A stretch of 64,000 nucleotides of DNA from an uncultured delta proteobacterium (lineage in GTDB: Bacteria; Myxococcota; Myxococcia; Myxococcales; Myxococcaceae), in contig CAWCKH010000003.1 in NCBI GenBank assembly GCA_963796055.1, forward strand, positions 512,001-576,000, in the 5' to 3' direction. The position numbers and the translations under genes are program-made. The notes below the pieces were generated by a model. It saw nothing but the letters and a program-made list of their open reading frames with translations, did no database searches and had not been told where the DNA came from. The stretch's first letter is position 1; each line of letters starts with the position of its first letter. Shown piece after piece: positions 1 to 64,000 of this stretch.

Positions 1-85
1 CGTCCATGGCATGGAGGGCGAGGTCCGGGTGGCCAGCCAGCTCGGGGTGGGGAGCACGTTCACCGTGGTCCTGCCGGCCGCCTAG
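1..85 (+). CDS. 3' end of a sensor histidine kinase (HATPase_c C-terminus), partial
   Basis: Frame from position 2 reads VHGMEGEVRVASQLGVGSTFTVVLPAA*, the usual G2-box C-terminus of HATPase_c domains. Confidence 0.8.
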   Translation, partial: VHGMEGEVRVASQLGVGSTFTVVLPAA

Positions 86-140
86 GAACACCCGGGTCCG
101 TGGCCGGACAGCGACGGGAACGGGTACACTGCAGGACGCC

Positions 141-1127
141 ATGCGGGTGGCCATCCTGGCAGACATCCACGGGAATCTCCCGGCCTGCGAGGCAGTGCTC
201 CAGGACATCGCCAGGAACGGGGCCGACGTGGTGGTGGCCGCCGGCGACCTGGCCCTCCGCGGCGCGCACCCCCGCGAGACGGTGGAGCTGCTCTTCGAGC
301 GCTGCCAGGCGGTGCTGATGGGGAACACCGACTGCTACATCGCCGGGAATTACCTGGGCGGCGCCTACCGGGAGCGGGAGCACTGGAAGCGAGATCTCCT
401 GGCGTGGACCCGGGACCAGCTCGGCCCCGAGTGGACGCGGAAGCTGGGCGAGCTTCCCTTCAGCGTGCGGTACTCCCCGCGGCGGGGGCAGGACCTCTAC
501 GTCTGCCACGCGAATCCCCGGAACCTCGAGGAGTCGGTGGACCCGACCCTGGACGACGCGGCGTTGCGCCGGTTCTTCGCCCACCTCGACGCCGCGGCGT
601 GCGCCTTCGGTCACCTGCACTTCCCCTACCGCCGCCGCTTCGGAAGGATGCTGCTGGCCGACGTGGCCTCTGCCGGCATCCCCCGCGACGGCGACGTGCG
701 CCCAGCCTACGGGCTCTTCACCTGGACGCCGCGTGGCTGGCGGGTGCAGATCCGCCGGGTTCGCTACTCGGTGCGCCGGGCCACGCAGGCCCTCACCGCG
801 CGCCGTGTGCCCGGGGGGCCGCTGCTGGTGCACAAGCTGCTCGAGGCGCGCTACCGCCAGCACGGCGCGCTGCTGGAGGCGGCCCGCCGGCACTCGGGCC
901 TCCCACCCGCGGGCGGACGTCCGGGGATCGAGGCGCTGCGGCACGACAGCCGACCCGGGGCGGCGGTGGTGGCCCTGACGCCGCCGGAGGGCATCCCGGC
1001 GCAGGCGGAGCCCGCGCCCGCCATTCCGGTGCTGGCCGCCGCGCCCCCGCTGGGGACGGGCCGGGTCGACGAGGTGGACGCGTCGGACGATGGACTGGGC
1101 GAGGACGCGGCCGTCACCTTCCGCTGA
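141..1127 (+). CDS. Calcineurin-like metallophosphoesterase
   Basis: MRVAILADIHGN, GDL, GNTD, CHA and FGHLH motifs; low-complexity C-terminal tail. Confidence 0.9.
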   Translation: MRVAILADIHGNLPACEAVLQDIARNGADVVVAAGDLALRGAHPRETVELLFERCQAVLMGNTDCYIAGNYLGGAYREREHWKRDLLAWTRDQLGPEWTRKLGELPFSVRYSPRRGQDLYVCHANPRNLEESVDPTLDDAALRRFFAHLDAAACAFGHLHFPYRRRFGRMLLADVASAGIPRDGDVRPAYGLFTWTPRGWRVQIRRVRYSVRRATQALTARRVPGGPLLVHKLLEARYRQHGALLEAARRHSGLPPAGGRPGIEALRHDSRPGAAVVALTPPEGIPAQAEPAPAIPVLAAAPPLGTGRVDEVDASDDGLGEDAAVTFR

Positions 1128-1193
1128 ACGTCCGCCCCCGACCTTGCTAGGTTGCGCCGCCACACCGTGGCGAGACCCCAGGAGTATGCACCG

Positions 1194-1868
1194 ATGAACA
1201 CCCTCCCCCTCGAGCAGGTGCTGCAGGCCGCGCTCGCTCCGCGCGATCTGCTGACCCACCCCTTCTACAAGGCATGGTCCGCCGGGGAGCTCCGGGCCGA
1301 GGACCTCGCGCGGTACGCCGAGCAGTACCGGTTCCAGGTCCACGCGCTCCCCGAGCTGCTGCGCCGGGCGCGCGCGCGCAGCGAGGATGCCGAGACCAGG
1401 GCCGAGCTGTCCCGGAACCTCGACGACGAGGAGGGGCGGACCGGCGTGGCCCACGCGCGGCTGTGGGAGGCGTTCGGGAGCGCGGTGGGCGCAGCGGCAG
1501 AGGCGTCGCCCTTGCCCGAGACGCGCGCCTCGGCCGAGGCGCTGACCGGTCTGGTGGGCGATGACGAGGTGACGGCGCTCGCCGCGCTCTGGGCATACGA
1601 GGTCCAGACCGCGCGGGTGGCGGACACCAAGGAAAGCGGCCTCCGCTGCTACGGCATTGACTCGCCGGTGGCGCTGCGTTTCTTCCGGCTGCACGGGGAG
1701 CTGGACGTGCACCACGCGCGGGGACTGCGCGAGGCCCTCGAGCGGGCGATCGCCAGGGGCGGCTCGGTCGAGACGGCGAAGGCGGCGGTGGAGCGCTCGG
1801 CGCTTGCCCAGTGGATGTTCCTGGACGGAGCCGAGCGGCTCCGGCAGGCGCGGCTGGTGGCGGCGTGA
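1194..1868 (+). CDS. CADD/PqqC-like heme-oxygenase-fold diiron oxidase
   Basis: LLTHPFYKAWSAGEL, NLDDEEG..HARLW, AYEVQ and HGELDVHH diiron ligand pattern; GGAG RBS upstream. Confidence 0.85.
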   Translation: MNTLPLEQVLQAALAPRDLLTHPFYKAWSAGELRAEDLARYAEQYRFQVHALPELLRRARARSEDAETRAELSRNLDDEEGRTGVAHARLWEAFGSAVGAAAEASPLPETRASAEALTGLVGDDEVTALAALWAYEVQTARVADTKESGLRCYGIDSPVALRFFRLHGELDVHHARGLREALERAIARGGSVETAKAAVERSALAQWMFLDGAERLRQARLVAA

Positions 1869-1925
1869 AATTGACTGCCTGATATACCCTTGCGCGGTTA
1901 TTCTGTGCCGTATATATCGGCCAGG

Positions 1926-2543
1926 ATGCCTCGCAAGGTCTCGAATCCTCTGGCCCTCGCGGTCCTGGCGCTCCTCCTGGAGAAGCCGAGGCACCCGTAC
2001 GACATGGGCCGGACGATGCGGGAGCGGGGCCAGGAGGAGAGCATCAAGCTGAACTACGGCTCGCTCTACAGCGTGCTCGAGCAGCTGCTCCGGGCCGGCT
2101 TCGTGGCCCAGCGCGAGACCCTCCGGGAGACGGCCCGCCCCGAGCGGACCATCTACGAGATCACCGACGCCGGTCGCGACGAGCTCCACGACTGGATGGC
2201 CGAGCTGGTGAGCACTCCGGTCAAGGAGTACCGCGCCTTCGAGGCGGCCCTGGCGCTGCTGGGGGTCCTCGTTCCGGAGGAGGCCATCCGCCTGCTCACC
2301 CTGCGGCGTCAGCGGCTCGAGGCACGCGTTGCCGAGCAGCGCGCCCGGATCGACGCCCTCGTCGCCGGGGGGCTCCACCCGTTCTTCCTCGTGGAGAACG
2401 AGTTCCGCCTGGCGCTGGAGAGCGCGGAGAAGACCTTCGTCGACCAGCTGCTGCGCACGCTCGACGATCCGAAGCTGGTGGAGATGTGGCGGAGCTTTCA
2501 CGAGCAGAGCGCGAAAGAGCGCGAGAAGGGAGGCCAGGAGTGA
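1926..2543 (+). CDS. PadR-family transcriptional regulator
   Basis: LAVLALLLEKPRHPYDM, NYGSLYSVL, RTIYEITDAG. Confidence 0.9.
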   Translation: MPRKVSNPLALAVLALLLEKPRHPYDMGRTMRERGQEESIKLNYGSLYSVLEQLLRAGFVAQRETLRETARPERTIYEITDAGRDELHDWMAELVSTPVKEYRAFEAALALLGVLVPEEAIRLLTLRRQRLEARVAEQRARIDALVAGGLHPFFLVENEFRLALESAEKTFVDQLLRTLDDPKLVEMWRSFHEQSAKEREKGGQE

Positions 2544-3778
2544 ACAGCGTCGGACGGCGGTACGGACGGGGGCTGGTGATCGGCGGAGGCATCGCCGGAC
2601 CAGTGATGGGCATGGCGCTCCAGCGGGTGGGGATCGAAAGCGCCATCTTCGAGGCGAGTTCCGGACCGTCCGATGGTGTCGGCGCTTTCCTCACCGTCGC
2701 CTCGAACGGGATCGATGCCCTTCAAGCCATCGACGCGCACCGGCCGGTGGTCGCCGCCGGCATCCGAACCGAGCGCATGGTGCTCTCCAGCGGAACCGGC
2801 AAGTTCCTCGGCGCGATCGAGGCGGGAGTCCCGCTCACCGACGGAAGCACGACCACCACCATCGAGCGCGCGACCCTGTACCGGCTGCTCCACGACGAGG
2901 CGCGGCGGCGGAGAATCCCCATCGCCCACGGGAAGCGGTTGGTCGGGATCGACGAGACCTCCGCCGGCGTCATCGCCCGGTTCGCCGACGGCAGCGCCGA
3001 GGAGGGAGGGTTCCTGATCGGTGCGGACGGGATCTGGTCCACGACCCGGCTCCTCCTCGATCTGGAGGCGCCCCGCCCCGAGTACACCGGGCTCTTCGGG
3101 CTCGGGGGCCGTGCGCGCGGCGTGAAGCTCGACACAGAGTCGTCGACCTTCGAGATGATCTTCGGCGCGCGGGCGTTCTTCGGCTTCATTCCAGATCGCT
3201 CGGACGTCCTCTGGTTCGCCAACCTCCCCGTGCGCCCCGAGCCCGAGCGCACGGAGCTCGCAGCGGTCCCGCCGCGCGCGTGGAAGGAGCGCCTCGTGGA
3301 GGCCTTCGCCGACGACGCTTTCCCGGCCCGGGAGATCATCGAGGCCACGGACGACGAGGACTTGCGGACCGCGAGCATGCACACCCTCGAGCCGCCGGCG
3401 AGCTGGTACAGGGGACGCTCCGTCCTGGTGGGCGACGCGGCGCACGTGACGTCCCCCAGCTCGGGTCAGGGCGCCTCGCTGGCCATGGAGGACGCGGTGG
3501 AGCTGGCGCGGTGCCTGAGGGAGCGGAACCGTGTCGGCTCCGCCTTCAGCGCCTTCCAGACCCTGCGGGAAGCGCGAGTCCGGCGCGTTCTCCGCGCGGC
3601 GAAGCGGGTCAACTCCGATAAGGCCGCCGGGCCAGTGGGGCGGGCAATCCGCGACGCGGTCATGCCGCTGATGATGCGGTGGATGGCCAACCCCGCCCGG
3701 CAGCTCTGGCTCCTCGCGCACCACATCGACTTCACGGGGCCCGTCGGTGGGCCGCGGGCTTTTCTGGAAGCGGCATAG
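2540..3778 (+). CDS. FAD-dependent monooxygenase
   Basis: IGGGIAG, LIGADGIWS, LVGDAAH..GQGASLAMEDA; GTGA overlap with padR. Confidence 0.9.
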   Translation: MNSVGRRYGRGLVIGGGIAGPVMGMALQRVGIESAIFEASSGPSDGVGAFLTVASNGIDALQAIDAHRPVVAAGIRTERMVLSSGTGKFLGAIEAGVPLTDGSTTTTIERATLYRLLHDEARRRRIPIAHGKRLVGIDETSAGVIARFADGSAEEGGFLIGADGIWSTTRLLLDLEAPRPEYTGLFGLGGRARGVKLDTESSTFEMIFGARAFFGFIPDRSDVLWFANLPVRPEPERTELAAVPPRAWKERLVEAFADDAFPAREIIEATDDEDLRTASMHTLEPPASWYRGRSVLVGDAAHVTSPSSGQGASLAMEDAVELARCLRERNRVGSAFSAFQTLREARVRRVLRAAKRVNSDKAAGPVGRAIRDAVMPLMMRWMANPARQLWLLAHHIDFTGPVGGPRAFLEAA

Positions 3779-3861
3779 CCCGGACCGATGTCGATCCGCG
3801 GACCGCTGCTTTGTCGTCTGGGCGTGGGCGCAGTTCAGCGCCCCCGACCAGGAGGCAGACC

Positions 3862-4058
3862 ATGGAAGCCAGCTCGACCTCTCGCCGCTCGGCGTTCATG
3901 CTGTTCGACGTTACCTCGGAGGCGCGGTGGCGGTGCACCTCCGGGTCGGCGACCCGCTCCCCACCCACACCCTGTTCCCGATCTACGTGGCGGCCCTGCT
4001 CTGGGCCGACCTCGCCTTGCGAGATGCCCGGGTTCGAGAGCTCGTCCGGTCGGAGTGA
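3862..4058 (+). pseudogene. DoxX-family membrane protein remnant (internal deletion and frameshift)
   Basis: GGAGG RBS + MEASSTSRRSAFMLFD, then in another frame YLGGAVAVHLRVGDPLPTHTLFPIYVAALLW..LRDARVR, a DoxX-like C-terminus; the middle is missing. Confidence 0.65.
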
Positions 4059-4125
4059 CCCCAGCGCGGTGGCGGTGCATGGCCCATGCACCGCCTGACC
4101 CTTGCCGGCAGGCCGCCGGCGTGGG

Positions 4126-5445
4126 ATGCGCGACGACGGCCCTCCGCCCGTGAGTCCTTCCACCCGCTCGCCCGCGCTCCGGGCCTTTCGCTCGCTCGAC
4201 TACCGACGGTTCCTCGGCTCGCGGCTGCTCGCCATCCTCGGCCTCGAGATGGTGAACGTCGCCGTCGGCTGGCAGGTCTATGCGCTCACCAAGCGGCCAC
4301 TGGACCTCGGCTACGTCGGGCTCGCGCAGTTCCTTCCCCCGCTCTTCCTCACCCTGCCAGCGGGGCACGCCGCCGACCGCTTCGACCGGCGCCGGGTGAT
4401 GCTGCTCTGCCACCTCGGCTTCGGGATCTGCGCCGGGCTGCTGGCCTGGCTCGCGCTCACCGGCGTCCGAAGCCCCGTGCCGATCTTCGTCGTGCTCCTC
4501 CTCCTCGGCGTCGCACGGGCCTTCAACGCTCCGGCAGCACAGGCGTTGATGCCGTCGCTCCTGCCCGAGGCCGACTTCCCCAACGCCGTGGCCTGGAACT
4601 CGAGCACCCTTCAGGTCGCCAACGTGGTCGGTCCGGCGCTCGGGGGCGCGCTCTATGCGCTGCTCGGAAGCCCCGAGTTCGTCTACCTCCTCGCCGCCGG
4701 GTTCGCCGTCCTCGACGTCGCGGTGCTCGCCGGGATCCGCACCCGGACCGGCCGGATGGAATCGAAGGCGACGTCCTGGTCAACGGTGCTCGCCGGAGTC
4801 CGGTACGTCTGGCACAACAAGGTCGTCCTCGGCTCCATCTCGCTGGACCTCTTCGCGGTGCTGCTCGGGGGCGCGGCCGCGCTGATGCCGGTGTTCGCCC
4901 AGGACGTGCTGCACACCGGCGCCTGGGGCCTGGGCATCCTCCGCGGCGCGCCGGCCCTGGGCGCCGGCGCCGTCGGGCTCTACCTCGCCGCCCGACCCCT
5001 CCGCCGCCACGTCGGCCGGACGATGCTGATCGGCGTGTCCGTCTTCGGGGCGGCCACGGTCGGCTTCGGGCTGTCGCGCGCCCTCTGGCTCTCGGTGCTG
5101 CTGCTGATCGTCATGGGCGCGGCCGACATGCTGAGCGTCTTCGTCCGCCTCACGCTGGTGCAGATCTCCCCGCCCCCCGAGATGCGAGGCCGGGTGAACG
5201 CGGTGAACATGCTCTTCATCGGGGCCAGCAACGAACTGGGCGAGTTCGAGTCCGGGCTCACCGCTCAGTGGCTCGGACCGGTGCGCGCGGTGGTCGCCGG
5301 CGGGGTCGGAACCCTGCTGGTGGTCCTCGCCTGGACGCGGCTTTTCCCCGAACTGGCGCGGGTGGATCGGCTGCCGACGGAATCCACGACCGCCAGGCTG
5401 GAACGCGAATCCAGCCCCGCCGAAGCCAGCGCGCCATCCGCCTGA
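4126..5445 (+). CDS. MFS transporter
   Basis: Multiple hydrophobic helices; GHAADRFDRRRV MFS motif; PEMRGRV. Confidence 0.9.
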   Translation: MRDDGPPPVSPSTRSPALRAFRSLDYRRFLGSRLLAILGLEMVNVAVGWQVYALTKRPLDLGYVGLAQFLPPLFLTLPAGHAADRFDRRRVMLLCHLGFGICAGLLAWLALTGVRSPVPIFVVLLLLGVARAFNAPAAQALMPSLLPEADFPNAVAWNSSTLQVANVVGPALGGALYALLGSPEFVYLLAAGFAVLDVAVLAGIRTRTGRMESKATSWSTVLAGVRYVWHNKVVLGSISLDLFAVLLGGAAALMPVFAQDVLHTGAWGLGILRGAPALGAGAVGLYLAARPLRRHVGRTMLIGVSVFGAATVGFGLSRALWLSVLLLIVMGAADMLSVFVRLTLVQISPPPEMRGRVNAVNMLFIGASNELGEFESGLTAQWLGPVRAVVAGGVGTLLVVLAWTRLFPELARVDRLPTESTTARLERESSPAEASAPSA

Positions 5446-5500
5446 TTCCCGGTACTTCGGTTCAGGTGACGAAAGCGTGTAACCGGGCTTCCGAGCGGAG

Positions 5501-5533
5501 CTTTCACCGGCCCGTCACCAAGACGCCATCGAG
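5501..5533 (+). promoter_or_regulatory. Putative Pho box (three 11-bp-spaced units)
   Basis: CTTTCACcggc / CCGTCACcaag / ACGCCATcgag upstream of pstS, resembling CTGTCAT-N4 repeats. Confidence 0.45.
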
Positions 5534-5599
5534 TCCGCTTACATCGCCGGCGGCTGAATCGTCTCCACCGACAGACATTCAAAAAGGGAGAGTCACACC

Positions 5600-6622
5600 A
5601 TGAAGAGGTTGCTGATTGGCGCCGCGCTGCTCCTCGGCACCATCGCGTCCGCAGAGAGCCTGCTGATCAACGGAGCCGGCGCGACGTTCCCGTTCCCCAT
5701 CTATTCCAAGTGGTTCAACGAGTACAATCACCTCCACCCGGACATCAAATTCAACTATCAGTCCATCGGGTCGGGCGGTGGCATCAAGCAGTTCACCGAC
5801 GGCACGGTCGACTTCGGCGCCAGCGACGCCCCGATGAAGGACGATCAGATCGCCAAGGCACCGGACGTGGTTCACATCCCCACCGTCCTGGGCGCCGACG
5901 TCGTCGCCTACAACGCGCCCGGAGTGAAGAACCTGCGCTTCTCTCCCCAGACCATCGCCAACATCTTCCTGGGGAAGATCACCAAGTGGAACGACCCAGC
6001 GATCGCGGCGGATAACCCCGGCCTCAAGCTTCCCGATCAGAGCATCACCGTCGCGCACCGGTCCGATGGCTCGGGCACGACCTACATCTTCACCGACTAC
6101 CTCTCGAAGGTCTCGCCGGAGTGGAAGAGCAAGGTCGGCGCCGGGACCAGCGTGAACTGGCCGGTCGGACTCGGGGGCAAGGGCAACGAAGGCGTCACCG
6201 GAATCGTCAAGAGCACGCCCGGCTCCCTCGGCTACGTCGAGCTGATCTACGCCATCCAGCAGAAGCTCTCGGTCGCGGACGTCAAGAACAAGGACGGGAA
6301 CTGGGTGAAGCCCTCGCTGGAGAGCACCACTGCTGCCGCCGCCGGCATCGAGATGCCTCCGGACTACCGGGTCTCGATCACCAACCCCGAGGGGAAGGAC
6401 GCATATCCGATCGCCGGCTTCACTTACCTCCTCGTCCACAAGGATGCGAAGGACAAGAGCAAGGGCACGGCGATCATCAACTTCCTGCGCTGGGCGATCA
6501 CCGACGGGCAGAAGCTTGCCACTCCCCTCGACTACGCCCCGCTTCCGAAGCCGGTCCAGGAGCGGGTGCTGAAGACCATCGACACGCTGACCGTGCAGGG
6601 CACGAAGATCAGTGCCAGGTAG
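5600..6622 (+). CDS. pstS: Phosphate ABC transporter substrate-binding protein
   Basis: Signal peptide; GAGATFP, YQSIGSGGGI, DFGASD, HRSDGSGTT, GKGNEGV. Confidence 0.97.
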   Translation: MKRLLIGAALLLGTIASAESLLINGAGATFPFPIYSKWFNEYNHLHPDIKFNYQSIGSGGGIKQFTDGTVDFGASDAPMKDDQIAKAPDVVHIPTVLGADVVAYNAPGVKNLRFSPQTIANIFLGKITKWNDPAIAADNPGLKLPDQSITVAHRSDGSGTTYIFTDYLSKVSPEWKSKVGAGTSVNWPVGLGGKGNEGVTGIVKSTPGSLGYVELIYAIQQKLSVADVKNKDGNWVKPSLESTTAAAAGIEMPPDYRVSITNPEGKDAYPIAGFTYLLVHKDAKDKSKGTAIINFLRWAITDGQKLATPLDYAPLPKPVQERVLKTIDTLTVQGTKISAR

Positions 6623-6632
6623 GGAGGCAGTC

Positions 6633-7613
6633 GTGGACGTTCCGGCCTCAACTGCCGACGCGTCCGACCCCCACGCCGGCCACCCGGGAGTCAGCAACCT
6701 GGGTGACCGGGTGTTCGGTGGAACGCTGTGGATCCTCGGGATCATGATCCTGGTGGTCGCGGCGCTGATCGTTTTGAACCTGGCTCTGGTCGCGCGGCCG
6801 CTGGCCAAGGAGCACAGCCTCTGGGGGTTCATCACCAACACCCAGTGGGATCCGGTCGAGGACCACTTCGGGGCTCTCACCTTCCTCTATGGCACCCTGG
6901 TCACTGCAGGGGTGTCGCTGGTTCTCGCGGTCCCGGTGGCGATCGGCCTCAGCCTCTTCATCACCCAGTTTGCCCCCCCCAAGCTCGGTCGTGTCCTGAC
7001 CATCCCGGTAGAGCTCCTGGCAGCCATTCCCTCCGTCGTGTACGGGCTGTGGGGCCTCTTCATCGTCGTTCCCTGGCTGCGGAGTACGATCGAGCCCTGG
7101 CTGGGCAAGCACTTCGGCTGGATCCCCCTGTTCCAGGGCCCTCCGATCGGTCTGGGCTATCTTGCCTCGAGCATCATCCTCGCGGTGATGATCCTCCCTA
7201 CCATCGTCGCGGTCTCGGTGGAGGTGATGAAGACCACGCCGGAGGCGAATCGAGAGGCGGCGCTGGCCCTGGGGGCGACCAAGTGGGAAGCGGTGATGAT
7301 GGCCGTCATTCCCTACAGCCGCGCGGGGATCCTCGGCGCCGTGCTCCTCGGACTGGGCCGCTCGCTCGGCGAGACGATGGCAGTGACCATGGTCATCGGG
7401 AACACGCCCCAGATCTCCGCGTCGCTCTTCGCAGCCGGGTACAGCCTCCCAGCGGTGATCGCCAACGAGTTCGCAGAGGCGGTCACCAACGTTCACATCG
7501 GAGCACTGGCAGGCTTGGGACTCATCCTCTTCGCCACCACGTTCCTCCTCAACGCCGGAGCCCGGGTGCTGGTCACCGCGGTCCAGAAGGGCCCCAGGCG
7601 GATCTCCGGATGA
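6633..7613 (+). CDS. pstC: Phosphate ABC transporter permease
   Basis: ELLAAIPSVVYGLWG, LGRSLGETMAVTMVIGN; GGGAGG RBS before GTG. Confidence 0.95.
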   Translation: MDVPASTADASDPHAGHPGVSNLGDRVFGGTLWILGIMILVVAALIVLNLALVARPLAKEHSLWGFITNTQWDPVEDHFGALTFLYGTLVTAGVSLVLAVPVAIGLSLFITQFAPPKLGRVLTIPVELLAAIPSVVYGLWGLFIVVPWLRSTIEPWLGKHFGWIPLFQGPPIGLGYLASSIILAVMILPTIVAVSVEVMKTTPEANREAALALGATKWEAVMMAVIPYSRAGILGAVLLGLGRSLGETMAVTMVIGNTPQISASLFAAGYSLPAVIANEFAEAVTNVHIGALAGLGLILFATTFLLNAGARVLVTAVQKGPRRISG

Positions 7614-8464
7614 ACCTTCACTCCTCCTTCACCTACCGGAAGATCGTCGACCGGGGGATGGCGGTGGTGTGTGCCCTGTTCTTCGCCCTGGCGTTCGTCC
7701 CGCTGCTCTCGGTGCTCTGGCTGGTGATCAGCAAGGGCGCCGCCGGGCTCTCCTGGGACTTCTTCACCCAGCTGCCCAAGCCGGTGGGTGAGGTAGGGGG
7801 CGGCGTCGGGAACGCCCTCGTCGGGACACTGTTCATGGTCGGCCTGGCCTGTCTCATCGGTCTGCCCCTGGGTGTCGGGGCCGGGGTGTTCCTGGCCGAG
7901 AAAGGGGACGGAACGGTGGGCGCCTCCGTCCGCTTCATGGCCGAGGTGCTTTCAGGTGTTCCCTCCATCGTGGTGGGAATCGTCGCCTACGCGCTGGTGG
8001 TGCTTCCGATGGGACACTTCTCGGCGCTTGCCGGAGCCGTGGCTCTGGCGATCCTGATGATTCCCACGCTCGCCCGGGCCACCGAGGAGCTGGTGAGGCT
8101 CGTTCCGGGATCGCTCCGCGAAGCCTCTCTGGCCCTGGGCGTCCCCCACTGGAAGACCAGCGTCCGGGTGGTCATCCGCACCGCGATGAGCGGAATCGTC
8201 ACCGCGTGCCTGCTCGCGGTCGCCCGGGCGGCAGGGGAGACCGCGCCCCTCCTCTTCACCGCCCTGAACAACCAGTACTGGAACACCGACCCACGCGCGC
8301 CGACGGCGTCGTTGACGGTCGCCATCTTCAACTACGCGATCAGCCCCTACGACGACTGGCACGCGAAGGCCTGGACAGCCGCGCTGGTTCTCCTGATCGT
8401 GGTGGGCCTCTTGAACATCATCTCGCGGATTGCCACCCGCAGCCGGCTGAAGGGCGCTCGATGA
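7610..8464 (+). CDS. pstA: Phosphate ABC transporter permease
   Basis: [33 protein letters not shown] coupling to pstC. Confidence 0.95.
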
Positions 8465-9306
8465 CTCCCGCTCCCGCGGCACAAGCCATGACTCAAGAGA
8501 AGCCCGCCTCCGTCCCCCCGCACCCAGCCCCACAACCGGGGACCGCCGAGGAGAGCCTCCCCAAGGTCGAGGTCCAGGACCTCAACGTCTACTTCCGGAA
8601 GAACCACGCCATCCGGCACGTCTCGCTCAAGGTGCAGCCGCAGACGGTGATGGCAGTGATCGGCCCATCCGGCTGCGGCAAGTCGACCTTCGTCCGCGCG
8701 CTGAACCGGATGCACGACCTGGTCCCGGGTGCCCGGGTCGAGGGCAAGGTCTACGTCGACGGCAAGGATCTCTACGCCAAAGCCATCGACCCGGTGCTGC
8801 TCCGCCGCCGGGTGGGGATGGTGTTCCAGCGGCCAAACCCCTTCCCCACCATGTCGATCTACGAGAACGTCGCCGCCGGGCTGACCCTCAACGGCATGGG
8901 TGGGAACCACCAGGAGGTCGTCGAGCACTGCCTCCGTCAGGCGGCGCTGTGGGACGAGGTGAAGGACCGGCTGAAGCACGCCGGCACGTCGCTCTCCGGC
9001 GGGCAGCAGCAGCGGCTCTGCATCGCCCGGGCGCTGGCGGTGCAGCCCGAGGTGCTGCTGATGGACGAGCCGGCCTCGGCGCTCGACCCCATCGCCACCG
9101 CGAAGATCGAGGAGCTGATCCACGAGCTGAAGGAAAAGTACACCATCATCATCGTGACCCATTCCATGCAGCAGGCGGCTCGCGTGTCGGACAACACCGC
9201 GTTCTTCTACCTGGGCGAGCTCATCGAGATCGGGCCCACCGCACAGATCTTCACCAACCCGCGCGAGCGACGGACGGAGGACTATGTCACCGGCAAGTTC
9301 GGGTAA
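8461..9306 (+). CDS. pstB: Phosphate ABC transporter ATPase
   Basis: [42 protein letters not shown]. Confidence 0.97.
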
Positions 9307-9994
9307 GGCGGGCGCGGCGCACACCGACAAGGCGTTCGAGTCGGACCTCCGCCTGGTCCGGGAGAAGCTCCTGGCGATGGGAGCCAAGGTGGAGGAGCAG
9401 ATCGCCAAGAGCATGCGCTCGCTCACCGACCGGGACTCGGAGCTGGGCGAGCAGGTGAAGGATGGGGACATCGAGGTCAACCGGCTCGAGGTCGACATCG
9501 ACGAGCTGTGCCGGAAGATCCTCGCCCTTCGGCAGCCGGCGGCCTCGGACCTCCGGTTGATCACCACCGCGCTGAAGATCGTCACCGACCTGGAGCGCAT
9601 CGGGGACCTGGCGGTGAACATCGCCGAGCGGGCCATGGACCTGAACCAGGCCCCGCCGCTCGCCGCCTACGTGGACATGCCGCGGCTGGCCGAACTGGCG
9701 CAGGAGCAGGTGAAGAAAGCGCTCGACTCCTTCGTCCGCGCCGACCCCGAGGAGGCCCAGGAGGTGCTCGCCGGGGACGACCACCTCGACGACCTGTTCG
9801 TGAAGATCTTCAACGAGCTCCTGGCCTTCATGATGGAGGACTCGCGGAACATCCGCCGCGCCACCTCGCTGGTCTCGATCTGCAAGCACCTGGAGCGGAT
9901 CGGCGACCACGCGGTGAACGTGGCGGAGATGGTCATCTACATGGTGCGGGGCACCGACGTCCGGCACCCAAGGAGCCGGGCCGTCGAGAGTTGA
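9284..9994 (+). CDS. phoU: Phosphate signalling protein PhoU
   Basis: [16 protein letters not shown] and HLERIGDH repeats. Confidence 0.95.
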
Positions 9995-10071
9995 CGGCCG
10001 GTCGCTCCCCGGCCGGGCTCACCTCCCGGCCGTGACCGTCCCCCGACCTCTCTGCCAACCTCGGGACTCGC

Positions 10072-10440
10072 GTGGGGACGGCCGGAACTCCGAAACGCAA
10101 GGTGCTGGTCGTCGACGACGACCCGAGCTGGCGGCACATCCTGGTGCTCGAGCTGGAGGAGCTGGGTTACGAGCCGGTGGAGGCCGCCGACGGCGCCGAG
10201 GCGCTCCACCTGCTCGAGCAGGTGGACTGCTTCGTGGTCCTGCTGGACCTCCGGATGCCAGGCCTGGACGGCCGCGAGTTCCTGGCGCGGCTTCCGCCCG
10301 GGGGGCCGCGGGTGGTGCTCCTCACCGCCGCCGGCATGGACGAGGTGCAGCAGGCGCTGGCGACGAGTCCGCACTACTACCTGCCCAAGGCCGCCGGGCG
10401 GGACGAGCTCGCGCTGATGCTCCAGTCGCTCGCCGCCTGA
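10072..10440 (+). CDS. Single-domain response regulator (receiver only)
   Basis: VLVVDDD, LLDLRMPGLDG, LLTA, YLPK. Confidence 0.9.
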   Translation: MGTAGTPKRKVLVVDDDPSWRHILVLELEELGYEPVEAADGAEALHLLEQVDCFVVLLDLRMPGLDGREFLARLPPGGPRVVLLTAAGMDEVQQALATSPHYYLPKAAGRDELALMLQSLAA

Positions 10441-10606
10441 GGGCCGCGGCGCCGCCAGGACGCACGGCGCTCGAGTGCCAGGTCCCACCGACGACCGCTG
10501 ACCACCCGGGTCCACACCAGGGGCCGCCTGTGTCCAGTGGCGCGGACGGCCGGGGCGCATCTCTCCCCGCTCGTCGCTGGCGCGCGCGCTGCACCAGCAT
10601 TCACGG

Positions 10607-13225
10607 ATGGGGGCGGGGTGGTGGCTGGCGGGCATCGCGGTGGGGTGGCTGGGGACGGCGGTGGGCCAGCCCTCGATCGAGCGCCCCCCACGGGCCGAGC
10701 GACGCACCCGTCAGCGCTCTCCGCGACCGGCGTCCCGTCCACCGTCGCGGGCTCGCCGGGCTCGCCGGGCCCAGCCAAATGTCGGGCCGACGAGCCGTTC
10801 CACGAGCGCGCGCCCGCCGCAAGAGCGCCCGGCACCCGGAAGCCGGCCCATGCTTCCCGCCGGTGTCCGCGTGCTGGAGGCCGCGACGGAATCACCGAGC
10901 CCCCGCGCTCCGATGCGCGGGTCCGCGGTTCAGCCCAGCAGGCCGGCTCCTCCGACGTCGACCGACGGCTCGAGCGTACCCCGAACGTCCGCTCCGGTAC
11001 GCAGGCCCGGATCTCCACGACCGAAGCCCGAGGACGCGGCGTCCGTCGTCGCCCGCTCCACTCTCGTGCCACCGCCACTTCCCCGCGAGCTCACGCATGG
11101 GCCGGCCTTCGAGCGCCGCGTCTCCGTCGACGGCTTCCTGCTCGGGCCGGACGCCGCTCCGCTCCTCCCCTCCTTCCTGGCCACCGTGCACCACTCTGCG
11201 ACCTCGGCGGCTGCGGACGCGCGCCTCACCGGGCTGGGGTGGACGGACGAGGTCACGCTCGAGCACGGGCTGACCGGCGCGCGCTGGGCAGTCTCGGGAC
11301 GCTGGGCCCCTCCTGCGCTGTCGGCCCGCCCCGCCCCCGTCGGGCTGGGCGGTGCGGTGGTCGCCGACGGTGGAGAGGGCGCGGTCTCGGCGCCGCGAGG
11401 CGCTTGGCGCACGTCCGGCCTGCTGGGCGGCCCGCTTGCCGGCGGGCGGATCGGAGCGATCCTCTCGCTGGAGGCGACCGGGGTGGGGCTTCCCCCCGCG
11501 GAGCCCGGGCTCGCCGGTGGCGGGCGGGCGCGCCAGACGCTGGCCTTCAACGCCACCTGGCTCCCAGGCGCGGCGGAACGGCTGTCGCTGCTGGTCCTGG
11601 CCGGGCGGCGAACCGAGTCCCCCGACTGCTTCCGGTGCACCGACCTCGCGGCTCGCCTCGACCGCGAGCTCGCCGCCTTCGCCGGGCTCGGCTGGGCGCA
11701 CGCATTCGGGGGCAGCGGGGGGCTGGAGCTCCGAGTCTCGGCCGAGCAACGGAACGCCTCGGCCGGCGCGCGGTCCGCGCCGGCAGCGCCGAGTCATCTC
11801 GACCTCTCGCGCTGGGTGACGGACGGCGCGCCCGGGGCCCTCGGTCCCGACCTCGCAGCGAGCACGTTCGACGCGGCCCGGACCCGTCTTCGGCTCTCGG
11901 CCGCCCTGCACGCGGCACTCGGCGTCCAGCGACTGGAGGGCGGGCTCGAGGCGCGGCTGGACACCGGGTGGAGCGCTGCCGAGGTTCCCGGAGGAGTGCG
12001 CTTCCTCGATCGCGGAGCCCCGTGCGGCGATGCAGAGACCGCCGGGTGCGCCTTCCGGGTGGAGGTCACGCCGACCGCGGTACAGTCACGAGGTTGGGCG
12101 CTCGGGAGCTACCTCGAGGACGCGCTCCACCTCGGGGAGCTGACCCTTCGCGCCGGCCTTCGCCTTGACGCCGCGCAGGCCAGCGCGGGCGAGGTGACGA
12201 CGGGGCTGCGACTCGGTGTGGGCCCGCGCCTGCTGCTCGCCTGGGACATCGGAGGAACGGGACGGCACTGGCTGCTGGTGCACGCCGGCCGCAGCCACGA
12301 CGCCGAGCTACAGCCCGTGGTCACCCGCGCCGTGCTCCCCGTCCAGCGCGTGGCGGCGTGGAGCGACGCCGCGTTCGACGGATGCGCGCAGCCCGGCCCC
12401 TCCTGCGTGCACCTCGGAGGAGCGGCGGCGCTCACCCCGGGAGGGTTCCCACGCGTCGACGAGGTGGCGCTCGGCTGGCGCGGGCGGCCGGCGCGAGGGG
12501 TCGAGGGCGGGGTGGAGGCCCGCTGGCGACAGACGGCGCAGGTCTGGACCGAGGAGGAATCCGGGCTCCTCACCGACGACCGCGGCCGCTGGACCAGCGT
12601 CGACGGTCAGTGGACGTCGCGCCGGGCGCTCGCTGCCGATGGCCGGGCATGGCGCCGAGCGCTGGGGCTCGGCGCCTGGGCCCGGGCGCACGCCGGCCCG
12701 GCGCGGGTCTCGGTCGCCTGGAGCGTCTCGCACGTCACCGGGACCGCCGCCGGTCCCTTCGACCACTGGCTGGCCGACCCGCGCACGGCCGCGCTCGCCA
12801 CCGGTCCGCTGCCGGACGACCGGCGGCACCGGGTGATGGTCTCGCTCGCGCTGCTCGCCCACCCCGCGGTCGAGCTCGGCGCCCGCTTCCGCTACGCCAC
12901 CGGGGCCCCGCTCTGGGAGACCTACTCCGTTCCCGGGTCGGCCGGGCTCCGCACCGTCCGTGGATCGCGGGGAACGGGGGTGCTCCGGTCCGACCCGGTG
13001 GCGCTCCGCGACCCGGACGTCTTCACCGCCGACGCGTGGATCCGCCTCCGGCTCGGGGCGCTGTTTCCCGCCGCGCTCCCCCACCTGGACCTGGCGGTGG
13101 AAGCCACACGGGTGGCCGGCGGGAACACCCCCGTCCACCTCTCGGCCAGCTCCGGCCGCCTGGGCGCGGTGCTCCGACGAGAGCCTCCATTTCAGCTGGT
13201 CCTCGGCCTGCGGACAGGAAACTGA
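10607..13225 (+). CDS. Highly divergent TonB-dependent receptor / Oar-like outer-membrane protein
   Basis: 872 aa; hydrophobic N-terminus, Pro/Arg linker, alternating beta-strand patterns (YLEDALHLGELTLRAGLRLD, GPRLLLAWD), paired Cys loops, C-terminal QLVLGLR. Confidence 0.5.
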   Translation: MGAGWWLAGIAVGWLGTAVGQPSIERPPRAERRTRQRSPRPASRPPSRARRARRAQPNVGPTSRSTSARPPQERPAPGSRPMLPAGVRVLEAATESPSPRAPMRGSAVQPSRPAPPTSTDGSSVPRTSAPVRRPGSPRPKPEDAASVVARSTLVPPPLPRELTHGPAFERRVSVDGFLLGPDAAPLLPSFLATVHHSATSAAADARLTGLGWTDEVTLEHGLTGARWAVSGRWAPPALSARPAPVGLGGAVVADGGEGAVSAPRGAWRTSGLLGGPLAGGRIGAILSLEATGVGLPPAEPGLAGGGRARQTLAFNATWLPGAAERLSLLVLAGRRTESPDCFRCTDLAARLDRELAAFAGLGWAHAFGGSGGLELRVSAEQRNASAGARSAPAAPSHLDLSRWVTDGAPGALGPDLAASTFDAARTRLRLSAALHAALGVQRLEGGLEARLDTGWSAAEVPGGVRFLDRGAPCGDAETAGCAFRVEVTPTAVQSRGWALGSYLEDALHLGELTLRAGLRLDAAQASAGEVTTGLRLGVGPRLLLAWDIGGTGRHWLLVHAGRSHDAELQPVVTRAVLPVQRVAAWSDAAFDGCAQPGPSCVHLGGAAALTPGGFPRVDEVALGWRGRPARGVEGGVEARWRQTAQVWTEEESGLLTDDRGRWTSVDGQWTSRRALAADGRAWRRALGLGAWARAHAGPARVSVAWSVSHVTGTAAGPFDHWLADPRTAALATGPLPDDRRHRVMVSLALLAHPAVELGARFRYATGAPLWETYSVPGSAGLRTVRGSRGTGVLRSDPVALRDPDVFTADAWIRLRLGALFPAALPHLDLAVEATRVAGGNTPVHLSASSGRLGAVLRREPPFQLVLGLRTGN

Positions 13226-13384
13226 GACGCGGGCGCGCGACGTGGGAACGCACCGGAAAATTCACCGCCGACACGGTCGCCGGTTACGCTAGACCTCGCT
13301 CTGCCGAGACTTGCCCCCGGAGCAGCCCTCCGACGACAATCGATCAGGAATTTCGCGGGCCGGAACACGGGAGGGGAGCCGACG

Positions 13385-13933
13385 ATGAGGAACGCAGCTC
13401 GCTCGCTGGTGGTGTGCCTTGCAGTGCTCGGCGCGGGCGCCGCCTTCGGACAGGAACGGGGCCGCACCGACGGGCCCGAGGGATCGGAGGTCGGCAAGGG
13501 CGGCTACGTTTCCGGACCGGGCGGGCTGGGCGGCTTCTCCCTCACCGCGGAGGGGGGCGGAGCGATCACCATCAAGGGCGGCCAGTTCAGCCCACCGCTG
13601 TTCGTCGGCCTCACCGCTTCCTACTGGAATCAGGAGTTTTACCGGATCGACCTCAGCGGCTTCTACGTCCCGGACCCGAAGCTCTGGGGTGTGCTCCTCG
13701 GCCCCTCGTTCCATACCACCACCTGGCCGATCGCCTTCAGCATCGGTTTCCAGGGGGGTCTGCACATCCCCAATGCCGGCTCGGTGAATTTCATCCTCTC
13801 CCCGCGGGTCGGAATGGACTGGATCACCGAGAGCCACTTCCAGCTCGGGATCTTCGCCAACTGGGATCTGAACCTGGCCAACTACGACCTCTCCATCGTC
13901 CGCGTGGGTCTGAGCATCGGCTGGCGCTTCTAG
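13385..13933 (+). CDS. Small outer-membrane beta-barrel protein
   Basis: Signal peptide, amphipathic strands, C-terminal GLSIGWRF. Confidence 0.7.
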   Translation: MRNAARSLVVCLAVLGAGAAFGQERGRTDGPEGSEVGKGGYVSGPGGLGGFSLTAEGGGAITIKGGQFSPPLFVGLTASYWNQEFYRIDLSGFYVPDPKLWGVLLGPSFHTTTWPIAFSIGFQGGLHIPNAGSVNFILSPRVGMDWITESHFQLGIFANWDLNLANYDLSIVRVGLSIGWRF

Positions 13934-13955
13934 ACCCAGCACCCTCCGAGCCCCG

Positions 13956-14825
13956 ATGCCTGCCTTCCTCATCCTCGTCGCCCTCCTCGCGCAGACCGCA
14001 CCTCCACCGGTACTGTCCGCCCCTCCACCTCCGCCGCCGACGCCGCCGCCTTCCGCGACGCCCGGGTCCCCTGCTGCGATCTCGTCCCTCCCGCCGCCCG
14101 GGGGCTCGCAGCAGAGGGTCGACATGGCGCAGTGGGACTCGAATGCCCTTCCGCCGGTGTACGAACGAAGCGAGCAGCCCCCGCTCACCGACGAGGAGGT
14201 GAAGAAGCTGACCGAGGCGGGGTTCTCCCCGGATCAGGTGGTGAGGGTGATCGCCGAACGTCAGTGCGCCTGTGACGCCTCGCCTGAAGGGTTGATCCGC
14301 CTGAAAGTGGCCGGGGTGGATCCGTCGGTCATCTCGGCGGTTTCGCAGCACGCCCTCAAGCCCAATCGTTCGCTGAACCTGGAGGTCACGCTCGACTTCT
14401 CGGGGGAGAGCCGGCGAGCACGCAATGCCTATCTCTACGTCTTCGTCGACGATGGTGACCTGACGCGGGTGATGAGCGCGAACATCGACGAGCTGCTCCG
14501 GCGGCCCAACGCGCACGAGACCACCGTCGACACCAGCGATTTTCTCATCGCCCGGACGGTGCGCCGCATCGTGCTCCCCGGCCAGCTGACCCTGAAGACC
14601 TACGGGCGCCACACCCTGGTCGTCGCCAGCTCCGCCAGCCCCAGCCTCGCCCACCCCTCGCAGCTGAAACCGCAGGACCGCGCGGCGGCGCAGGTGTATC
14701 TGTTCGACTATCCGAGAGCGTCGCTGCAGAGCCTCTGCCGCCTCACCGCCGGATACCGGCGCGACGCGCAGATCACCGACCGCTGGCGCTTCCAAGGCAG
14801 CCGCTTCGAATGCGAATGGAACTGA
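13956..14825 (+). CDS. Hypothetical exported protein
   Basis: Signal peptide, Pro-rich linker, GC3-biased ORF in operon context. Confidence 0.7.
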   Translation: MPAFLILVALLAQTAPPPVLSAPPPPPPTPPPSATPGSPAAISSLPPPGGSQQRVDMAQWDSNALPPVYERSEQPPLTDEEVKKLTEAGFSPDQVVRVIAERQCACDASPEGLIRLKVAGVDPSVISAVSQHALKPNRSLNLEVTLDFSGESRRARNAYLYVFVDDGDLTRVMSANIDELLRRPNAHETTVDTSDFLIARTVRRIVLPGQLTLKTYGRHTLVVASSASPSLAHPSQLKPQDRAAAQVYLFDYPRASLQSLCRLTAGYRRDAQITDRWRFQGSRFECEWN

Positions 14826-14827
14826 CC

Positions 14828-15424
14828 ATGACCCGCACCCGAATCGCCGTCTCTCTCCTCGCCGGACTGTGGCTGGCCTGCTCCACCGAGCGCGCCTTCA
14901 CCCGGGGCGAGTACACCGACCCCAACGAGATCGATCTCCTCTCCGACGAGTGGGCCCCCAGCGATCTGCAGCTGATCGCCAAGAAGGTGGTGGGGGATCT
15001 CCAGGCCTCGCCGGCCTTCGCCCAGATCCAGGGCCAGCCGGTGGTGATCGTGGGAAAGCTGAAGAACAGCACCTCCGAGCACATCGACATGCAGAGCCTG
15101 GCGGACAAGATCCAGACCCAGCTGGCCGGCACCGGGAGGTTCGCCTTCGTGGACGCCAGCGCGCGCCAGGCGATCGCCGAGGAGTACGAGTACCAGGGCA
15201 GCGGCTACGTGCGGCCCGATCAGGCGAAGGCCCCGGGCCAGCAGATCTCGCCCGACTACATCATGACCGGCGAGCTGGCCTCCATCAAACAGCGGGTGGG
15301 GAGCGACGAGTTCATCTATTACAAGATGACCGCCAAGCTCTCCAACCTCCGGAGCGGTCTGCTGGTGTGGACGGACGAGAAGGAGCTGAAGAAGAAGTTC
15401 GTCAAGCAGGGGATCCGGCCGTAG
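14828..15424 (+). CDS. LpoB/CsgG-like lipoprotein (penicillin-binding protein activator family)
   Basis: Lipobox WLAC; KNSTSEHID, GRFAFVD, LSNLRSGLLVWTDEKELKK. Confidence 0.75.
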   Translation: MTRTRIAVSLLAGLWLACSTERAFTRGEYTDPNEIDLLSDEWAPSDLQLIAKKVVGDLQASPAFAQIQGQPVVIVGKLKNSTSEHIDMQSLADKIQTQLAGTGRFAFVDASARQAIAEEYEYQGSGYVRPDQAKAPGQQISPDYIMTGELASIKQRVGSDEFIYYKMTAKLSNLRSGLLVWTDEKELKKKFVKQGIRP

Positions 15425-15448
15425 CGCCCGGCGCCCAGCGCTCCTGAC

Positions 15449-16699
15449 GTGGCCCACCCTCTCCTCGCGGTTCGCTCGCCGGTCGCGCTCGGGGCGATCG
15501 CGCTGCTGCTGACCGGCTGCGCGGGCGACTACATCGCCCGCACCGCGGGGTACCGGCGGGCCTACGAGTCCTACAACTATCCGCCGGCCATCCAGGGGTT
15601 CGCCGGGGAGGCCTCGTCCGGGCCGCAGATCGACCAGCTGCTGGCGATGATGGACCAGGGGATGGTGCTGCATGCCGACGGGAAGTTCGAGGAGAGCATC
15701 CAGGTGCTCGCCCAGGCGGACAAGCTGAGCGAGCGGCTCGACTTCGTCTCCGTCAGCGAGGAGGCCAAGGTCCTCATCTCCAGCGAGCGCGAGCGCGCCT
15801 ACCGCGGAGAGGACTTCGAGAAGCTGATGATCTCCACCCTCCAGGCGCTGAACTACGCCCAGCTGGGGAAGGACGAGGATGCGCTGGTCGAGGTGCGCCG
15901 GGTCAACGAGCGCATGCAGCGGATGATCAACGAGGAGAAGAAGCCCTACCAGCAGCTGGCGGTGGCCAGGTACCTCACCGGGGTGCTCTGGGAGGACCAG
16001 GGGCACCCCGACGACGCGATCATCGACTACCTCGCGGCCAACCAGCTCGCCGGCGACCTGGGCACGCTGGCCGAGCCGCTGGTGCGCCTGGCGAAGGAGA
16101 CCGGGCGCGACCAGGCGCTCAAGGAGCTACGGCGCCAGTACCCCTGGCTGCAGCCCCAGCCCCTGGGCAAGGACGAGGGACAGGTGCTGGTGGTGCTCGA
16201 GGCGGGGAAGGCCCCGGTGAAGACCAACGGGAGCAGGTCGGGGGGTCCCAAGGCGGAGGTCATCGCCGTGCCCGTCTTCCGCGACCGGCCGTGGATCCGC
16301 GACGCCCAGGTCCTCCTCGACGGCGACGCGGCAACGGCGGTGCGGCCCACCACCGTGACCTCGCTGGAGCAGGTGGCGAAGATCCACCTCGACTACCGCA
16401 TCGATGGGCTCGTCGCCCGGCAGATCGGCGCGCTGGCGCTGCGGACGGGCATCGCCGCCGGCGCGGGGGCGGCGACCAAGAGCGAGGCGATCGGCATCCT
16501 CACCTTTCTCGCCCTGAGCTACGCCAACCAGCCCGACCTCCGGTCGTGGATGTCGCTGCCGGCGGAGTTCCAGCTGGCCCGCTTCCGGATGCCTGCCGGC
16601 GTGCACCGGCTCACCGTGGTGGCCGGCGGCGGGGCCCGCGAGGTGCAGGTGGACGTGCGCCCCCGGCGGGTGACCCTGGTCGTCCTCCGGAGCTACTGA
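15449..16699 (+). CDS. COG3014-like TPR lipoprotein
   Basis: Lipobox LTGC; YRGEDFEK, ALNY, ALVEVRR, PDLRSWMSLP; usual neighbour of LpoB-like genes. Confidence 0.75.
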   Translation: MAHPLLAVRSPVALGAIALLLTGCAGDYIARTAGYRRAYESYNYPPAIQGFAGEASSGPQIDQLLAMMDQGMVLHADGKFEESIQVLAQADKLSERLDFVSVSEEAKVLISSERERAYRGEDFEKLMISTLQALNYAQLGKDEDALVEVRRVNERMQRMINEEKKPYQQLAVARYLTGVLWEDQGHPDDAIIDYLAANQLAGDLGTLAEPLVRLAKETGRDQALKELRRQYPWLQPQPLGKDEGQVLVVLEAGKAPVKTNGSRSGGPKAEVIAVPVFRDRPWIRDAQVLLDGDAATAVRPTTVTSLEQVAKIHLDYRIDGLVARQIGALALRTGIAAGAGAATKSEAIGILTFLALSYANQPDLRSWMSLPAEFQLARFRMPAGVHRLTVVAGGGAREVQVDVRPRRVTLVVLRSY

Positions 16700-18671
16700 G
16701 CTTCGAGGAGCGCCCACCTCCCCAGCGCCCGGTCCTGGTGGGCCCCCCCACGGGCGCCCGGAGGTTCCCCCGTCGCTCGAGGTAGCTCTGGAGACGGGAG
16801 AGCACTCCGACCAGGCTGGGGGCCTCACCGAGGACGCCGAGGAAGGGATCGCCGCCGAGCCGCTCCATCCGCGCCGGGGCGTCGAGCGCGGTGAACTTCC
16901 GGGGGTGAAGCCCGGGTCCGACCTCGTTCCAGCGCAGCGGCATGGACACCGGCATTCCCGGGAGCGGCCGTGCCGAGAACGGGGCCACCAGCAGCTTCCC
17001 CCGGCCGTTCTGCAGGTAGTCGACGTAGACCTTCGAGCGGCGGGCGCGGACCACCCGCTCGGTGGTGGCGATGTCCGGGTGCTGCTGGACCAGCGCCTCG
17101 GCGAGCACCTGGCCGAAGCTGATGGCGGCCTCATGGTCGAGCTGGGCACCGAGCGGCACCAGCACGTGCAGGCCGGAGCTGCCGCTGGTCTTGATGAAGT
17201 GCGGGAGCTCCAGCGCCTCGCAGAGCGCACGGGCGGACAGGGCCAGGGTGATCACCTGCTCGAACGGGGCGGCTTTCGGATCGAGGTCCAGGATGCACCA
17301 GTCGGGGACCTCGAGATCTCGGACCCGTGCGCTCCAGAGATGAAAAGGGATGGTGCCCAGGTTCACCAGGAACCCGAGCGTCTCCACGTCGTCGCAGACG
17401 AACTGGCGGATGGGCCCCTCGTCGCCCTCCATCTGCACGGTGCGGATCCACGACGGGACGTAGGGGCCGGTCTGCTTCTGGAAGAAGCTCTGACCGTGGA
17501 TGCCGTCCGGGAAGCGGGTGAGCATCAGCGGCCGATCGCGCAGGTAGGGGAGCATCCACGGCGCGATGGCCTGGTAGTAGCGGATGAGGTCCCCCTTGGT
17601 GAACCCGTCCTCCGGCCACCAGAGCTTGTCCAGGTTGACGTACGAGACGCTCCGCTCCTCGGTGCGCCAGGGCGGAAGGCACTGCTCGGGGCGGCGGTCG
17701 TCCCGGAAACGGCAGAAGACGGGGCCGCGCGGCGAGCCCTCGCGATCCCACTCCTTGTAGCGGACCTCGGCCACCAGGGTGGGGTCGACCCAGAGGAGGT
17801 CGCGGTCACGCGGGGCATTGCGGCAGGGCGGCGTCGGGCGGCGATGGGTGGCGAGCTCGCGCTCGACCCGGGAGGCTTCCCGTGGGCCGAGCCCGCTGCC
17901 CACCCGGCCGGCGTAGGCGAATCCGTCGCCGTCCCAGGTGGCAAGGGCGAGCGAGGTGAGGTCCCGGGTGTGACCGACCACCGCGAAGTCTCCGACCTGC
18001 TGGATGACGAACTTCTGCCAGTCGCCGCCGCGCCCGGGGTGGTGCGCGGTGTCGGCGCGCTTGCCCACCACTCCCTCGAGGCCCATCTGCTTCACCGCCT
18101 CGAAGAAAGCCTCGCCCTCGGTCTCCACCGGCTCGACGCACCGGACGCGCGGGTTCTCGGCGGTCAGGAGCCGGAGCAGATCGCGCCGCCGGGCGAGCGA
18201 CAGCCCGCGCAGGTCGTGTCCCTCGGCGGCGAGCAGGTCGAAGGTCCAGTAGGTGGCAGGCCGGGCATCTCGCGGGGGCCTCTCGCGCTGGGCACGGCCC
18301 TGGAGCATGGAGAAGGAGGGCTTGCCGTCGTCGTCCTCCACCACCAGCTCGCCGTCGAGGATGAAGTCGTCCGAGGGCAATGCCCGGAGCGCCTCCACCA
18401 CCTCCGGGAACTGCGCCGATGGGTCGCTGCCACCCCGGTAGCGGAGCCGGACCTCGCGGCCCCGGCGCTCGGCGAGGATGCGGTACCCGTCGTACTTCAG
18501 CTCGAACCACCAGCCGCTGCGGGTGAACGCCCGGGGGGCACGGGTGGCGAGCTGGAAATCCACGTCCGCCAGGCGGACCTCTCGCCGCGGTGCGCCGCTC
18601 TGCGCGACGGTGGGCCGGAATGGCGACGACGCGACAGACCTGTTGCGTGGCGGGCGTGTGCTGGCGGCCAT
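16611..18671 (-). CDS. ligD: NHEJ DNA ligase D (ligase + polymerase domains)
   Basis: ELKYDGYR, LDGELV, GLEGVVGKR; then NLDKLWWP, RFPDGI, LDLDP, KTSGSSGLH, YVDYLQN. Confidence 0.93.
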   Translation of the reverse strand: MAASTRPPRNRSVASSPFRPTVAQSGAPRREVRLADVDFQLATRAPRAFTRSGWWFELKYDGYRILAERRGREVRLRYRGGSDPSAQFPEVVEALRALPSDDFILDGELVVEDDDGKPSFSMLQGRAQRERPPRDARPATYWTFDLLAAEGHDLRGLSLARRRDLLRLLTAENPRVRCVEPVETEGEAFFEAVKQMGLEGVVGKRADTAHHPGRGGDWQKFVIQQVGDFAVVGHTRDLTSLALATWDGDGFAYAGRVGSGLGPREASRVERELATHRRPTPPCRNAPRDRDLLWVDPTLVAEVRYKEWDREGSPRGPVFCRFRDDRRPEQCLPPWRTEERSVSYVNLDKLWWPEDGFTKGDLIRYYQAIAPWMLPYLRDRPLMLTRFPDGIHGQSFFQKQTGPYVPSWIRTVQMEGDEGPIRQFVCDDVETLGFLVNLGTIPFHLWSARVRDLEVPDWCILDLDPKAAPFEQVITLALSARALCEALELPHFIKTSGSSGLHVLVPLGAQLDHEAAISFGQVLAEALVQQHPDIATTERVVRARRSKVYVDYLQNGRGKLLVAPFSARPLPGMPVSMPLRWNEVGPGLHPRKFTALDAPARMERLGGDPFLGVLGEAPSLVGVLSRLQSYLERRGNLRAPVGGPTRTGRWGGGRSSKLSSSGGRPGSPAGGARPPAPRGPRRRPPR

Positions 18672-18697
18672 GCGGTGGGGGGTATATCTACGCTCTC

Positions 18698-19576
18698 ATG
18701 GCGGCACGTGCGATCGGCTCGGGGACCATCTCCTTCGGCCTGGTGAACATCCCGGTGAAGCTCTACGCGGCGGCCGAGAGCGCGGCGCAGATCTCGTTCC
18801 ACCAGCTCCACGACAAATGCAAGAGCCGCATCAAGCAGCAGCTCTGGTGTCCGGTGGACAACGAGATCGTGACCCGTGACCACCTGGTCAAGGGGTACGA
18901 GTTCGCCCGTGACCAGTACGTGCTCTTCACTGCCGAGGAGCTGAAGGCGCTCGAGGAGGCCTCCACCAAGGCGATGGAGATCACCGAGTTCGTCCCGCTC
19001 TCCAGCGTGGACCCGCTCTACTTCGAGAACGGCTGGTACCTCGGGCCGGACAAGGGCGCGGACCGGCCGTACCGGCTCCTGGCGCAGGCGCTGGAGCAGA
19101 GTCAGCATGCGGCCATCGCCAAGTACTCCACCCGGGGCCGCGAGGAGCTGGTGTTGATGCGCCCCCGGCAGGGCGCGCTGGTGATGCAGACGCTCCGCTA
19201 CGCCGACGAGCTGCGGCCGGTGAGCGAGGTTCCGATCGGCGAGGGCGAGGTGAAGCCGGCGGAGCTCCAGCTGGCGAAGCAGTTCATCGACCAGCTCTCC
19301 ACCGAGACCTTCGACGCCGGCAAGTACGAGGACACCTACCGGAAGAAGCTCCAGGCGGTCATCGACCAGAAGATCGCCGGAGAGCCCGTGTCCATCGCTC
19401 CGCCCGAGCCGCCCCGGACCCAGGTCATCGACCTGATGGAGGCGCTGAAGGCCAGCCTCGCCAAGCGGGGGGAGGAGGCCGCTCCGGCGTCGGCGGTGAC
19501 GGAGCGCAAGCCGCCCAGGCGCGCCCCGGCGCCGGCGGCGCAGTCCGCCGGGGCGAAGAAGCGCAGCAAGCGCTAG
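18698..19576 (+). CDS. ku: NHEJ Ku protein
   Basis: GTISFGLVNIPVKLY, VKGYE, VIDLMEALKASL, basic tail. Confidence 0.96.
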   Translation: MAARAIGSGTISFGLVNIPVKLYAAAESAAQISFHQLHDKCKSRIKQQLWCPVDNEIVTRDHLVKGYEFARDQYVLFTAEELKALEEASTKAMEITEFVPLSSVDPLYFENGWYLGPDKGADRPYRLLAQALEQSQHAAIAKYSTRGREELVLMRPRQGALVMQTLRYADELRPVSEVPIGEGEVKPAELQLAKQFIDQLSTETFDAGKYEDTYRKKLQAVIDQKIAGEPVSIAPPEPPRTQVIDLMEALKASLAKRGEEAAPASAVTERKPPRRAPAPAAQSAGAKKRSKR

Positions 19577-19729
19577 CGCCCGCCCGCCTGCCGGCCGCGG
19601 CGTGTCCTTCCGAACAGCGCGGGCCGGGAACCCTCGCCCTCCCCGGGCGGCTCTTACACAACAAGCGCGAGAGTCTGTGCGCTCGCAATCGAATCGCGGA
19701 GCACGCGCCGACCTCCGGGAGGAGCGACG

Positions 19730-20317
19730 ATGAGAGTGGACACCGGACGTCTATTTGCGGGCACGCTCGTCACGGTGATGCTGGGCCTCTCCGGGTCAGC
19801 CCTCGCACAGCGCGATGGGGGTCCCGCTCCGCCGATGCGCGGCTGGGGCATGGGGCCCGGCATGATGGGCGGCTACGGTCCGGGGCCGGGGATGATGGGT
19901 GGCTGGAGCTTCGGACCGGGCATGATGGGCGGCGGCTGGGGCATGGGGCTCGGCCCGGGCGGCGACGCGCTGGGTGGGATCGGGCTGCTGGACCTGTCGC
20001 CGGCTCAGCGATCGAAGATCAACGCGATCTCCGACGATCTCCGGAAGAAGCACTGGGCACTGCTGGGGCAGATCCAGGACGACGAGGCGAAGCTCCGGGA
20101 CCTCTCCTCCCAGCCCGAGCCCGATCCCAAGGCGGTCGGGTCGGTGTACGTGCACATGAGCAAGCTCCGGCAGCAGATGATCGAGGCGCACGCGAACGCG
20201 ATGGATCAGGCGCGCGCGGTCCTCACGCCCGAGCAACGGGGCGAGCTGGATCGCTGGCTGATCGACAGCTGGGGCCCGCGACATCCGGGGCGGGCCGGCG
20301 CGCGGAAGCAACCCTGA
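19730..20317 (+). CDS. Spy/CpxP-family periplasmic protein
   Basis: Signal peptide, GPGMMGG repeats, LDLSPAQ and VLTPEQR (LTxxQ) motifs. Confidence 0.85.
   Translation: MRVDTGRLFAGTLVTVMLGLSGSALAQRDGGPAPPMRGWGMGPGMMGGYGPGPGMMGGWSFGPGMMGGGWGMGLGPGGDALGGIGLLDLSPAQRSKINAISDDLRKKHWALLGQIQDDEAKLRDLSSQPEPDPKAVGSVYVHMSKLRQQMIEAHANAMDQARAVLTPEQRGELDRWLIDSWGPRHPGRAGARKQP
19853..19935 (+). repeat. Three coding repeats of GPGMMGG
   Basis: ggNccNggNatgatgggYggc occurs three times. Confidence 0.8.
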
Positions 20318-20352
20318 AGACCGGGCGCTCCCGGCAAGCTCTCGGATCAGGG

Positions 20353-20818
20353 ATGCGTCCAGGGACTGCAGCGCTCGGAAGCGCGCTCTTCTTCGCGGCC
20401 GCGCCGGGGATGGTGGTGGGGGGAGGTGCTGCCTGCCGCGGCTGCGGTCCGTGTGCTCGGCGCGGCGCTCCTGGTCCTGGCGCTTCCGATCCTGGTGGGC
20501 GCCTTCGTGCGCTTCGTGCGGGACGGGCTCGGGACGCCCGCACCGGTCGCCCCCGCCGAGCACCTGGTGGTGACCGGCGCGTACCGGTACGTACGGAACC
20601 CGATGTACCTGGCGGTGCTGGGGGGAATCGTCGGCCAGGCGCTGCTGCTCGGCCAGCCGAGGCTGCTGGGCTACGCGGCGATCGTTGCCGTGCTGGTGGT
20701 GGCCTTCGTGAAGCTCTACGAGGAGCCGGTGCTGAGGCGCCGCTTCGGAGCCGCCTACCAGGCGTATTGCCGGGCAGTGCCGGGCTGGTGGCCGCGGCTG
20801 CGACCCTGGCGGGGATGA
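20353..20818 (+). pseudogene. Isoprenylcysteine carboxyl methyltransferase-family gene, frameshifted near the 5' end
   Basis: N-terminus MRPGTAALGSALFFAAAPGMVVG is in a different frame from the body GTPAP..YRYVRNPMY..YEEP; the switch is at a G6 run (20418-20423). Confidence 0.7.
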
Positions 20819-20819
20819 G

Positions 20820-21761
20820 TCAAAGCCATCGGGTGCCGGAGCGCTGGCGGCGCCGCTGGAACTCGCCCCAGATGGACTCCACCTTCTCGCGCGTGGTGCT
20901 CCCGACTCCGGTGCTCAGAGAGAGCGCGCGCTCCTCGACGAGGATCTCCCTTCCGGCCTCGAGGACGGTGAAGGTCGCTCCGGCCCAAGCGTAGAGGGCG
21001 AGATGGCCCTCCGGAAGCCGTTCCTCCTCGAGATGCCCGTGCTCCTCCGCTCGGCAGATGACCTCGAGGCGTCGGCTGGCAGGAAGGCGGAACGCAGCCC
21101 CGCCCGGTTCCAACCACAGTTCGACGGGCGGCTCCGCGCCATCGATGATGCGCCGTTGCTCGTAAAGGCGAAGAATCGGCGGACCGCTCGCGCACTGGCG
21201 TGTGGTCGCGGCCATGACGACGGGACACGGAGCCGTCTCGTCGCTTCGGCAGGCCGCCCAGTGACAGAGCCGGCACATCCGGAGCCCGGTCCACGGATCA
21301 TCCGCCATCACGGTGAGGGCTCGTTCGGTCATCCGGATGAGACGCGGCAACCACGCGCGGGGCAGCTGCGCGATGAGTGAGCGCGTCGCCTGGGACCGAG
21401 CGAGTGTGGCGCGCAGGGCGGCCCTTGCGCCCACCTCGGACGTCCTGAGTCTCATGGCGCGGCCATCTCTCGGGTCCGCCTCCCTGAGGACCAGTCCGCC
21501 CGCGACCAGCATCGAAACCAGACGGAAGGCGCTCGACTGACTCATTCCGAGCAGCTGGCTCAGCTCCTCGTTTCGGAGCCCGGGACCACGGTGGATCCAC
21601 TGCAGGGCCGCGACTCCCGAAACCGAGCAGTCGACGCTCCGTTGCATGGCCGTCTCGATCCGTTCCGCCAGCCCGACTGCGAGGGCACCGAGAAGGTTCG
21701 CGGCGCGCGCCTCGAGGTTCGTCGGTTCAACCTCCGGGTCGCGCAACGAGCGAGGGCTCAT
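20820..21761 (-). CDS. MarR-family regulator with Cys cluster and C-terminal extension
   Basis: GGAGG RBS; LSQLLGMSQSSAFRLVSML..DPRDGR winged helix; CRLCHWAAC..CPV. Confidence 0.85.
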   Translation of the reverse strand: MSPRSLRDPEVEPTNLEARAANLLGALAVGLAERIETAMQRSVDCSVSGVAALQWIHRGPGLRNEELSQLLGMSQSSAFRLVSMLVAGGLVLREADPRDGRAMRLRTSEVGARAALRATLARSQATRSLIAQLPRAWLPRLIRMTERALTVMADDPWTGLRMCRLCHWAACRSDETAPCPVVMAATTRQCASGPPILRLYEQRRIIDGAEPPVELWLEPGGAAFRLPASRRLEVICRAEEHGHLEEERLPEGHLALYAWAGATFTVLEAGREILVEERALSLSTGVGSTTREKVESIWGEFQRRRQRSGTRWL

Positions 21762-21800
21762 GGCGCCTCCGGGGGGAGGCCCGTCCAAAAACGAGATATT

Positions 21801-21849
21801 TGCTTCCTGCAAGCAAGCATTTTGCGGAACTACTTGCTTGCAGGAAGCA
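21801..21849. promoter_or_regulatory. Perfect 17-bp inverted repeat, probable operator
   Basis: TGCTTCCTGCAAGCAAG (21801-21817) / CTTGCTTGCAGGAAGCA (21833-21849); each arm contains TGCTT-N5-AAGCA. Confidence 0.7.
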
Positions 21850-22145
21850 TGCATTTCGTTTTGGCGACCCCCTCCCCCCGGGGCGGACCGCCGCGGTCCT
21901 CGGACGCGGTCCGGGGCGCCGGAGCTCGTCTCGTTCATCGGACCGGTCTGCAGCCTCCCGTCCCCGCCGACCCTTTCGACGCTCCAGAGCGCGCATGATC
22001 GCGCAGGCCGGTGGTCCCGAGCAGAGCCTCGGCGAGCGTCCCCCGGCAGCCCCCAGAGGCAAACCCGCCTGGTCCCACTCAGGCGCGGGAGGGTCAGTCC
22101 CGCAAATCCCTCCCCGTCAGACCCCACTGGTACCTCTTCCGGGAC

Positions 22146-22952
22146 ATGCAGACCCGGGTGGAGACGCGGACTTACACGCTCGCTGATGCCGCGGCGGTGC
22201 TGGGCACCACCGAGACGCGGGTGCTCCAGCTCGTCGAGGCGGGACTCCCGGAGCGGGCAGCCAGGCTGCGCCGGCCCGGCGCGCGCGCCCTCACCTTCCA
22301 GGACCTGGTCCTGCTCCGGAACGCCAAGCGCCTGGTGGATCAGGCCATCGCCCCGGCGCGGGTGGCAGACGCCCTGCGCCAGGCCCGAGCACGGCTCCCA
22401 GCGGACCGGCCGGTGAGCGCTCTCACCCTCGAGGCCGCGGGGCAGCAGATCGTCATCCGCGAGGGAAAGGCGCGCGTCGCCGCCGACTCCGGGCAGGTGC
22501 TGCTGGATCTCGACCTCGCCTCCTCCGCTGCCCCGGCGGCCGCCCCCGACGTGGAGGCGCTGTTCTCCGAGGCGCAGTCGCTCGAGGACCGCGCCCCGGC
22601 CCGCGCCCGCGTGCTCTACACCCAGCTGCTGGCGCGCGCTCCCGGCCATGCCGACGCACACGTGAACCTCGGGCGCCTGCTGCACGAGGAAGGCCGGCTC
22701 ACCGAGGCGCAGACCCACTACCGGGCCGCGCTCGCCGCCCGTCCGGAAGACGCGACAGCCGCGTACAACCTCGCCGTGTCGCTCGGAGACCAGGGCCGGA
22801 TGGCCGAGGCGGTCCAGTGGTACGAGACCGCCCTCCGGTCCGACCCGCGCCTCGCCGAGGCGCACTACAACCTGGCCTGTCTCCACGAGCGGCGCGGAGA
22901 GCCGATGCTCGCGCTCCGCCACCTCAAGGAGTACCGGCGGCTGGCCGGCTGA
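22146..22952 (+). CDS. MerR-like HTH + TPR protein
   Basis: YTLADAAAVLG..LTFQDLVLLR N-terminus; TPR units AHVNLG, AAYNLA, AHYNLA. Confidence 0.8.
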   Translation: MQTRVETRTYTLADAAAVLGTTETRVLQLVEAGLPERAARLRRPGARALTFQDLVLLRNAKRLVDQAIAPARVADALRQARARLPADRPVSALTLEAAGQQIVIREGKARVAADSGQVLLDLDLASSAAPAAAPDVEALFSEAQSLEDRAPARARVLYTQLLARAPGHADAHVNLGRLLHEEGRLTEAQTHYRAALAARPEDATAAYNLAVSLGDQGRMAEAVQWYETALRSDPRLAEAHYNLACLHERRGEPMLALRHLKEYRRLAG

Positions 22953-22977
22953 GCACCGCGCGGTCCGGCCCACCTCG

Positions 22978-23262
22978 ATGCGTGTCGTCCTCGTCGTCTT
23001 CCTCGCCACCTTCGTCCTCGCCGGCTGCAAGCGGGAGACACAGGAGGCCGTGGCTCAGGCCAAGGGAGCCGCCGCCGCTGCCGAGCGCGCCGCGAGGGAG
23101 GCCGCGGACCAGGTCGCCGCCACCGCGCGGTCGACGAAGGACCAGGCGAAGGCGACGGCGGACGATTCATTGACGGGCAGACCCAATGGACCCTCCGGGG
23201 CGCAGCCGCCGGGCGGGGAGGCTTCCCCATCGGGTCCACCGTCCGGATCACCTACATCGTGA
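22978..23262 (+). CDS. Small lipoprotein
   Basis: Lipobox LAGC followed by an Ala-rich helix. Confidence 0.6.
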   Translation: MRVVLVVFLATFVLAGCKRETQEAVAQAKGAAAAAERAAREAADQVAATARSTKDQAKATADDSLTGRPNGPSGAQPPGGEASPSGPPSGSPTS

Positions 23263-23305
23263 AGAACGGTCAGCGCATCGCGACGCAGGTCGAGACGGTC
23301 ACCCC

Positions 23306-24373
23306 TTGACCTTGCCCGTCCAGCCGCCGGTCTCGCCGATGCTCTCGCGGCTGGTCCGCGAGCTGCCACCCGCCGGCGAGGTCATCTACGAGCCGAAGTG
23401 GGACGGCTTCAGGGCCATCGTCTTCCGCGACGGGGATGCCATCGAGCTGGGGAGCCGGAACGAGAAGCCGCTCACCCGCTACTTTCCCGAGCTGGTCGAG
23501 CCGCTGCGCGTCTCGCTTCCCCCGCGCTGCGTGGTCGACGGCGAGGTGGTCATCGCCGGCCCGAAGGGGCTCGATTTCGACGCACTGCTGAACCGCATCC
23601 ACCCCGCGGCATCGCGCATCCGGAAGCTCGCCGAGGAGACACCCGCGTCCTTCGTCGCCTTCGATCTGCTGGCCATCGACGACGAGGACCTCCGCAGTCG
23701 CCCCTTCGAGGAGCGGAGGCGCCGGCTGGAGGAGGCCCTTGCCCGGGCCCGGACTCCGGTACACCTCACGCCGGCGACCCGTGACCGCGCCGTCGCCGAG
23801 GAGTGGTTCCGCCGCTTCGAGGGTGCGGGGCTCGACGGGGTGATGGTGAAGCCGGTCGCCCTGCCCTATCTCGAGGACAAGCGCGAGATGCTGAAGGTGA
23901 AGCACGAGCGCACCGCCGACTGCGTGGTCGCCGGCTTCCGCTGGTTCAAGGGCGGTGGGGGGGTGGGCTCGCTGCTCCTGGGGCTCCACGACGAGCACGG
24001 CACGCTGCACCACGTCGGCATCTGCTCGGGCTTCTCGGCAGCGCTCCGCAAGCAGCTCGAGATCGAGCTGGACCCGCTCCGCTCTGGCAGCCTCGAGTCC
24101 CACCCCTGGAAGGAGTGGGCCACCCTCGCCGGCGAGAGCGGGCAGCGGATGCCCGGCGCCCCGAGCCGCTGGAACAACAAGAAGGACCTCTCGTGGGAGC
24201 CGGTCCGGGTCGAGCGGGTGGTCGAGGTCAGCTACGACCACCTGCAGGGTCCCCGCTTCCGGCACGCGACCCGCTTCCTCCGCTGGCGGCCCGACCGGAC
24301 GCCGCATTCATGCACCTACGCCCAGCTCGAGGCGGTGGTGCCGGCCGAGCTGCGGGCGCTGTTCGGGAGCTGA
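23306..24373 (+). CDS. ligC: ATP-dependent DNA ligase, LigC type
   Basis: LPVQPPVSPML, YEPKWDGFR, FEGAGLDGV, KVKHERTADCVV, RFLRWRPDR; start codon uncertain (TTG). Confidence 0.9.
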   Translation: MTLPVQPPVSPMLSRLVRELPPAGEVIYEPKWDGFRAIVFRDGDAIELGSRNEKPLTRYFPELVEPLRVSLPPRCVVDGEVVIAGPKGLDFDALLNRIHPAASRIRKLAEETPASFVAFDLLAIDDEDLRSRPFEERRRRLEEALARARTPVHLTPATRDRAVAEEWFRRFEGAGLDGVMVKPVALPYLEDKREMLKVKHERTADCVVAGFRWFKGGGGVGSLLLGLHDEHGTLHHVGICSGFSAALRKQLEIELDPLRSGSLESHPWKEWATLAGESGQRMPGAPSRWNNKKDLSWEPVRVERVVEVSYDHLQGPRFRHATRFLRWRPDRTPHSCTYAQLEAVVPAELRALFGS

Positions 24374-24388
24374 GGCCGACGCGCGCGG

Positions 24389-25405
24389 TCACTCCTCGGG
24401 AGCCTTCCGCGCCTTGCTCGGCTGGACCCGCTTGGGCTCTCCGCGCTGTTTCGGGAAGTGCGGCGGCCATGGCGCATCCCCCAGCCCCTGCGCTTCGTCG
24501 CGTGCCGCGAGCTCCAGCAGCGGCTCCAGCGAGAACGCCCGGTCGTCGATCCCCGCGCCCACGTCCCCGAGCCGGGCGAAGCGCTCCGGCACCGTGGCAA
24601 TGGTCAGGTCCGACGGGTTCACCGTCTCCATCTCGGCCCAGGTGACCGGGCAGCTCACCTTCCCCTCGGGGTTCGCCCGCACCGAGTACACCGAGGCGAT
24701 GGTGCGATCCCGCGCGTTCTGGTTGTAATCGAGGAACACCCGGGTGCCCCGCTCCTCCTTCCACCACTTGCTGGTCGCGATGTCGGGGAGTCGTCGCTCC
24801 ACCTCCCGCGCCAGCGCCAGCGCCGCCCGCCGCACCTCGAGGAAATCCCATCGGGGCTCGATGCGCACGTAGACGTGCACCCCGCGCGAGCCCGAGGTCT
24901 TCGGCCAGGCGACGAGGCCCAGCCCGTCGAGGACCGACTTCACCTCGGCCGCGACCTGGCGTACGGTGGAGAACTCCACCCCCGGCTGCGGATCCAGATC
25001 CACCCGCAGCTCGTCCGGATGGTCCACGTCGCTCCGGCGCACCGCCCACGGGTTCAGGTCCAGGCACCCGAGGTTCGCCGCCCAGACGACGTGCGCCACG
25101 TCCACCGGACACAGCTCCTTCGCGCTCCGGCCGCTGGGGAAGGTCACGGTCACCGTCTCCAGCCACTCCGGGAGCGGAGCGGGCACGCGCTTCTGGTAGA
25201 AGAACTCGCCGCCCGCACCATCCGGGTAGCGCTTGAGCACGGTGGGACGCTCACGCACCCCGCGGAGGGCGCCCGGTCCCACGGCCACGTAGTAGCGGAC
25301 CAGGTCCAGCTTCGTCTCCCCCCGCGCAGAGAAGAACACCTTGTCCGGGTTCGAGATCCGGACCACCCGCCCGTCGACCTCGACCTCGGTGTAGAGAGTG
25401 GGCAC
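24389..25405 (-). CDS. Stand-alone LigD-type primase-polymerase (Prim-PolC-like)
   Basis: SNPDKVFF, KRYPDG, ELRVDLDP, KTSGSRGVH, FLDYNQNARDRT; start uncertain. Confidence 0.9.
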   Translation of the reverse strand: MPTLYTEVEVDGRVVRISNPDKVFFSARGETKLDLVRYYVAVGPGALRGVRERPTVLKRYPDGAGGEFFYQKRVPAPLPEWLETVTVTFPSGRSAKELCPVDVAHVVWAANLGCLDLNPWAVRRSDVDHPDELRVDLDPQPGVEFSTVRQVAAEVKSVLDGLGLVAWPKTSGSRGVHVYVRIEPRWDFLEVRRAALALAREVERRLPDIATSKWWKEERGTRVFLDYNQNARDRTIASVYSVRANPEGKVSCPVTWAEMETVNPSDLTIATVPERFARLGDVGAGIDDRAFSLEPLLELAARDEAQGLGDAPWPPHFPKQRGEPKRVQPSKARKAPEE

Positions 25406-25442
25406 GGTTTCCCTCGCCAGGTGTGATAGCGCTGTCCCTTCG

Positions 25443-27866
25443 ATGAGACTGGGGAAGTACCAGCTGCTCCGCAAGCTCGCCACCGGCGGCATGGCCGAGG
25501 TGTTCCTCGCCAAGACCGACGGGCCGATGGGCTTCGAGAAGCTGCTGGTCATCAAGCGCATCCTCCCCCACCTGGCGGAGGACCCGCAGTTCGTGAAGAT
25601 GTTCCTCGGCGAGGCCAAGCTGGCCGCGCAGCTGAACCACCCCAATCTGGTCCAGCTCTTCGACTTCGGTGAGGCCGAGGGCAGCTACTTCATCGCCATG
25701 GAGTACATCGACGGGCCCACCCTCCGTCTGCTCCTGGCCCGGGCACGCGATCTGCGCGCCCCCGTCTCGCTCGCCCTCGCCGCGCGGATCGTCTCCTCCG
25801 CCGCCGAGGGGCTGGCCTACGCGCACGACTTCAGAGATCAGGTGACCGACGAGCCGTTGCACCTCGTGCACCGCGACGTCAGCCCGGACAACATCCTCAT
25901 CGGCCGCAGCGGCGCGGTGAAGCTGGTGGACTTTGGCATCGCCAAGGCGCGGGGCCAGAGCCATCACACCCAGGCCGGCACGGTGAGGGGCAAGGTGGCC
26001 TACATGGCACCGGAGCAGCTGCGGGGCGAGCCGCTCGACCAGCGGGTGGACCTGTACGCGCTCGGGGTGGTGCTCTACGAGCTGTGCACCGGGCGGATGC
26101 CGTTCGAGGCCACCAGCGAGGCGAGCATGGTGCGCGCGGTCCTGTACGACGCGGCCATCCCCGCCATCCGGCGCGTGGCCACGCTGCCGCCGAGGATCCA
26201 GGCCATCCTGGACCGGCTGCTGGCCAAGGACCGCACCGCGCGCTACCCGGATTGCCGCACGCTCCACGCCGACCTCGAGGCCTTCATCCAGTCCAGGGGT
26301 GAGGCCACCACCGGATTCGCCCTCTCGCGGCTGGTGGCGCAGCTCGCCCCGCCAGCGCCGCCGACGCAAGCCGTCCCACCCACTCCCGCGCAGGCGATGG
26401 AGATTCCCCCGGGGGTCACCGCCTCGGCTTTCGCGCCCACCAGCTCCAGCCCCATCCTCCTGAGCGAGCCGGTGGAGAGCGCCGTCCCTGTCTCCGTGCC
26501 GCCGCCGCTGGAGATCCTCGAGCTCGACCGCACTGTCCGCTCGGACGGGCACCGGAAGCCCTCGCCTCCGGTGGCCGCGCTCGACGTCCGCCAGGCCGCA
26601 TCGGCGACGCACGCGCCGCGTCCCTCCGCCTTCGTGTTCCCCACCGCGCTGGAGCAGGAGCGTGCCTCGGTCGCCCCGGTCCGGCTCGGGCTCGATCGAT
26701 CCGACGCACGCCGGCGCACCACCGGAAACGTCCGCCGCGCACGCGGGAGCGGCGGCGGCTTCCGGCTCCTGGGCCTGATCGTGCTCTTCGCGGGGCTGGC
26801 GGCGGTCGGCGCGTACCTGGGACTGGCGGTCGCGCACCGGACCGACCTGCTTGCCCGCGTGGGGCTGCCGGTGCCCGGCGTGCTCTCGCCCACCCCGGAG
26901 AACACCGCGCCGTCCGCGGCGCCCGTGGTGACCGGGCCGACGGGCACGCCTCCGGCCGCGGCAGTCACTCCACCGCCCGCTCCAGGCACGGCGTCTCCGG
27001 CTTCCGGGAGCACGCCTCGTTCGGGCACCGCGGGCGTCCCGGGCACCCCGGCGGCTCCGCCGCGTTCCGGCTCCGTCGCCCCCAGCCCGCGGCCTGGGAG
27101 CGCACAGTCGGTGGCGCCCGGCAACGCGCCCGGGACCGCGGCGCCCGGGGCAACGACCGTGGGCCGCGCCTCGCCCGAACCGAGCGCGACGACGAGCGGC
27201 CCCGCTGGAGCGCCGGCGACCGTTCCGGGCTCCGGAGGCCGAGGCGCCGGCGTCGCAGCCGTCGCCGACGAGGAGGAATCCAGCGCCACGCTGAAGGCCG
27301 GAATACCTCCGCCAACCACCACGTCCAGCCCGTCATCGGGCCGGGCCCCCGCCTCGGCCACCGCCGCGCTCGACACCGCCCGGAAGACCGCCCGCGAGTC
27401 GGGCAAGGAGAAGCTCCTCGGCGCCTTCGCCGATCTCGAGGTGGCGAAGGAGTCGACGGTGCGCCTGGAGAGCACGCCGAAGCTGCGGGTCCGGATGGGC
27501 GGGAAGATCGTCGGCACCACTCCGGTGAACCTCACGCTCCCGGTCTCGGACGGGCCGGTGGAGCTCGAGTTCTTCGACACCGGGCTCGGACTGTCGAGGA
27601 CCGAGCAGCTGACGCTGAAGCCGGGCGACAACGGCACCCACCGGGTGGTGATCCCGAAGGGAAAGCTGGTGCTGAAACTACAAGAAGATGTGGCGGTGAC
27701 GGTCGATGGGAAGGCCATGGGGATCACCCCGCTCCCCCCGCTGTCGCTCTACGAGGGCTCGCACCTGGTGCAGATCACCCGGGGCGATCAGAAGGAGCGT
27801 CGCACCCTGGAGATCCAGGGCGACGAGCCCACCGAATTCGAGTTCACCTTCCCGGAGGCCGAATGA
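25443..27866 (+). CDS. Membrane Ser/Thr protein kinase with C-terminal PEGA-like domains
   Basis: GGMAEV, VIKRI, HRDVSPDN, DFG, YMAPE; TM helix; GTTP and GITP PEGA-like units. Confidence 0.92.
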   Translation: MRLGKYQLLRKLATGGMAEVFLAKTDGPMGFEKLLVIKRILPHLAEDPQFVKMFLGEAKLAAQLNHPNLVQLFDFGEAEGSYFIAMEYIDGPTLRLLLARARDLRAPVSLALAARIVSSAAEGLAYAHDFRDQVTDEPLHLVHRDVSPDNILIGRSGAVKLVDFGIAKARGQSHHTQAGTVRGKVAYMAPEQLRGEPLDQRVDLYALGVVLYELCTGRMPFEATSEASMVRAVLYDAAIPAIRRVATLPPRIQAILDRLLAKDRTARYPDCRTLHADLEAFIQSRGEATTGFALSRLVAQLAPPAPPTQAVPPTPAQAMEIPPGVTASAFAPTSSSPILLSEPVESAVPVSVPPPLEILELDRTVRSDGHRKPSPPVAALDVRQAASATHAPRPSAFVFPTALEQERASVAPVRLGLDRSDARRRTTGNVRRARGSGGGFRLLGLIVLFAGLAAVGAYLGLAVAHRTDLLARVGLPVPGVLSPTPENTAPSAAPVVTGPTGTPPAAAVTPPPAPGTASPASGSTPRSGTAGVPGTPAAPPRSGSVAPSPRPGSAQSVAPGNAPGTAAPGATTVGRASPEPSATTSGPAGAPATVPGSGGRGAGVAAVADEEESSATLKAGIPPPTTTSSPSSGRAPASATAALDTARKTARESGKEKLLGAFADLEVAKESTVRLESTPKLRVRMGGKIVGTTPVNLTLPVSDGPVELEFFDTGLGLSRTEQLTLKPGDNGTHRVVIPKGKLVLKLQEDVAVTVDGKAMGITPLPPLSLYEGSHLVQITRGDQKERRTLEIQGDEPTEFEFTFPEAE

Positions 27867-28339
27867 GCGGCGCCCACGACGCGGAGCACTGGCGCCTGCA
27901 CGGGGTGCGGGTGGTGAGGGGCTCGGAGCTGGATCCGAACACCGCCCAGACCCCCGGGATGCGCCGGGCGGCAGCCATCAACCATGCACGCGCGGGGGCG
28001 GAGAAGCTCTGGGCCGGCGCCGTCACCATCGATCCGAGCGCCAAGACCGGCGCGCACCACCACGGCGCGCTCGAGTCCATCATCTACGTGGTGAAGGGCC
28101 GCGCGCGCATGCGCTGGGGCGAACGGCTGGAGTTCACCGCCGAGGCCGGACCGGGTGACTTCATCTTCGTCCCGCCCTACGTGCCGCACCAGGAGATCAA
28201 CGCTGCGGACGAGCCGCTGGAGTGCGTGCTGGTCCGCAGCGGCAAGGAACCGGTGGTCGTCAACCTGGACATCACGCCCGTCGAGCCGCCGGAGTCGGTG
28301 CACTGGGTGGATGACGTGCACCCCCGCCCCTCACACTGA
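27863..28339 (+). CDS. Cupin-domain protein
   Basis: HHHGALES, PGDFIFVPPYVPHQE. Confidence 0.9.
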   Translation: MSGAHDAEHWRLHGVRVVRGSELDPNTAQTPGMRRAAAINHARAGAEKLWAGAVTIDPSAKTGAHHHGALESIIYVVKGRARMRWGERLEFTAEAGPGDFIFVPPYVPHQEINAADEPLECVLVRSGKEPVVVNLDITPVEPPESVHWVDDVHPRPSH

Positions 28340-28440
28340 GAGCTGACGAGGACCCAGGGAGGGTTGCTGCCGACACCGCGCCCGGACTGGACGCGGAGAG
28401 TGCACCTCTGCTTCATTCTTGCACCGACAGCGTCCCCGTC

Positions 28441-29802
28441 ATGGCCACGACCCCCACCGCTCGCGACGTCTGCCGCCATTGTGGGAACGAGTGGCGTCCG
28501 GGCTGGGAGCGCTGCCGCCGATGCGGGGCGGCGCTGAGGAATCGCATCGCCGCACCGGTCGCCGCCACCGAGGCGGCCGAGGAATCCGGGCTCCAGCTCG
28601 ATCGCCGCCCCCGGGTCGCGCCGCGCGAGACGCCCACCGCCCGGGTCTCCCGGGTCGAGCCGTCGGAGGCCCCGACCCGCGAGCTCGCTCCCGAGGCGCG
28701 CCCTCCGCCGGACCCGTCGACACTGGTCTCGGTCACCCAGCTGCTGAGCGGTGCGCTCGGCGTGCTGCTGCTCGCGCAGCTGTTCTTCCCCGCCGTGATT
28801 CCTTCGCTCACCGCGCTCGCGGTCCACGCGCTCCGGGGCGAGCGGGTGGGCGCTCAGCGGTGGCTCCTCGCCTCGCTTCCCTGGGCCTGCACCGCGGTGG
28901 TGCTCGGGCTCGCGCTCGGCGCGGCGCGGGCGGTCGCGGGCCGGCCGCTGGTGCGCTCCCCCGTGCTGTCCGCGGTGGCCGCAGTCGTCCCGGGAGGGAT
29001 GCTGCTCGGCTGGCCCGCGCTCCACGGGCATCTCGTCTCGGCGCTGGTCCGCCGCGGCGGCCGCAAGCGCGCGGCCCAGCTCATCGGCTGGAGCCGGGCG
29101 GCGCTCGGCTGCCTCTCGGCAGAGGTGCTCCTCACCTTGCTGGACGGGTTCGGGCTGGTGCGCCTGTCACCGATCGCGCTCGCCGGGGTGACCGCCGTGG
29201 CCCTGGCGTCGCGGCAGGGTCACCTCTGCGCCCTGGGCATCACCCTGCCCGGCCTCCTGCTCCGTCCGGCCGAGACCGGCGCTCCTCTGCCGAGCCACCT
29301 GGTGTGTCCGCAGTGCGGCGGGGACGCACCCACCCTCCAGCGCTTCCGGGATGGACTGGCCGGGAGCGCCTGCGCCCGCTGCGCCGGTGCGCTGCTCGGC
29401 CCGGGCCAGGTGTCCACCCTTCTCTCGATGGCCCAGGTGGAGGACGCCACCTACCGCCGGGAGATCCGCCTGGGCTCCACCGGCACCCGGCCGCTGCACT
29501 GTCCGCAGTGCGGCTCGGCGATGCGTGGCATCCAGCTGCGCGCGGTGACCGCCCATGGGTGTTCCGCCTGCGGGAGCCTGTGGCTCGACCGCCTCGGTGT
29601 GGCGCGGCTGACCGGCGGACGCGCCGTCCTCACCGCCGCACCGCTCCGACCTCCGCCGTCGCCCGGACGCGTCTGGCCGGCGCTCGCCGCCGGGATGGCT
29701 CTGCTCCTGGCGGGGTTGCCCTGGGTGGCGGTCCGTGTCGGATGGTGCCGCCCCGAAGTTGGCGCGTGCGCCTCGGTCTCGCTCTCATCGACAATGGAGT
29801 GA
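28441..29802 (+). CDS. Membrane protein with several zinc ribbons (zf-TFIIB-like)
   Basis: CxxC pairs at the N-terminus; CPQC..CARC and CPQC..CSACGSLWLD; TM helices between. Confidence 0.7.
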   Translation: MATTPTARDVCRHCGNEWRPGWERCRRCGAALRNRIAAPVAATEAAEESGLQLDRRPRVAPRETPTARVSRVEPSEAPTRELAPEARPPPDPSTLVSVTQLLSGALGVLLLAQLFFPAVIPSLTALAVHALRGERVGAQRWLLASLPWACTAVVLGLALGAARAVAGRPLVRSPVLSAVAAVVPGGMLLGWPALHGHLVSALVRRGGRKRAAQLIGWSRAALGCLSAEVLLTLLDGFGLVRLSPIALAGVTAVALASRQGHLCALGITLPGLLLRPAETGAPLPSHLVCPQCGGDAPTLQRFRDGLAGSACARCAGALLGPGQVSTLLSMAQVEDATYRREIRLGSTGTRPLHCPQCGSAMRGIQLRAVTAHGCSACGSLWLDRLGVARLTGGRAVLTAAPLRPPPSPGRVWPALAAGMALLLAGLPWVAVRVGWCRPEVGACASVSLSSTME

Positions 29803-29842
29803 TGCCCCGTCCCCCGCCGGTCTGCCCCGCCTAGGGCCCGGC

Positions 29843-30505
29843 ATGCTCCTCGCCGTCCTCCCCAGCCTGGTGCTCCTGGCCGCCCCCAGCGCGGCACGGC
29901 CGGACAGCGTGCAGGACGCGCTCCGGCAGGCGTACGTCAGAGGAGATCTCCAGCGGGCGTACCCTGCTGCACGCGCCGGCTCCCTCGAGTCCGCCGAGGC
30001 GGCGCTGGATCCCGCCGTGGCGCTGCTCCGCTGGCTCGGGCTCGGAGGCATCGCTGCGCAGCTCCTCCGGCTCCTCGGGCTGGGCGGCGCGGTCCTGGCG
30101 GTGCTGCTCGGGGCGGTGTGGCTCGCCCGGAGGATGGCGGAGCGCGGGGAGCGCGGCTCGACCCTCGGGAGCGCGACCACCCCAGCGCTCGACGCCGGCC
30201 CGCTGCTCGACGCCGAGGCGCTCGCCGCGCAGGGCCGCTTCGGGGAGGCGATACACCTGCTTCTCCTCCGGACGTTCGAGGTGCTGGCGCGGCGGATGGG
30301 GTCACGGCTCGCCCCGGGGATGACGGCCCGCGAGGCGCTGGTCCGGCTGGCGCTGCCCGCCCCCGCGCAGCCCGCGCTGGCCGACCTGGTCGAGGCAGTG
30401 GAGACGACCACCTTCGCCGGGCGGTCCGCGTCCGAGGGCGACTACCGCCGCTGCGCCGAGCGCTTCACGGTCCTCAAGTCCGCCCTCGCCGGGGCCCGGG
30501 CATGA
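29843..30505 (+). CDS. DUF4129-like membrane protein
   Basis: AAQGRFGEAIHLL, TARE, FAGR..DY; operon position. Confidence 0.7.
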   Translation: MLLAVLPSLVLLAAPSAARPDSVQDALRQAYVRGDLQRAYPAARAGSLESAEAALDPAVALLRWLGLGGIAAQLLRLLGLGGAVLAVLLGAVWLARRMAERGERGSTLGSATTPALDAGPLLDAEALAAQGRFGEAIHLLLLRTFEVLARRMGSRLAPGMTAREALVRLALPAPAQPALADLVEAVETTTFAGRSASEGDYRRCAERFTVLKSALAGARA

Positions 30506-31684
30506 GGGGGCCCACGCTCTTCCCCCGCCGCTGGCTGGTGGCGCTGGGGGTGGTGGGGTGCCTGTCGCTCGGGGTGGCCGCGGTGCTGGCCCTGGATGCG
30601 CCCGCCCCGCCCGAGGCCCCTCCTCCGCCCGGCGTCGCCAGCCGCGCGGCCAATGGACACGCCGCGTTCCTCGCCTTCGTCCGCGCGCTGGGCATCGCCG
30701 CGCGGGTGGGTCCCTCGGCGGCGCACTCCGAAGGCATCGTCTGGGTGCTCGAGCCCGACCTCGACCCCGAGCGTCCGTCCACCCTGGCGCGGCTGGCCGC
30801 GCGCACCCTGGATGCGGACACCGTGGTGGTGGTGCTGCCGAAGTGGACCGGCGAGGGCGATCCCGGACGCCCGGGATGGCTCGGCCGCGCGCGGCTGCTG
30901 CCCACCCGCGAGGTGGCGGCCGGCCTCACCGCGCTGCACCTCCACGGCGCGGTGGTGCGGCGCGAGGGAACGACCCGGGTCGAGAGCGGCATCGGAGGCG
31001 GAAGCGCGGAGCTGGAGACGGCGCAGCTGGTGACCTCCGAGGACCTCGTCCCGCTGGTCTCGGGGCCCGACGGCATCCTGGTGGGCGAGCGCGAGGAGGA
31101 CGATCAGCATCTGGTGGTGGTGGCCGACCCGGATCTCCTCTCCAACGCCGGCCTGGACCGCGGCGACAACGCGCGGGTGCTGGCCGAGCTGCTCTCGATG
31201 CTCGACGCCGAGGAGGACGGGCTCACCATCGACGAGACCCTCCAGGCCCGTCGGGCCCGCAGCATCCTCGCCGGCCTCCTCCACTTCCCGTCGGTGCTGG
31301 CGGTGCTGCAGCTGCTGGTGGTGCTCGGGCTCGCGGTCTGGGCGGGCACACCGCGCTTCGGGACCCCGCTCCCCGAGCCGGACGACGGGCCGCACGGCGC
31401 GGAGGCGCTCATCGAGAGCGCGGTGACGTTGCAGACGCTCGCCGGCTCGTCGGTGGTCGCGGTGCGGGCGCTGCTCGAGTCGGCGCGGCGTGAGGTGCTG
31501 GAGCGGATGCACAGTCCCCCCAATCTCGATGCCCGCGCCGCCGACGCCTGGCTCGACGCCCGGCGGCGAGGGACCGAGGCCCCGACCAGTGCCGGCCTCC
31601 GGGCCGAGGTACAGGCGGCCACCACTCCACGGGCGGCGCTCGCCGCCGGCCGACGAATCCAGCGCTGGAGAGAGAGGATGCTCG

Positions 31685-31698
<14 letters not shown>
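30502..31698 (+). CDS. DUF4350-like protein
   Basis: N-terminal TM, DPDLLSN..DN, IDE, RFG; directly precedes moxR. Confidence 0.7.
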
Positions 31699-32637
<939 letters not shown>

Positions 32638-32641
<4 letters not shown>

Positions 32642-33936
32642 TCCGTCCCACCCGCAGCGCGCTGGTGGTGGCGGGCGCCGGCGTCCCGCTGGCGCTCCTG
32701 CCGGCTCTGCTGTCTCCCCGGCTGTGGCCGCTGTGGGGGGTGGCGCTGCTCCTCTTCCTGCTCGCCCTCGGGCTCGACGCCCTCCTCGCGCCGCGGGGTC
32801 TCCGGGTCTCGGCGGAGGCCCCGCCGCTGCTCCACGTGGGGCGGACCGAGACCATGGTGCTGGACCTGCTGCTCCCCCGCGGCAGCGCGCTGGAGCTGGT
32901 GGTCGATCTCGATCCGCTGCTCGAGCCGGTGCCGGCGCGCCGACTGCCGCTGGTCAACGGACGGGCCACGGAGCGGGTCCCGCTCCACGCGATGCGTCGA
33001 GGGCCCACCGAGCCGCCGGTGCTCTGGGCGCGGTGGACCGGTCCGCTCGGGCTGATGTTCCGGGAGGAGCGGCGGCCGCTGGAACCGGCGCCGGTGGTGA
33101 CCACGGACACCACCGAGGTCCGCGAGGTGGCGCTCCGCTTCGCCGGCTCGCCGCTGATGCAGCTGGGGGTGAAGCTCGAGCGGCGCCGCGGGGAGGGCTC
33201 GGAGTTCGAGTCGCTGCGCGAGTTCGTCCCCGGGATGGACATCCGCGCGCTGGACTGGAAGTCGTCGGCGCGGCACCGGAAGCTGATGGCCCGGGAGCAC
33301 CGGGCGGAGCGCAACCACCAGCTCATCGTTGCGGTGGACGCAGGCCATGCGATGTCCGTCCCGCTGGCTTCGGTGGCCCGGCTGGACCACGCGGTCCGCG
33401 CGGCGCTGGTGCTGGCCTGGGTGGCGCTCCGCTCCGGGGACCGGGTGGGCGTCTTCGGCTTCGACGCCCGGGTGCGCTGCTGGGCGGAGCCACTGGGCGG
33501 GGGCCGGGCCTTCCCCCGCGCGCAGCAGGCGCTGGCGTCCCTGCCCTACAGCGGCGAGGAGACCAACTACACCCTGGGGATGGCGGAGCTGTCGGCCCGG
33601 GTGCGGCGGCGCTCGCTGGTGGTGCTCTTCACCGACGTCTCGGACAGCACCAGCGCCGAGCTGATGCTGGAGAACCTCGACCGGCTCCGGGCCCGCCATC
33701 TGGTGCTCTTCGTCACCCTCCGCGATCCGCGGCTGGACGCGCTCGCCGGTGCGGTGCCGGCGGCGGTGTCCGATCTGCACCGGTCGGTCATCGCCGGCGA
33801 CCTCCGGAGCGACCGCGAGCTGGTGCTCCGGCGGCTGAGGCGGATGGGCATCCAGGTGCTGGACGCCCGCCCCTCGGACGCCTCGCCGCAGCTCATCGCC
33901 CGCTACCTGGACGTGAAGCGAAGGGAGATGGTGTGA
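32638..33936 (+). CDS. DUF58 (VWA-like) protein
   Basis: [36 protein letters not shown]. Confidence 0.9.
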
Positions 33937-34928
33937 GTGGCGAGCTGCGCATGCCCTCGGTGCGCTTCCGCCAGGAGCGGGAGGCGGGCTGGCGCGCGCT
34001 GGAGGCGCTGGTGGACCGGGTGCAGCGCTCGGGGCTCGGGTCGCTGAGCGCCGAGGAGCTGGGACGGCTCCCGGTGCTCTACCGCGCCGCCCTGTCGTCG
34101 CTGAGCGTGGCCCGGGCCATCGCGCTCGACGCGGCGCTGCTCGCCTACCTCAACGCGCTGGCGGCGCGGGCCCACGTGGTGCTGCACGGCGGGCGCGAGC
34201 CCTTCGCCCCCGCGTTCCGGCGGTTCTGGGCGCGGACCTTCCCGGGCGCAGTGCGCTCGCTCCGCTGGCACACCCTGGTCGCGGTGCTGCTCACCGGGCT
34301 CGGCACCGCCGTCGCCTGGCGGGAGCTGGCGCGGGACCCGGCGCGGTTCTCGGACTTCGTCCCCCCCGGGTACGCCCAGGGGCGCGGGCCCGATGCCAGC
34401 GACGCGGACCTCCGGCAGATCTTGCAGGCCAAGGAGACGCCGCGGTCGGCGCTGATCCACTTCAGCAGCTTCCTCTTCACCCACAACGCCACCATCGGGC
34501 TGGTGTCGCTGGGCCTCGGGTTCGCGGCCGGCGTCCCGACGGCCTACCTGGTGCTGACCAACGGCCTCATCCTCGGCGCGTTCGGCTGGCTCTACGGCTC
34601 GCGCGGGCTGGGCCGGGAGTTCTGGGCCTGGACCTTGCCGCACGGGGTGACGGAGATCTGGGCGCTGCTCCTCTGCGCGGCGGCCGGGCTGCGGCTGGGA
34701 CAGGCGCTGGTGTTCCCCGGGAGGGTCGCGCGCCTGGCGAGCCTCCGCCGGGCCGGGGACACGGCGGGGGTAGTGGCCCTCGGGGCAGTGGCGATGTTCG
34801 GGGTGGCCGGGCTCATCGAAGGCGTCTTCCGCCAGACCGTGGGAGACGCGGCCATCCGCTGGATGGTGGCCGGGGGCACCTTCGCCTTCTGGTCGCTGTA
34901 CTTCTCGCTCGCGGGGCGCGGGCGGTGA
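33933..34928 (+). CDS. SpoIIM-family membrane protein
   Basis: FLFTHN, NGLILG, LPHGVTE, AGLIEG. Confidence 0.88.
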   Translation: MSGELRMPSVRFRQEREAGWRALEALVDRVQRSGLGSLSAEELGRLPVLYRAALSSLSVARAIALDAALLAYLNALAARAHVVLHGGREPFAPAFRRFWARTFPGAVRSLRWHTLVAVLLTGLGTAVAWRELARDPARFSDFVPPGYAQGRGPDASDADLRQILQAKETPRSALIHFSSFLFTHNATIGLVSLGLGFAAGVPTAYLVLTNGLILGAFGWLYGSRGLGREFWAWTLPHGVTEIWALLLCAAAGLRLGQALVFPGRVARLASLRRAGDTAGVVALGAVAMFGVAGLIEGVFRQTVGDAAIRWMVAGGTFAFWSLYFSLAGRGR

Positions 34929-35788
34929 GCGTCCTCTCGTCCATCCGGGGGCTGCAGACACCCGAGGGGGTGCCGATCCAGCTCGAGCTGGCGACCGCGG
35001 GGGACCGGCTGGTGGCGGCGATGGTGGACCTGTCGCTGATGAACGCCCTGGGGTTGGTCCTGGCCATCCTTGCGGTCTTCACCGGCGGGCGGGGGCGGAT
35101 GGAGCTGGCGTCGGCGGTGATGCTGGTGTCGTTCTTCCTGATCCGCTGCTTCTACTTCCCCATCTTCGAGCTGCGCTGGCGGGGCCAGACGCCCGGGAAG
35201 CGGGCGACGAAGATCCGGGTCATCTCCCGCTCGGGCGGACCGCTGACCGCGCGGGCGGTGGTGGCCAGGAACCTCTTGCGCGAGCTGGAGCTGTTCCAGC
35301 CGCTGGGCATCCTCCTCGCGCCGGCCTCGGTGGCAGGTGGGTTCCCGCCGTGGCTGGGGCTGGTGGCGGGGCTGTGGGTGGTGGTCTTCGGCGTGCTGCC
35401 CCTGGCGAACCGCGACCACCTCCGGGCCGGGGACCTGGTGGCGGGGACCCTGGTGGTGCGGGCGCCCCCGATGCTGCTCCTCGACGACCTCGGAGCGGCC
35501 CGGGGCCGGCCGGCGCTCCAGTTCCGGGTGGAGCAGCTCGACATCTACGGGGCCTACGAGCTGCAGACCCTGGAGGCGGTGCTCCGGCTGGGAAACACCC
35601 TGGACAACGCCAGCGCGCTCACCGCGGTGGCCGAGCAGATCCAGCAGCGGATCGGCTGGACGCCGGGCACGGAGCGCATCGGCCCGTACGAGTTCCTGAG
35701 CACCTTCTACGCCGCGCAGCGGGCCCGGCTGGAGCAACGGCTGCTGCTGGGCGAGCGGCGCGAGCGAAAGCGTCCCCGGACCGGCTGA
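34925..35788 (+). CDS. RDD-family protein
   Basis: TPEGV, RLVAAMVD, GQTPGKR, RAGDLVAGT. Confidence 0.9.
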   Translation: MSVLSSIRGLQTPEGVPIQLELATAGDRLVAAMVDLSLMNALGLVLAILAVFTGGRGRMELASAVMLVSFFLIRCFYFPIFELRWRGQTPGKRATKIRVISRSGGPLTARAVVARNLLRELELFQPLGILLAPASVAGGFPPWLGLVAGLWVVVFGVLPLANRDHLRAGDLVAGTLVVRAPPMLLLDDLGAARGRPALQFRVEQLDIYGAYELQTLEAVLRLGNTLDNASALTAVAEQIQQRIGWTPGTERIGPYEFLSTFYAAQRARLEQRLLLGERRERKRPRTG

Positions 35789-35862
35789 TATGCGAGACCG
35801 GCCCACGGGCGCACACAGCCCGGGCGAGCGGGGGCCCGGAGCTCGCGTGATACTCTCCTGGG

Positions 35863-37831
35863 GTGCAGGTGCTGCACGGGCGCTTCGAGCTGATCTCCGT
35901 GGCCGGCGCCGGAGGCGTGGCCACCGTCCACCGCGCCCGTGATCTCGCCACCGGGCAGCTCTGCGCCCTCAAGGTGCTCCATCCCCACCTCCGCGCGGAC
36001 CCCGTGGTGTGTGAGCGCTTCCGCCGCGAGCCCGGGGTGGCCCGGGCGGTGGGGCATCCCTCCATCGTCAGGATGCACGAGCTGCTCGAGGACGAGGACG
36101 CACTCTCGATCTCCATGGAGCTCCTCCAGGGGCGCACCCTCAAGGCGGCGATCCTCGCCGAGGGAGCGCTCAGCGCGGACGAGGTCGAGCGCGTGGCGCG
36201 TGCCTGCCTCGCCGGGCTGGGCGCGGCGCACGCCGCCGGCGTGGTGCACCGCGACTTCAAGCCGCAGAACGTGTTCCTCTGTGACGGCGGCACCGTCAAG
36301 CTGCTCGACTTCGGCTTCGCCCGGACCAACGCTGCCGCCGGCCTCACCACCCGGAGCGTGATGGTGTGCACCCCCGACTACGCGGCCCCCGAGCTCATCG
36401 AGGGTGGGCCGGTGGACGGCCGTGCGGATCTCTACGGCCTGGGGGTGGCGCTGTACGAAGCGCTGTCCGGGCGGCTCCCCTACTCCGGGAGCTCGACCTA
36501 CGAGCTGCTGCGGCGCCAGATCTCGGAGCCGCCCTCGCCACTGGCGTCACTGCGCCCGGATCTCCCGCCTCGGCTGTGTGCGGTGGTGCATCGACTCCTG
36601 GCCAAGGCTCCGGCGGATCGCATGCCCACCGCCGAGGCGGTGCTCGATGCGCTGGACCGCAGCACCGACCTGCCCCGTGCCACAGCGGGTGTCTGCGGCA
36701 CCTGCGGGGAGCCGCGCGACCCCGGATGGGCCATCTGTCCGGCCTGCGGTGGCGAGTCGGCGAACGTGGCCGCGGGCGATTTCCTGGTCTTGCTGACCCG
36801 TGCGCCGGGGCCAGGGGCGATCCCCGCGCTGCGTGAGGTCGTGCGCTCGGTGGGAGCAACGCCCCGCTCGGCGCTGGCGCGCGCCGATCCGGCCATCGCC
36901 CGCGACGTGCCCCGGCTGCTGCTCAAGAACGTGGGCGAGCCGGTGGCGCGGCTGCTGCGCGAGCGCTGTCTGCCTCACGACCTGCAGGTGGAGATCCGCC
37001 GCATCTCCGACGGCACCGCGGATCTCCTGCACCGCGCGAGCGTGCCGCGCTGGCTCTTCCTGCTGGGCCTCATGATCCCCTGGGCGCTGCTGTTCGGCGC
37101 GGGAATCGTCCTCTACGTGCGCCGTGGTGGCGGGGCGACACAGCTGGCTCTCCTGGCCGCGGTGGGGCTGGGGGGGCCCCTTGCCGCGTCCTGGGTCCTG
37201 CGCAACGCCCACCGTCTGGTGCCGGCGCTGGCCACCGTCCCGGTCACCGCGGAGGCGTCCCCGCTTCCCGCCGGACTGGGGGCACGCTACCGCGCCGTGC
37301 TCGCGCAGCTGAAGGATCGCGGGTTGCAGGCGACGGTTCGCCGGCTGGTGGAGCGCACGCTCACCCTCCACCGGTGCTTCCGCGAGGCTCCACCGTCCGT
37401 GCAGATGCTCTTCGACGAGCCAAGGCAGCAGGCCATCGAGCTGACCCTTCGCGCCCTGGACATCGCCGTCGACGTGCAGCGCCGGCTGGAGCGCCTGGCG
37501 GCGGTGGACGAGCCGCGGCTGCTGGCACGACTCGAGGAGCTGCGGCGCCGCGCCGCCGCCGAGACCGAGCAGGCGCTCGCGCTGCAAGAAGCGATCGCCG
37601 GAGTCGAGCAGGCCTGCCGCGAGGCCGGCGACCTCGAGCGGGCCCAGGCCCTGGCCATGAGCCAGCTCCTGCGAATCTCCGCGGCGCTGGAAACGACGGT
37701 GGCACGCCTCGAATCTCGCGACTGCTCCCGGCGACACCGGCGTGTCTCGCGAGCTGCGCCGGCTGCAGGAGGACGTGGGCTTCGCCGCGCGTGCCGCCCG
37801 GGAGATCGCCCGCGAGCGAGGTGCGGCTTGA
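35863..37831 (+). CDS. Ser/Thr kinase with zinc ribbon, TM and coiled coil; probable frameshift near 37710
   Basis: HRDFKPQN, DFG, YAAPE; CGTC..CPAC; natural-looking C-terminus (ELRRLQEDVGFAARAAREIARERGAA*) is in a shifted frame ending at 37831. Confidence 0.75.
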
Positions 37832-38460
37832 CCGCGCGCTCGCTGGGCGCCGACCTGGTGGACCTGGCTCTGGCCGCGGCGATCGCCGCGTTTCCCGCGC
37901 ACGTGCTCGCGGTGGCCTGGGGCAGCGGACCGCTCCCGGGCACCGGCTTCCCCGCGGGCTCCCTGGACGGTCCTTCCCTGGCCGTACGGGCCGTGGTGTT
38001 TCTCCTGGGGACGGCGGCGGTCTTCGCCGTGCTGCGCTTGAGGCTCGAGCGAGATGGGCAGGGTCCTGGCAAGTGGCTCTTCTCGCTGCGGGTGGAGAAT
38101 GGGCAGCTGGTGGAGGACCGGGAGGGACTGGACCTCCTCGAGCGCCTGGGTGTGTTCGTCGGCCGCTTCGGGCGACCGCTGATCCTCGCTCTGGCGTGCA
38201 CCCTGGCCCTGGCGTTGTGGGGCGGAGCCATGGAGCGATCGGCGAGCCAGGCACACCAGGCGCAGCTCCTTCGCCGAGCCTTCATCTACGAGGCGGAGTA
38301 CGGCTGCTGCTCCGGCTACATCGACAAGAGGAACGAGTGCCCACGCATGCTGGAGATCTGGGCAGCGATCGCCGATGGCAGCGACGGGAAAGGGGACGTT
38401 CCGCCCCGCGCGTCGCTCCTCGACCGGTGCCCTGCGGCGCGCAGATACAGCAGGCAGTGA
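37828..38460 (+). CDS. RDD-like membrane protein (read as fused to the kinase in the ORF track)
   Basis: GAGG + TTG overlapping TGA (TTGA); ADLVDLAL, GQGPGKWLFSLRV; Cys-rich C-terminus. Confidence 0.55.
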   Translation: MTARSLGADLVDLALAAAIAAFPAHVLAVAWGSGPLPGTGFPAGSLDGPSLAVRAVVFLLGTAAVFAVLRLRLERDGQGPGKWLFSLRVENGQLVEDREGLDLLERLGVFVGRFGRPLILALACTLALALWGGAMERSASQAHQAQLLRRAFIYEAEYGCCSGYIDKRNECPRMLEIWAAIADGSDGKGDVPPRASLLDRCPAARRYSRQ

Positions 38461-38502
38461 GCCGGCGAGGGGCGGCAGCCGGCCGCACGGGTCGCTTTTC
38501 GC

Positions 38503-39243
38503 TCAGCGGAACACGGCGGTCAGCTGCTCGATGTCGATGCCTTCTTTCTCCGAGCGCAGCTGGTAGTAGATGACGCCGTAGACCACGGCGGTGAAGGAGA
38601 GCACCAGGGCCTGGGGCAGGGTCTGACCGAGCAGCATGGTGACGAAGCTGGTGGGCTGTCCCACGATGGCGCGGGCGACGGCGCCGAGGACACCGCCGGC
38701 AGTGCCCATCAGGAACAGCAGGCCGAACAGCGCCCAGCGGTGGCCCGCGGTGAGCTCGGCGCTGCGGGCCCGCGGGTCGACGCCCTTCTCGGCAATGACC
38801 ACCGGGGCGACCAGTGCCCAGCGAACGGCGAGGATGATGCCGGGGATGACGAGCAGCAGCATCGCCCCGCCGATCAGGATGCCGGTGAAGATGGCGGCGC
38901 CGAGCAGCGGTCCCGCGCGGGAAAGGCCGAAGGAGATCGACGCCGAGGGGCTCGGGCTGCGGCCACGGAGCTGCTCGAGCACCGAGTAGGTCATGAGCCC
39001 GGTGACGACGTAGCTGAGCATCACGCTGACGATGAACCCCAGCAGCCACAGGCCCCAGCCGTTGGCCGAGGTGGGGACGCCGGGCGAAAGCAGGAGCATC
39101 GGCACATAGGCCACGATCGAGACCGCGAAGAAGAACGGCAGGTTCTTCCCCCAGACGGCGACGCTCCGCGAGATGGCCGACCCGATGGAGAAGGTCTCGC
39201 GGGTGGGGATGGCGGGGCTGGGTACGAACTCGGCTGGGCGCAT
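38503..39243 (-). CDS. Integral membrane protein of unknown function
   Basis: Several TM helices; LLLVIPGIILAVRWALVAPVVIAE, RSAELT, YYQLRSEKEG. Confidence 0.8.
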   Translation of the reverse strand: MRPAEFVPSPAIPTRETFSIGSAISRSVAVWGKNLPFFFAVSIVAYVPMLLLSPGVPTSANGWGLWLLGFIVSVMLSYVVTGLMTYSVLEQLRGRSPSPSASISFGLSRAGPLLGAAIFTGILIGGAMLLLVIPGIILAVRWALVAPVVIAEKGVDPRARSAELTAGHRWALFGLLFLMGTAGGVLGAVARAIVGQPTSFVTMLLGQTLPQALVLSFTAVVYGVIYYQLRSEKEGIDIEQLTAVFR

Positions 39244-39295
39244 GGACTGCAACGATGGCCCCCTCTCGGCGAAGCAGGCAAGCAGGCGCGGAAGG

Positions 39296-39880
39296 TCAGC
39301 CCAGATAGGTGATGTGGGCACGGATGAGCTTCAGGGTGCATTCGACGCCGGCCCAGATCTCGGCGTTTGCCTGGAGGAGGTATCCCTGGATCAGCTGTGG
39401 ACCTACCCCGGCGATGTAGCCATGCACGTTGTGCATGGTCAGGTTCGACACCCCGGTGAACTCGATGGCCTGCTCCTGGCCTGGCCCACCGGCAACCACC
39501 TGGGACTGCGAGATGACCTGGTGATTGCTGATGAACTGCCAGAGCAGGTTCTCCACGTCGGCGAGGGTGGTCGGCACCAGCGGCCCGTAGGCGAACGCGA
39601 ACTCGACCAGCGCATCCCCGGTGGCCGAGGAGATGTCGATGCTCGAGGTCGATTCCACCGACCGCCAAGTATCGTCCGGGGCGAAGTAGGCCCAGTGGGC
39701 GCTCTGGTGGTGGACCCAGTTCGCCATTGCCTGCGCATCGGGTTGCGTGCCGCCGCACGCCAGCGGGGTCTGCGCGGTCCCGCCACCGTTGCCGTTGCCG
39801 TTGCCGCCGTTTCCTCCGCCGCACCGGACACCGGCGAGGAGCGCGATGAGGAGAAGTCCCCAGCGAATCGATTTTTCCAT
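39296..39880 (-). CDS. Putative exported lipoprotein
   Basis: GGAGG RBS; MEKSIRWGLLLIALLAGVRC followed by a GN-repeat linker. Confidence 0.7.
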   Translation of the reverse strand: MEKSIRWGLLLIALLAGVRCGGGNGGNGNGNGGGTAQTPLACGGTQPDAQAMANWVHHQSAHWAYFAPDDTWRSVESTSSIDISSATGDALVEFAFAYGPLVPTTLADVENLLWQFISNHQVISQSQVVAGGPGQEQAIEFTGVSNLTMHNVHGYIAGVGPQLIQGYLLQANAEIWAGVECTLKLIRAHITYLG

Positions 39881-40147
39881 GGTGGCGCCCTCCGCGCCGA
39901 CCTTCGGCCCAGGCGTCTCCGTCTTCGGCCAGCCGACGCTCGAGCGAGGAGCGCGCGGCACCTTGGGAGCGGCGACACCTCGGACCGCCGCCTCGGGGGC
40001 CGGCGTACAGGAACTGCGGGGCTTTCGCAACGACTCGCAAGACCGCCCGACCGGTGGCCCTTGCGCGAGCCATCGATGTGCAGGTAGGAACTGCTGCACT
40101 TCCGGAGTGGCCGAGGGGCCACGACGTCTCAAGCCGTCCGTCAGTAC

Positions 40148-40221
<74 letters not shown>

Positions 40222-40640
40222 CACGCTGAAGGGGTCGAGGTCGCTCGGATTTTCACCGCGCGACTTCGGCCCCTTCGGCGTTTCCAGGGCGCGGGTCCCA
40301 TTAGGGTCCCACGCGCCCCGGCGGCAGCCCGCGCGCGGACCGGCTCGGGCTCTGGCATGCCCTCGAACCGGAGACGGTCCACGGAGGCGAGGAGGAAATC
40401 CCGCTCCAGGTGCCCATACGTCGCCGTGGTGAGCTTGGGGTCCTCGTGCCGCAGCACGCGCTGGACGACCGCGAGCGGGACGCCCTCGCGGAGCAGCAGC
40501 GTCGCGGTGGAGTGCCTGAGGTCGTGAAACCTGGTGGTACGAACGTTCGGCTTAGGCCAGAGCTTCATCCGGCACTTCGGGCAGCACCGCTGACGACGGT
40601 CGGCGGCTTCCTCGCGGTAGCAGCAGCCCTTTCGCCGGTG
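40222..40640 (-). pseudogene. Tyrosine integrase C-terminal remnant 1
   Basis: HRRKGCC..CPKCRMKLWPK..RFHDLRHSTATLLL..LRHEDPKLTTATYGH (HxxR, H and Y catalytic residues); N-terminus absent. Confidence 0.9.
40228..40276 (+). terminator. Long hairpin immediately after the tRNA
   Basis: GAAGGGGTCGAGGTCGC pairs with GCGACTTCGGCCCCTTC (two G-U pairs); weak U tract. Confidence 0.55.
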
Positions 40641-40721
40641 TCAATGGGAGAGTCCGATTCCTCGGTCGTGTCTGGCGGTCGGTATCGCGAGGGGACTGCT
40701 CCTTGCCTGAATGCATCGCGC

Positions 40722-43448
40722 TTACTCCGCCCGGTCGATCAACACGACGTCCGAGTCCTCCTGAACCCGTTCGAAGACGACCGCAGTACCGTCGGGGGAG
40801 ACGTCGAAGTCACCGATGACGATGTCCCGACTGAAGTTCGTCAACTGGCGCCAGTTCCCGGTCGTGAGCTCCATTGCCCAGAGATCCTTGTGTTGGATGT
40901 CTCCGCGCAAGACAACCAACGTCCGTTGTCCCGGAATGAATCGCAGCCGTCTCGCGCCGACTTGACTGATCCCCAGCGCCCCGCCGCGACTCAAGTTCAG
41001 CTCAGGAAACGTGTACGGCTGACCGGAAGCAGTGACCGCCTTGACTGTGAACGTCGTTCCGGGGTCTACGCCCGAGTAGACCAGGAACTCTCCTCGCGGC
41101 CCCCACGCTGGATCGAGCGCGTAGTCATCCAGGATCCGAACGGTCTCGCGGCTGTTCAGCGAGATTCGGAAGAGGCGCGGGCTCCCTGCCTGATTCGCCG
41201 CAACGACGATCGACTGGCCATCCGGCGACCACACGGGTGCACCGCGCAATTCCATCGTATCTGCGACGGTTCGGACGTTCCTCCCATCCGAAGTCATGAC
41301 GATGAGCCGCGTCTTGGCTCGGTCTTCGATCGAGAAGGCGATCCGGCCTCCCTCCGGCGCGATCGAAGGCCCGCCGATGATTCGCACCTTTTGAGCGGTC
41401 CAGACCTCGGACGCTCGCCCATCGACGAGCTTCCAGATGCGATCGGTCGTAGCGTCGGACGAAACGTACAGAAGATAGTCTGCCGCGAGCATTGGCGAAC
41501 GACCCTGTGCTGTGGGCAGCGGAATTCTTTGGGCGTCCGACGTGTCCGCTGGCCGTCCAGAAATCGGCACGCGCCACAGGGACGATCTGATCTGCGTTGC
41601 CGTTGCAACGAGCCGGCGACCGTCGCCGGTGGCGGCCAGCGACGTCCAACGCTGGACGCCAGTGCTGAGCCGGTGCGGTACTCGCCGCTCGACATCGAGG
41701 CCGTAGATCCACGGTCCCGAGCCGCCGGAGCCGGTGGCGAGATACAGCAGCGTCGAACGATCCAGGAACGTCGGATAGCTCACCCGCGAGTTGTGGAAGG
41801 TGATGCGTTCTGGCGTTCCGCCGCCTGGGCGGATCCTCCAGACATCCATCTCATTGGGTGGATACCCCTGCACGAAGTAGATGAACGACTCGTCCGGCGA
41901 CCAGGTAGGAAAGTGGGAGTGCTTCGGAGCGCGAGCGTCGTAAAGCGGCTTGGCTGCGGCACCCTCGGGCTTCACGAACATCGGGTCGCCGGCCGCTGCC
42001 GTGTGATAGACGAGGCGCCGTCCATCGGGTGACCAGCCGAGTTCGGGCACATCTTCGAGGGCGACGCGTGGCTCGCCGCCGTCTGTCGGCACGACCCAGG
42101 TGCTGATGATGTTCCTGTTCAACGTGTCCGAAGCGCCGACCCAGAAATAGAGGCGAGCCCCGTCAGGCGAGAACTCAATCGTTCGAATCTCGCGGTTGAC
42201 GAGCTGCTCCGGAACGTGGCCTCGGGTCAGATTGCGGAAAGTGCCGGCTCCGATCTGAGTGACGAAGATTCCAACCGGTCCGTCGCGGGACGCCAGAAAA
42301 GCCACGAACTTCCCGTCGCGGGAGACCGCAGCCGAGTGGGCGGCTCCTTCGAAATCGGTGAGACGCTGGTATCGTGCATTGGCCAAGGGGCTACGCCAGA
42401 AGTAATCCGCCTTCTCGAGCCGCATGACGCCGACGGCAGCCAACGCAAGCAATGCACTCACCAGCATCAGTGCCGTCACGACGCCCGGAGTCACGCGGCG
42501 CCTCGTCCGGGGCGGGGGAGCTTCTGCGAGCGCGGCCACCAGCCCGGCCGCGTCGGGGTACCGCGCCTCGGGAGCGCGGCAAAGCGTGCGGCCCAGGACC
42601 TTCTGGGCGCGAACTGAAATTCCGGCTGGGATGGGCACCCGCTCCGCTTCGGCCGCCAGCTTCTCCGGGAGGCGCCCGACGAGCATCTGGTAAAGAATCA
42701 CGCCCACCGCCCAGATGTCGGCGCGCGCGTCGGCGCTCACGGCCTCAGCCTGTTCGGGGGCCATGGTCGCCGGAGTACCGCCGGCGACGCGAGTCAAGCG
42801 GCCCGGCACTTCCTCATCCCAGTCGAGGCCGGCCAGACCGAAATCGAGGACCTTGACCCGCCCGTCTCTCAGCACGATGACGTTCTGTGACTTGAGATCG
42901 AGGTGCAGTACCCCCAACGAGTGCGCGTATGCCAAGGCCTGCGCAACCTCGGTGGCAATCCGCCAAGCGCGGTCTTCACTCAGCGGCCCGTGTGCAAGGT
43001 TCGTCTGTAGTGAGTGCCCGTCGAGCAGCTCGAGGACGAGGAAGGGAGCGTCATTCCACACTCCCCAATCGTAGGCAGTCACGATGTGGGGATGGTTCAG
43101 GCGGGCAGTGGCTCTCGCCTCGCGATAGAAGAGCTCCAGCTCCGTGTCGTTCAGACGCCGGCGGCGCTTGAGAAGCTTGATCGCCACCGAGCGGGAGAGC
43201 ACGCGATCCCGCGCCTCGAACACCCGAGCGAAGCCACCCCGACCGATCTCTCGCACCACTTCGAAGCGACCGGCCACCGTCACGCCCGGCCCGAGTTCCT
43301 CGGTCGGCGAGATGTCCTCGACGGGAGCACGGGCCACCTGGCGAAGAAGGGATTCGAAGGCGGAGGGCTGCGGCTCTTCCTGGAGGTCAGTCTCCAGGAG
43401 CGTCGTTTCGCCCCGGAGATCGACCTTCTCGTCGCCAACCGGACTCAT
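40722..43448 (-). CDS. Ser/Thr kinase with TM helix and TolB-like (PD40) beta-propeller
   Basis: GRGGFARV, VAIK, HLDLKSQN, DFG, MAPE; repeats of WSPDG/FSPDG. Confidence 0.9.
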   Translation of the reverse strand: MSPVGDEKVDLRGETTLLETDLQEEPQPSAFESLLRQVARAPVEDISPTEELGPGVTVAGRFEVVREIGRGGFARVFEARDRVLSRSVAIKLLKRRRRLNDTELELFYREARATARLNHPHIVTAYDWGVWNDAPFLVLELLDGHSLQTNLAHGPLSEDRAWRIATEVAQALAYAHSLGVLHLDLKSQNVIVLRDGRVKVLDFGLAGLDWDEEVPGRLTRVAGGTPATMAPEQAEAVSADARADIWAVGVILYQMLVGRLPEKLAAEAERVPIPAGISVRAQKVLGRTLCRAPEARYPDAAGLVAALAEAPPPRTRRRVTPGVVTALMLVSALLALAAVGVMRLEKADYFWRSPLANARYQRLTDFEGAAHSAAVSRDGKFVAFLASRDGPVGIFVTQIGAGTFRNLTRGHVPEQLVNREIRTIEFSPDGARLYFWVGASDTLNRNIISTWVVPTDGGEPRVALEDVPELGWSPDGRRLVYHTAAAGDPMFVKPEGAAAKPLYDARAPKHSHFPTWSPDESFIYFVQGYPPNEMDVWRIRPGGGTPERITFHNSRVSYPTFLDRSTLLYLATGSGGSGPWIYGLDVERRVPHRLSTGVQRWTSLAATGDGRRLVATATQIRSSLWRVPISGRPADTSDAQRIPLPTAQGRSPMLAADYLLYVSSDATTDRIWKLVDGRASEVWTAQKVRIIGGPSIAPEGGRIAFSIEDRAKTRLIVMTSDGRNVRTVADTMELRGAPVWSPDGQSIVVAANQAGSPRLFRISLNSRETVRILDDYALDPAWGPRGEFLVYSGVDPGTTFTVKAVTASGQPYTFPELNLSRGGALGISQVGARRLRFIPGQRTLVVLRGDIQHKDLWAMELTTGNWRQLTNFSRDIVIGDFDVSPDGTAVVFERVQEDSDVVLIDRAE

Positions 43449-43562
43449 GGGAGCACGCCTCGACACCTCCCAGGTGCCGCCGGGCGGAATATCCCACCAG
43501 TCATCGTCGCACGGTAGACGGGCTCGAAGACCGTCCAGGTTGGGCACTGCTGGGGTGGCTCG

Positions 43563-44144
43563 GTGGAAGCCGTTGAGGTGGAGATTGCACGTCTGCTCGA
43601 GGCGAGAGACCTCCCCGCGGCCGCTGCGGCGATCGTCCGGCGGTACGGACCGGCGATCCTTGGGTATCTGGCAGCCCTTGCTCGCGATGCGGATCGAGCC
43701 GATGACGTGTTCGCTCAATTTTGCGAGGACCTGTGGTCTGGTTTGCCTGCCTTTCGCCGAGACGCCTCGGTACGGACGTGGGTTTACACGCTGGCCTGGC
43801 ATGCGTGGCTCCGGAACGAGCGCGACGCCTATCGGCGCCGCGGCCGCCCGCTCGCCACCGAAGAGATGTCCCGCCTCGCCGCGGAGGTTCGATCGACGAC
43901 CGCGTTGTACCTGAAATCCGAAGCGAAGGACGCGATCGCACGCCTGCGTGAGCAACTGACGCCCGCCGAGCAATCCCTCCTCGTTCTGCGGATCGATCGT
44001 GGCCTGTCATGGCCGGAGGTGGCATCGGTGATGTCCACCCCAGAAGAGCATCTCGATCCTCAGACCGTCGCGAAACGCTTTCAACGCGTGAAGGCCAGGC
44101 TCCGGAAGCTTGCCGAGGCTGCAGGGCTCCTGGAGCGGCCGTAG
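43563..44144 (+). CDS. ECF sigma-70 factor
   Basis: ADDVFAQFCEDLWSGLPAFR..SVRTWVYTLA (region 2); LVLRIDRGLSWPEVA (region 4). Confidence 0.88.
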   Translation: MEAVEVEIARLLEARDLPAAAAAIVRRYGPAILGYLAALARDADRADDVFAQFCEDLWSGLPAFRRDASVRTWVYTLAWHAWLRNERDAYRRRGRPLATEEMSRLAAEVRSTTALYLKSEAKDAIARLREQLTPAEQSLLVLRIDRGLSWPEVASVMSTPEEHLDPQTVAKRFQRVKARLRKLAEAAGLLERP

Positions 44145-44284
44145 GCAAAGCACTCTGCCGTTGGTGCGGGGTCCGACAAGGCGTCGGGCTCCACCAGGGT
44201 AGAGACCGAATCATCCGATCTTGACATTCGTGAGCGTCAAACTCGCCGCGACCGGTCTCTGCCACCGAGAGCGGAGGAACTGAC

Positions 44285-45703
44285 ATGGAACGCACGGAGC
44301 GAAGAGCGGCGAACACGAGCCGGACGATCAGACCAATCTTGATCATCGCTGCGGCCCTCATGCTTGCCCGCTGTGGCGGCGAGACCGGGAGCGATGGGAG
44401 CGCCGCCCCATTCGTCGGTACAGCCGATGAAAGACTCGGGCTGAAAGCCCACGACAGGGACCGCGTTCGATCGGTACGCAGGTTCGGGGCCGAGGTGCCG
44501 GTGGCCTACTATGATCTGTCCTTCAAACTGTCGAAGCGCACCGGAGGGATCACCCCGCCCGTTCAAGCACGGATCTTCGCCTACATGGGCCTGGCCTTGT
44601 ACGAGTCGCTCATCGGGGGAATGCCGCACCATCAGTCGATTGCCAGTCACCTGAACGGCATTGGCCAGCTTCCCAAGCCGCACGGGAACTATCACTGGCC
44701 GCTCGTTGCCAGCGCCGCGATGGCCGAGGTGATGCGCGGGCTGTGGGGCGATGCCACCAACGTCGCAGCGCAGAACATCGCCGACATCGACACCCTCGAA
44801 GCTCAGTTCGCGGCGGCGGCGACCGACGTCCATGGATCCTTGGCGCGACGCTCGATCGACTTCGGTCACGCCGTCGGAGCGGCGATCTTCGAGACCTCGA
44901 AGGATGACGGAGAACATCGGAGTTACCTGACCAACTTCCCGACGAGCTACGTGCCCCCGGTCGGTCCGGGGCTCTGGGTGCCTCTTCCGGGCCAGACGGC
45001 GCTCCAGCCCTTCTGGCGGGATCAAATGACCCCGTTCGTGAGCGCCGGGGCTGCCTGTGATCCAGGACCGCCGCCGGCCTACTCGGAGACGCCGGGCTCG
45101 ACCTTCTACGACGAGGCCTTCGAGGTGTACGACGTCTCTACGCATCTGACCGCCGAGCAGCTGACCATCGCGCGGTTCTGGGCCGACGGGCCGGGGACAA
45201 TCAACGGTCCGGGCCACTCGCTGTCGACGGCGAGCCAGGTTCTCGTCCTGGTGGGCGCAAATCTGGGGGAGGCTGCCGAGACATTCGCCCGTGTCGGCCT
45301 TGCCGACGCCGATGCTGTCCTCACCTGCTGGTTCTCCAAGTACGAGTACAACCTGATCCGCCCGATCACCTACATCCGCAAGGTCATTGATCCAGCATAC
45401 GGCACGCTGCTGCCCACGCCGCCGTTTCCGGAGTACACCTCAGCGCACTCGGTCCAGACCGCTGCCGCGCTGACCACGCTCCAGGCCTTGTTCGGCGACA
45501 TCGGGTACACCGACCATACCCATGACCTCGATGGGTTCGCGCCGCGTACCTTCGCCAGCCTCTCGGACTCGATGCTCGAGACCGGGCTTTCTCGCCTCTA
45601 CGGCGGCATCCACTACCACGCGGCGATCTTCAACGGGTTTGCCCAAGGGCGCTGTGTCTCGGCAAAGGTGAACGCGCTGCCCTGGAGGAAGCAGGACGAC
45701 TAG
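44285..45703 (+). CDS. Vanadium-dependent haloperoxidase-like (PAP2 superfamily) exported protein
   Basis: KYEYNLIRP, TPPFPEYTSAHS, SRLYGGIHY; signal peptide ending LARC. Confidence 0.88.
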   Translation: MERTERRAANTSRTIRPILIIAAALMLARCGGETGSDGSAAPFVGTADERLGLKAHDRDRVRSVRRFGAEVPVAYYDLSFKLSKRTGGITPPVQARIFAYMGLALYESLIGGMPHHQSIASHLNGIGQLPKPHGNYHWPLVASAAMAEVMRGLWGDATNVAAQNIADIDTLEAQFAAAATDVHGSLARRSIDFGHAVGAAIFETSKDDGEHRSYLTNFPTSYVPPVGPGLWVPLPGQTALQPFWRDQMTPFVSAGAACDPGPPPAYSETPGSTFYDEAFEVYDVSTHLTAEQLTIARFWADGPGTINGPGHSLSTASQVLVLVGANLGEAAETFARVGLADADAVLTCWFSKYEYNLIRPITYIRKVIDPAYGTLLPTPPFPEYTSAHSVQTAAALTTLQALFGDIGYTDHTHDLDGFAPRTFASLSDSMLETGLSRLYGGIHYHAAIFNGFAQGRCVSAKVNALPWRKQDD

Positions 45704-45829
45704 TGAGTGTCGAGGACATTGCCGCCTAGAGAGCCGGAGCAGAAAGCATCAACCCTCGGGGGCAGCGTTCGCGCAAACGGTGGTGCGATGAATCCGGGCC
45801 GGTCAACCTGTCGGAGGGCCGAAAACGTC

Positions 45830-45849
45830 TCCCGCAATCGATTGCGGGA
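45830..45849. repeat. Perfect 20-bp palindrome
   Basis: TCCCGCAATCGATTGCGGGA. Confidence 0.85.
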
Positions 45850-45857
45850 ACGCGTTC

Positions 45858-46136
45858 TTACGGCTCGAAATGGCTCCCGAATCCGCTCGAAAATACACTC
45901 CGAAACACGCTCTCGGATCGGGGCGTATTTCCGGGCCAGTTCTGGGGCGCCACCTCGCGGAGCAGGTAATCCGGAGCAAGGTGGCCGTAGACGTTCGCCG
46001 TGAGCCGCGGAGCGCGGTGGCGGAGCATCCGCTGGACGACGTGGACCGGTACCCCGGCCTGCATCAGCAGCGAGGCCGCAGTGTGGCGGAGGTCGTGGAA
46101 GCGGATTGGCCGGACGCGCGGCTTGGGCCAGAGCAA
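45858..46136 (-). pseudogene. Tyrosine integrase C-terminal remnant 2
   Basis: LWPKPRVRPIRFHDLRHTAASLL..LRHRAPRLTANVYGHL. Confidence 0.9.
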
Positions 46137-46220
46137 GACCCCGTGCTCCGGGGAGCGTCGGATGGCGTCGTCCGGTGCTTCCGACTGGCTGGGCTCCTCG
46201 AGGAGGGTTGCGCCCTACGC

Positions 46221-46242
46221 GTACGAAATGTACATTACGTAC
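46221..46242. promoter_or_regulatory. Probable TA autoregulatory operator
   Basis: GTACGAAATGTACATTACGTAC, near-perfect palindrome centred on TGTACA just upstream of the antitoxin ATG. Confidence 0.7.
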
Positions 46243-46255
46243 AGAAGGGTTCTCC

Positions 46256-46525
46256 ATGCTCAACCAGTCGCCCCGGCACGCCTCCGTCTCGGCAACCGAA
46301 CTCCGCGAGAACATCTCCGAGCACATCGGACGCGTTCGCCACGGTCGGGAACGACTGGTCATTGAGAAGAACAGCAAGCCAGCGGCCGCGCTGATCTCCT
46401 ACAAGGACCTGGAGCTCCTAGAGGCCTTGGAGGACCGTCTGGATGTGCTTCTCGCGGAGAAGGCCCTCGCCGAGAAGGGCGCACGGGTGAGCCTCGAGGA
46501 GGCTGAGAAGCTCCTGGGCCTGTGA
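46256..46525 (+). CDS. Phd/YefM-family antitoxin
   Basis: VSATELRENISEHIGRV..LVIEKNSKPAAALIS; acidic C-terminus. Confidence 0.9.
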   Translation: MLNQSPRHASVSATELRENISEHIGRVRHGRERLVIEKNSKPAAALISYKDLELLEALEDRLDVLLAEKALAEKGARVSLEEAEKLLGL

Positions 46526-46869
46526 GCAAGCGCAAGGGGAAGAAGGGCAAGCCAGGGCCGTCCCGGGCTCAACCGAAGCCGCGGACGTACACGGTCGAGC
46601 TCGACCGCAAGCACGCGCTCGAGCCCATTGCCGCCGTCTCCGAGCCCGGGCTCAAGGCACGCATCTTCGCGGCCGTCCGGGCGCTCGCGACCGATCCCCG
46701 CCCGCCCGGCTGCAAGAAGCTCAGCGGGACGCGAACGACGTTCTGGCGCATCCGCGTTGGCGATTGGCGCCTGGTCTACACGGTCGACGACGCGAGGCTG
46801 TACGTACTCGTCGTCAGGGCCGGGGACCGGAAGGAGATCTACCGGCTCCTGGCCGACCTCCTGAGATGA
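46522..46869 (+). CDS. RelE/ParE-family toxin
   Basis: LATDPRPPGCKKLSG..WRIRVGDWRLVYTVDD..GDRKEIY; GTGA coupling. Confidence 0.92.
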   Translation: MSKRKGKKGKPGPSRAQPKPRTYTVELDRKHALEPIAAVSEPGLKARIFAAVRALATDPRPPGCKKLSGTRTTFWRIRVGDWRLVYTVDDARLYVLVVRAGDRKEIYRLLADLLR

Positions 46870-47038
46870 ATGCGGGCGGCCCTCGGAGTGGGAAAGGGCG
46901 GCTCGCGGTCGATTCGTTGCGATCGCATGCAGCAAGGATGCAGCAAACGACTTGAATCGGCTGCGATCACTGCGACGGCTGGATGTCCTCAGTCGTCCCC
47001 CTCCCCTCTCAAGCCCTTGATTCCGCGAGAGATTGGCA

Positions 47039-47189
47039 CTGGAGCTCCGCCACCGTACCGCCGCCGTCCCGCGGCGGGAGCGCCTCGAGGCCTGCGAGCT
47101 GGCGCCGGGCGTGGCGCTCGAGCTCCTCGGCCAAGCGCTGGGCCGTGGCTTTCGTGTTCGGCGAGGCGGCGGTGTAGCGCCAGTGGCAC
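47039..47189 (-). pseudogene. Probable integrase N-terminal remnant
   Basis: WRYTAASPNTKATAQRLAEELERHARRQLAGLEALPPRDGGGTVAEL, which resembles myxobacterial integrase N-termini as I recall them. Confidence 0.55.
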
Positions 47190-47375
47190 ACCGAGGTCAG
47201 TGGTCCGAGCATGAAGCGGAACGCTACGCGAAGGAGCGCGGCCTGTCGGCGGCCAAAAGCGAAGGGACATCTTAGTCCTGCGGCGGACGCCACTCTCGCG
47301 CGCCACGTCGACGCGAGCGGCAACGCAGCGCGCGCGCTCGGCTACCCTTGCATGCGGCCAATCCGTGCGCTATAC

Positions 47376-47395
47376 ACTGAACCGTATGGTTCAGT
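47376..47395. promoter_or_regulatory. ArsR operator overlapping the start codon
   Basis: ACTGAACC-GTAT-GGTTCAGT inverted repeat. Confidence 0.7.
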
Positions 47396-47751
47396 ATGCA
47401 AAGGCCCACCTCGATGCCTCTTTCGCCGCGCTCTCGGACGCCACCCGACGCGGCGTTCTGGAGCAGCTGGGGCGTGCAGACGCTTCGATCACGGACCTCG
47501 CCGAGAAGTTCCACATGACCCTCACGGGCATGAAGAAGCACGTCGGCGTCTTGGAGCAGGCGGGGCTCGTCACCACGGAGAAGGTGGGGCGCGTGCGGAC
47601 CTGCAAGCTCGGCCTGCGCCGACTGGAGGAAGAGGTGGCATGGATCGAGAGGTACCGCCAGCTCTGGGACGCACGCTTCGACGAGTTGGACAAGGTTGTC
47701 GAGGAACTGAAACGGAAGGAGAAGGTCGATGGACGCACGAGGAGAGAGTGA
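47386..47751 (+). CDS. ArsR/SmtB-family regulator
   Basis: FAALSDATRR, KHVGVLEQAGLV..KVGR. Confidence 0.92.
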   Translation: MVQYAKAHLDASFAALSDATRRGVLEQLGRADASITDLAEKFHMTLTGMKKHVGVLEQAGLVTTEKVGRVRTCKLGLRRLEEEVAWIERYRQLWDARFDELDKVVEELKRKEKVDGRTRRE

Positions 47752-48250
47752 GCCCACCCCCATGAAGAACCGCACGACGGTGGAACGGAAGTCCGAGCGT
47801 GAGCTAGTCATCGCGCGAACCTTCAACGGCCCGGCGCGCATCGTGTTCGAGGCGTGGACCAAGCCCGAGCTGCTCAAACGGTGGTGGGCACCAAAGTCGA
47901 CTGGCGTGTCCCTGCTTTCCTGCGAGGCGGATGTTCGTGTCGGGGGCAGGTACCGTTTCGTGTTCGGCCACGATGCCTCAAAAACTATGGAGTTCTACGG
48001 TAGGTACATCGAAGTGACACCGCACTCGCGCCTCGTCTGGACCAACGAGGAAGGTGATGACGGTGGGGCCGTCACCACGGTGACCTTCGAGGAAAAAGGT
48101 GGCAAGACGCTGCTGGTCATGCACGACCTGTATCCCTCGAAGGAAGCTCTCGACGGTGCCATCGCCGGGATGGAGGGTGGGATGCACGAGACGTTCGAGC
48201 AACTGGATGAGCTTCTCGTCACCCTGAGCGCGAGCGTGGGACGGTCTTGA
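47729..48250 (+). CDS. SRPBCC/AHSA1-family protein
   Basis: RTFNGPARIVFEAWTKPELLKRWW, DVRVGGRY. Confidence 0.9.
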   Translation: MDARGESEPTPMKNRTTVERKSERELVIARTFNGPARIVFEAWTKPELLKRWWAPKSTGVSLLSCEADVRVGGRYRFVFGHDASKTMEFYGRYIEVTPHSRLVWTNEEGDDGGAVTTVTFEEKGGKTLLVMHDLYPSKEALDGAIAGMEGGMHETFEQLDELLVTLSASVGRS

Positions 48251-48360
48251 AGTCGTCGATCTCGTGGTCAGGCCGCCTGACCTTCGCGCTCAACGTGACG
48301 CTCGACGGGTGCTGCGACTATCGCGAGATGATCGTGGACGACGAGGGGCTCGACCACCTC
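48247..48360 (+). pseudogene. Dihydrofolate reductase/RibD-C-family 5' remnant
   Basis: GRLTFALNVTLDGCCDYREMIVDDE; similarity ends where the convergent gene begins. Confidence 0.6.
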
Positions 48361-49548
48361 CATCTCTCCGACGAGATCCCGCGAGTGCAGGAGGTGGCGG
48401 AGAAGCTCCCCGTCCTCGAACAGCTTGGCGATGGCGTACTCGACGGCAGCGTCGCCCTGCATGTCGGACGCCAGACGAAGGGCGACCAGCCGCTCCATGA
48501 GCGGAGCAGGGGCCACGATGAAGCCCATCCGTAGCCCGGGGGCCAGAATCTTGGAGAGCGACCCGAGGTACAGGACGTTTGCGCCATCTGGGTCGGCGGC
48601 GATGGGCGGCTCGGGACGACCCTCGTAGTGGAACTCGTGATCGTAGTCGTCTTCGATGATCGCAAAGCCATGGTCGATCGAGAGCGCTGCCAACCGCTTC
48701 CTTCGAGCAACGGTCATGACCGTGTTGGTTGGAAACTGATGATGCGGGGTGACGTAGACCGCCCTGACCTTGTGCGTCTTCAGAAGCGAAACCAGGGCCT
48801 CGACCTCGAGGCCCTCGTCGTCAACCGGGAGCGGCTTCATCTCCGCGCCGGCCAGCCGGAGCGCGGTCCAGGTCCCCGGATTGCCCAAGGCCTCCACGCC
48901 GACCACGTCCCCCGGTGAGAGCAGGGCGCGAGCGACCAGATCGATCGCCTGCTGGCTCCCCCGGGTCACCATGATGTCTTCCGGCGCGACGGAGAGCCCG
49001 CGGCTGTAGGAGAGCATGGTCGAGAGTCCACGGCGGAGATCCTCGTGACCGCGAGGGTCGCCATAGTTGAGGAGACTCCGGCCATGGCGGCGGAGGCCAT
49101 CCCGGAAAGCGCGGGCAAGCGCCGAGGTCGGGAAAAACGATCGCACGTCGGGCGCCGCCCGATAGAGGATCAGCGCGGTTCGCGGATCGGGTGGGAAGAT
49201 CAAAGGCAACGGCCGAGGCGGGGGCGGGACCGAGTAGGTCCTGGCTCGCGACGCCGGTGCGGCCCTGTCCAGCTCCTGCAAGGTCGACAGGGCCTCCTTG
49301 GCGACGAAGGTTCCACCGCCCCGTCGCGCCTGCACGAGCCCCTGGGCCATGAGCTCCTTGTAGCCGGCGATGATCGTATTGCGGTGCACCCTGAGCCGAG
49401 TGGCGAGGGCGCGCGTCCCCGGCAGGGGGTCCCCGGGCTTGAGGCGGCCGGTCCGGATGTCATTGGCGAGCGCTTCCGAGAGCTGCACGAACATCGGTGA
49501 GCCGCGGCGCGGATCGAGCGCAGCCGTGAGCAGCTCCCAGTTGAGCAT
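48268..49548 (-). pseudogene. MocR/GabR-family (GntR + PLP aminotransferase) regulator, 3'-truncated
   Basis: LPGTRALA..VHRNT, YVTPHHQFPT, IIEDDYD, SLSKILAPGLRMG; ends after GELLRHL without the usual C-terminal subdomain. Confidence 0.8.
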
Positions 49549-49646
49549 CGAGGGAATCGTACCGGTCCAGTCGAAATCGCAGAAGGGGATCTTCAGAGGG
49601 ATCCGATGGTCGGTATCCACTCGTGGGCTCTTCCGAAGGAGGACCC

Positions 49647-50305
49647 ATGCGCATCTTCACCCCACTCTTCACCACGGTGCTGCTCGGATGTGGAACGAAC
49701 GGACCACAGGCTCCCGAGACCGCGTCGCAGGAGCTCCGGCATCAGGGAGAAGACTCCAATCCCAACCCGATGCTCTTTCCCAAGGATGCGCGGCCCTACG
49801 GACGAAGCATCGACCGGTGGAGCGAGCTGCTCTGGAGCTACATCGGCGGTGCCGGGCAGCAGCCTCGGAACCGACATTTCACGGAGCTGCACCATCCCGC
49901 GGGATCGCGCGATCATGCTGCAGATGTCGTCGGCGCTGAACGACTATCCTTGTCCGGATCCCAACTTTCATCCGGCGCCAGGGCAGTCGCTCTATGATTT
50001 CCTCATCGGGGGCATCTCGCCGCTGTTCGATGGGGAGACTGGCTTCGTGGTCACCCTGGACGGAGTGAACGTCCAGGATCCGCTGAGCTATCGCTTCACC
50101 TCGGACGATGTCTTCGGATTCAAGCCGGATCTCAGCATCCAAGCATTCGACTCGTGTATCACCCAGAAGCACATGCTGGGGGTGGACCGATGGTTTCTAC
50201 CTTCTCTTCAAGCCCATGACGCCAGGCCAGCACACCATCGTCCTCAACGGACACGACATGACCGGCGTGCCGGTCACGCTCACCGAGCACCTGACGATCC
50301 AGTAG
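49647..50305 (+). pseudogene. Exported lipoprotein gene broken by two frameshifts
   Basis: AGGAGG + MRIF..LLGC..PYGRSIDRWS; then SCTIPRDR..TLDGV in a second frame; then DGFYLLFKPMTPGQHTI..* in a third. Confidence 0.7.
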
Positions 50306-50368
50306 GCCGGCCGGCCAAGGGCTCGGCGCTTCAAGCCGGGAAAACTGGCTCGAATCCGGTCGAGAACA
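50296..50368 (+). other. Degenerate tRNA-like element (pseudo tRNA-Glu or att remnant)
   Basis: Stem TCGGC-GCTTCAA-GCCGG and T-arm ACTGG-CTCGAAT-CCGGT at tRNA spacing; acceptor stem pairs only 4 of 7. Confidence 0.5.
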
Positions 50369-50695
50369 GATCGTTGGGCCCAGCGGCCCGTCGCAGGCGA
50401 GCATCTGCTCCGGGGGCACAGGCCGGGCGACCGCCGAGCCGGGCGAGGACCTTCTCGGCAGCGACGTACTCCGCCACCGCTCGCAGCTCCGCGCCTGGCG
50501 CCTCGAGGGGACCCGGGGCGTCTCGACGACCACCGCACTGCGGGAATGAATTCGACCGCTGCTGTCCGATCCAGTCTTCGCATGCCCAGGCTCACGTAGC
50601 AGCCCTCTTGCCAACCACGCTCCCGGACTCGACATCGGTCGCGGAGAGGTATTCACTTCCCGCCGCGCGGCGTGCGGCCGCCGAGGAGAGACGTC

Positions 50696-51016
50696 ATGCC
50701 CAAGTTCCTGATCAAGGCGAGTTACACGACGGAAGGCGTCAAGGGGCTGCTCAAGGACGGCGGTTCGGGCCGGCGCAACGCGGTCGAGAAGATGGTCAAG
50801 AGCGCGGGCGGGAAGCTGGACGGCGTCTGGTTCGCGTTCGGCGATGACGACGTCTTCGTGCTTGGTGACCTGCCCGACAACGCGAGCGCGGCCGCCGTCA
50901 GCCTGGCGGTGTCCGCGAGCGGCGCTGTGCGCTGCAGCACGACCCCACTCCTCACCATCGAGGAGATGGACGCGGCGACGAAGAAGTCGGTCGACTACCG
51001 CAAGCCCGGCGCCTGA
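50696..51016 (+). CDS. GYD-domain protein
   Basis: FLIKASYTTEGVKGL, GGKL..FAFGDDD, TTPLLT. Confidence 0.88.
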   Translation: MPKFLIKASYTTEGVKGLLKDGGSGRRNAVEKMVKSAGGKLDGVWFAFGDDDVFVLGDLPDNASAAAVSLAVSASGAVRCSTTPLLTIEEMDAATKKSVDYRKPGA

Positions 51017-51177
51017 GGACGCCCGCCAGCGCGAGACGCTGGCCTGAGCCGAGGCGCTGACCACCAGCTGGCTGCTGCCGGCCAAGTGGCCGAACTCGGT
51101 TGGCGCGTCGCGAACCCTCCGGATAGAGACGCAAAGACATCGCGAAACCCTGATCGGGGTCGAGAGGTCCAACGTCC

Positions 51178-52575
51178 GTGCCCACAGACCGCTCCCGGAG
51201 ACCTGATTCCACTCCAGGTGCGACAGGCGCGGCCACACAGTCTCTGCCCTGGCTTGACCGCCTGCTCCGCCCCTTCGCCGACGTGCGGGCCGGTGAAGCG
51301 GTCACCGCCCTCGTCCTCGCCGCGACCATCTTCCTGCTGCTGACGGCCTACTACCTGCTCAAGGTCATCCGCGAACCGCTCATCCTCCTCGGCGGTGGGG
51401 CAGAGGTGAAGGCCTATGCCGCGGCGGGTCAGGCGCTGCTGCTCCTCCCCGTCCTCCGTGCCCACGGCGCCATCGCCCGGCGGGTGAACCGGCTGACGCT
51501 CATCGCCGCGGTGCTGCTGTTCGTCGCCTCCAACCTCCTGGTCTTCTCGCTGCTGCTCCGCGCCAACGTCCCCATCGGGCTGCCGTTCTATCTGTGGGTG
51601 GGCACGTTCAATTACCTCCTGGTGGCGACGTTCTGGAGCTTCGCCAACGACGTGTACACGCCGGAGCAGGGGAAGCGGCTGTTCGCCATCGTCGGGATCG
51701 GGAGCTCCGTCGGGGCTCTGGCCGGCGCGGCGCTGGCGAGCTTCCTGCTGCGCCATCTGGCGCCGTTGCATCTGATGCTGGCCTCGGCCGCGCTGCTCGC
51801 CGCGGCGCTGGTTCCCTTCGCCTGGGTCAACGCGCAGCGGCGGTGCTGTCCGAAGGACCGCGGACGCGAGGCGCACCGGGACGAGCCGCTGACCGGAGCG
51901 GGCGGGTTCCAGGCTCTCCTCCAGGACCGGTATCTGCTCCTGATCGGTCTGATCACCATCCTCGCCAACTGGGTGACCAACTCCGGCGAGTACGTCCTGG
52001 ACAAGACGCTGATCGAGGTGGCGCACGCCAGCGCTTTCAGCGCCGCAGACGCCGGCCGCTTCGTCGGTCAGTTCAAGGCCCAGTACTTCTGGTGGGTCAA
52101 CGTCCTGGCCGTCGTGGGGCAGTTCTTCGTGGTCTCGCGCGTCCTGAAGTACCTGGGCGTGGGCGGCGCGCTGCTGGTGCTCCCCCTGGTGTCCATGGCC
52201 GGCGCGACCACCATCGTCCTCTTCCCCGTTCTGGCGCTCATCCGGACGGCGAAGATCGCGGAGAAGGGCGTCGAGTACTCCCTCGAGACCACGGCGGTGA
52301 ACGCGCTCTACCTCGTGGTCTCCCGAGACGCGAAGTACAAGGCGAAAGCGGTGATCGACACCTTTCTGGTCCGCGCCGGGGACGTCTGCGCCGCCGCTTC
52401 CATCTGGATCGGGACCCACCTCGGGGTCAGGACCTACGGGTTCGCCGCGGTCAATGTCCTGCTGACCGCGATCTGGGTCTTCGTGGCCTGGCAGATCCGC
52501 GCTCTGCACCATGCCCGGACCGGAGCCATCGAGTCGGCCGCGATTCCCGGCGCGGCGCCGGTGGCCTCGGCATGA
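51178..52575 (+). CDS. NTT/TLC (Npt1/Npt2)-like nucleotide transporter
   Basis: YYLLKVIRE, FWSFANDVYTPEQGKRLFAIVG, KYKAKAVIDT; about 12 TM helices. Confidence 0.85.
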   Translation: MPTDRSRRPDSTPGATGAATQSLPWLDRLLRPFADVRAGEAVTALVLAATIFLLLTAYYLLKVIREPLILLGGGAEVKAYAAAGQALLLLPVLRAHGAIARRVNRLTLIAAVLLFVASNLLVFSLLLRANVPIGLPFYLWVGTFNYLLVATFWSFANDVYTPEQGKRLFAIVGIGSSVGALAGAALASFLLRHLAPLHLMLASAALLAAALVPFAWVNAQRRCCPKDRGREAHRDEPLTGAGGFQALLQDRYLLLIGLITILANWVTNSGEYVLDKTLIEVAHASAFSAADAGRFVGQFKAQYFWWVNVLAVVGQFFVVSRVLKYLGVGGALLVLPLVSMAGATTIVLFPVLALIRTAKIAEKGVEYSLETTAVNALYLVVSRDAKYKAKAVIDTFLVRAGDVCAAASIWIGTHLGVRTYGFAAVNVLLTAIWVFVAWQIRALHHARTGAIESAAIPGAAPVASA

Positions 52576-55280
52576 GCGAACCGTCCCAGACGCCCGCGCT
52601 CCCCATGCGCCGGGCTCTCCCCTTCGCCGTGCTGCTCTTCCTCCTGGTGGCGGCGCACGGACTGCTGGAGACCGCGCGCGACGGGCTCTTCCTGACCGAG
52701 CAGCCGGTGACCCGCCTCCCCTGGCTGTACCTCGGGGTCACGGCGGGCGTGCTCGTCCTCACCCCCCTTCAGCGTCGCCTCTGGAGCGGCCATAGCCGCA
52801 TCGCCCTGCCCCTGACCCTGGCCGCCTCCGGAGCGGTGACCCTGGCCTTCTGGCTGGGAACCCGCTCGCACAGCGCGGTGCTCGCGTTCTACGTCTGGAC
52901 CGCGCTGTTCTCCTCGCTGGTCTTCGTCCAGTTCTGGCTCACCGCGGACGAGGCGTTCGGCGTGACCCAGGCCAAGCAGAGCTTCGGGTTCATCGCCGCC
53001 GGGGGGCTGGTGGGGGCCGTCTCCGGGAGTGCGCTGGCCAGGCTGGTGCTCGGCTACGCCGATCCACGGCTGCTGCTGCTGATCTCGGTGGCCCTGACCT
53101 TGGGCGCCGCGGGGCTGGGCTACGCCCTGGTCCGATCCTGCGCCGTCGGCGAGGCCAGCGAGCCGGAGATGACGGTGACCAGCGCGGTCCCCGGCTACAT
53201 GCGCGGCGATCCCTATCTGCGATTGCTGGCAGTCCTGGCCCTCCTGACCGCGGCCAGCGCCACCCTGATCGATTATCTGTTCAAGGCCTCGGTGTCGGCC
53301 GGAGTGTCCCCGGAGCGAATTCCCCGGCTGGTCGCCAACGTGTACCTGGGGCAGAACACGCTCGCGCTGCTGGTCGAGCTGGTGGTGGTGAAGACCCTGC
53401 TGCAGAGCACCGGCGTGACCCGCAGCCTCGCCCTGTTGCCCCTGGTCGTGCTGGGAGGCGCGTCGGGGTATGCGGTGGGCGGCGGCCTGGCGGTCGTGCT
53501 TGGTCTGAAGATCCTCGACGGCGGTCTCCGGCCCTCGCTCTACCGGGTGGGGACCGAGCTGCTCTTCCTTCCCATCGGCGCGGCGGTACGTCGGGTGATC
53601 AAGCCCTCCATCGACACGCTCGGGCAGCGCGGAGGGCAGGCACTGGTCTCGCTGCTTCTCCTCGGCGTGCCGCAGCTTCCGGACCGGGCGCAGATGGGCG
53701 CGGTCACCATTCTCTTGACGACCGTCGCCGTCGCCTGGGTCGGCGCCGCCCGGGTGCTGCGGCGCCATTACCTGAACCGTTTCCAGGAGGAGCTCGGCGC
53801 GGGCCGGGTCCAGATGGAGGGGGTGGGGACCCTGGACCTGGCCTCGGCGGAGATCCTGGTGAACGGGCTCGGCTCGTCCAACACCCGCGAGGTGCTGACC
53901 GCCCTGGACGTGCTCGCCCGTTCCAGGCGGCTCGGTCTGATTCCGGCGCTCATCCTCTATCATCCCGAGCCATCGGTGGTGCGCGCCGCGCTGGCGCACT
54001 TTTCCGGGTCGCGCCGGACGGACGTCGACGCGCTCCTCCCCTTCCTCTTTCGCCATCCCGACGAGGAGGTCCGCGCCGCAGCAGCGGAGCGGTGGCTCGA
54101 GGCGGGGAACACGCCGGAGGAGCTGCGCCGGGCGCTCGAGGACTCCAGCCCCCGGGTCCGTGCCGCGGCACTGGTCGCGCTCTCTTCCATCGACTCCGGC
54201 AAGGACGCACGAGAGGCCATGGCCCGCATCGTCGGCGATGGGCTCCCCGAGGCGCGGCGCGCGCTGGCCTGGGCCATCGCCAACGCCCCCCGCCCGGACC
54301 TGCTCCCGACGGTGGAGGGTCTCTTCCTCCGGGGAGACATCGAGACGCGCCGCGAGCTGCTCCGTGCCGCCCGCGGGTTACCCACCCCTCCGCCGGAGTT
54401 CGTCTCCGGGTTGATCTCCCTCCTTGCCCATCCGGTACTCCGCCCGGGAGTGAGGGAGGCGCTGGTCTCGGTGGGCGCGCCCGCCCGAGAGCAGCTGGAG
54501 GCGCTCCTTCTCGCTCGAGATACGCCCTTTCCAGTCGACCGGGAGCTGCCGGCGACGCTGGCTCGATTCCCTGCAGAAGCGGCGGCTCCCCCGTTGCTCC
54601 GGCGCCTGGTCCAGCCGCGCGGGGGGCTGTCCCGTTTCCGGTCCCTCCGCGCCTTGAACCAGCTCCGCCGCAGCAATCCCCGGCTGGCGCTGGATGAGGC
54701 CGCGCTCACCTCTGCCCTCGAGCTGGAGGTCGCCTCCGTCCTGAAGAACCGAGCGCTCCGGTTGACGGGACTGCGGATGGGCATTACCCCGGAACGGGAG
54801 AACCCCGCGGGGATGCTGCTGCTGGATCTCCTTCTGGACAAGGAGCGCCTGGCCGTCGAGCGCGTCTTCCGCGTGCTCGCGCTGCTCTTCCCCGGTGGAC
54901 GCCTGGAGCAGGTCTATCTCGGGGCGCGCTCGGAGAGCCCGCGGCGGCGCGACGCAGCCCGGGAGGTGCTGGTCGAGCTGCTCCGGGCGCCCTGGCGAGA
55001 GCGGGTGGTGATGCTCCTCGAGCCGGACCAGGTGGATCCCGCGACGGTCCAGCGGCTGCTCGGCCCCCAGCCGACGACCGAGAGCTTCGTCACCGCGCTC
55101 CTCGCCCAGAGCAGCGAGGTGGTCCGGCTCCTGACGCCCTGTCTGGCCCATGCCGAAGGCTGGGTGAGCACGGTGCCCAGGCTTCGCGCCGGTCCGCGCT
55201 GTGGCGATGCGGAGGCCGCGGCCCTCGCCGACCAGGCCATCCAGCAGCTGGAGCGACGGGCGGAGCAGCGCCATGGCTGA
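52572..55280 (+). CDS. NTT-like transporter fused to HEAT repeats
   Basis: LETARDGLFL, QFW..QAKQSFGFIAAGG, KPSIDT; then HPEPSVVRAAL, HPDEEVRAAA and DSSPRVRAAAL repeats. Confidence 0.85.
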   Translation: MSEPSQTPALPMRRALPFAVLLFLLVAAHGLLETARDGLFLTEQPVTRLPWLYLGVTAGVLVLTPLQRRLWSGHSRIALPLTLAASGAVTLAFWLGTRSHSAVLAFYVWTALFSSLVFVQFWLTADEAFGVTQAKQSFGFIAAGGLVGAVSGSALARLVLGYADPRLLLLISVALTLGAAGLGYALVRSCAVGEASEPEMTVTSAVPGYMRGDPYLRLLAVLALLTAASATLIDYLFKASVSAGVSPERIPRLVANVYLGQNTLALLVELVVVKTLLQSTGVTRSLALLPLVVLGGASGYAVGGGLAVVLGLKILDGGLRPSLYRVGTELLFLPIGAAVRRVIKPSIDTLGQRGGQALVSLLLLGVPQLPDRAQMGAVTILLTTVAVAWVGAARVLRRHYLNRFQEELGAGRVQMEGVGTLDLASAEILVNGLGSSNTREVLTALDVLARSRRLGLIPALILYHPEPSVVRAALAHFSGSRRTDVDALLPFLFRHPDEEVRAAAAERWLEAGNTPEELRRALEDSSPRVRAAALVALSSIDSGKDAREAMARIVGDGLPEARRALAWAIANAPRPDLLPTVEGLFLRGDIETRRELLRAARGLPTPPPEFVSGLISLLAHPVLRPGVREALVSVGAPAREQLEALLLARDTPFPVDRELPATLARFPAEAAAPPLLRRLVQPRGGLSRFRSLRALNQLRRSNPRLALDEAALTSALELEVASVLKNRALRLTGLRMGITPERENPAGMLLLDLLLDKERLAVERVFRVLALLFPGGRLEQVYLGARSESPRRRDAAREVLVELLRAPWRERVVMLLEPDQVDPATVQRLLGPQPTTESFVTALLAQSSEVVRLLTPCLAHAEGWVSTVPRLRAGPRCGDAEAAALADQAIQQLERRAEQRHG

Positions 55281-56229
55281 GATCGATCCACCCATCCTCG
55301 CCGAGCGCGTGCTCCGGCTGAGCCGCTCCGCACCGTTCGACATGATGGCCGCCGATCAGCTGGCGCTGCTGGCCGCAGCGGGCCGGGAGCAAGCCTTCGC
55401 CGGCCGCACGGTGCTGGTCCACGCCGGAGAACGTTCCTCGGCGCACTTCCTTCCGCTGGCAGGCCGACTGCGGCTCATCTCGGACGGGCGGGAGCTCCCC
55501 TGGCCCCAGCTTCACTCCGGGCTGGGAGCGCTGTCGGTGCTCGGTCGGGGCGTCTTCCCCGCGGACCTGGTGGCCGACCCCGGCACGGTGCTCCTGGTGC
55601 TCGATCAGGACGCCTTGGTCGCGGTCCTCGAGGAGCACGGGCGGCTGAGCCGGGCCGTGCTCCGGGTGCTGGCCTCCAAGCTGCAAACTGTCCGCGGGAT
55701 GATGGCCCCTCGACGGACTCCTCCTCCCGCGGGGGTGAGCGCGCGCCTGGACCTGGTCTCGCGGATGTTGCTCCTCCGCGAGGCTCTGGGTCTCGGCGCG
55801 GACGGGATGGCAGTGGTGGCCCGCCTGGCCCGGGTGGTCCACGCGCGGCGCTTCTCCCCGGGAGCAGCGCTCTGGGCGCCGGACCAGGTGGCGGACCTGG
55901 TCATCGTCGTCGAGGGCAGCCTCCGGCTCCACGGGAACGGGGCAGCAGAGCGGAACACCGAGCGGGGGGAGGCCCTGGGCCTGGTGGAGTCGGTGGCCGG
56001 CGTGCCGATGGAGGAGCAAGCGAAGGCCGTCGAGGAGACGACCGCGGTCGTCCTCAGTCACCCCGAGCTGACCGAGGCCATCGACGACGACGACCCGCTG
56101 TGCTTCGAGCTCATCCGCAGCTTTGCCGCGCAGATCTGGGCCGTGGTTCTCGCCGCGGAAGCGAGAGGCACCCCGTTCACCACCGTCGGCGCACCGGGGA
56201 GACCGCCGGCTACGACGTTGGCAGGATAA
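55273..56229 (+). CDS. Tandem cyclic-nucleotide-binding-domain protein
   Basis: Two units: ERVLRL..PF..FAGRTVLVHAGE and RMLLL..FSPGAALW..IVVEGSL..GEALG. Confidence 0.75.
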   Translation: MAEIDPPILAERVLRLSRSAPFDMMAADQLALLAAAGREQAFAGRTVLVHAGERSSAHFLPLAGRLRLISDGRELPWPQLHSGLGALSVLGRGVFPADLVADPGTVLLVLDQDALVAVLEEHGRLSRAVLRVLASKLQTVRGMMAPRRTPPPAGVSARLDLVSRMLLLREALGLGADGMAVVARLARVVHARRFSPGAALWAPDQVADLVIVVEGSLRLHGNGAAERNTERGEALGLVESVAGVPMEEQAKAVEETTAVVLSHPELTEAIDDDDPLCFELIRSFAAQIWAVVLAAEARGTPFTTVGAPGRPPATTLAG

Positions 56230-56284
56230 GGATCGACAGAGCACACCTCCGGGGCTGGTCCCGGGGCCACCGCGGAGCGAGCAC

Positions 56285-57760
56285 ATGCGGCCGAACATCT
56301 GCCTCCGGGTCTCTCGATCCTCCGGCCCGAGATGGGTGGGGCTCATGCTGGGCCTCGTCGTGGCCGAGGTGGCGCGGGCCGCCGAGGGTGCCGACGCAGG
56401 GACTCCGGTCGCGCCGGGCATCGCTGCCGCACCGGATGGCGGGGTTCCTCAGGCCGAGGTCCTGGCGCCGGACGGTGGGAGCAGCGAAGCGGCGCAAGAC
56501 GCTCCCCGGCGCGAGCGCGCGGACTTTCGAGGGCAGTCCGATCCGCCGCCGACGACGGGGGACGTGCTGATCTGGGTTCCCCGGGTGATCCTCCTCCCCG
56601 CCTATCTGGTCACCGAGTACGTCGTCCGGGTCCCCCTCGGCGCGCTGTCCACCACCGCGGAGAAGAACGACTGGCCGCAGTGGCTGTTCAACTTCTTCGC
56701 CTTCGGCCCCGAGCACCGGGGCGGCATCTTCCCCACCTTCTTCCTCGATTTCGGGCTGCGTCCGAGCATCGGGCTGCACTTCTGGTGGAACGACACCTTC
56801 GTCCAGAACAACAAGCTCACCGCCAATGCCTCGTGGGGCGGATCGAACTGGATCACCCTGGCGGTCGGGGATCGCTACACCTTCGACGAGAAGAACTCGA
56901 TCGCCATCGGAGCCCGATGGGCCCGACGGCCGGACAACCTGTATTACGGCATCGGGCCGGAGATCGACACCGACCTCCGCACCCGCTACGGCACCGACCT
57001 CATCTCGGGGGGCATCGAGTACGTCCACTCCCAGCGGGGCCTGGAGTTCAAGGTCGGGGCCCGCCTGGACCGGACCGTCTTCCGGAGCTACTCGTGCTGC
57101 AGCGATCCGACCCTGGCGCAGAGGGTGGAGCGAGGAGAGCTGCCCGCTCCTCCGGGATTCGAGGAGAACACCACCGCCGCCTCCATTCCCTTCCGGGTGG
57201 TCCTCGACACCCGTCCACCCGGGCCGATGCACCGGAGCGGCATCCGCACCGGCCTGGAGGTGGCCCCGGCCGTGGACGTGACCCGCGGGTTCGATCGCTC
57301 CTGGCTTCTCTACGGAGCGACGGTCCAGGGGTTCTGGGACATGACCGGCACCGGCCGGGTGCTCGGGCTCGGAGCATGGGCGGCCTTCGTCGACCCCCTG
57401 GGGAGTCAGCCAGTCCCGTTCACCAACTACGTGACGCTCGGAGGCGCTGACCCGTTTGCCGGATTCGTCACCGGGTCTCTGCGCGACCGGAGTGCCGTGG
57501 CGCTGCAGCTCTCCTACAACTGGCCGGTCTTCGTCTTCCTCGACGGAGTCGCCGCGGTCTCGTTCGGGAACGTCTTCGACGCGCATCTCCGAAACTTCGA
57601 CTTCGACCTGCTTCGCATGTCGGCAGAGCTCGGGGTCCGGACCCGAGGATCGGGCACCAGCTCGTTCCAGCTCATCATCGGGGTAGGCACGGAGACGTTC
57701 CGCCAGGGCTTCGCGCTGGCCACCTTCCGCTTCTCCTTCGGGGTCACCTATGGGCTCTAG
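56285..57760 (+). CDS. Omp85/BamA-TamA-like outer-membrane beta-barrel without evident POTRA domains
   Basis: Signal-like N-terminus; YYGIG, TLGG..GF..GSLRDRS (lid-loop like), FGNVF; aromatic C-terminal strand; start uncertain. Confidence 0.7.
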   Translation: MRPNICLRVSRSSGPRWVGLMLGLVVAEVARAAEGADAGTPVAPGIAAAPDGGVPQAEVLAPDGGSSEAAQDAPRRERADFRGQSDPPPTTGDVLIWVPRVILLPAYLVTEYVVRVPLGALSTTAEKNDWPQWLFNFFAFGPEHRGGIFPTFFLDFGLRPSIGLHFWWNDTFVQNNKLTANASWGGSNWITLAVGDRYTFDEKNSIAIGARWARRPDNLYYGIGPEIDTDLRTRYGTDLISGGIEYVHSQRGLEFKVGARLDRTVFRSYSCCSDPTLAQRVERGELPAPPGFEENTTAASIPFRVVLDTRPPGPMHRSGIRTGLEVAPAVDVTRGFDRSWLLYGATVQGFWDMTGTGRVLGLGAWAAFVDPLGSQPVPFTNYVTLGGADPFAGFVTGSLRDRSAVALQLSYNWPVFVFLDGVAAVSFGNVFDAHLRNFDFDLLRMSAELGVRTRGSGTSSFQLIIGVGTETFRQGFALATFRFSFGVTYGL

Positions 57761-58433
57761 AGAGCAGGATGTCACGCAGCCCCAGCACCCAGGCCAGCGA
57801 GGCGAGCCAGGCGCCGAGAACGTCGGTGGGGTGATGCACGCCCAGATACAGCCGCGAACCGCTGATCACCGCGGTGAAGGCCGCTCCGCCGAGGATCGCC
57901 ACCCATCGGTAGCGCGTGTTCCAGGCGAGCACGGCCACCGAGACCGCGAGCGCCATCGAGCCCATGGCGTGGCCGCTGGGGAAGCTGAAGCTCGTCTCCG
58001 GGGCGGGAGAGGGCCAGAGCACGGGGCGATCGCGTCCGAAGAGCCGCTTGGTCGCATCGCTCAGCAACCACGACCCGAGCATCGAGAAGGCGAAGAAGGA
58101 GAACCGCGCCGCCTCCCGTCGGATGAGCAGCCACAGCGCCAGGAGCACCGAGACGGGAATCACTCCGTACCAGGTGCCGACCCGCGAGGCGGTCAGCATC
58201 ACCCGGTCGGCCAGCGGGGAGGAATGGGCGTGGAGCCAGGTGAGCACCGCCACATCCCAGGGGGGTGGCTGGCGGTGAACCACCTCCCGCGCCAGGATGG
58301 CGAAGAAGCAGAGCGGGACCAGCACCCCCAGGAACAGGGCGAGGATTCGCCGCCGATGGCGGTTGAGCAGCTGGCCCAGGAAGTCCAGGAAGCGGCGACT
58401 CCCGGTCGCGGCCGGAGAATGCGAGGCATCCAC
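57744..58433 (-). CDS. PAP2-family membrane phosphatase
   Basis: KRLFGRDRP, SFPSGHA, SRLYLGVHHPTDV. Confidence 0.9.
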   Translation of the reverse strand: MDASHSPAATGSRRFLDFLGQLLNRHRRRILALFLGVLVPLCFFAILAREVVHRQPPPWDVAVLTWLHAHSSPLADRVMLTASRVGTWYGVIPVSVLLALWLLIRREAARFSFFAFSMLGSWLLSDATKRLFGRDRPVLWPSPAPETSFSFPSGHAMGSMALAVSVAVLAWNTRYRWVAILGGAAFTAVISGSRLYLGVHHPTDVLGAWLASLAWVLGLRDILLSRAHR

Positions 58434-60080
58434 GGGAACTGGATAGCGCGCTGGGCCTCCCTGGCGCTGCTGGAATGCGTGGCGGCCTGTGCTCCGAGCA
58501 TTCGACAGTTCTCCACGAAACCGGTGGTCCTCAAGGACGACGATCGCCGTCCGTTCCCGGGACCGATCGAGGAGTCGTTCTCCCCGCTGGGATGGGATGC
58601 AGCGGACCACATCCTCTTCCGACCGCTGAGCCACGCCTTCCTGCTCGAGCAGGGCTCCCCGGCGATCGACGTCAACGCGCTCGACGAGGTCCCGGACTCC
58701 AGCTGGTACGTGAACCGCATCAGCCGCCGGCCCATGTCCCCGGAGGAGATCGCCCGCGGAGCCTGTCACCGAACGGCGCCCGAGGAGGAGCTCCCGTGGA
58801 CGGTGGTGGGGGCCAAGCTGAACGGGGCCAATCCGGGGTTCCAGATCAAGACCGCTGCCGGGGCGAACTACCTCCTCAAGTTCGACGACCCCAAGCAGTT
58901 CGAGCGGGCCTCCACCGGAGACGTGGTGGGCAGCCGGCTCTACTACGCGGCCGGTTTCCAGGTGCCCTGCAACCGGGTGGTGTACCTCCGGAGCACCGAC
59001 CTGGTCGTCTCCGACAAGCCGCCGAAGGATGCCTCGAAGGTGGTCACCCGCGAGACGATCGACGAGATGCTGAAGTTCGCGCAGCAGGAGACGAACGGGA
59101 CGTACCGTGCGGTGGCCAGCGAGTTCATCCCCGGAAGACCGAACGGACCCTGGAACTACAGCGACCGCCGGGGGGATGATCCCAACGACCGGATCGACCA
59201 CCAGGACCGCCGCGAGCTTCGCGGCTCACGGGTGCTGGGGGCGTGGATCAACCACCACGACGCGCGCTCCCAGAACACCCTCAACACCTGGATGACCACC
59301 AGCGAGGGAATGGGGTACCTGGACCACTACGTCATCGACTGGGGCGACACCCTGGGAGGCCTGTCGTATGGCGACGAGTTCTCCCGACGGGTGGGCTACA
59401 CGTACTACATCGACTTCGGGCAGATTGGCGCCGACTTCATCACCTTCGGCATCCCCCAGCGGCCCTGGGAGCGCGCGAAGTACGGGCCGGCCGGGGAGAT
59501 CTTCGGCTACTTCAACGACACCGACTTCGTCCCCGAGGACTGGCATGTCGGCTACCCCAACGTCGCCTTCTCCGCGATGGAGGAGCAGGACGCCGCGTGG
59601 ATGGCGCGGATCATCGCCCGCATCGACGAGACCGCGATCGACCTGGTGGTGGACCAGGCGCGGCTCAGTGCGCCCATCGCCAGCTCGGAGCTGAAGCGGA
59701 TCCTGAAGGGGCGACGGCTGCGGATCCTCCAGCGTTACCTGACGCGGGTCTCGTCCTTGACCGATCCCGAGCTCGGGCAGGACGGGGTCACGTTGTGCGT
59801 GCACGACCGGGCGGAGGAGGCCGGCCTCGGGGCCGGTCCCGCGCCGGGCGTTCGACTCTGGTACTCGCCGACGGCCTCCCTGGGACTCGAGGTCGACCGT
59901 CCGGAGCCGGCCAAGCTGTGCGTGGTGCTGCCCAGGGGGGAGACCGGCTACCGGATCGTCGACCTGGTCACCGGCCGCCCCGGACAGGGACCGCTGCGGC
60001 TGCACCTTGCCGAGCAAGGCGGAGTCCTCCGTGTGGTGGGCGTCGAGCGCCCGGAAGGCAATCCCCCTCCCGGGAGCTGA
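58419..60080 (+). CDS. Lipoprotein with atypical protein-kinase-like fold
   Basis: Lipobox VAAC; KLNGANPGF loop, YLLKFD, WINHHDARSQN, YVIDWG. Confidence 0.75.
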   Translation: MRGIHGNWIARWASLALLECVAACAPSIRQFSTKPVVLKDDDRRPFPGPIEESFSPLGWDAADHILFRPLSHAFLLEQGSPAIDVNALDEVPDSSWYVNRISRRPMSPEEIARGACHRTAPEEELPWTVVGAKLNGANPGFQIKTAAGANYLLKFDDPKQFERASTGDVVGSRLYYAAGFQVPCNRVVYLRSTDLVVSDKPPKDASKVVTRETIDEMLKFAQQETNGTYRAVASEFIPGRPNGPWNYSDRRGDDPNDRIDHQDRRELRGSRVLGAWINHHDARSQNTLNTWMTTSEGMGYLDHYVIDWGDTLGGLSYGDEFSRRVGYTYYIDFGQIGADFITFGIPQRPWERAKYGPAGEIFGYFNDTDFVPEDWHVGYPNVAFSAMEEQDAAWMARIIARIDETAIDLVVDQARLSAPIASSELKRILKGRRLRILQRYLTRVSSLTDPELGQDGVTLCVHDRAEEAGLGAGPAPGVRLWYSPTASLGLEVDRPEPAKLCVVLPRGETGYRIVDLVTGRPGQGPLRLHLAEQGGVLRVVGVERPEGNPPPGS

Positions 60081-60092
60081 GCTCCGGGCGGG

Positions 60093-61064
60093 CTACCACC
60101 TCCCGGCGATGCTGATGCCCATCATCCCCGGGCCGATGGCCGGGGTGACGACGGTGGGCGTCTGTCCCTTCGCCACCGCGACGTGCAGCGCGGGAATGGC
60201 CCACCCGATGGTTCCGCCGAGCACCGCGCCGGCGATCACGTCGGTGGCCCAGTGGCGGTCGGCCATGATCCGCAGAACGCCGGTGAGGGTGGCCACCCCG
60301 ACCGTGGCCGGACAGGCCACGGCGCCCCATCCGGTGTGCGTGGTGTCGAGGTAACCGTGGTGGAAGCACTCCAGCGCCACCGCGGCGAAGACCAGCGTGG
60401 TGTGGCCGCTGGGGAACGACTGGTACTTGCTCCCGGTCTGGCAATCCTGGAGGTTGGGGTTGGTGACGCACTCCTGGACGAAGGGCCGCTCCCGGGCGGT
60501 GAGGTGCTGGAGCGAAAGGGCGGCGAAGGTGGCGGTGAGCAGCGTCTCGGCGTCCAGCACCATCAATCGCCAGGCGATGTCCCACCGCTCGTGCTCCACG
60601 CCGGCCACCAGGGTGGCGTTGATCAGCGGGAAGGCCGAGAGGGCAAAGGCGCCGACGTCGCTGAGGGTCGACGCCGTCGCCCGGCCGTTCTCGCTGGAGA
60701 GGCGGAGCCCGCCACGCACCCAGTCGTCGAAGCCATTCCCGGCCCACTTGGGTTCCGTGGGAGCGGACACGCCGAACTGGACGACGCTCAGCGCGCCGAC
60801 CAGTCCCCCGGTGGCCACGATGTCCCAGACCCCGACGGTGGGCAGTCCGTGCGCGGGCCAGGGCGGTGAAGCCAGGCTCGGGAGAGCGGCGGTGGCACCC
60901 GGAGGGGCGGCGTTCCCGGGAGCGGGCGGAACCGCCGGGGCGGGGACGACGGTCTCCGGGGCGGCGGCCGGAGGCGGAGGCTGCGGCGCCGTTTCGCCCG
61001 ACGACCGGGGCACGGCCGAGGCCTGGGCCATCACCGCGGCGACCACCACCGCCAGCGCATTCAT
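60093..61064 (-). CDS. PAP2-family phosphatase with signal peptide
   Basis: ARERP, SFPSGHT, RIMADRHWATDV. Confidence 0.88.
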   Translation of the reverse strand: MNALAVVVAAVMAQASAVPRSSGETAPQPPPPAAAPETVVPAPAVPPAPGNAAPPGATAALPSLASPPWPAHGLPTVGVWDIVATGGLVGALSVVQFGVSAPTEPKWAGNGFDDWVRGGLRLSSENGRATASTLSDVGAFALSAFPLINATLVAGVEHERWDIAWRLMVLDAETLLTATFAALSLQHLTARERPFVQECVTNPNLQDCQTGSKYQSFPSGHTTLVFAAVALECFHHGYLDTTHTGWGAVACPATVGVATLTGVLRIMADRHWATDVIAGAVLGGTIGWAIPALHVAVAKGQTPTVVTPAIGPGMMGISIAGRW

Positions 61065-61201
61065 CACGCGGGTCTTACCAGAACCGCCACCACGGCTTTC
61101 CCGGACTCGGGGCGGCGGCGGGCGCGGGAATCGCATCGCCAACGAATGACGAGGATCGAGCCAGGGCCTCGTGGCGGGACGTGCCCTCCCCGACGCCTCC
61201 G

Positions 61202-61217
61202 TGGCACGCCATCTGCC
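61202..61217 (+). promoter_or_regulatory. Putative sigma-54 promoter
   Basis: TGGCACGCCATCTGC (GG-N10-GC) upstream of urtA. Confidence 0.4.
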
Positions 61218-61553
61218 CCGTCCTCCATGCGAGTTGCAGGGCCGGGCAGACATCCGGGTCGCCACGGCACGGGCTCGAGGCTGTGACAAATTCGTTACCT
61301 GCCCGACCGATCCGACAAATCTGTCTGGCGGAGTGCGTCACGACCTCCAACTGGCCGCGGGATACCCGACCGTCAAGTTTCCGACCGGTCGGCAGGTGCG
61401 GACACTTTCGTTCCCTTTCGACTCGATTCCTACCTTTTCGTCTGATGGTCGGAATGTCAGCCCACCGCGCTCCTCAGGGCGGCGCGGCACGCTGTGCGTG
61501 GTCCAGCGCTTGCAGCCTCCGCTGTCGGCCCGCATGGGCCTAAGGAGATCGGA

Positions 61554-62795
61554 ATGACCAAAAGGGGCCTGGGGCTCACGGCATTGGCTTGTGCTCTCAC
61601 CTTCACGGCGTCGAGCGCGCGCGCGGAGGAGACGATCAAGGTCGGAATCCTCCACTCCCTCTCCGGGACGATGGCGATCAGCGAGACGTCGCTGAAGGAC
61701 GTGGCGCTGATGACCATCGACGAGATCAACGCCAAGGGGGGCGTGCTGGGAAAGAAGATCGAGCCGGTGGTGGTGGACCCCGCCTCCAACTGGCCGCTGT
61801 TCGCCGAGAAGGCCCGCCAGCTGCTCACCAAGGACAAGGTGGCCGCGGTCTTCGGGTGCTGGACCTCGGTCTCCCGCAAGTCCGTCCTCCCGGTGTTCGA
61901 GGAGCTGAACGGCCTGCTCTACTACCCGGTGCAGTACGAGGGCGAGGAGCTGAGCAAGAACGTCTTCTACACCGGAGCGGCCCCCAACCAGCAGGCGATC
62001 CCCGCGGTGGAGTACTTGATGTCCAAGGAGGGCGGCGGCGCGAAGCGGTTCTTCCTGCTCGGGACCGACTACGTCTACCCCAGGACCACCAACAAGATTC
62101 TCCGGGCGTTCCTGCACTCCAAGGGAATCACCGACAAGGACATCCAGGAGACGTACACGCCCTTCGGGCACAGCGACTACCAGACCATCGTCGCGCAGAT
62201 CAAAGCGTTCGGCGCAAGCGGGCACGCCGCCGTCGTCTCCACCATCAACGGCGACTCGAACGTCCCCTTCTACAAGGAGCTGGGCAACCAGGGCCTGAAG
62301 GCGACCGACATCCCGGTGGTCGCGTTCTCGGTCGGCGAGGAGGAGCTGCGGGGCATCGACACCAAGCCGCTGGTGGGCCACCTGGCCGCCTGGAATTACT
62401 TCATGTCGGTCAAGAACCCGGTGAACACCGCCTTCATCGCCCAGTGGAAGGCCTACGTGAAGAAGAACAACCTCCCCGGCGGTGACGCGCGCGTCACCAA
62501 CGACCCGATGGAGGCCACCTACGTCGGCATCCACATGTGGGCCCAGGCGGTGAAGAAGGCCGGGACCACCAAGGTGGACGCGGTTCGCGCCGCGATGAGC
62601 GGCCAGACCTTCGCTGCGCCCTCGGGCTTCACCTTGAAGATGGACGAGACCAACCACCACCTGTGGAAGCCGGTGATGATCGGCGAGGTGCAGGGCAACG
62701 GTCAGTTCTCGGTGGTGTGGAAGACCAGCAAGCCCGTCCGGGCGCAGCCCTGGAGCCCGTTCATCCCCGGCAATGAGAAGCGTGCCGAGCGCTGA
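61554..62795 (+). CDS. urtA: Urea ABC transporter substrate-binding protein
   Basis: KVGILHSLSGTMAISE, FGCWTSVSRK, YPVQYEG, GAAPNQQ, DYVYPR. Confidence 0.95.
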   Translation: MTKRGLGLTALACALTFTASSARAEETIKVGILHSLSGTMAISETSLKDVALMTIDEINAKGGVLGKKIEPVVVDPASNWPLFAEKARQLLTKDKVAAVFGCWTSVSRKSVLPVFEELNGLLYYPVQYEGEELSKNVFYTGAAPNQQAIPAVEYLMSKEGGGAKRFFLLGTDYVYPRTTNKILRAFLHSKGITDKDIQETYTPFGHSDYQTIVAQIKAFGASGHAAVVSTINGDSNVPFYKELGNQGLKATDIPVVAFSVGEEELRGIDTKPLVGHLAAWNYFMSVKNPVNTAFIAQWKAYVKKNNLPGGDARVTNDPMEATYVGIHMWAQAVKKAGTTKVDAVRAAMSGQTFAAPSGFTLKMDETNHHLWKPVMIGEVQGNGQFSVVWKTSKPVRAQPWSPFIPGNEKRAER

Positions 62796-64000
62796 GCCGC
62801 GCCGTTTCCTCACTCTGCTGATCCTGCTCACGGCGGTCGCGGCCCGCGCTGGCGAGGCCGCCCCGCCCGAGCCACGTCCGGCCCCGAGCCTCGATGCCGC
62901 CACCCTGGACCGTCTGGTCAAACCGGAGTCTCGCGACGAGACCATCGCTTCCCTGGTGGAAGCGTCCGACGTGCACGCTCTGCCCGTCCTCCGGGCGCTC
63001 CTGGAGGGGAACCTCTACGTCGGCCAGACGGTGCTGGTCGACCAGGAGGGTACGCTCCAGGATGCGCTCACCGGTGCTCCGGCATCGGTCGACCGTGAGC
63101 AGCTGGAGCAGGTGACGATCAACAACCGGCTCCGGCGCAGCCTGGAACGGGCGGTGGCGGCCCTCTCCCTCTTCGAGGGCTCCCCGGCCGACCGACTCGC
63201 CGCCGCGCGGGTGCTCCAAGAGAATCCGGCCCCGGAGGTGCTCCCGGCGGTCCAGAAGGCGCTCGCCGGCGAGAAGGACCCCAGGGTGAAGGAGGCCCTG
63301 AGGGCGACCGCGGCGATGCTCGCCCTGGCCAGCGACGATCCCGCCCAGCGGCTCGCCGCCATCGAGGAGCTCCGGAAGGTCCACGCCAAACGGCAGCTGA
63401 TGCAGCGCCTCGAGGTGGAGCAGGACCCCACGGCGCTCGCCGCGCTCAAGGACGCGATCCGCGACGTGGACCACGCGCTGGAGCGCGCGGCGATGGTCGG
63501 GCTCCTCTTCTCCGGCCTCAGCCTGGGGAGCGTCCTGCTGCTCGCCGCGCTCGGCCTGGCCATCACTTTTGGATTGATGGGCGTCATCAACATGGCCCAC
63601 GGCGAGCTGCTGATGGTTGGCGCCTACGCCACCTGGCTGGTCCAGACGGCATTTCGGGGGTCTCACCACTTCGACTGGTACCTGCTGGCCGCGCTCCCGG
63701 CGTCCTTCCTCGCCGCGGCGCTGGTCGGCGCGCTGCTGGAGATCACCGTGGTGAGGAAGCTCTACGGCCGGCCGCTGGAGACGCTGCTCGCCACCTGGGG
63801 CGCGAGCCTGCTCATCATCCAGGCGGTGCGCGTGGCCTTCGGCGCCCAGAACGTGGAGGTCTCGAACCCCAGCTGGATGTCCGGCGGAGTCGCCCTGCTC
63901 CCGGACCTGGTCCTGCCCTGGAACCGCATCGTGATCCTCCTCTTCTCCGCCACCGTCCTGCTCGGGGTGTGGGCCCTGCTCACCCGGACCCGGCTGGGGC
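62773..64000 (+). CDS. urtB: Urea ABC transporter permease, partial (runs off the window)
   Basis: GLSLGSVLLLAALGLAITFGLMGVINMAHGE, YGRPLETLLATWG. Confidence 0.92.
   Translation, partial: MRSVPSAEPRRFLTLLILLTAVAARAGEAAPPEPRPAPSLDAATLDRLVKPESRDETIASLVEASDVHALPVLRALLEGNLYVGQTVLVDQEGTLQDALTGAPASVDREQLEQVTINNRLRRSLERAVAALSLFEGSPADRLAAARVLQENPAPEVLPAVQKALAGEKDPRVKEALRATAAMLALASDDPAQRLAAIEELRKVHAKRQLMQRLEVEQDPTALAALKDAIRDVDHALERAAMVGLLFSGLSLGSVLLLAALGLAITFGLMGVINMAHGELLMVGAYATWLVQTAFRGSHHFDWYLLAALPASFLAAALVGALLEITVVRKLYGRPLETLLATWGASLLIIQAVRVAFGAQNVEVSNPSWMSGGVALLPDLVLPWNRIVILLFSATVLLGVWALLTRTRLG

Follow-up and report, generated by a model that had tools for sequence, protein, structure and literature searches.

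Among 301 Myxococcota genomes, an exported kinase-like lipoprotein (KIN) always occurs with an Omp85 barrel lacking POTRA domains, and a dedicated subfamily of NTT-type carriers occurs with both, so that these genes constitute a conserved envelope module. The gene set is uncharacterised, and its composition suggests that ATP is shipped to the periplasm for phosphorylation. In the window (the whole stretch of DNA that was analysed, 64,000 nucleotides), the locus comprises the following seven genes.

51178-52575, plus strand: NTT1, 465 aa, predicted single-domain NTT/TLC-family (MFS) inner-membrane carrier of the kinase-linked subfamily
52572-55280, plus strand: NTT-HEAT fusion carrier, 902 aa (Pfam HEAT_2, weak TLC, profile matches)
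55273-56229, plus strand: tandem cNMP-domain protein, 318 aa (PF00027 in two stretches, alignment)
56285-57760, plus strand: predicted Omp85-superfamily barrel, POTRA-less and 'noNterm'-like, 491 aa (Pfam and profile)
57744-58433, minus strand: PAP2a, integral-membrane phosphatase, 229 aa (Pfam PAP2, motifs)
58419-60080, plus strand: KIN, predicted exported kinase lipoprotein, 553 aa (AlphaFold2 model, fold searches, conservation)
60093-61064, minus strand: PAP2b, phosphatase, 323 aa (Pfam PAP2, motifs)

The seven predicted genes are real. The distances between them are, in order, -4, -8, +55, -17, -15 and +12 bp, and every one of them has a third-position GC content within 0.87-0.91. The composition and arrangement that an earlier note on this DNA had described were confirmed using ORFs, third-position GC, Pfam, profiles and fold searches; in the HMM and structure searches that the note had proposed, the weak Pfam calls were upheld by profile and fold matches. 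A 776-codon ORF (57750-60080) was rejected as the kinase gene because the pattern of change over the initial ~220 codons is that of PAP2a on the other strand (counted by codon position in the plus frame, 49/17/25 differences there versus 42/27/122 in the kinase body) and because a start-like codon lies 23 codons upstream of the lipobox Cys of KIN in 4/4 genomes checked. No Rfam match was found in 49000-64000. A promoter/terminator scan of the locus detected no sigma-70 promoter and one terminator-like site, which scored below the shuffle mean.

KIN looks like a kinase of the CtkA/Fam20C/PI4K2/CotH fold with intact catalytic motifs. Its AlphaFold2 model (pLDDT 92) comprises a predicted kinase domain (residues ~116-444) and a C-terminal FnIII/Ig-like domain (~445-540). 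In a fold search the model matched atypical kinases at Z 12-14, namely CtkA (Z 14.2, rmsd 3.8, 227 aligned), Fam20C (Z 14.1, rmsd 4.1, 259 aligned), PI4K2alpha (Z 12.7, rmsd 5.0, 244 aligned) and CotH (Z 12.1, rmsd 4.4, 236 aligned); scores of Z 10-14 together with the motif residues place KIN in the atypical PI4K2/Fam20/CtkA/CotH/HipA fold group. The key residues are K133, K154, E162, D281, N286 and D307, and among 107 diverse relatives K154 is kept in 99, D281 in 104, N286 in 100 and D307 in 105. Note that the roles of K154, E162, D281, N286 and D307 (beta3 Lys, alphaC Glu, catalytic Asp/Asn, metal Asp) were assigned by motif and secondary structure rather than by residue-level superposition. 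No Pfam or NCBIfam family matched KIN at E<=0.1, including the Fam20C (PF06702) and CotH models; the PF06702 scan of the 301 genomes was silent everywhere, as were its controls, and is uninformative.

The N-terminus of KIN carries a hydrophobic signal and a lipobox (VAA-C24) typical of bacterial lipoproteins, as read without a dedicated signal-peptide predictor. Cys24 is kept in 83/86 close and 85/107 diverse relatives, and the lipobox regular expression was passed by 75/86 and 70/107, respectively. Further, two Cys pairs co-vary and are invariant in 86/86 close relatives, suggesting that they form disulfides. The exported kinase that the earlier note had postulated is thus borne out as a prediction by the conserved Cys24 and the intact catalytic motifs. 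KIN had no match in plasmids. When longer, fused versions of KIN were sought, two proteins emerged, neither of them a barrel fusion; a blank in such a search is weak evidence.

The barrel is predicted to belong to the Omp85 superfamily through its relatives and a profile match to BamA (4k3c, E 5e-5). The window's copy fell under the Pfam Omp85 cut-off (E 0.026), and 44/67 barrel relatives matched PF01103 at E<=0.01, whereas the trimmed copy from the window did not. By eye, its N-terminus has an apparent signal peptide. No POTRA domain was matched by Pfam in the 491 residues, of which the barrel profile spans all but a short N-terminal part. Strong matches to KIN and to the POTRA-less Omp85 were found in an identical set of 27 of the 301 genomes, the barrel lay less than 1 kb from KIN in 54/58 kinase copies, and one protein (P0140) is a natural kinase-barrel fusion. 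We concluded that KIN and the POTRA-less barrel belong together, in line with the earlier note, which had cast the barrel as an outer-membrane partner or channel. Another ORF, in which an Omp85 barrel is followed by the kinase (locus L049), was attributed to the probable loss of a stop codon and not counted as a fusion.

The survey of gene neighbourhoods across Myxococcota, a check that the earlier note had set, therefore revealed a conserved module. The module is present in the cultured genus Sorangium (L073). Strong KIN matches were not found in either of the family's two most heavily sampled genera (0/19 genomes in g5; one weak match in 29 in g9). Note that the profiles for this survey were built from kinase-adjacent genes, that its E-value cut-offs were picked after inspection of the data and that related genomes are not independent.

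NTT1 matched Pfam TLC over the cut-off (E 4e-8), and NTT-HEAT matched HEAT_2 (E 5e-12) and, just under the cut-off, TLC (E 2e-4). The NTT profile matched the solved NTT1 chains 9j3n (E 5e-37) and 9j3j (E 4e-29), and that of NTT-HEAT matched 9j3n (E 5e-20) and HEAT-repeat structures. Both carriers are thus placed in the NTT/TLC (AAA) family by PF03219 or by profile homology to solved NTT1. A PF03219 scan gave matches in 0/14 control genomes. The match to TIGR00769 (NCBIfam), a model for canonical exchangers, stayed far below the cut-off (29.6 vs 387.2 bits).

The link between NTTs and kinases is strong. An NTT was found in 17/34 loci of at least 20 kb around kinase relatives, compared with ~1% expected, a rough figure that assumes 3 NTT genes in every 6.5 Mb. 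The close NTT subfamily was present in all 27 KIN genomes and in two more of the 301, and the six genomes of genera g1 and g6 that lack KIN gave no NTT match at E<=1e-10. In a quick tree, NTT1 of the window fell into a clade with other kinase-linked NTTs, and a second, Lys-keeping clade also adjoins kinases (5/33 KIN-linked singles). A close NTT lay within 10 kb of a kinase in only 9/27 genomes. NTT homologues occur in 262/301 genomes and NTT-HEAT in at least 218/301, mostly without either kinase.

The link recurs with a second kinase family. Immediately upstream of the NTT, both exception genomes, which have the NTT subfamily without KIN, encode another kinase that cannot be aligned with KIN and is fused to an Omp85 barrel. 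In fold comparison, this kinase domain matched PI4K2 (Z 15.0) and CotH (Z 14.6), and its barrel was TamA-like (Z 28). The two kinase families share a fold, but their sequences make no case for common descent, as profile-profile comparison gave a probability of 17% over 43 columns. Among full-length single NTTs of second-family loci, 6/7 grouped with the kinase-linked ones: a 39-row clade of the quick tree (SH-aLRT 99) holds five of them together with one whose locus has both kinases, and the NTT of another locus (L181) falls in the Lys-type clade. An NTT lay near the second kinase in 11/80 metagenome loci and in 6/26 loci of at least 10 kb. Further, the second kinase domain was found inside a Bacteroidota 'Metallo' Omp85 protein annotated 'metallophosphoesterase', between the phosphoesterase and the barrel; no NTT adjoined this kinase in the Bacteroidota plasmid regions examined (0/3).

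In alignment, the defining lysine of canonical ATP/ADP+Pi exchangers is absent from both carriers. The column of AtNTT1 K527 holds Asp402 in NTT1 and Gln in NTT-HEAT, and across the set it holds Asp in 44/51 singles (Lys in 7) and Gln in 16/28 HEAT fusions. Asp also occupies this site in 10/11 single NTTs with no kinase nearby and is therefore no mark of the module. In NTT1, the E245 column holds Gly142, and the K155 column Ala82, beside an alignment gap and four residues after a conserved Lys78, so that the E245 equivalent is lacking and the K155 equivalent probably is. NTT1 retains the TM1 basic pair, the E385 equivalent and the YSL...K.K..ID motifs. A Lys at AtNTT1 527 (PamNTT1 446) is conserved in all ATP/ADP exchangers (PMC2606016). 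The PamNTT1 mutants K446Q and K446E lose Pi transport (PMC2606016, Table 1); their Km for ADP-in/ATP-out drops from 1401 to 68 and 29 uM, respectively, and that for ATP-in/ADP-out climbs from 8.6 to 274 and 552 uM, a shift of affinity towards ADP-in/ATP-out (PMC2606016). The Vmax of K446E in this direction is low, however, and the authors took this as a sign that its export of ATP may be impaired (PMC2606016). Further, the K527E exchange in AtNTT1 abolishes ATP binding, and nucleotide binding is lost on mutation of K155 (PMC3306366).

The cNMP-domain protein matched cNMP_binding (PF00027, E 4e-13) in two stretches, and its gene overlaps that of NTT-HEAT by 8 bp and follows it in relatives too. 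In what we take to be the motif of a functional cyclic-nucleotide-binding cassette (G-E...R-x-A/T), the phosphate-binding Glu and Arg are missing from both domains in an alignment read by eye, and the Arg is present in some relatives only. Control of the carriers by cNMP, which the earlier note had proposed, is doubtful because of this degeneration. The HEAT fusion with an adjoining cNBD gene corresponds to the NTT-HEAT(+cNBD) clade of Major 2017.

Both phosphatases matched Pfam PAP2 over the cut-off (E 5e-18 and 3e-15). Taking the PAP2 motifs to be C1 KxxxxxxRP, C2 PSGH and C3 SRxxxxxHxxxD, PAP2a has all three intact and is SepP/PgpB/YbjG-like but below the cut-offs of those models, and PAP2b, which has an apparent signal peptide, keeps C2, C3 and the RP of C1 with the C1 Lys replaced. 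PAP2b was found in 16/80 KIN loci, in either orientation, and is a recurrent satellite of the module. PAP2a was found in 6/80 only; in the window it is a late arrival, inserted in antisense where barrel and kinase genes meet. The two antisense genes that the earlier note had listed together differ in this respect.

With belief and doubt in about equal measure, we put forward the putative reading that the carriers export ATP in exchange for ADP and feed a periplasmic kinase whose mark is reversed by PAP2. NTT1, alone or with NTT-HEAT, would exchange ATP out for ADP in without phosphate; such exchange would be electrogenic and favoured by the inside-negative membrane potential and would therefore supply the kinase. 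KIN would be tethered to the outer membrane on its periplasmic side and dock under the barrel, since natural fusions place the kinase in the N-terminal POTRA position. Gating of the exchange from the cytoplasmic side may fall to the HEAT repeats together with the cNMP-fold protein, with cAMP probably not involved. PAP2b would remove the phosphate, a role that a metallophosphoesterase may take in other lineages. The substrate of KIN could be a membrane-bound envelope component, e.g. a lipid head group or lipid-linked glycan, at a little short of an even chance; an envelope protein is a somewhat weaker candidate, and a small molecule entering through the barrel would be unlikely. The generalisation that free-living Gram-negatives export ATP to the periplasm via reversed NTTs, powering outer-membrane-tethered kinases and phosphatases, is held tentatively, with doubt slightly ahead; it would draw, at the same tentative strength, on the two non-alignable kinase families, one of them in Bacteroidota 'Metallo' Omp85, and on an analogy with mitochondria-like ATP export.

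Alternatively, the module may serve trans-envelope signalling or product uptake, which we consider unlikely: the barrel-kinase would use a non-NTT donor (polyphosphate or scavenged ATP), the NTTs would import or sense what that unit produces (ADP, NAD or a different nucleotide), with NTT-HEAT and the cNMP-fold protein relaying a signal to the cytoplasm. The loss of canonical ATP-binding residues from the carriers fits this explanation, as do PPK1 (6/80), PPK2 (4/80) and DUF4956 (5/80) in second-family loci and VTC with DUF4956 in one KIN locus (L043). However, PPK1 and PPK2 are cytoplasmic, so that the supply problem stays, and polyphosphate genes occur, as recurrent clusters, in 1/80 KIN loci only. 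Also in favour of this explanation, CotH, a polyphosphate polymerase and DUF4956 form a published gene group (10.1101/768473), kinase-free NTT-HEAT genes adjoin HD-domain and HEAT proteins (L206), and PamNTT4-like NTTs may carry NAD (PMC5381601, main text). Nevertheless, all listed fold relatives of KIN use ATP, and several were solved with ATP, ADP or AMP, which speaks against this explanation.

Nucleotide scavenging, in which the barrel would admit nucleotides or nucleosides, PAP2 and the kinase would adjust their phosphorylation and the NTTs would import them, is improbable. In parasites and plastids, the NTTs that have been characterised work as importers (PMC5381601, main text), and periplasm-facing phosphatases recur in the module; however, a periplasmic kinase would still need a phosphoryl donor, and nucleoside salvage genes were not found among the recurrent neighbours. 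Further, BamA/TamA barrels are closed to the outside (PMC4104836, main text), and 33/67 barrels here have the RG(F/Y) lid motif. It is more improbable still that the kinase is displayed or secreted through the barrel, a mechanism that has been proposed for PlpD, another Omp85 protein, to act on prey or competitors with their ATP while the NTTs take up nucleotides released from target cells: the top fold match, CtkA, is a secreted kinase and many myxobacteria are predators, but the lipid anchor of KIN and the partner phosphatases are conserved, the barrel lacks POTRA domains, no immunity-like gene recurs among the neighbours and the best-sampled genera lack strong KIN matches.

The earlier interpretation as a whole is thus partly supported. 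The periplasm is regarded as ATP-free, and the working of envelope machines is ascribed to ATPases in the cytoplasm or to the proton motive force; this rule would no longer hold if an exporter were dedicated to supplying a periplasmic kinase with ATP. Such a system would be the bacterial counterpart to phosphorylation in the secretory pathway, into whose lumen ATP is imported by a carrier. Further, it would give a first function to the NTTs of free-living bacteria, a question that the main text of PMC5381601 leaves open, and likewise to the Omp85 subfamilies termed POTRA-less and 'Metallo', whose function that of PMC4104836 leaves open.

A literature search found no description of the whole system of barrel, kinase, phosphatases and NTTs. 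The earlier statement that no characterised system is alike holds to that extent, but the pairing of NTT-HEAT with cNMP is published: Major, Embley and Williams 2017 (PMC5381601) reported that in free-living bacteria, Deltaproteobacteria among them, the gene directly after NTT-HEAT encodes a cyclic-nucleotide-binding protein, as here, and left the function of the pair open in the main text. That text mentions no barrel, kinase or phosphatase partner, whereas the locus described here has, in addition, a tandem and degenerate cNBD and a single-domain NTT ahead of the fusion. By profile, the carriers belong to the same family as AtNTT1, PamNTT1 and chlamydial NTT1 (9j3j, 9j3n) and share the TM1 basic pair, E385 and YSL...K.K..ID; they differ in K527 (Asp/Gln), E245 (Gly) and probably K155 (Ala, with a Lys one turn earlier), in a free-living host and in the proposed direction, export. 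The barrel resembles the noNterm and Metallo Omp85 barrels, which Heinz and Lithgow 2014 (PMC4104836) found to be related, in lacking POTRA domains. The word 'kinase' is absent from the main text of that paper, whereas the barrel here pairs with a kinase and, in the Bacteroidota 'Metallo' form, a kinase domain separates phosphoesterase and barrel. Finally, KIN shares its predicted atypical kinase fold with Fam20C, Fam20B and CotH (PMC7948968, PMC12189002), of which the Fam20 enzymes have protein or glycan substrates and work beyond the cytosol; the likeness is a works-like analogy only, and, in contrast to Fam20C and CotH, to which it is 8-12% identical, KIN has no Pfam match and is a predicted bacterial lipoprotein tied to an outer-membrane barrel.

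All seven genes that the earlier note had assigned to the module were present where it had placed them, and they showed gene-like codon usage. The junctions along them were, in order, -4, -8, +55, -17, -15 and +12 bp.

Open reading frames of the module in the window
51178-52575, + strand: NTT1, single-domain NTT carrier
52572-55280, + strand: NTT-HEAT, NTT carrier fused to HEAT repeats
55273-56229, + strand: tandem cNMP-fold protein
56285-57760, + strand: Omp85-like barrel
57744-58433, - strand: PAP2a
58419-60080, + strand: KIN, kinase lipoprotein
60093-61064, - strand: PAP2b

The closest titled relatives were Myxococcaceae MAGs, and locus L009, whose kinase is 88% identical, has the same gene order through KIN. 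A plus frame without a stop (57750-58418) crosses the antisense PAP2a into the kinase, as also in L007, L009 and L010; it can mislead gene callers, and long starts occur in the relatives P0002 and P0009. In L009, ATC is the likely kinase start. A second, split copy lies on another contig of the same genome (G000:C4, 3.46-3.51 Mb; L081-L083), where the barrel gene adjoins the kinase gene, cNMP and NTT-HEAT lie ~25 kb and NTT ~39 kb from them, and PAP2b has a partial match ~5 kb upstream. An MlaE-type permease gene is located ~4 kb downstream of that kinase.

Around the module, urea/amide ABC transporter genes occupy 61494-64000 (+), the first 429 bp past PAP2b (Peripla_BP_5, E 3e-168); such genes were absent from the module's recurrent neighbours. 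Upstream, the product of 44285-45703 (+) is exported and carries the motifs PPFPEYTSAH and SRLYGGIHY; it may be vanadium haloperoxidase-like (PAP2 superfamily). An apparent Phd/YefM antitoxin and RelE/ParE toxin pair (46106-46869, +) was recognized by eye. At 48268-50250, the genes for a GntR/MocR-like regulator (-) and, divergently, a lipoprotein-like protein (+) both appeared frameshifted when the ORF list was inspected by eye.

The module is real and conserved. Iterated profiles were applied to the 80 best among 578 confirmed genome loci with KIN, some of which lie in a common genome and many of which are short. The barrel was detected in 66 of these loci and at least one NTT in 36 (a single NTT in 33, a HEAT-type NTT in 24). 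A cNMP domain was present in 18, a few of them unrelated; PAP2b was found in 16 loci and PAP2a in 6. The corresponding counts for the 34 loci of at least 20 kb were 30, 17 (16 and 11), 9, 9 and 4. Gene order and orientation were repeatedly shuffled between loci, which argues for selection keeping the genes together. Two barrel-kinase pairs occur in L074:7229-13663 and L078:7148-13645 (both tandem), L033 and L054.

We also surveyed 301 Myxococcota genomes, a sample overlapping that of the loci, using post hoc E-value cut-offs, profiles built from kinase neighbours and related, thus non-independent, genomes. KIN matched 30 genomes, of which three with weak matches only (E ≥ 1e-5) were dropped, leaving 27. 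The barrel profile matched 72, and the 27 with the best E ≤ 9e-28 were the same 27; 54 of 58 kinase copies lay within 1 kb of a barrel. NTT matches were found in 262 genomes (a tally including G184), and only 29 reached E < 1e-100: the 27 KIN genomes, G126 and G295. Within genus g1, G088 and G299 had neither KIN nor an NTT match (E ≤ 1e-10); within g6, four genomes lacked both and G068 carried both. The NTT-HEAT type closest to that of the window (E < 1e-170) was present in 22 genomes: 20 with KIN, G126, and G096, in which neither kinase family described here was found. Of the seven KIN genomes that lack this type, four have another NTT-HEAT ~3 kb or less from the barrel (e.g., L210). A close NTT lay within 10 kb of the kinase in only 9 of the 27 KIN genomes.

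In Myxococcota, NTT-HEAT genes without a kinase are very common (at least 218 of 301 genomes, including G184; examples in L204-L209). Apart from this tally and that of the 262 genomes, no result depends on G184. In L206 one such gene is flanked by a transglutaminase-like gene on one side and by cNMP, HEAT and HD-domain genes on the other; two stand in tandem in L207; and in L084 and L095 a kinase-free single NTT follows an aminotransferase.

KIN matched no family in Pfam or NCBIfam. Its relatives numbered 1173 among 7998 candidates scored, and 1130 clusters (50% identity) were found at E ≤ 1e-30. The nearest ESM Atlas clusters were unnamed, most often from Acidobacteriota and Myxococcota; the nearest named ones, Fam20C, HipA_2 and PI3/4-kinase (score 0.78-0.80), serve as leads only. 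The kinase motifs recognized earlier were corroborated by an AlphaFold2 model (pLDDT 92.3, pTM 0.91) matching atypical-kinase folds: CtkA (Z 14.2, rmsd 3.8, 227 aligned), Fam20C (Z 14.1, rmsd 4.1, 259 aligned), Hydra Fam20 (Z 13.4), PI4K2alpha (Z 12.7) and CotH (Z 12.1). Foldseek agreed weakly (E ~4e-4), and residues ~445-540 matched FnIII/Ig folds at the level of a common arrangement (Z ~7).

Catalytic-type residues were conserved in 107 diverse relatives: K154 in 99, E162 in 77, D281 in 104, N286 in 100 and D307 in 105. By motif and secondary structure we assigned these as the beta3 Lys, alphaC Glu, catalytic Asp and Asn, and metal-binding Asp. In the alignment of 86 close relatives, K133 was invariant and 19 rows carried Glu at position 154 with K133, D281 and D307 kept, a possible variant or pseudokinase subgroup. 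Cys24 was present in 83 of 86 close and 85 of 107 diverse relatives, and several relatives without it have apparent ordinary signal peptides instead. C116/C184 and C460/C501 were invariant in the close set (86/86) and co-occurred in the diverse set (37/37 and 55/55), as expected of disulfides. Fold match, catalytic-type residues, Cys24 and paired cysteines suggest that KIN is most likely an exported, active enzyme.

The window's barrel fell under the Pfam cut-off; the Omp85-like assignment was borne out by its relatives, 44 of 67 of which match PF01103 at E ≤ 0.01, and by a match of the family profile to BamA. The relatives end in Phe in 46 of 67 and carry RG(F/Y) in 33 of 67, where the window's copy has AGF and a final Leu. 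In P0140, kinase and barrel are naturally fused, and the kinase occupies the N-terminal side, which in Omp85 proteins lies in the periplasm. No POTRA domains were found in the barrel, which fits the POTRA-less 'noNterm' Omp85 type of Heinz and Lithgow, as far as the available part of that paper goes (PMC4104836).

Directly upstream of the NTT, G126 and G295 each encode a protein of ~855 aa that contains the motifs GDWDRH and IPEDRD and has an Omp85 domain at its C-terminus. This second kinase family, which gave no profile alignment with KIN, explains the two exceptions to the KIN-NTT pairing.

Genes of the second family, kinase fused to Omp85
L085:9686-12244
L086:1656-4235
L104:10816-14496

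A model of a relative from a Vicinamibacteria record (P0333; pLDDT 90) matched the TamA barrel (Z 28.0, rmsd 2.9, 291 aligned) and, at residues ~60-370, PI4K2alpha (Z 15.0), CotH (Z 14.6) and CtkA (Z 13.2). The family had 1347 matches among 8000 candidates, with strong matches in 11 of the 301 Myxococcota genomes. Its Atlas clusters were most often from Gemmatimonadota and Bacteroidota, one with Metallophos on 19% of members. Further, it matched the unannotated middle of a Fulvitalea (Bacteroidota) protein labelled 'metallophosphoesterase', so at least this one 'Metallo'-type Omp85 is a phosphatase-kinase-barrel protein.

Among 80 metagenome loci of this family (best of 559), 11 carried an NTT, 11 a cNMP domain (in several cases an unrelated TPR type), 9 PAP2 and 9 an upstream lipoprotein metallophosphoesterase; L181 has consecutive PAP2, NTT-HEAT, cNMP, NTT and kinase-Omp85 fusion genes. 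Six loci had PPK1 nearby, four PPK2 and five DUF4956 (L159, L161, L162, L171; L131, L139, L147, L149), and VTC and DUF4956 lie near one KIN locus (L043:1190-2737). These neighbours echo the CotH-polyP polymerase-DUF4956 gene group already published (10.1101/768473, available part). In the three of six plasmid regions covered, no NTT was found within 12 kb; genes for PAP2 or undecaprenyl-diphosphate phosphatase were located nearby in two of them. A Pycsar-effector-family gene adjoins the barrel at L104:6730-9420 and L214:12223-13419, one site being on a Bacteroidota plasmid (with adenylate/guanylate cyclase) and one in a Myxococcota genome.

A quick tree was built from 79 NTT domains, with six duplicate loci excluded. 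Single NTTs linked to either kinase fell into one clade of 39 rows (SH-aLRT 99), separate from four kinase-free singles (100). Five KIN-linked rows and one second-family row were placed in a smaller clade that has Lys at the K527 site (AtNTT1 numbering). Thus, at least two NTT lineages have become partners of kinases, and two kinase families partners of NTTs.

PAP2a keeps all three PAP2 motifs and is similar to undecaprenyl-PP/PGP phosphatases, though it scores below the cut-offs for these. It lies inside the barrel-kinase junction, where start and stop overlap in relatives without it, indicating a late insertion in the window. PAP2b has a wider distribution, and in L213 a relative is enclosed by two genes of the second family; an ABC transporter and a PLD-family gene flank that family in L212 and L213. 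These neighbours weakly favour a lipid-like substrate.

The cNMP-fold gene directly follows NTT-HEAT. Conservation across its family is poor, and neither domain of the window's copy has the cassette Glu or Arg, making cAMP control unlikely for this copy and the cNMP control proposed earlier doubtful.

NTT1 keeps the TM1 basic pair (K62, R65) and E271, the equivalent of AtNTT1 E385. AtNTT1 numbering was transferred to chain 9j3j with an offset of 84, which fits K155, E245 and K527 (PMC3306366, available part), and read across an HMMER alignment. Gly stands in the E245 column and probably Ala in the K155 column, four residues after a conserved Lys; the K527 site is Asp in NTT1 and Gln in NTT-HEAT. 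Judged by these residues, the window's carriers are not canonical ATP/ADP+Pi exchangers. Asp at the K527 site also occurs in kinase-free NTTs, and a conserved new Lys359 may compensate for the loss of K527. According to the available part of PMC2606016, PamNTT1 K446Q and K446E, altered at the equivalent site, lost Pi transport; their affinity rose 20- to 50-fold for ADP import against internal ATP and fell 30- to 60-fold for ATP import. Such a shift would be what an exporter requires, since an inside-negative potential would favour ATP4- out and ADP3- in. Vmax for ADP-in/ATP-out was low in K446E (PMC2606016), and AtNTT1 K527E is reported not to bind ATP (PMC3306366, available part). By analogy, the mutants speak both for and against ATP export by the window's carriers. 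We consider the chances about even that ATP is exported to a periplasmic kinase.

The earlier note knew of no system of such composition. For the whole module this held in the literature searched, which covered few subscription journals, and the supplements of PMC5381601 and PMC4104836 may list its proteins; for one part it did not, because a cNMP-binding gene following NTT-HEAT has already been reported (PMC5381601, available part). None of the module's proteins belongs to the Fam20C, CotH or canonical NTT1 family; as a whole, the module would function most like a secretory-pathway kinase supplied by a nucleotide exchanger.
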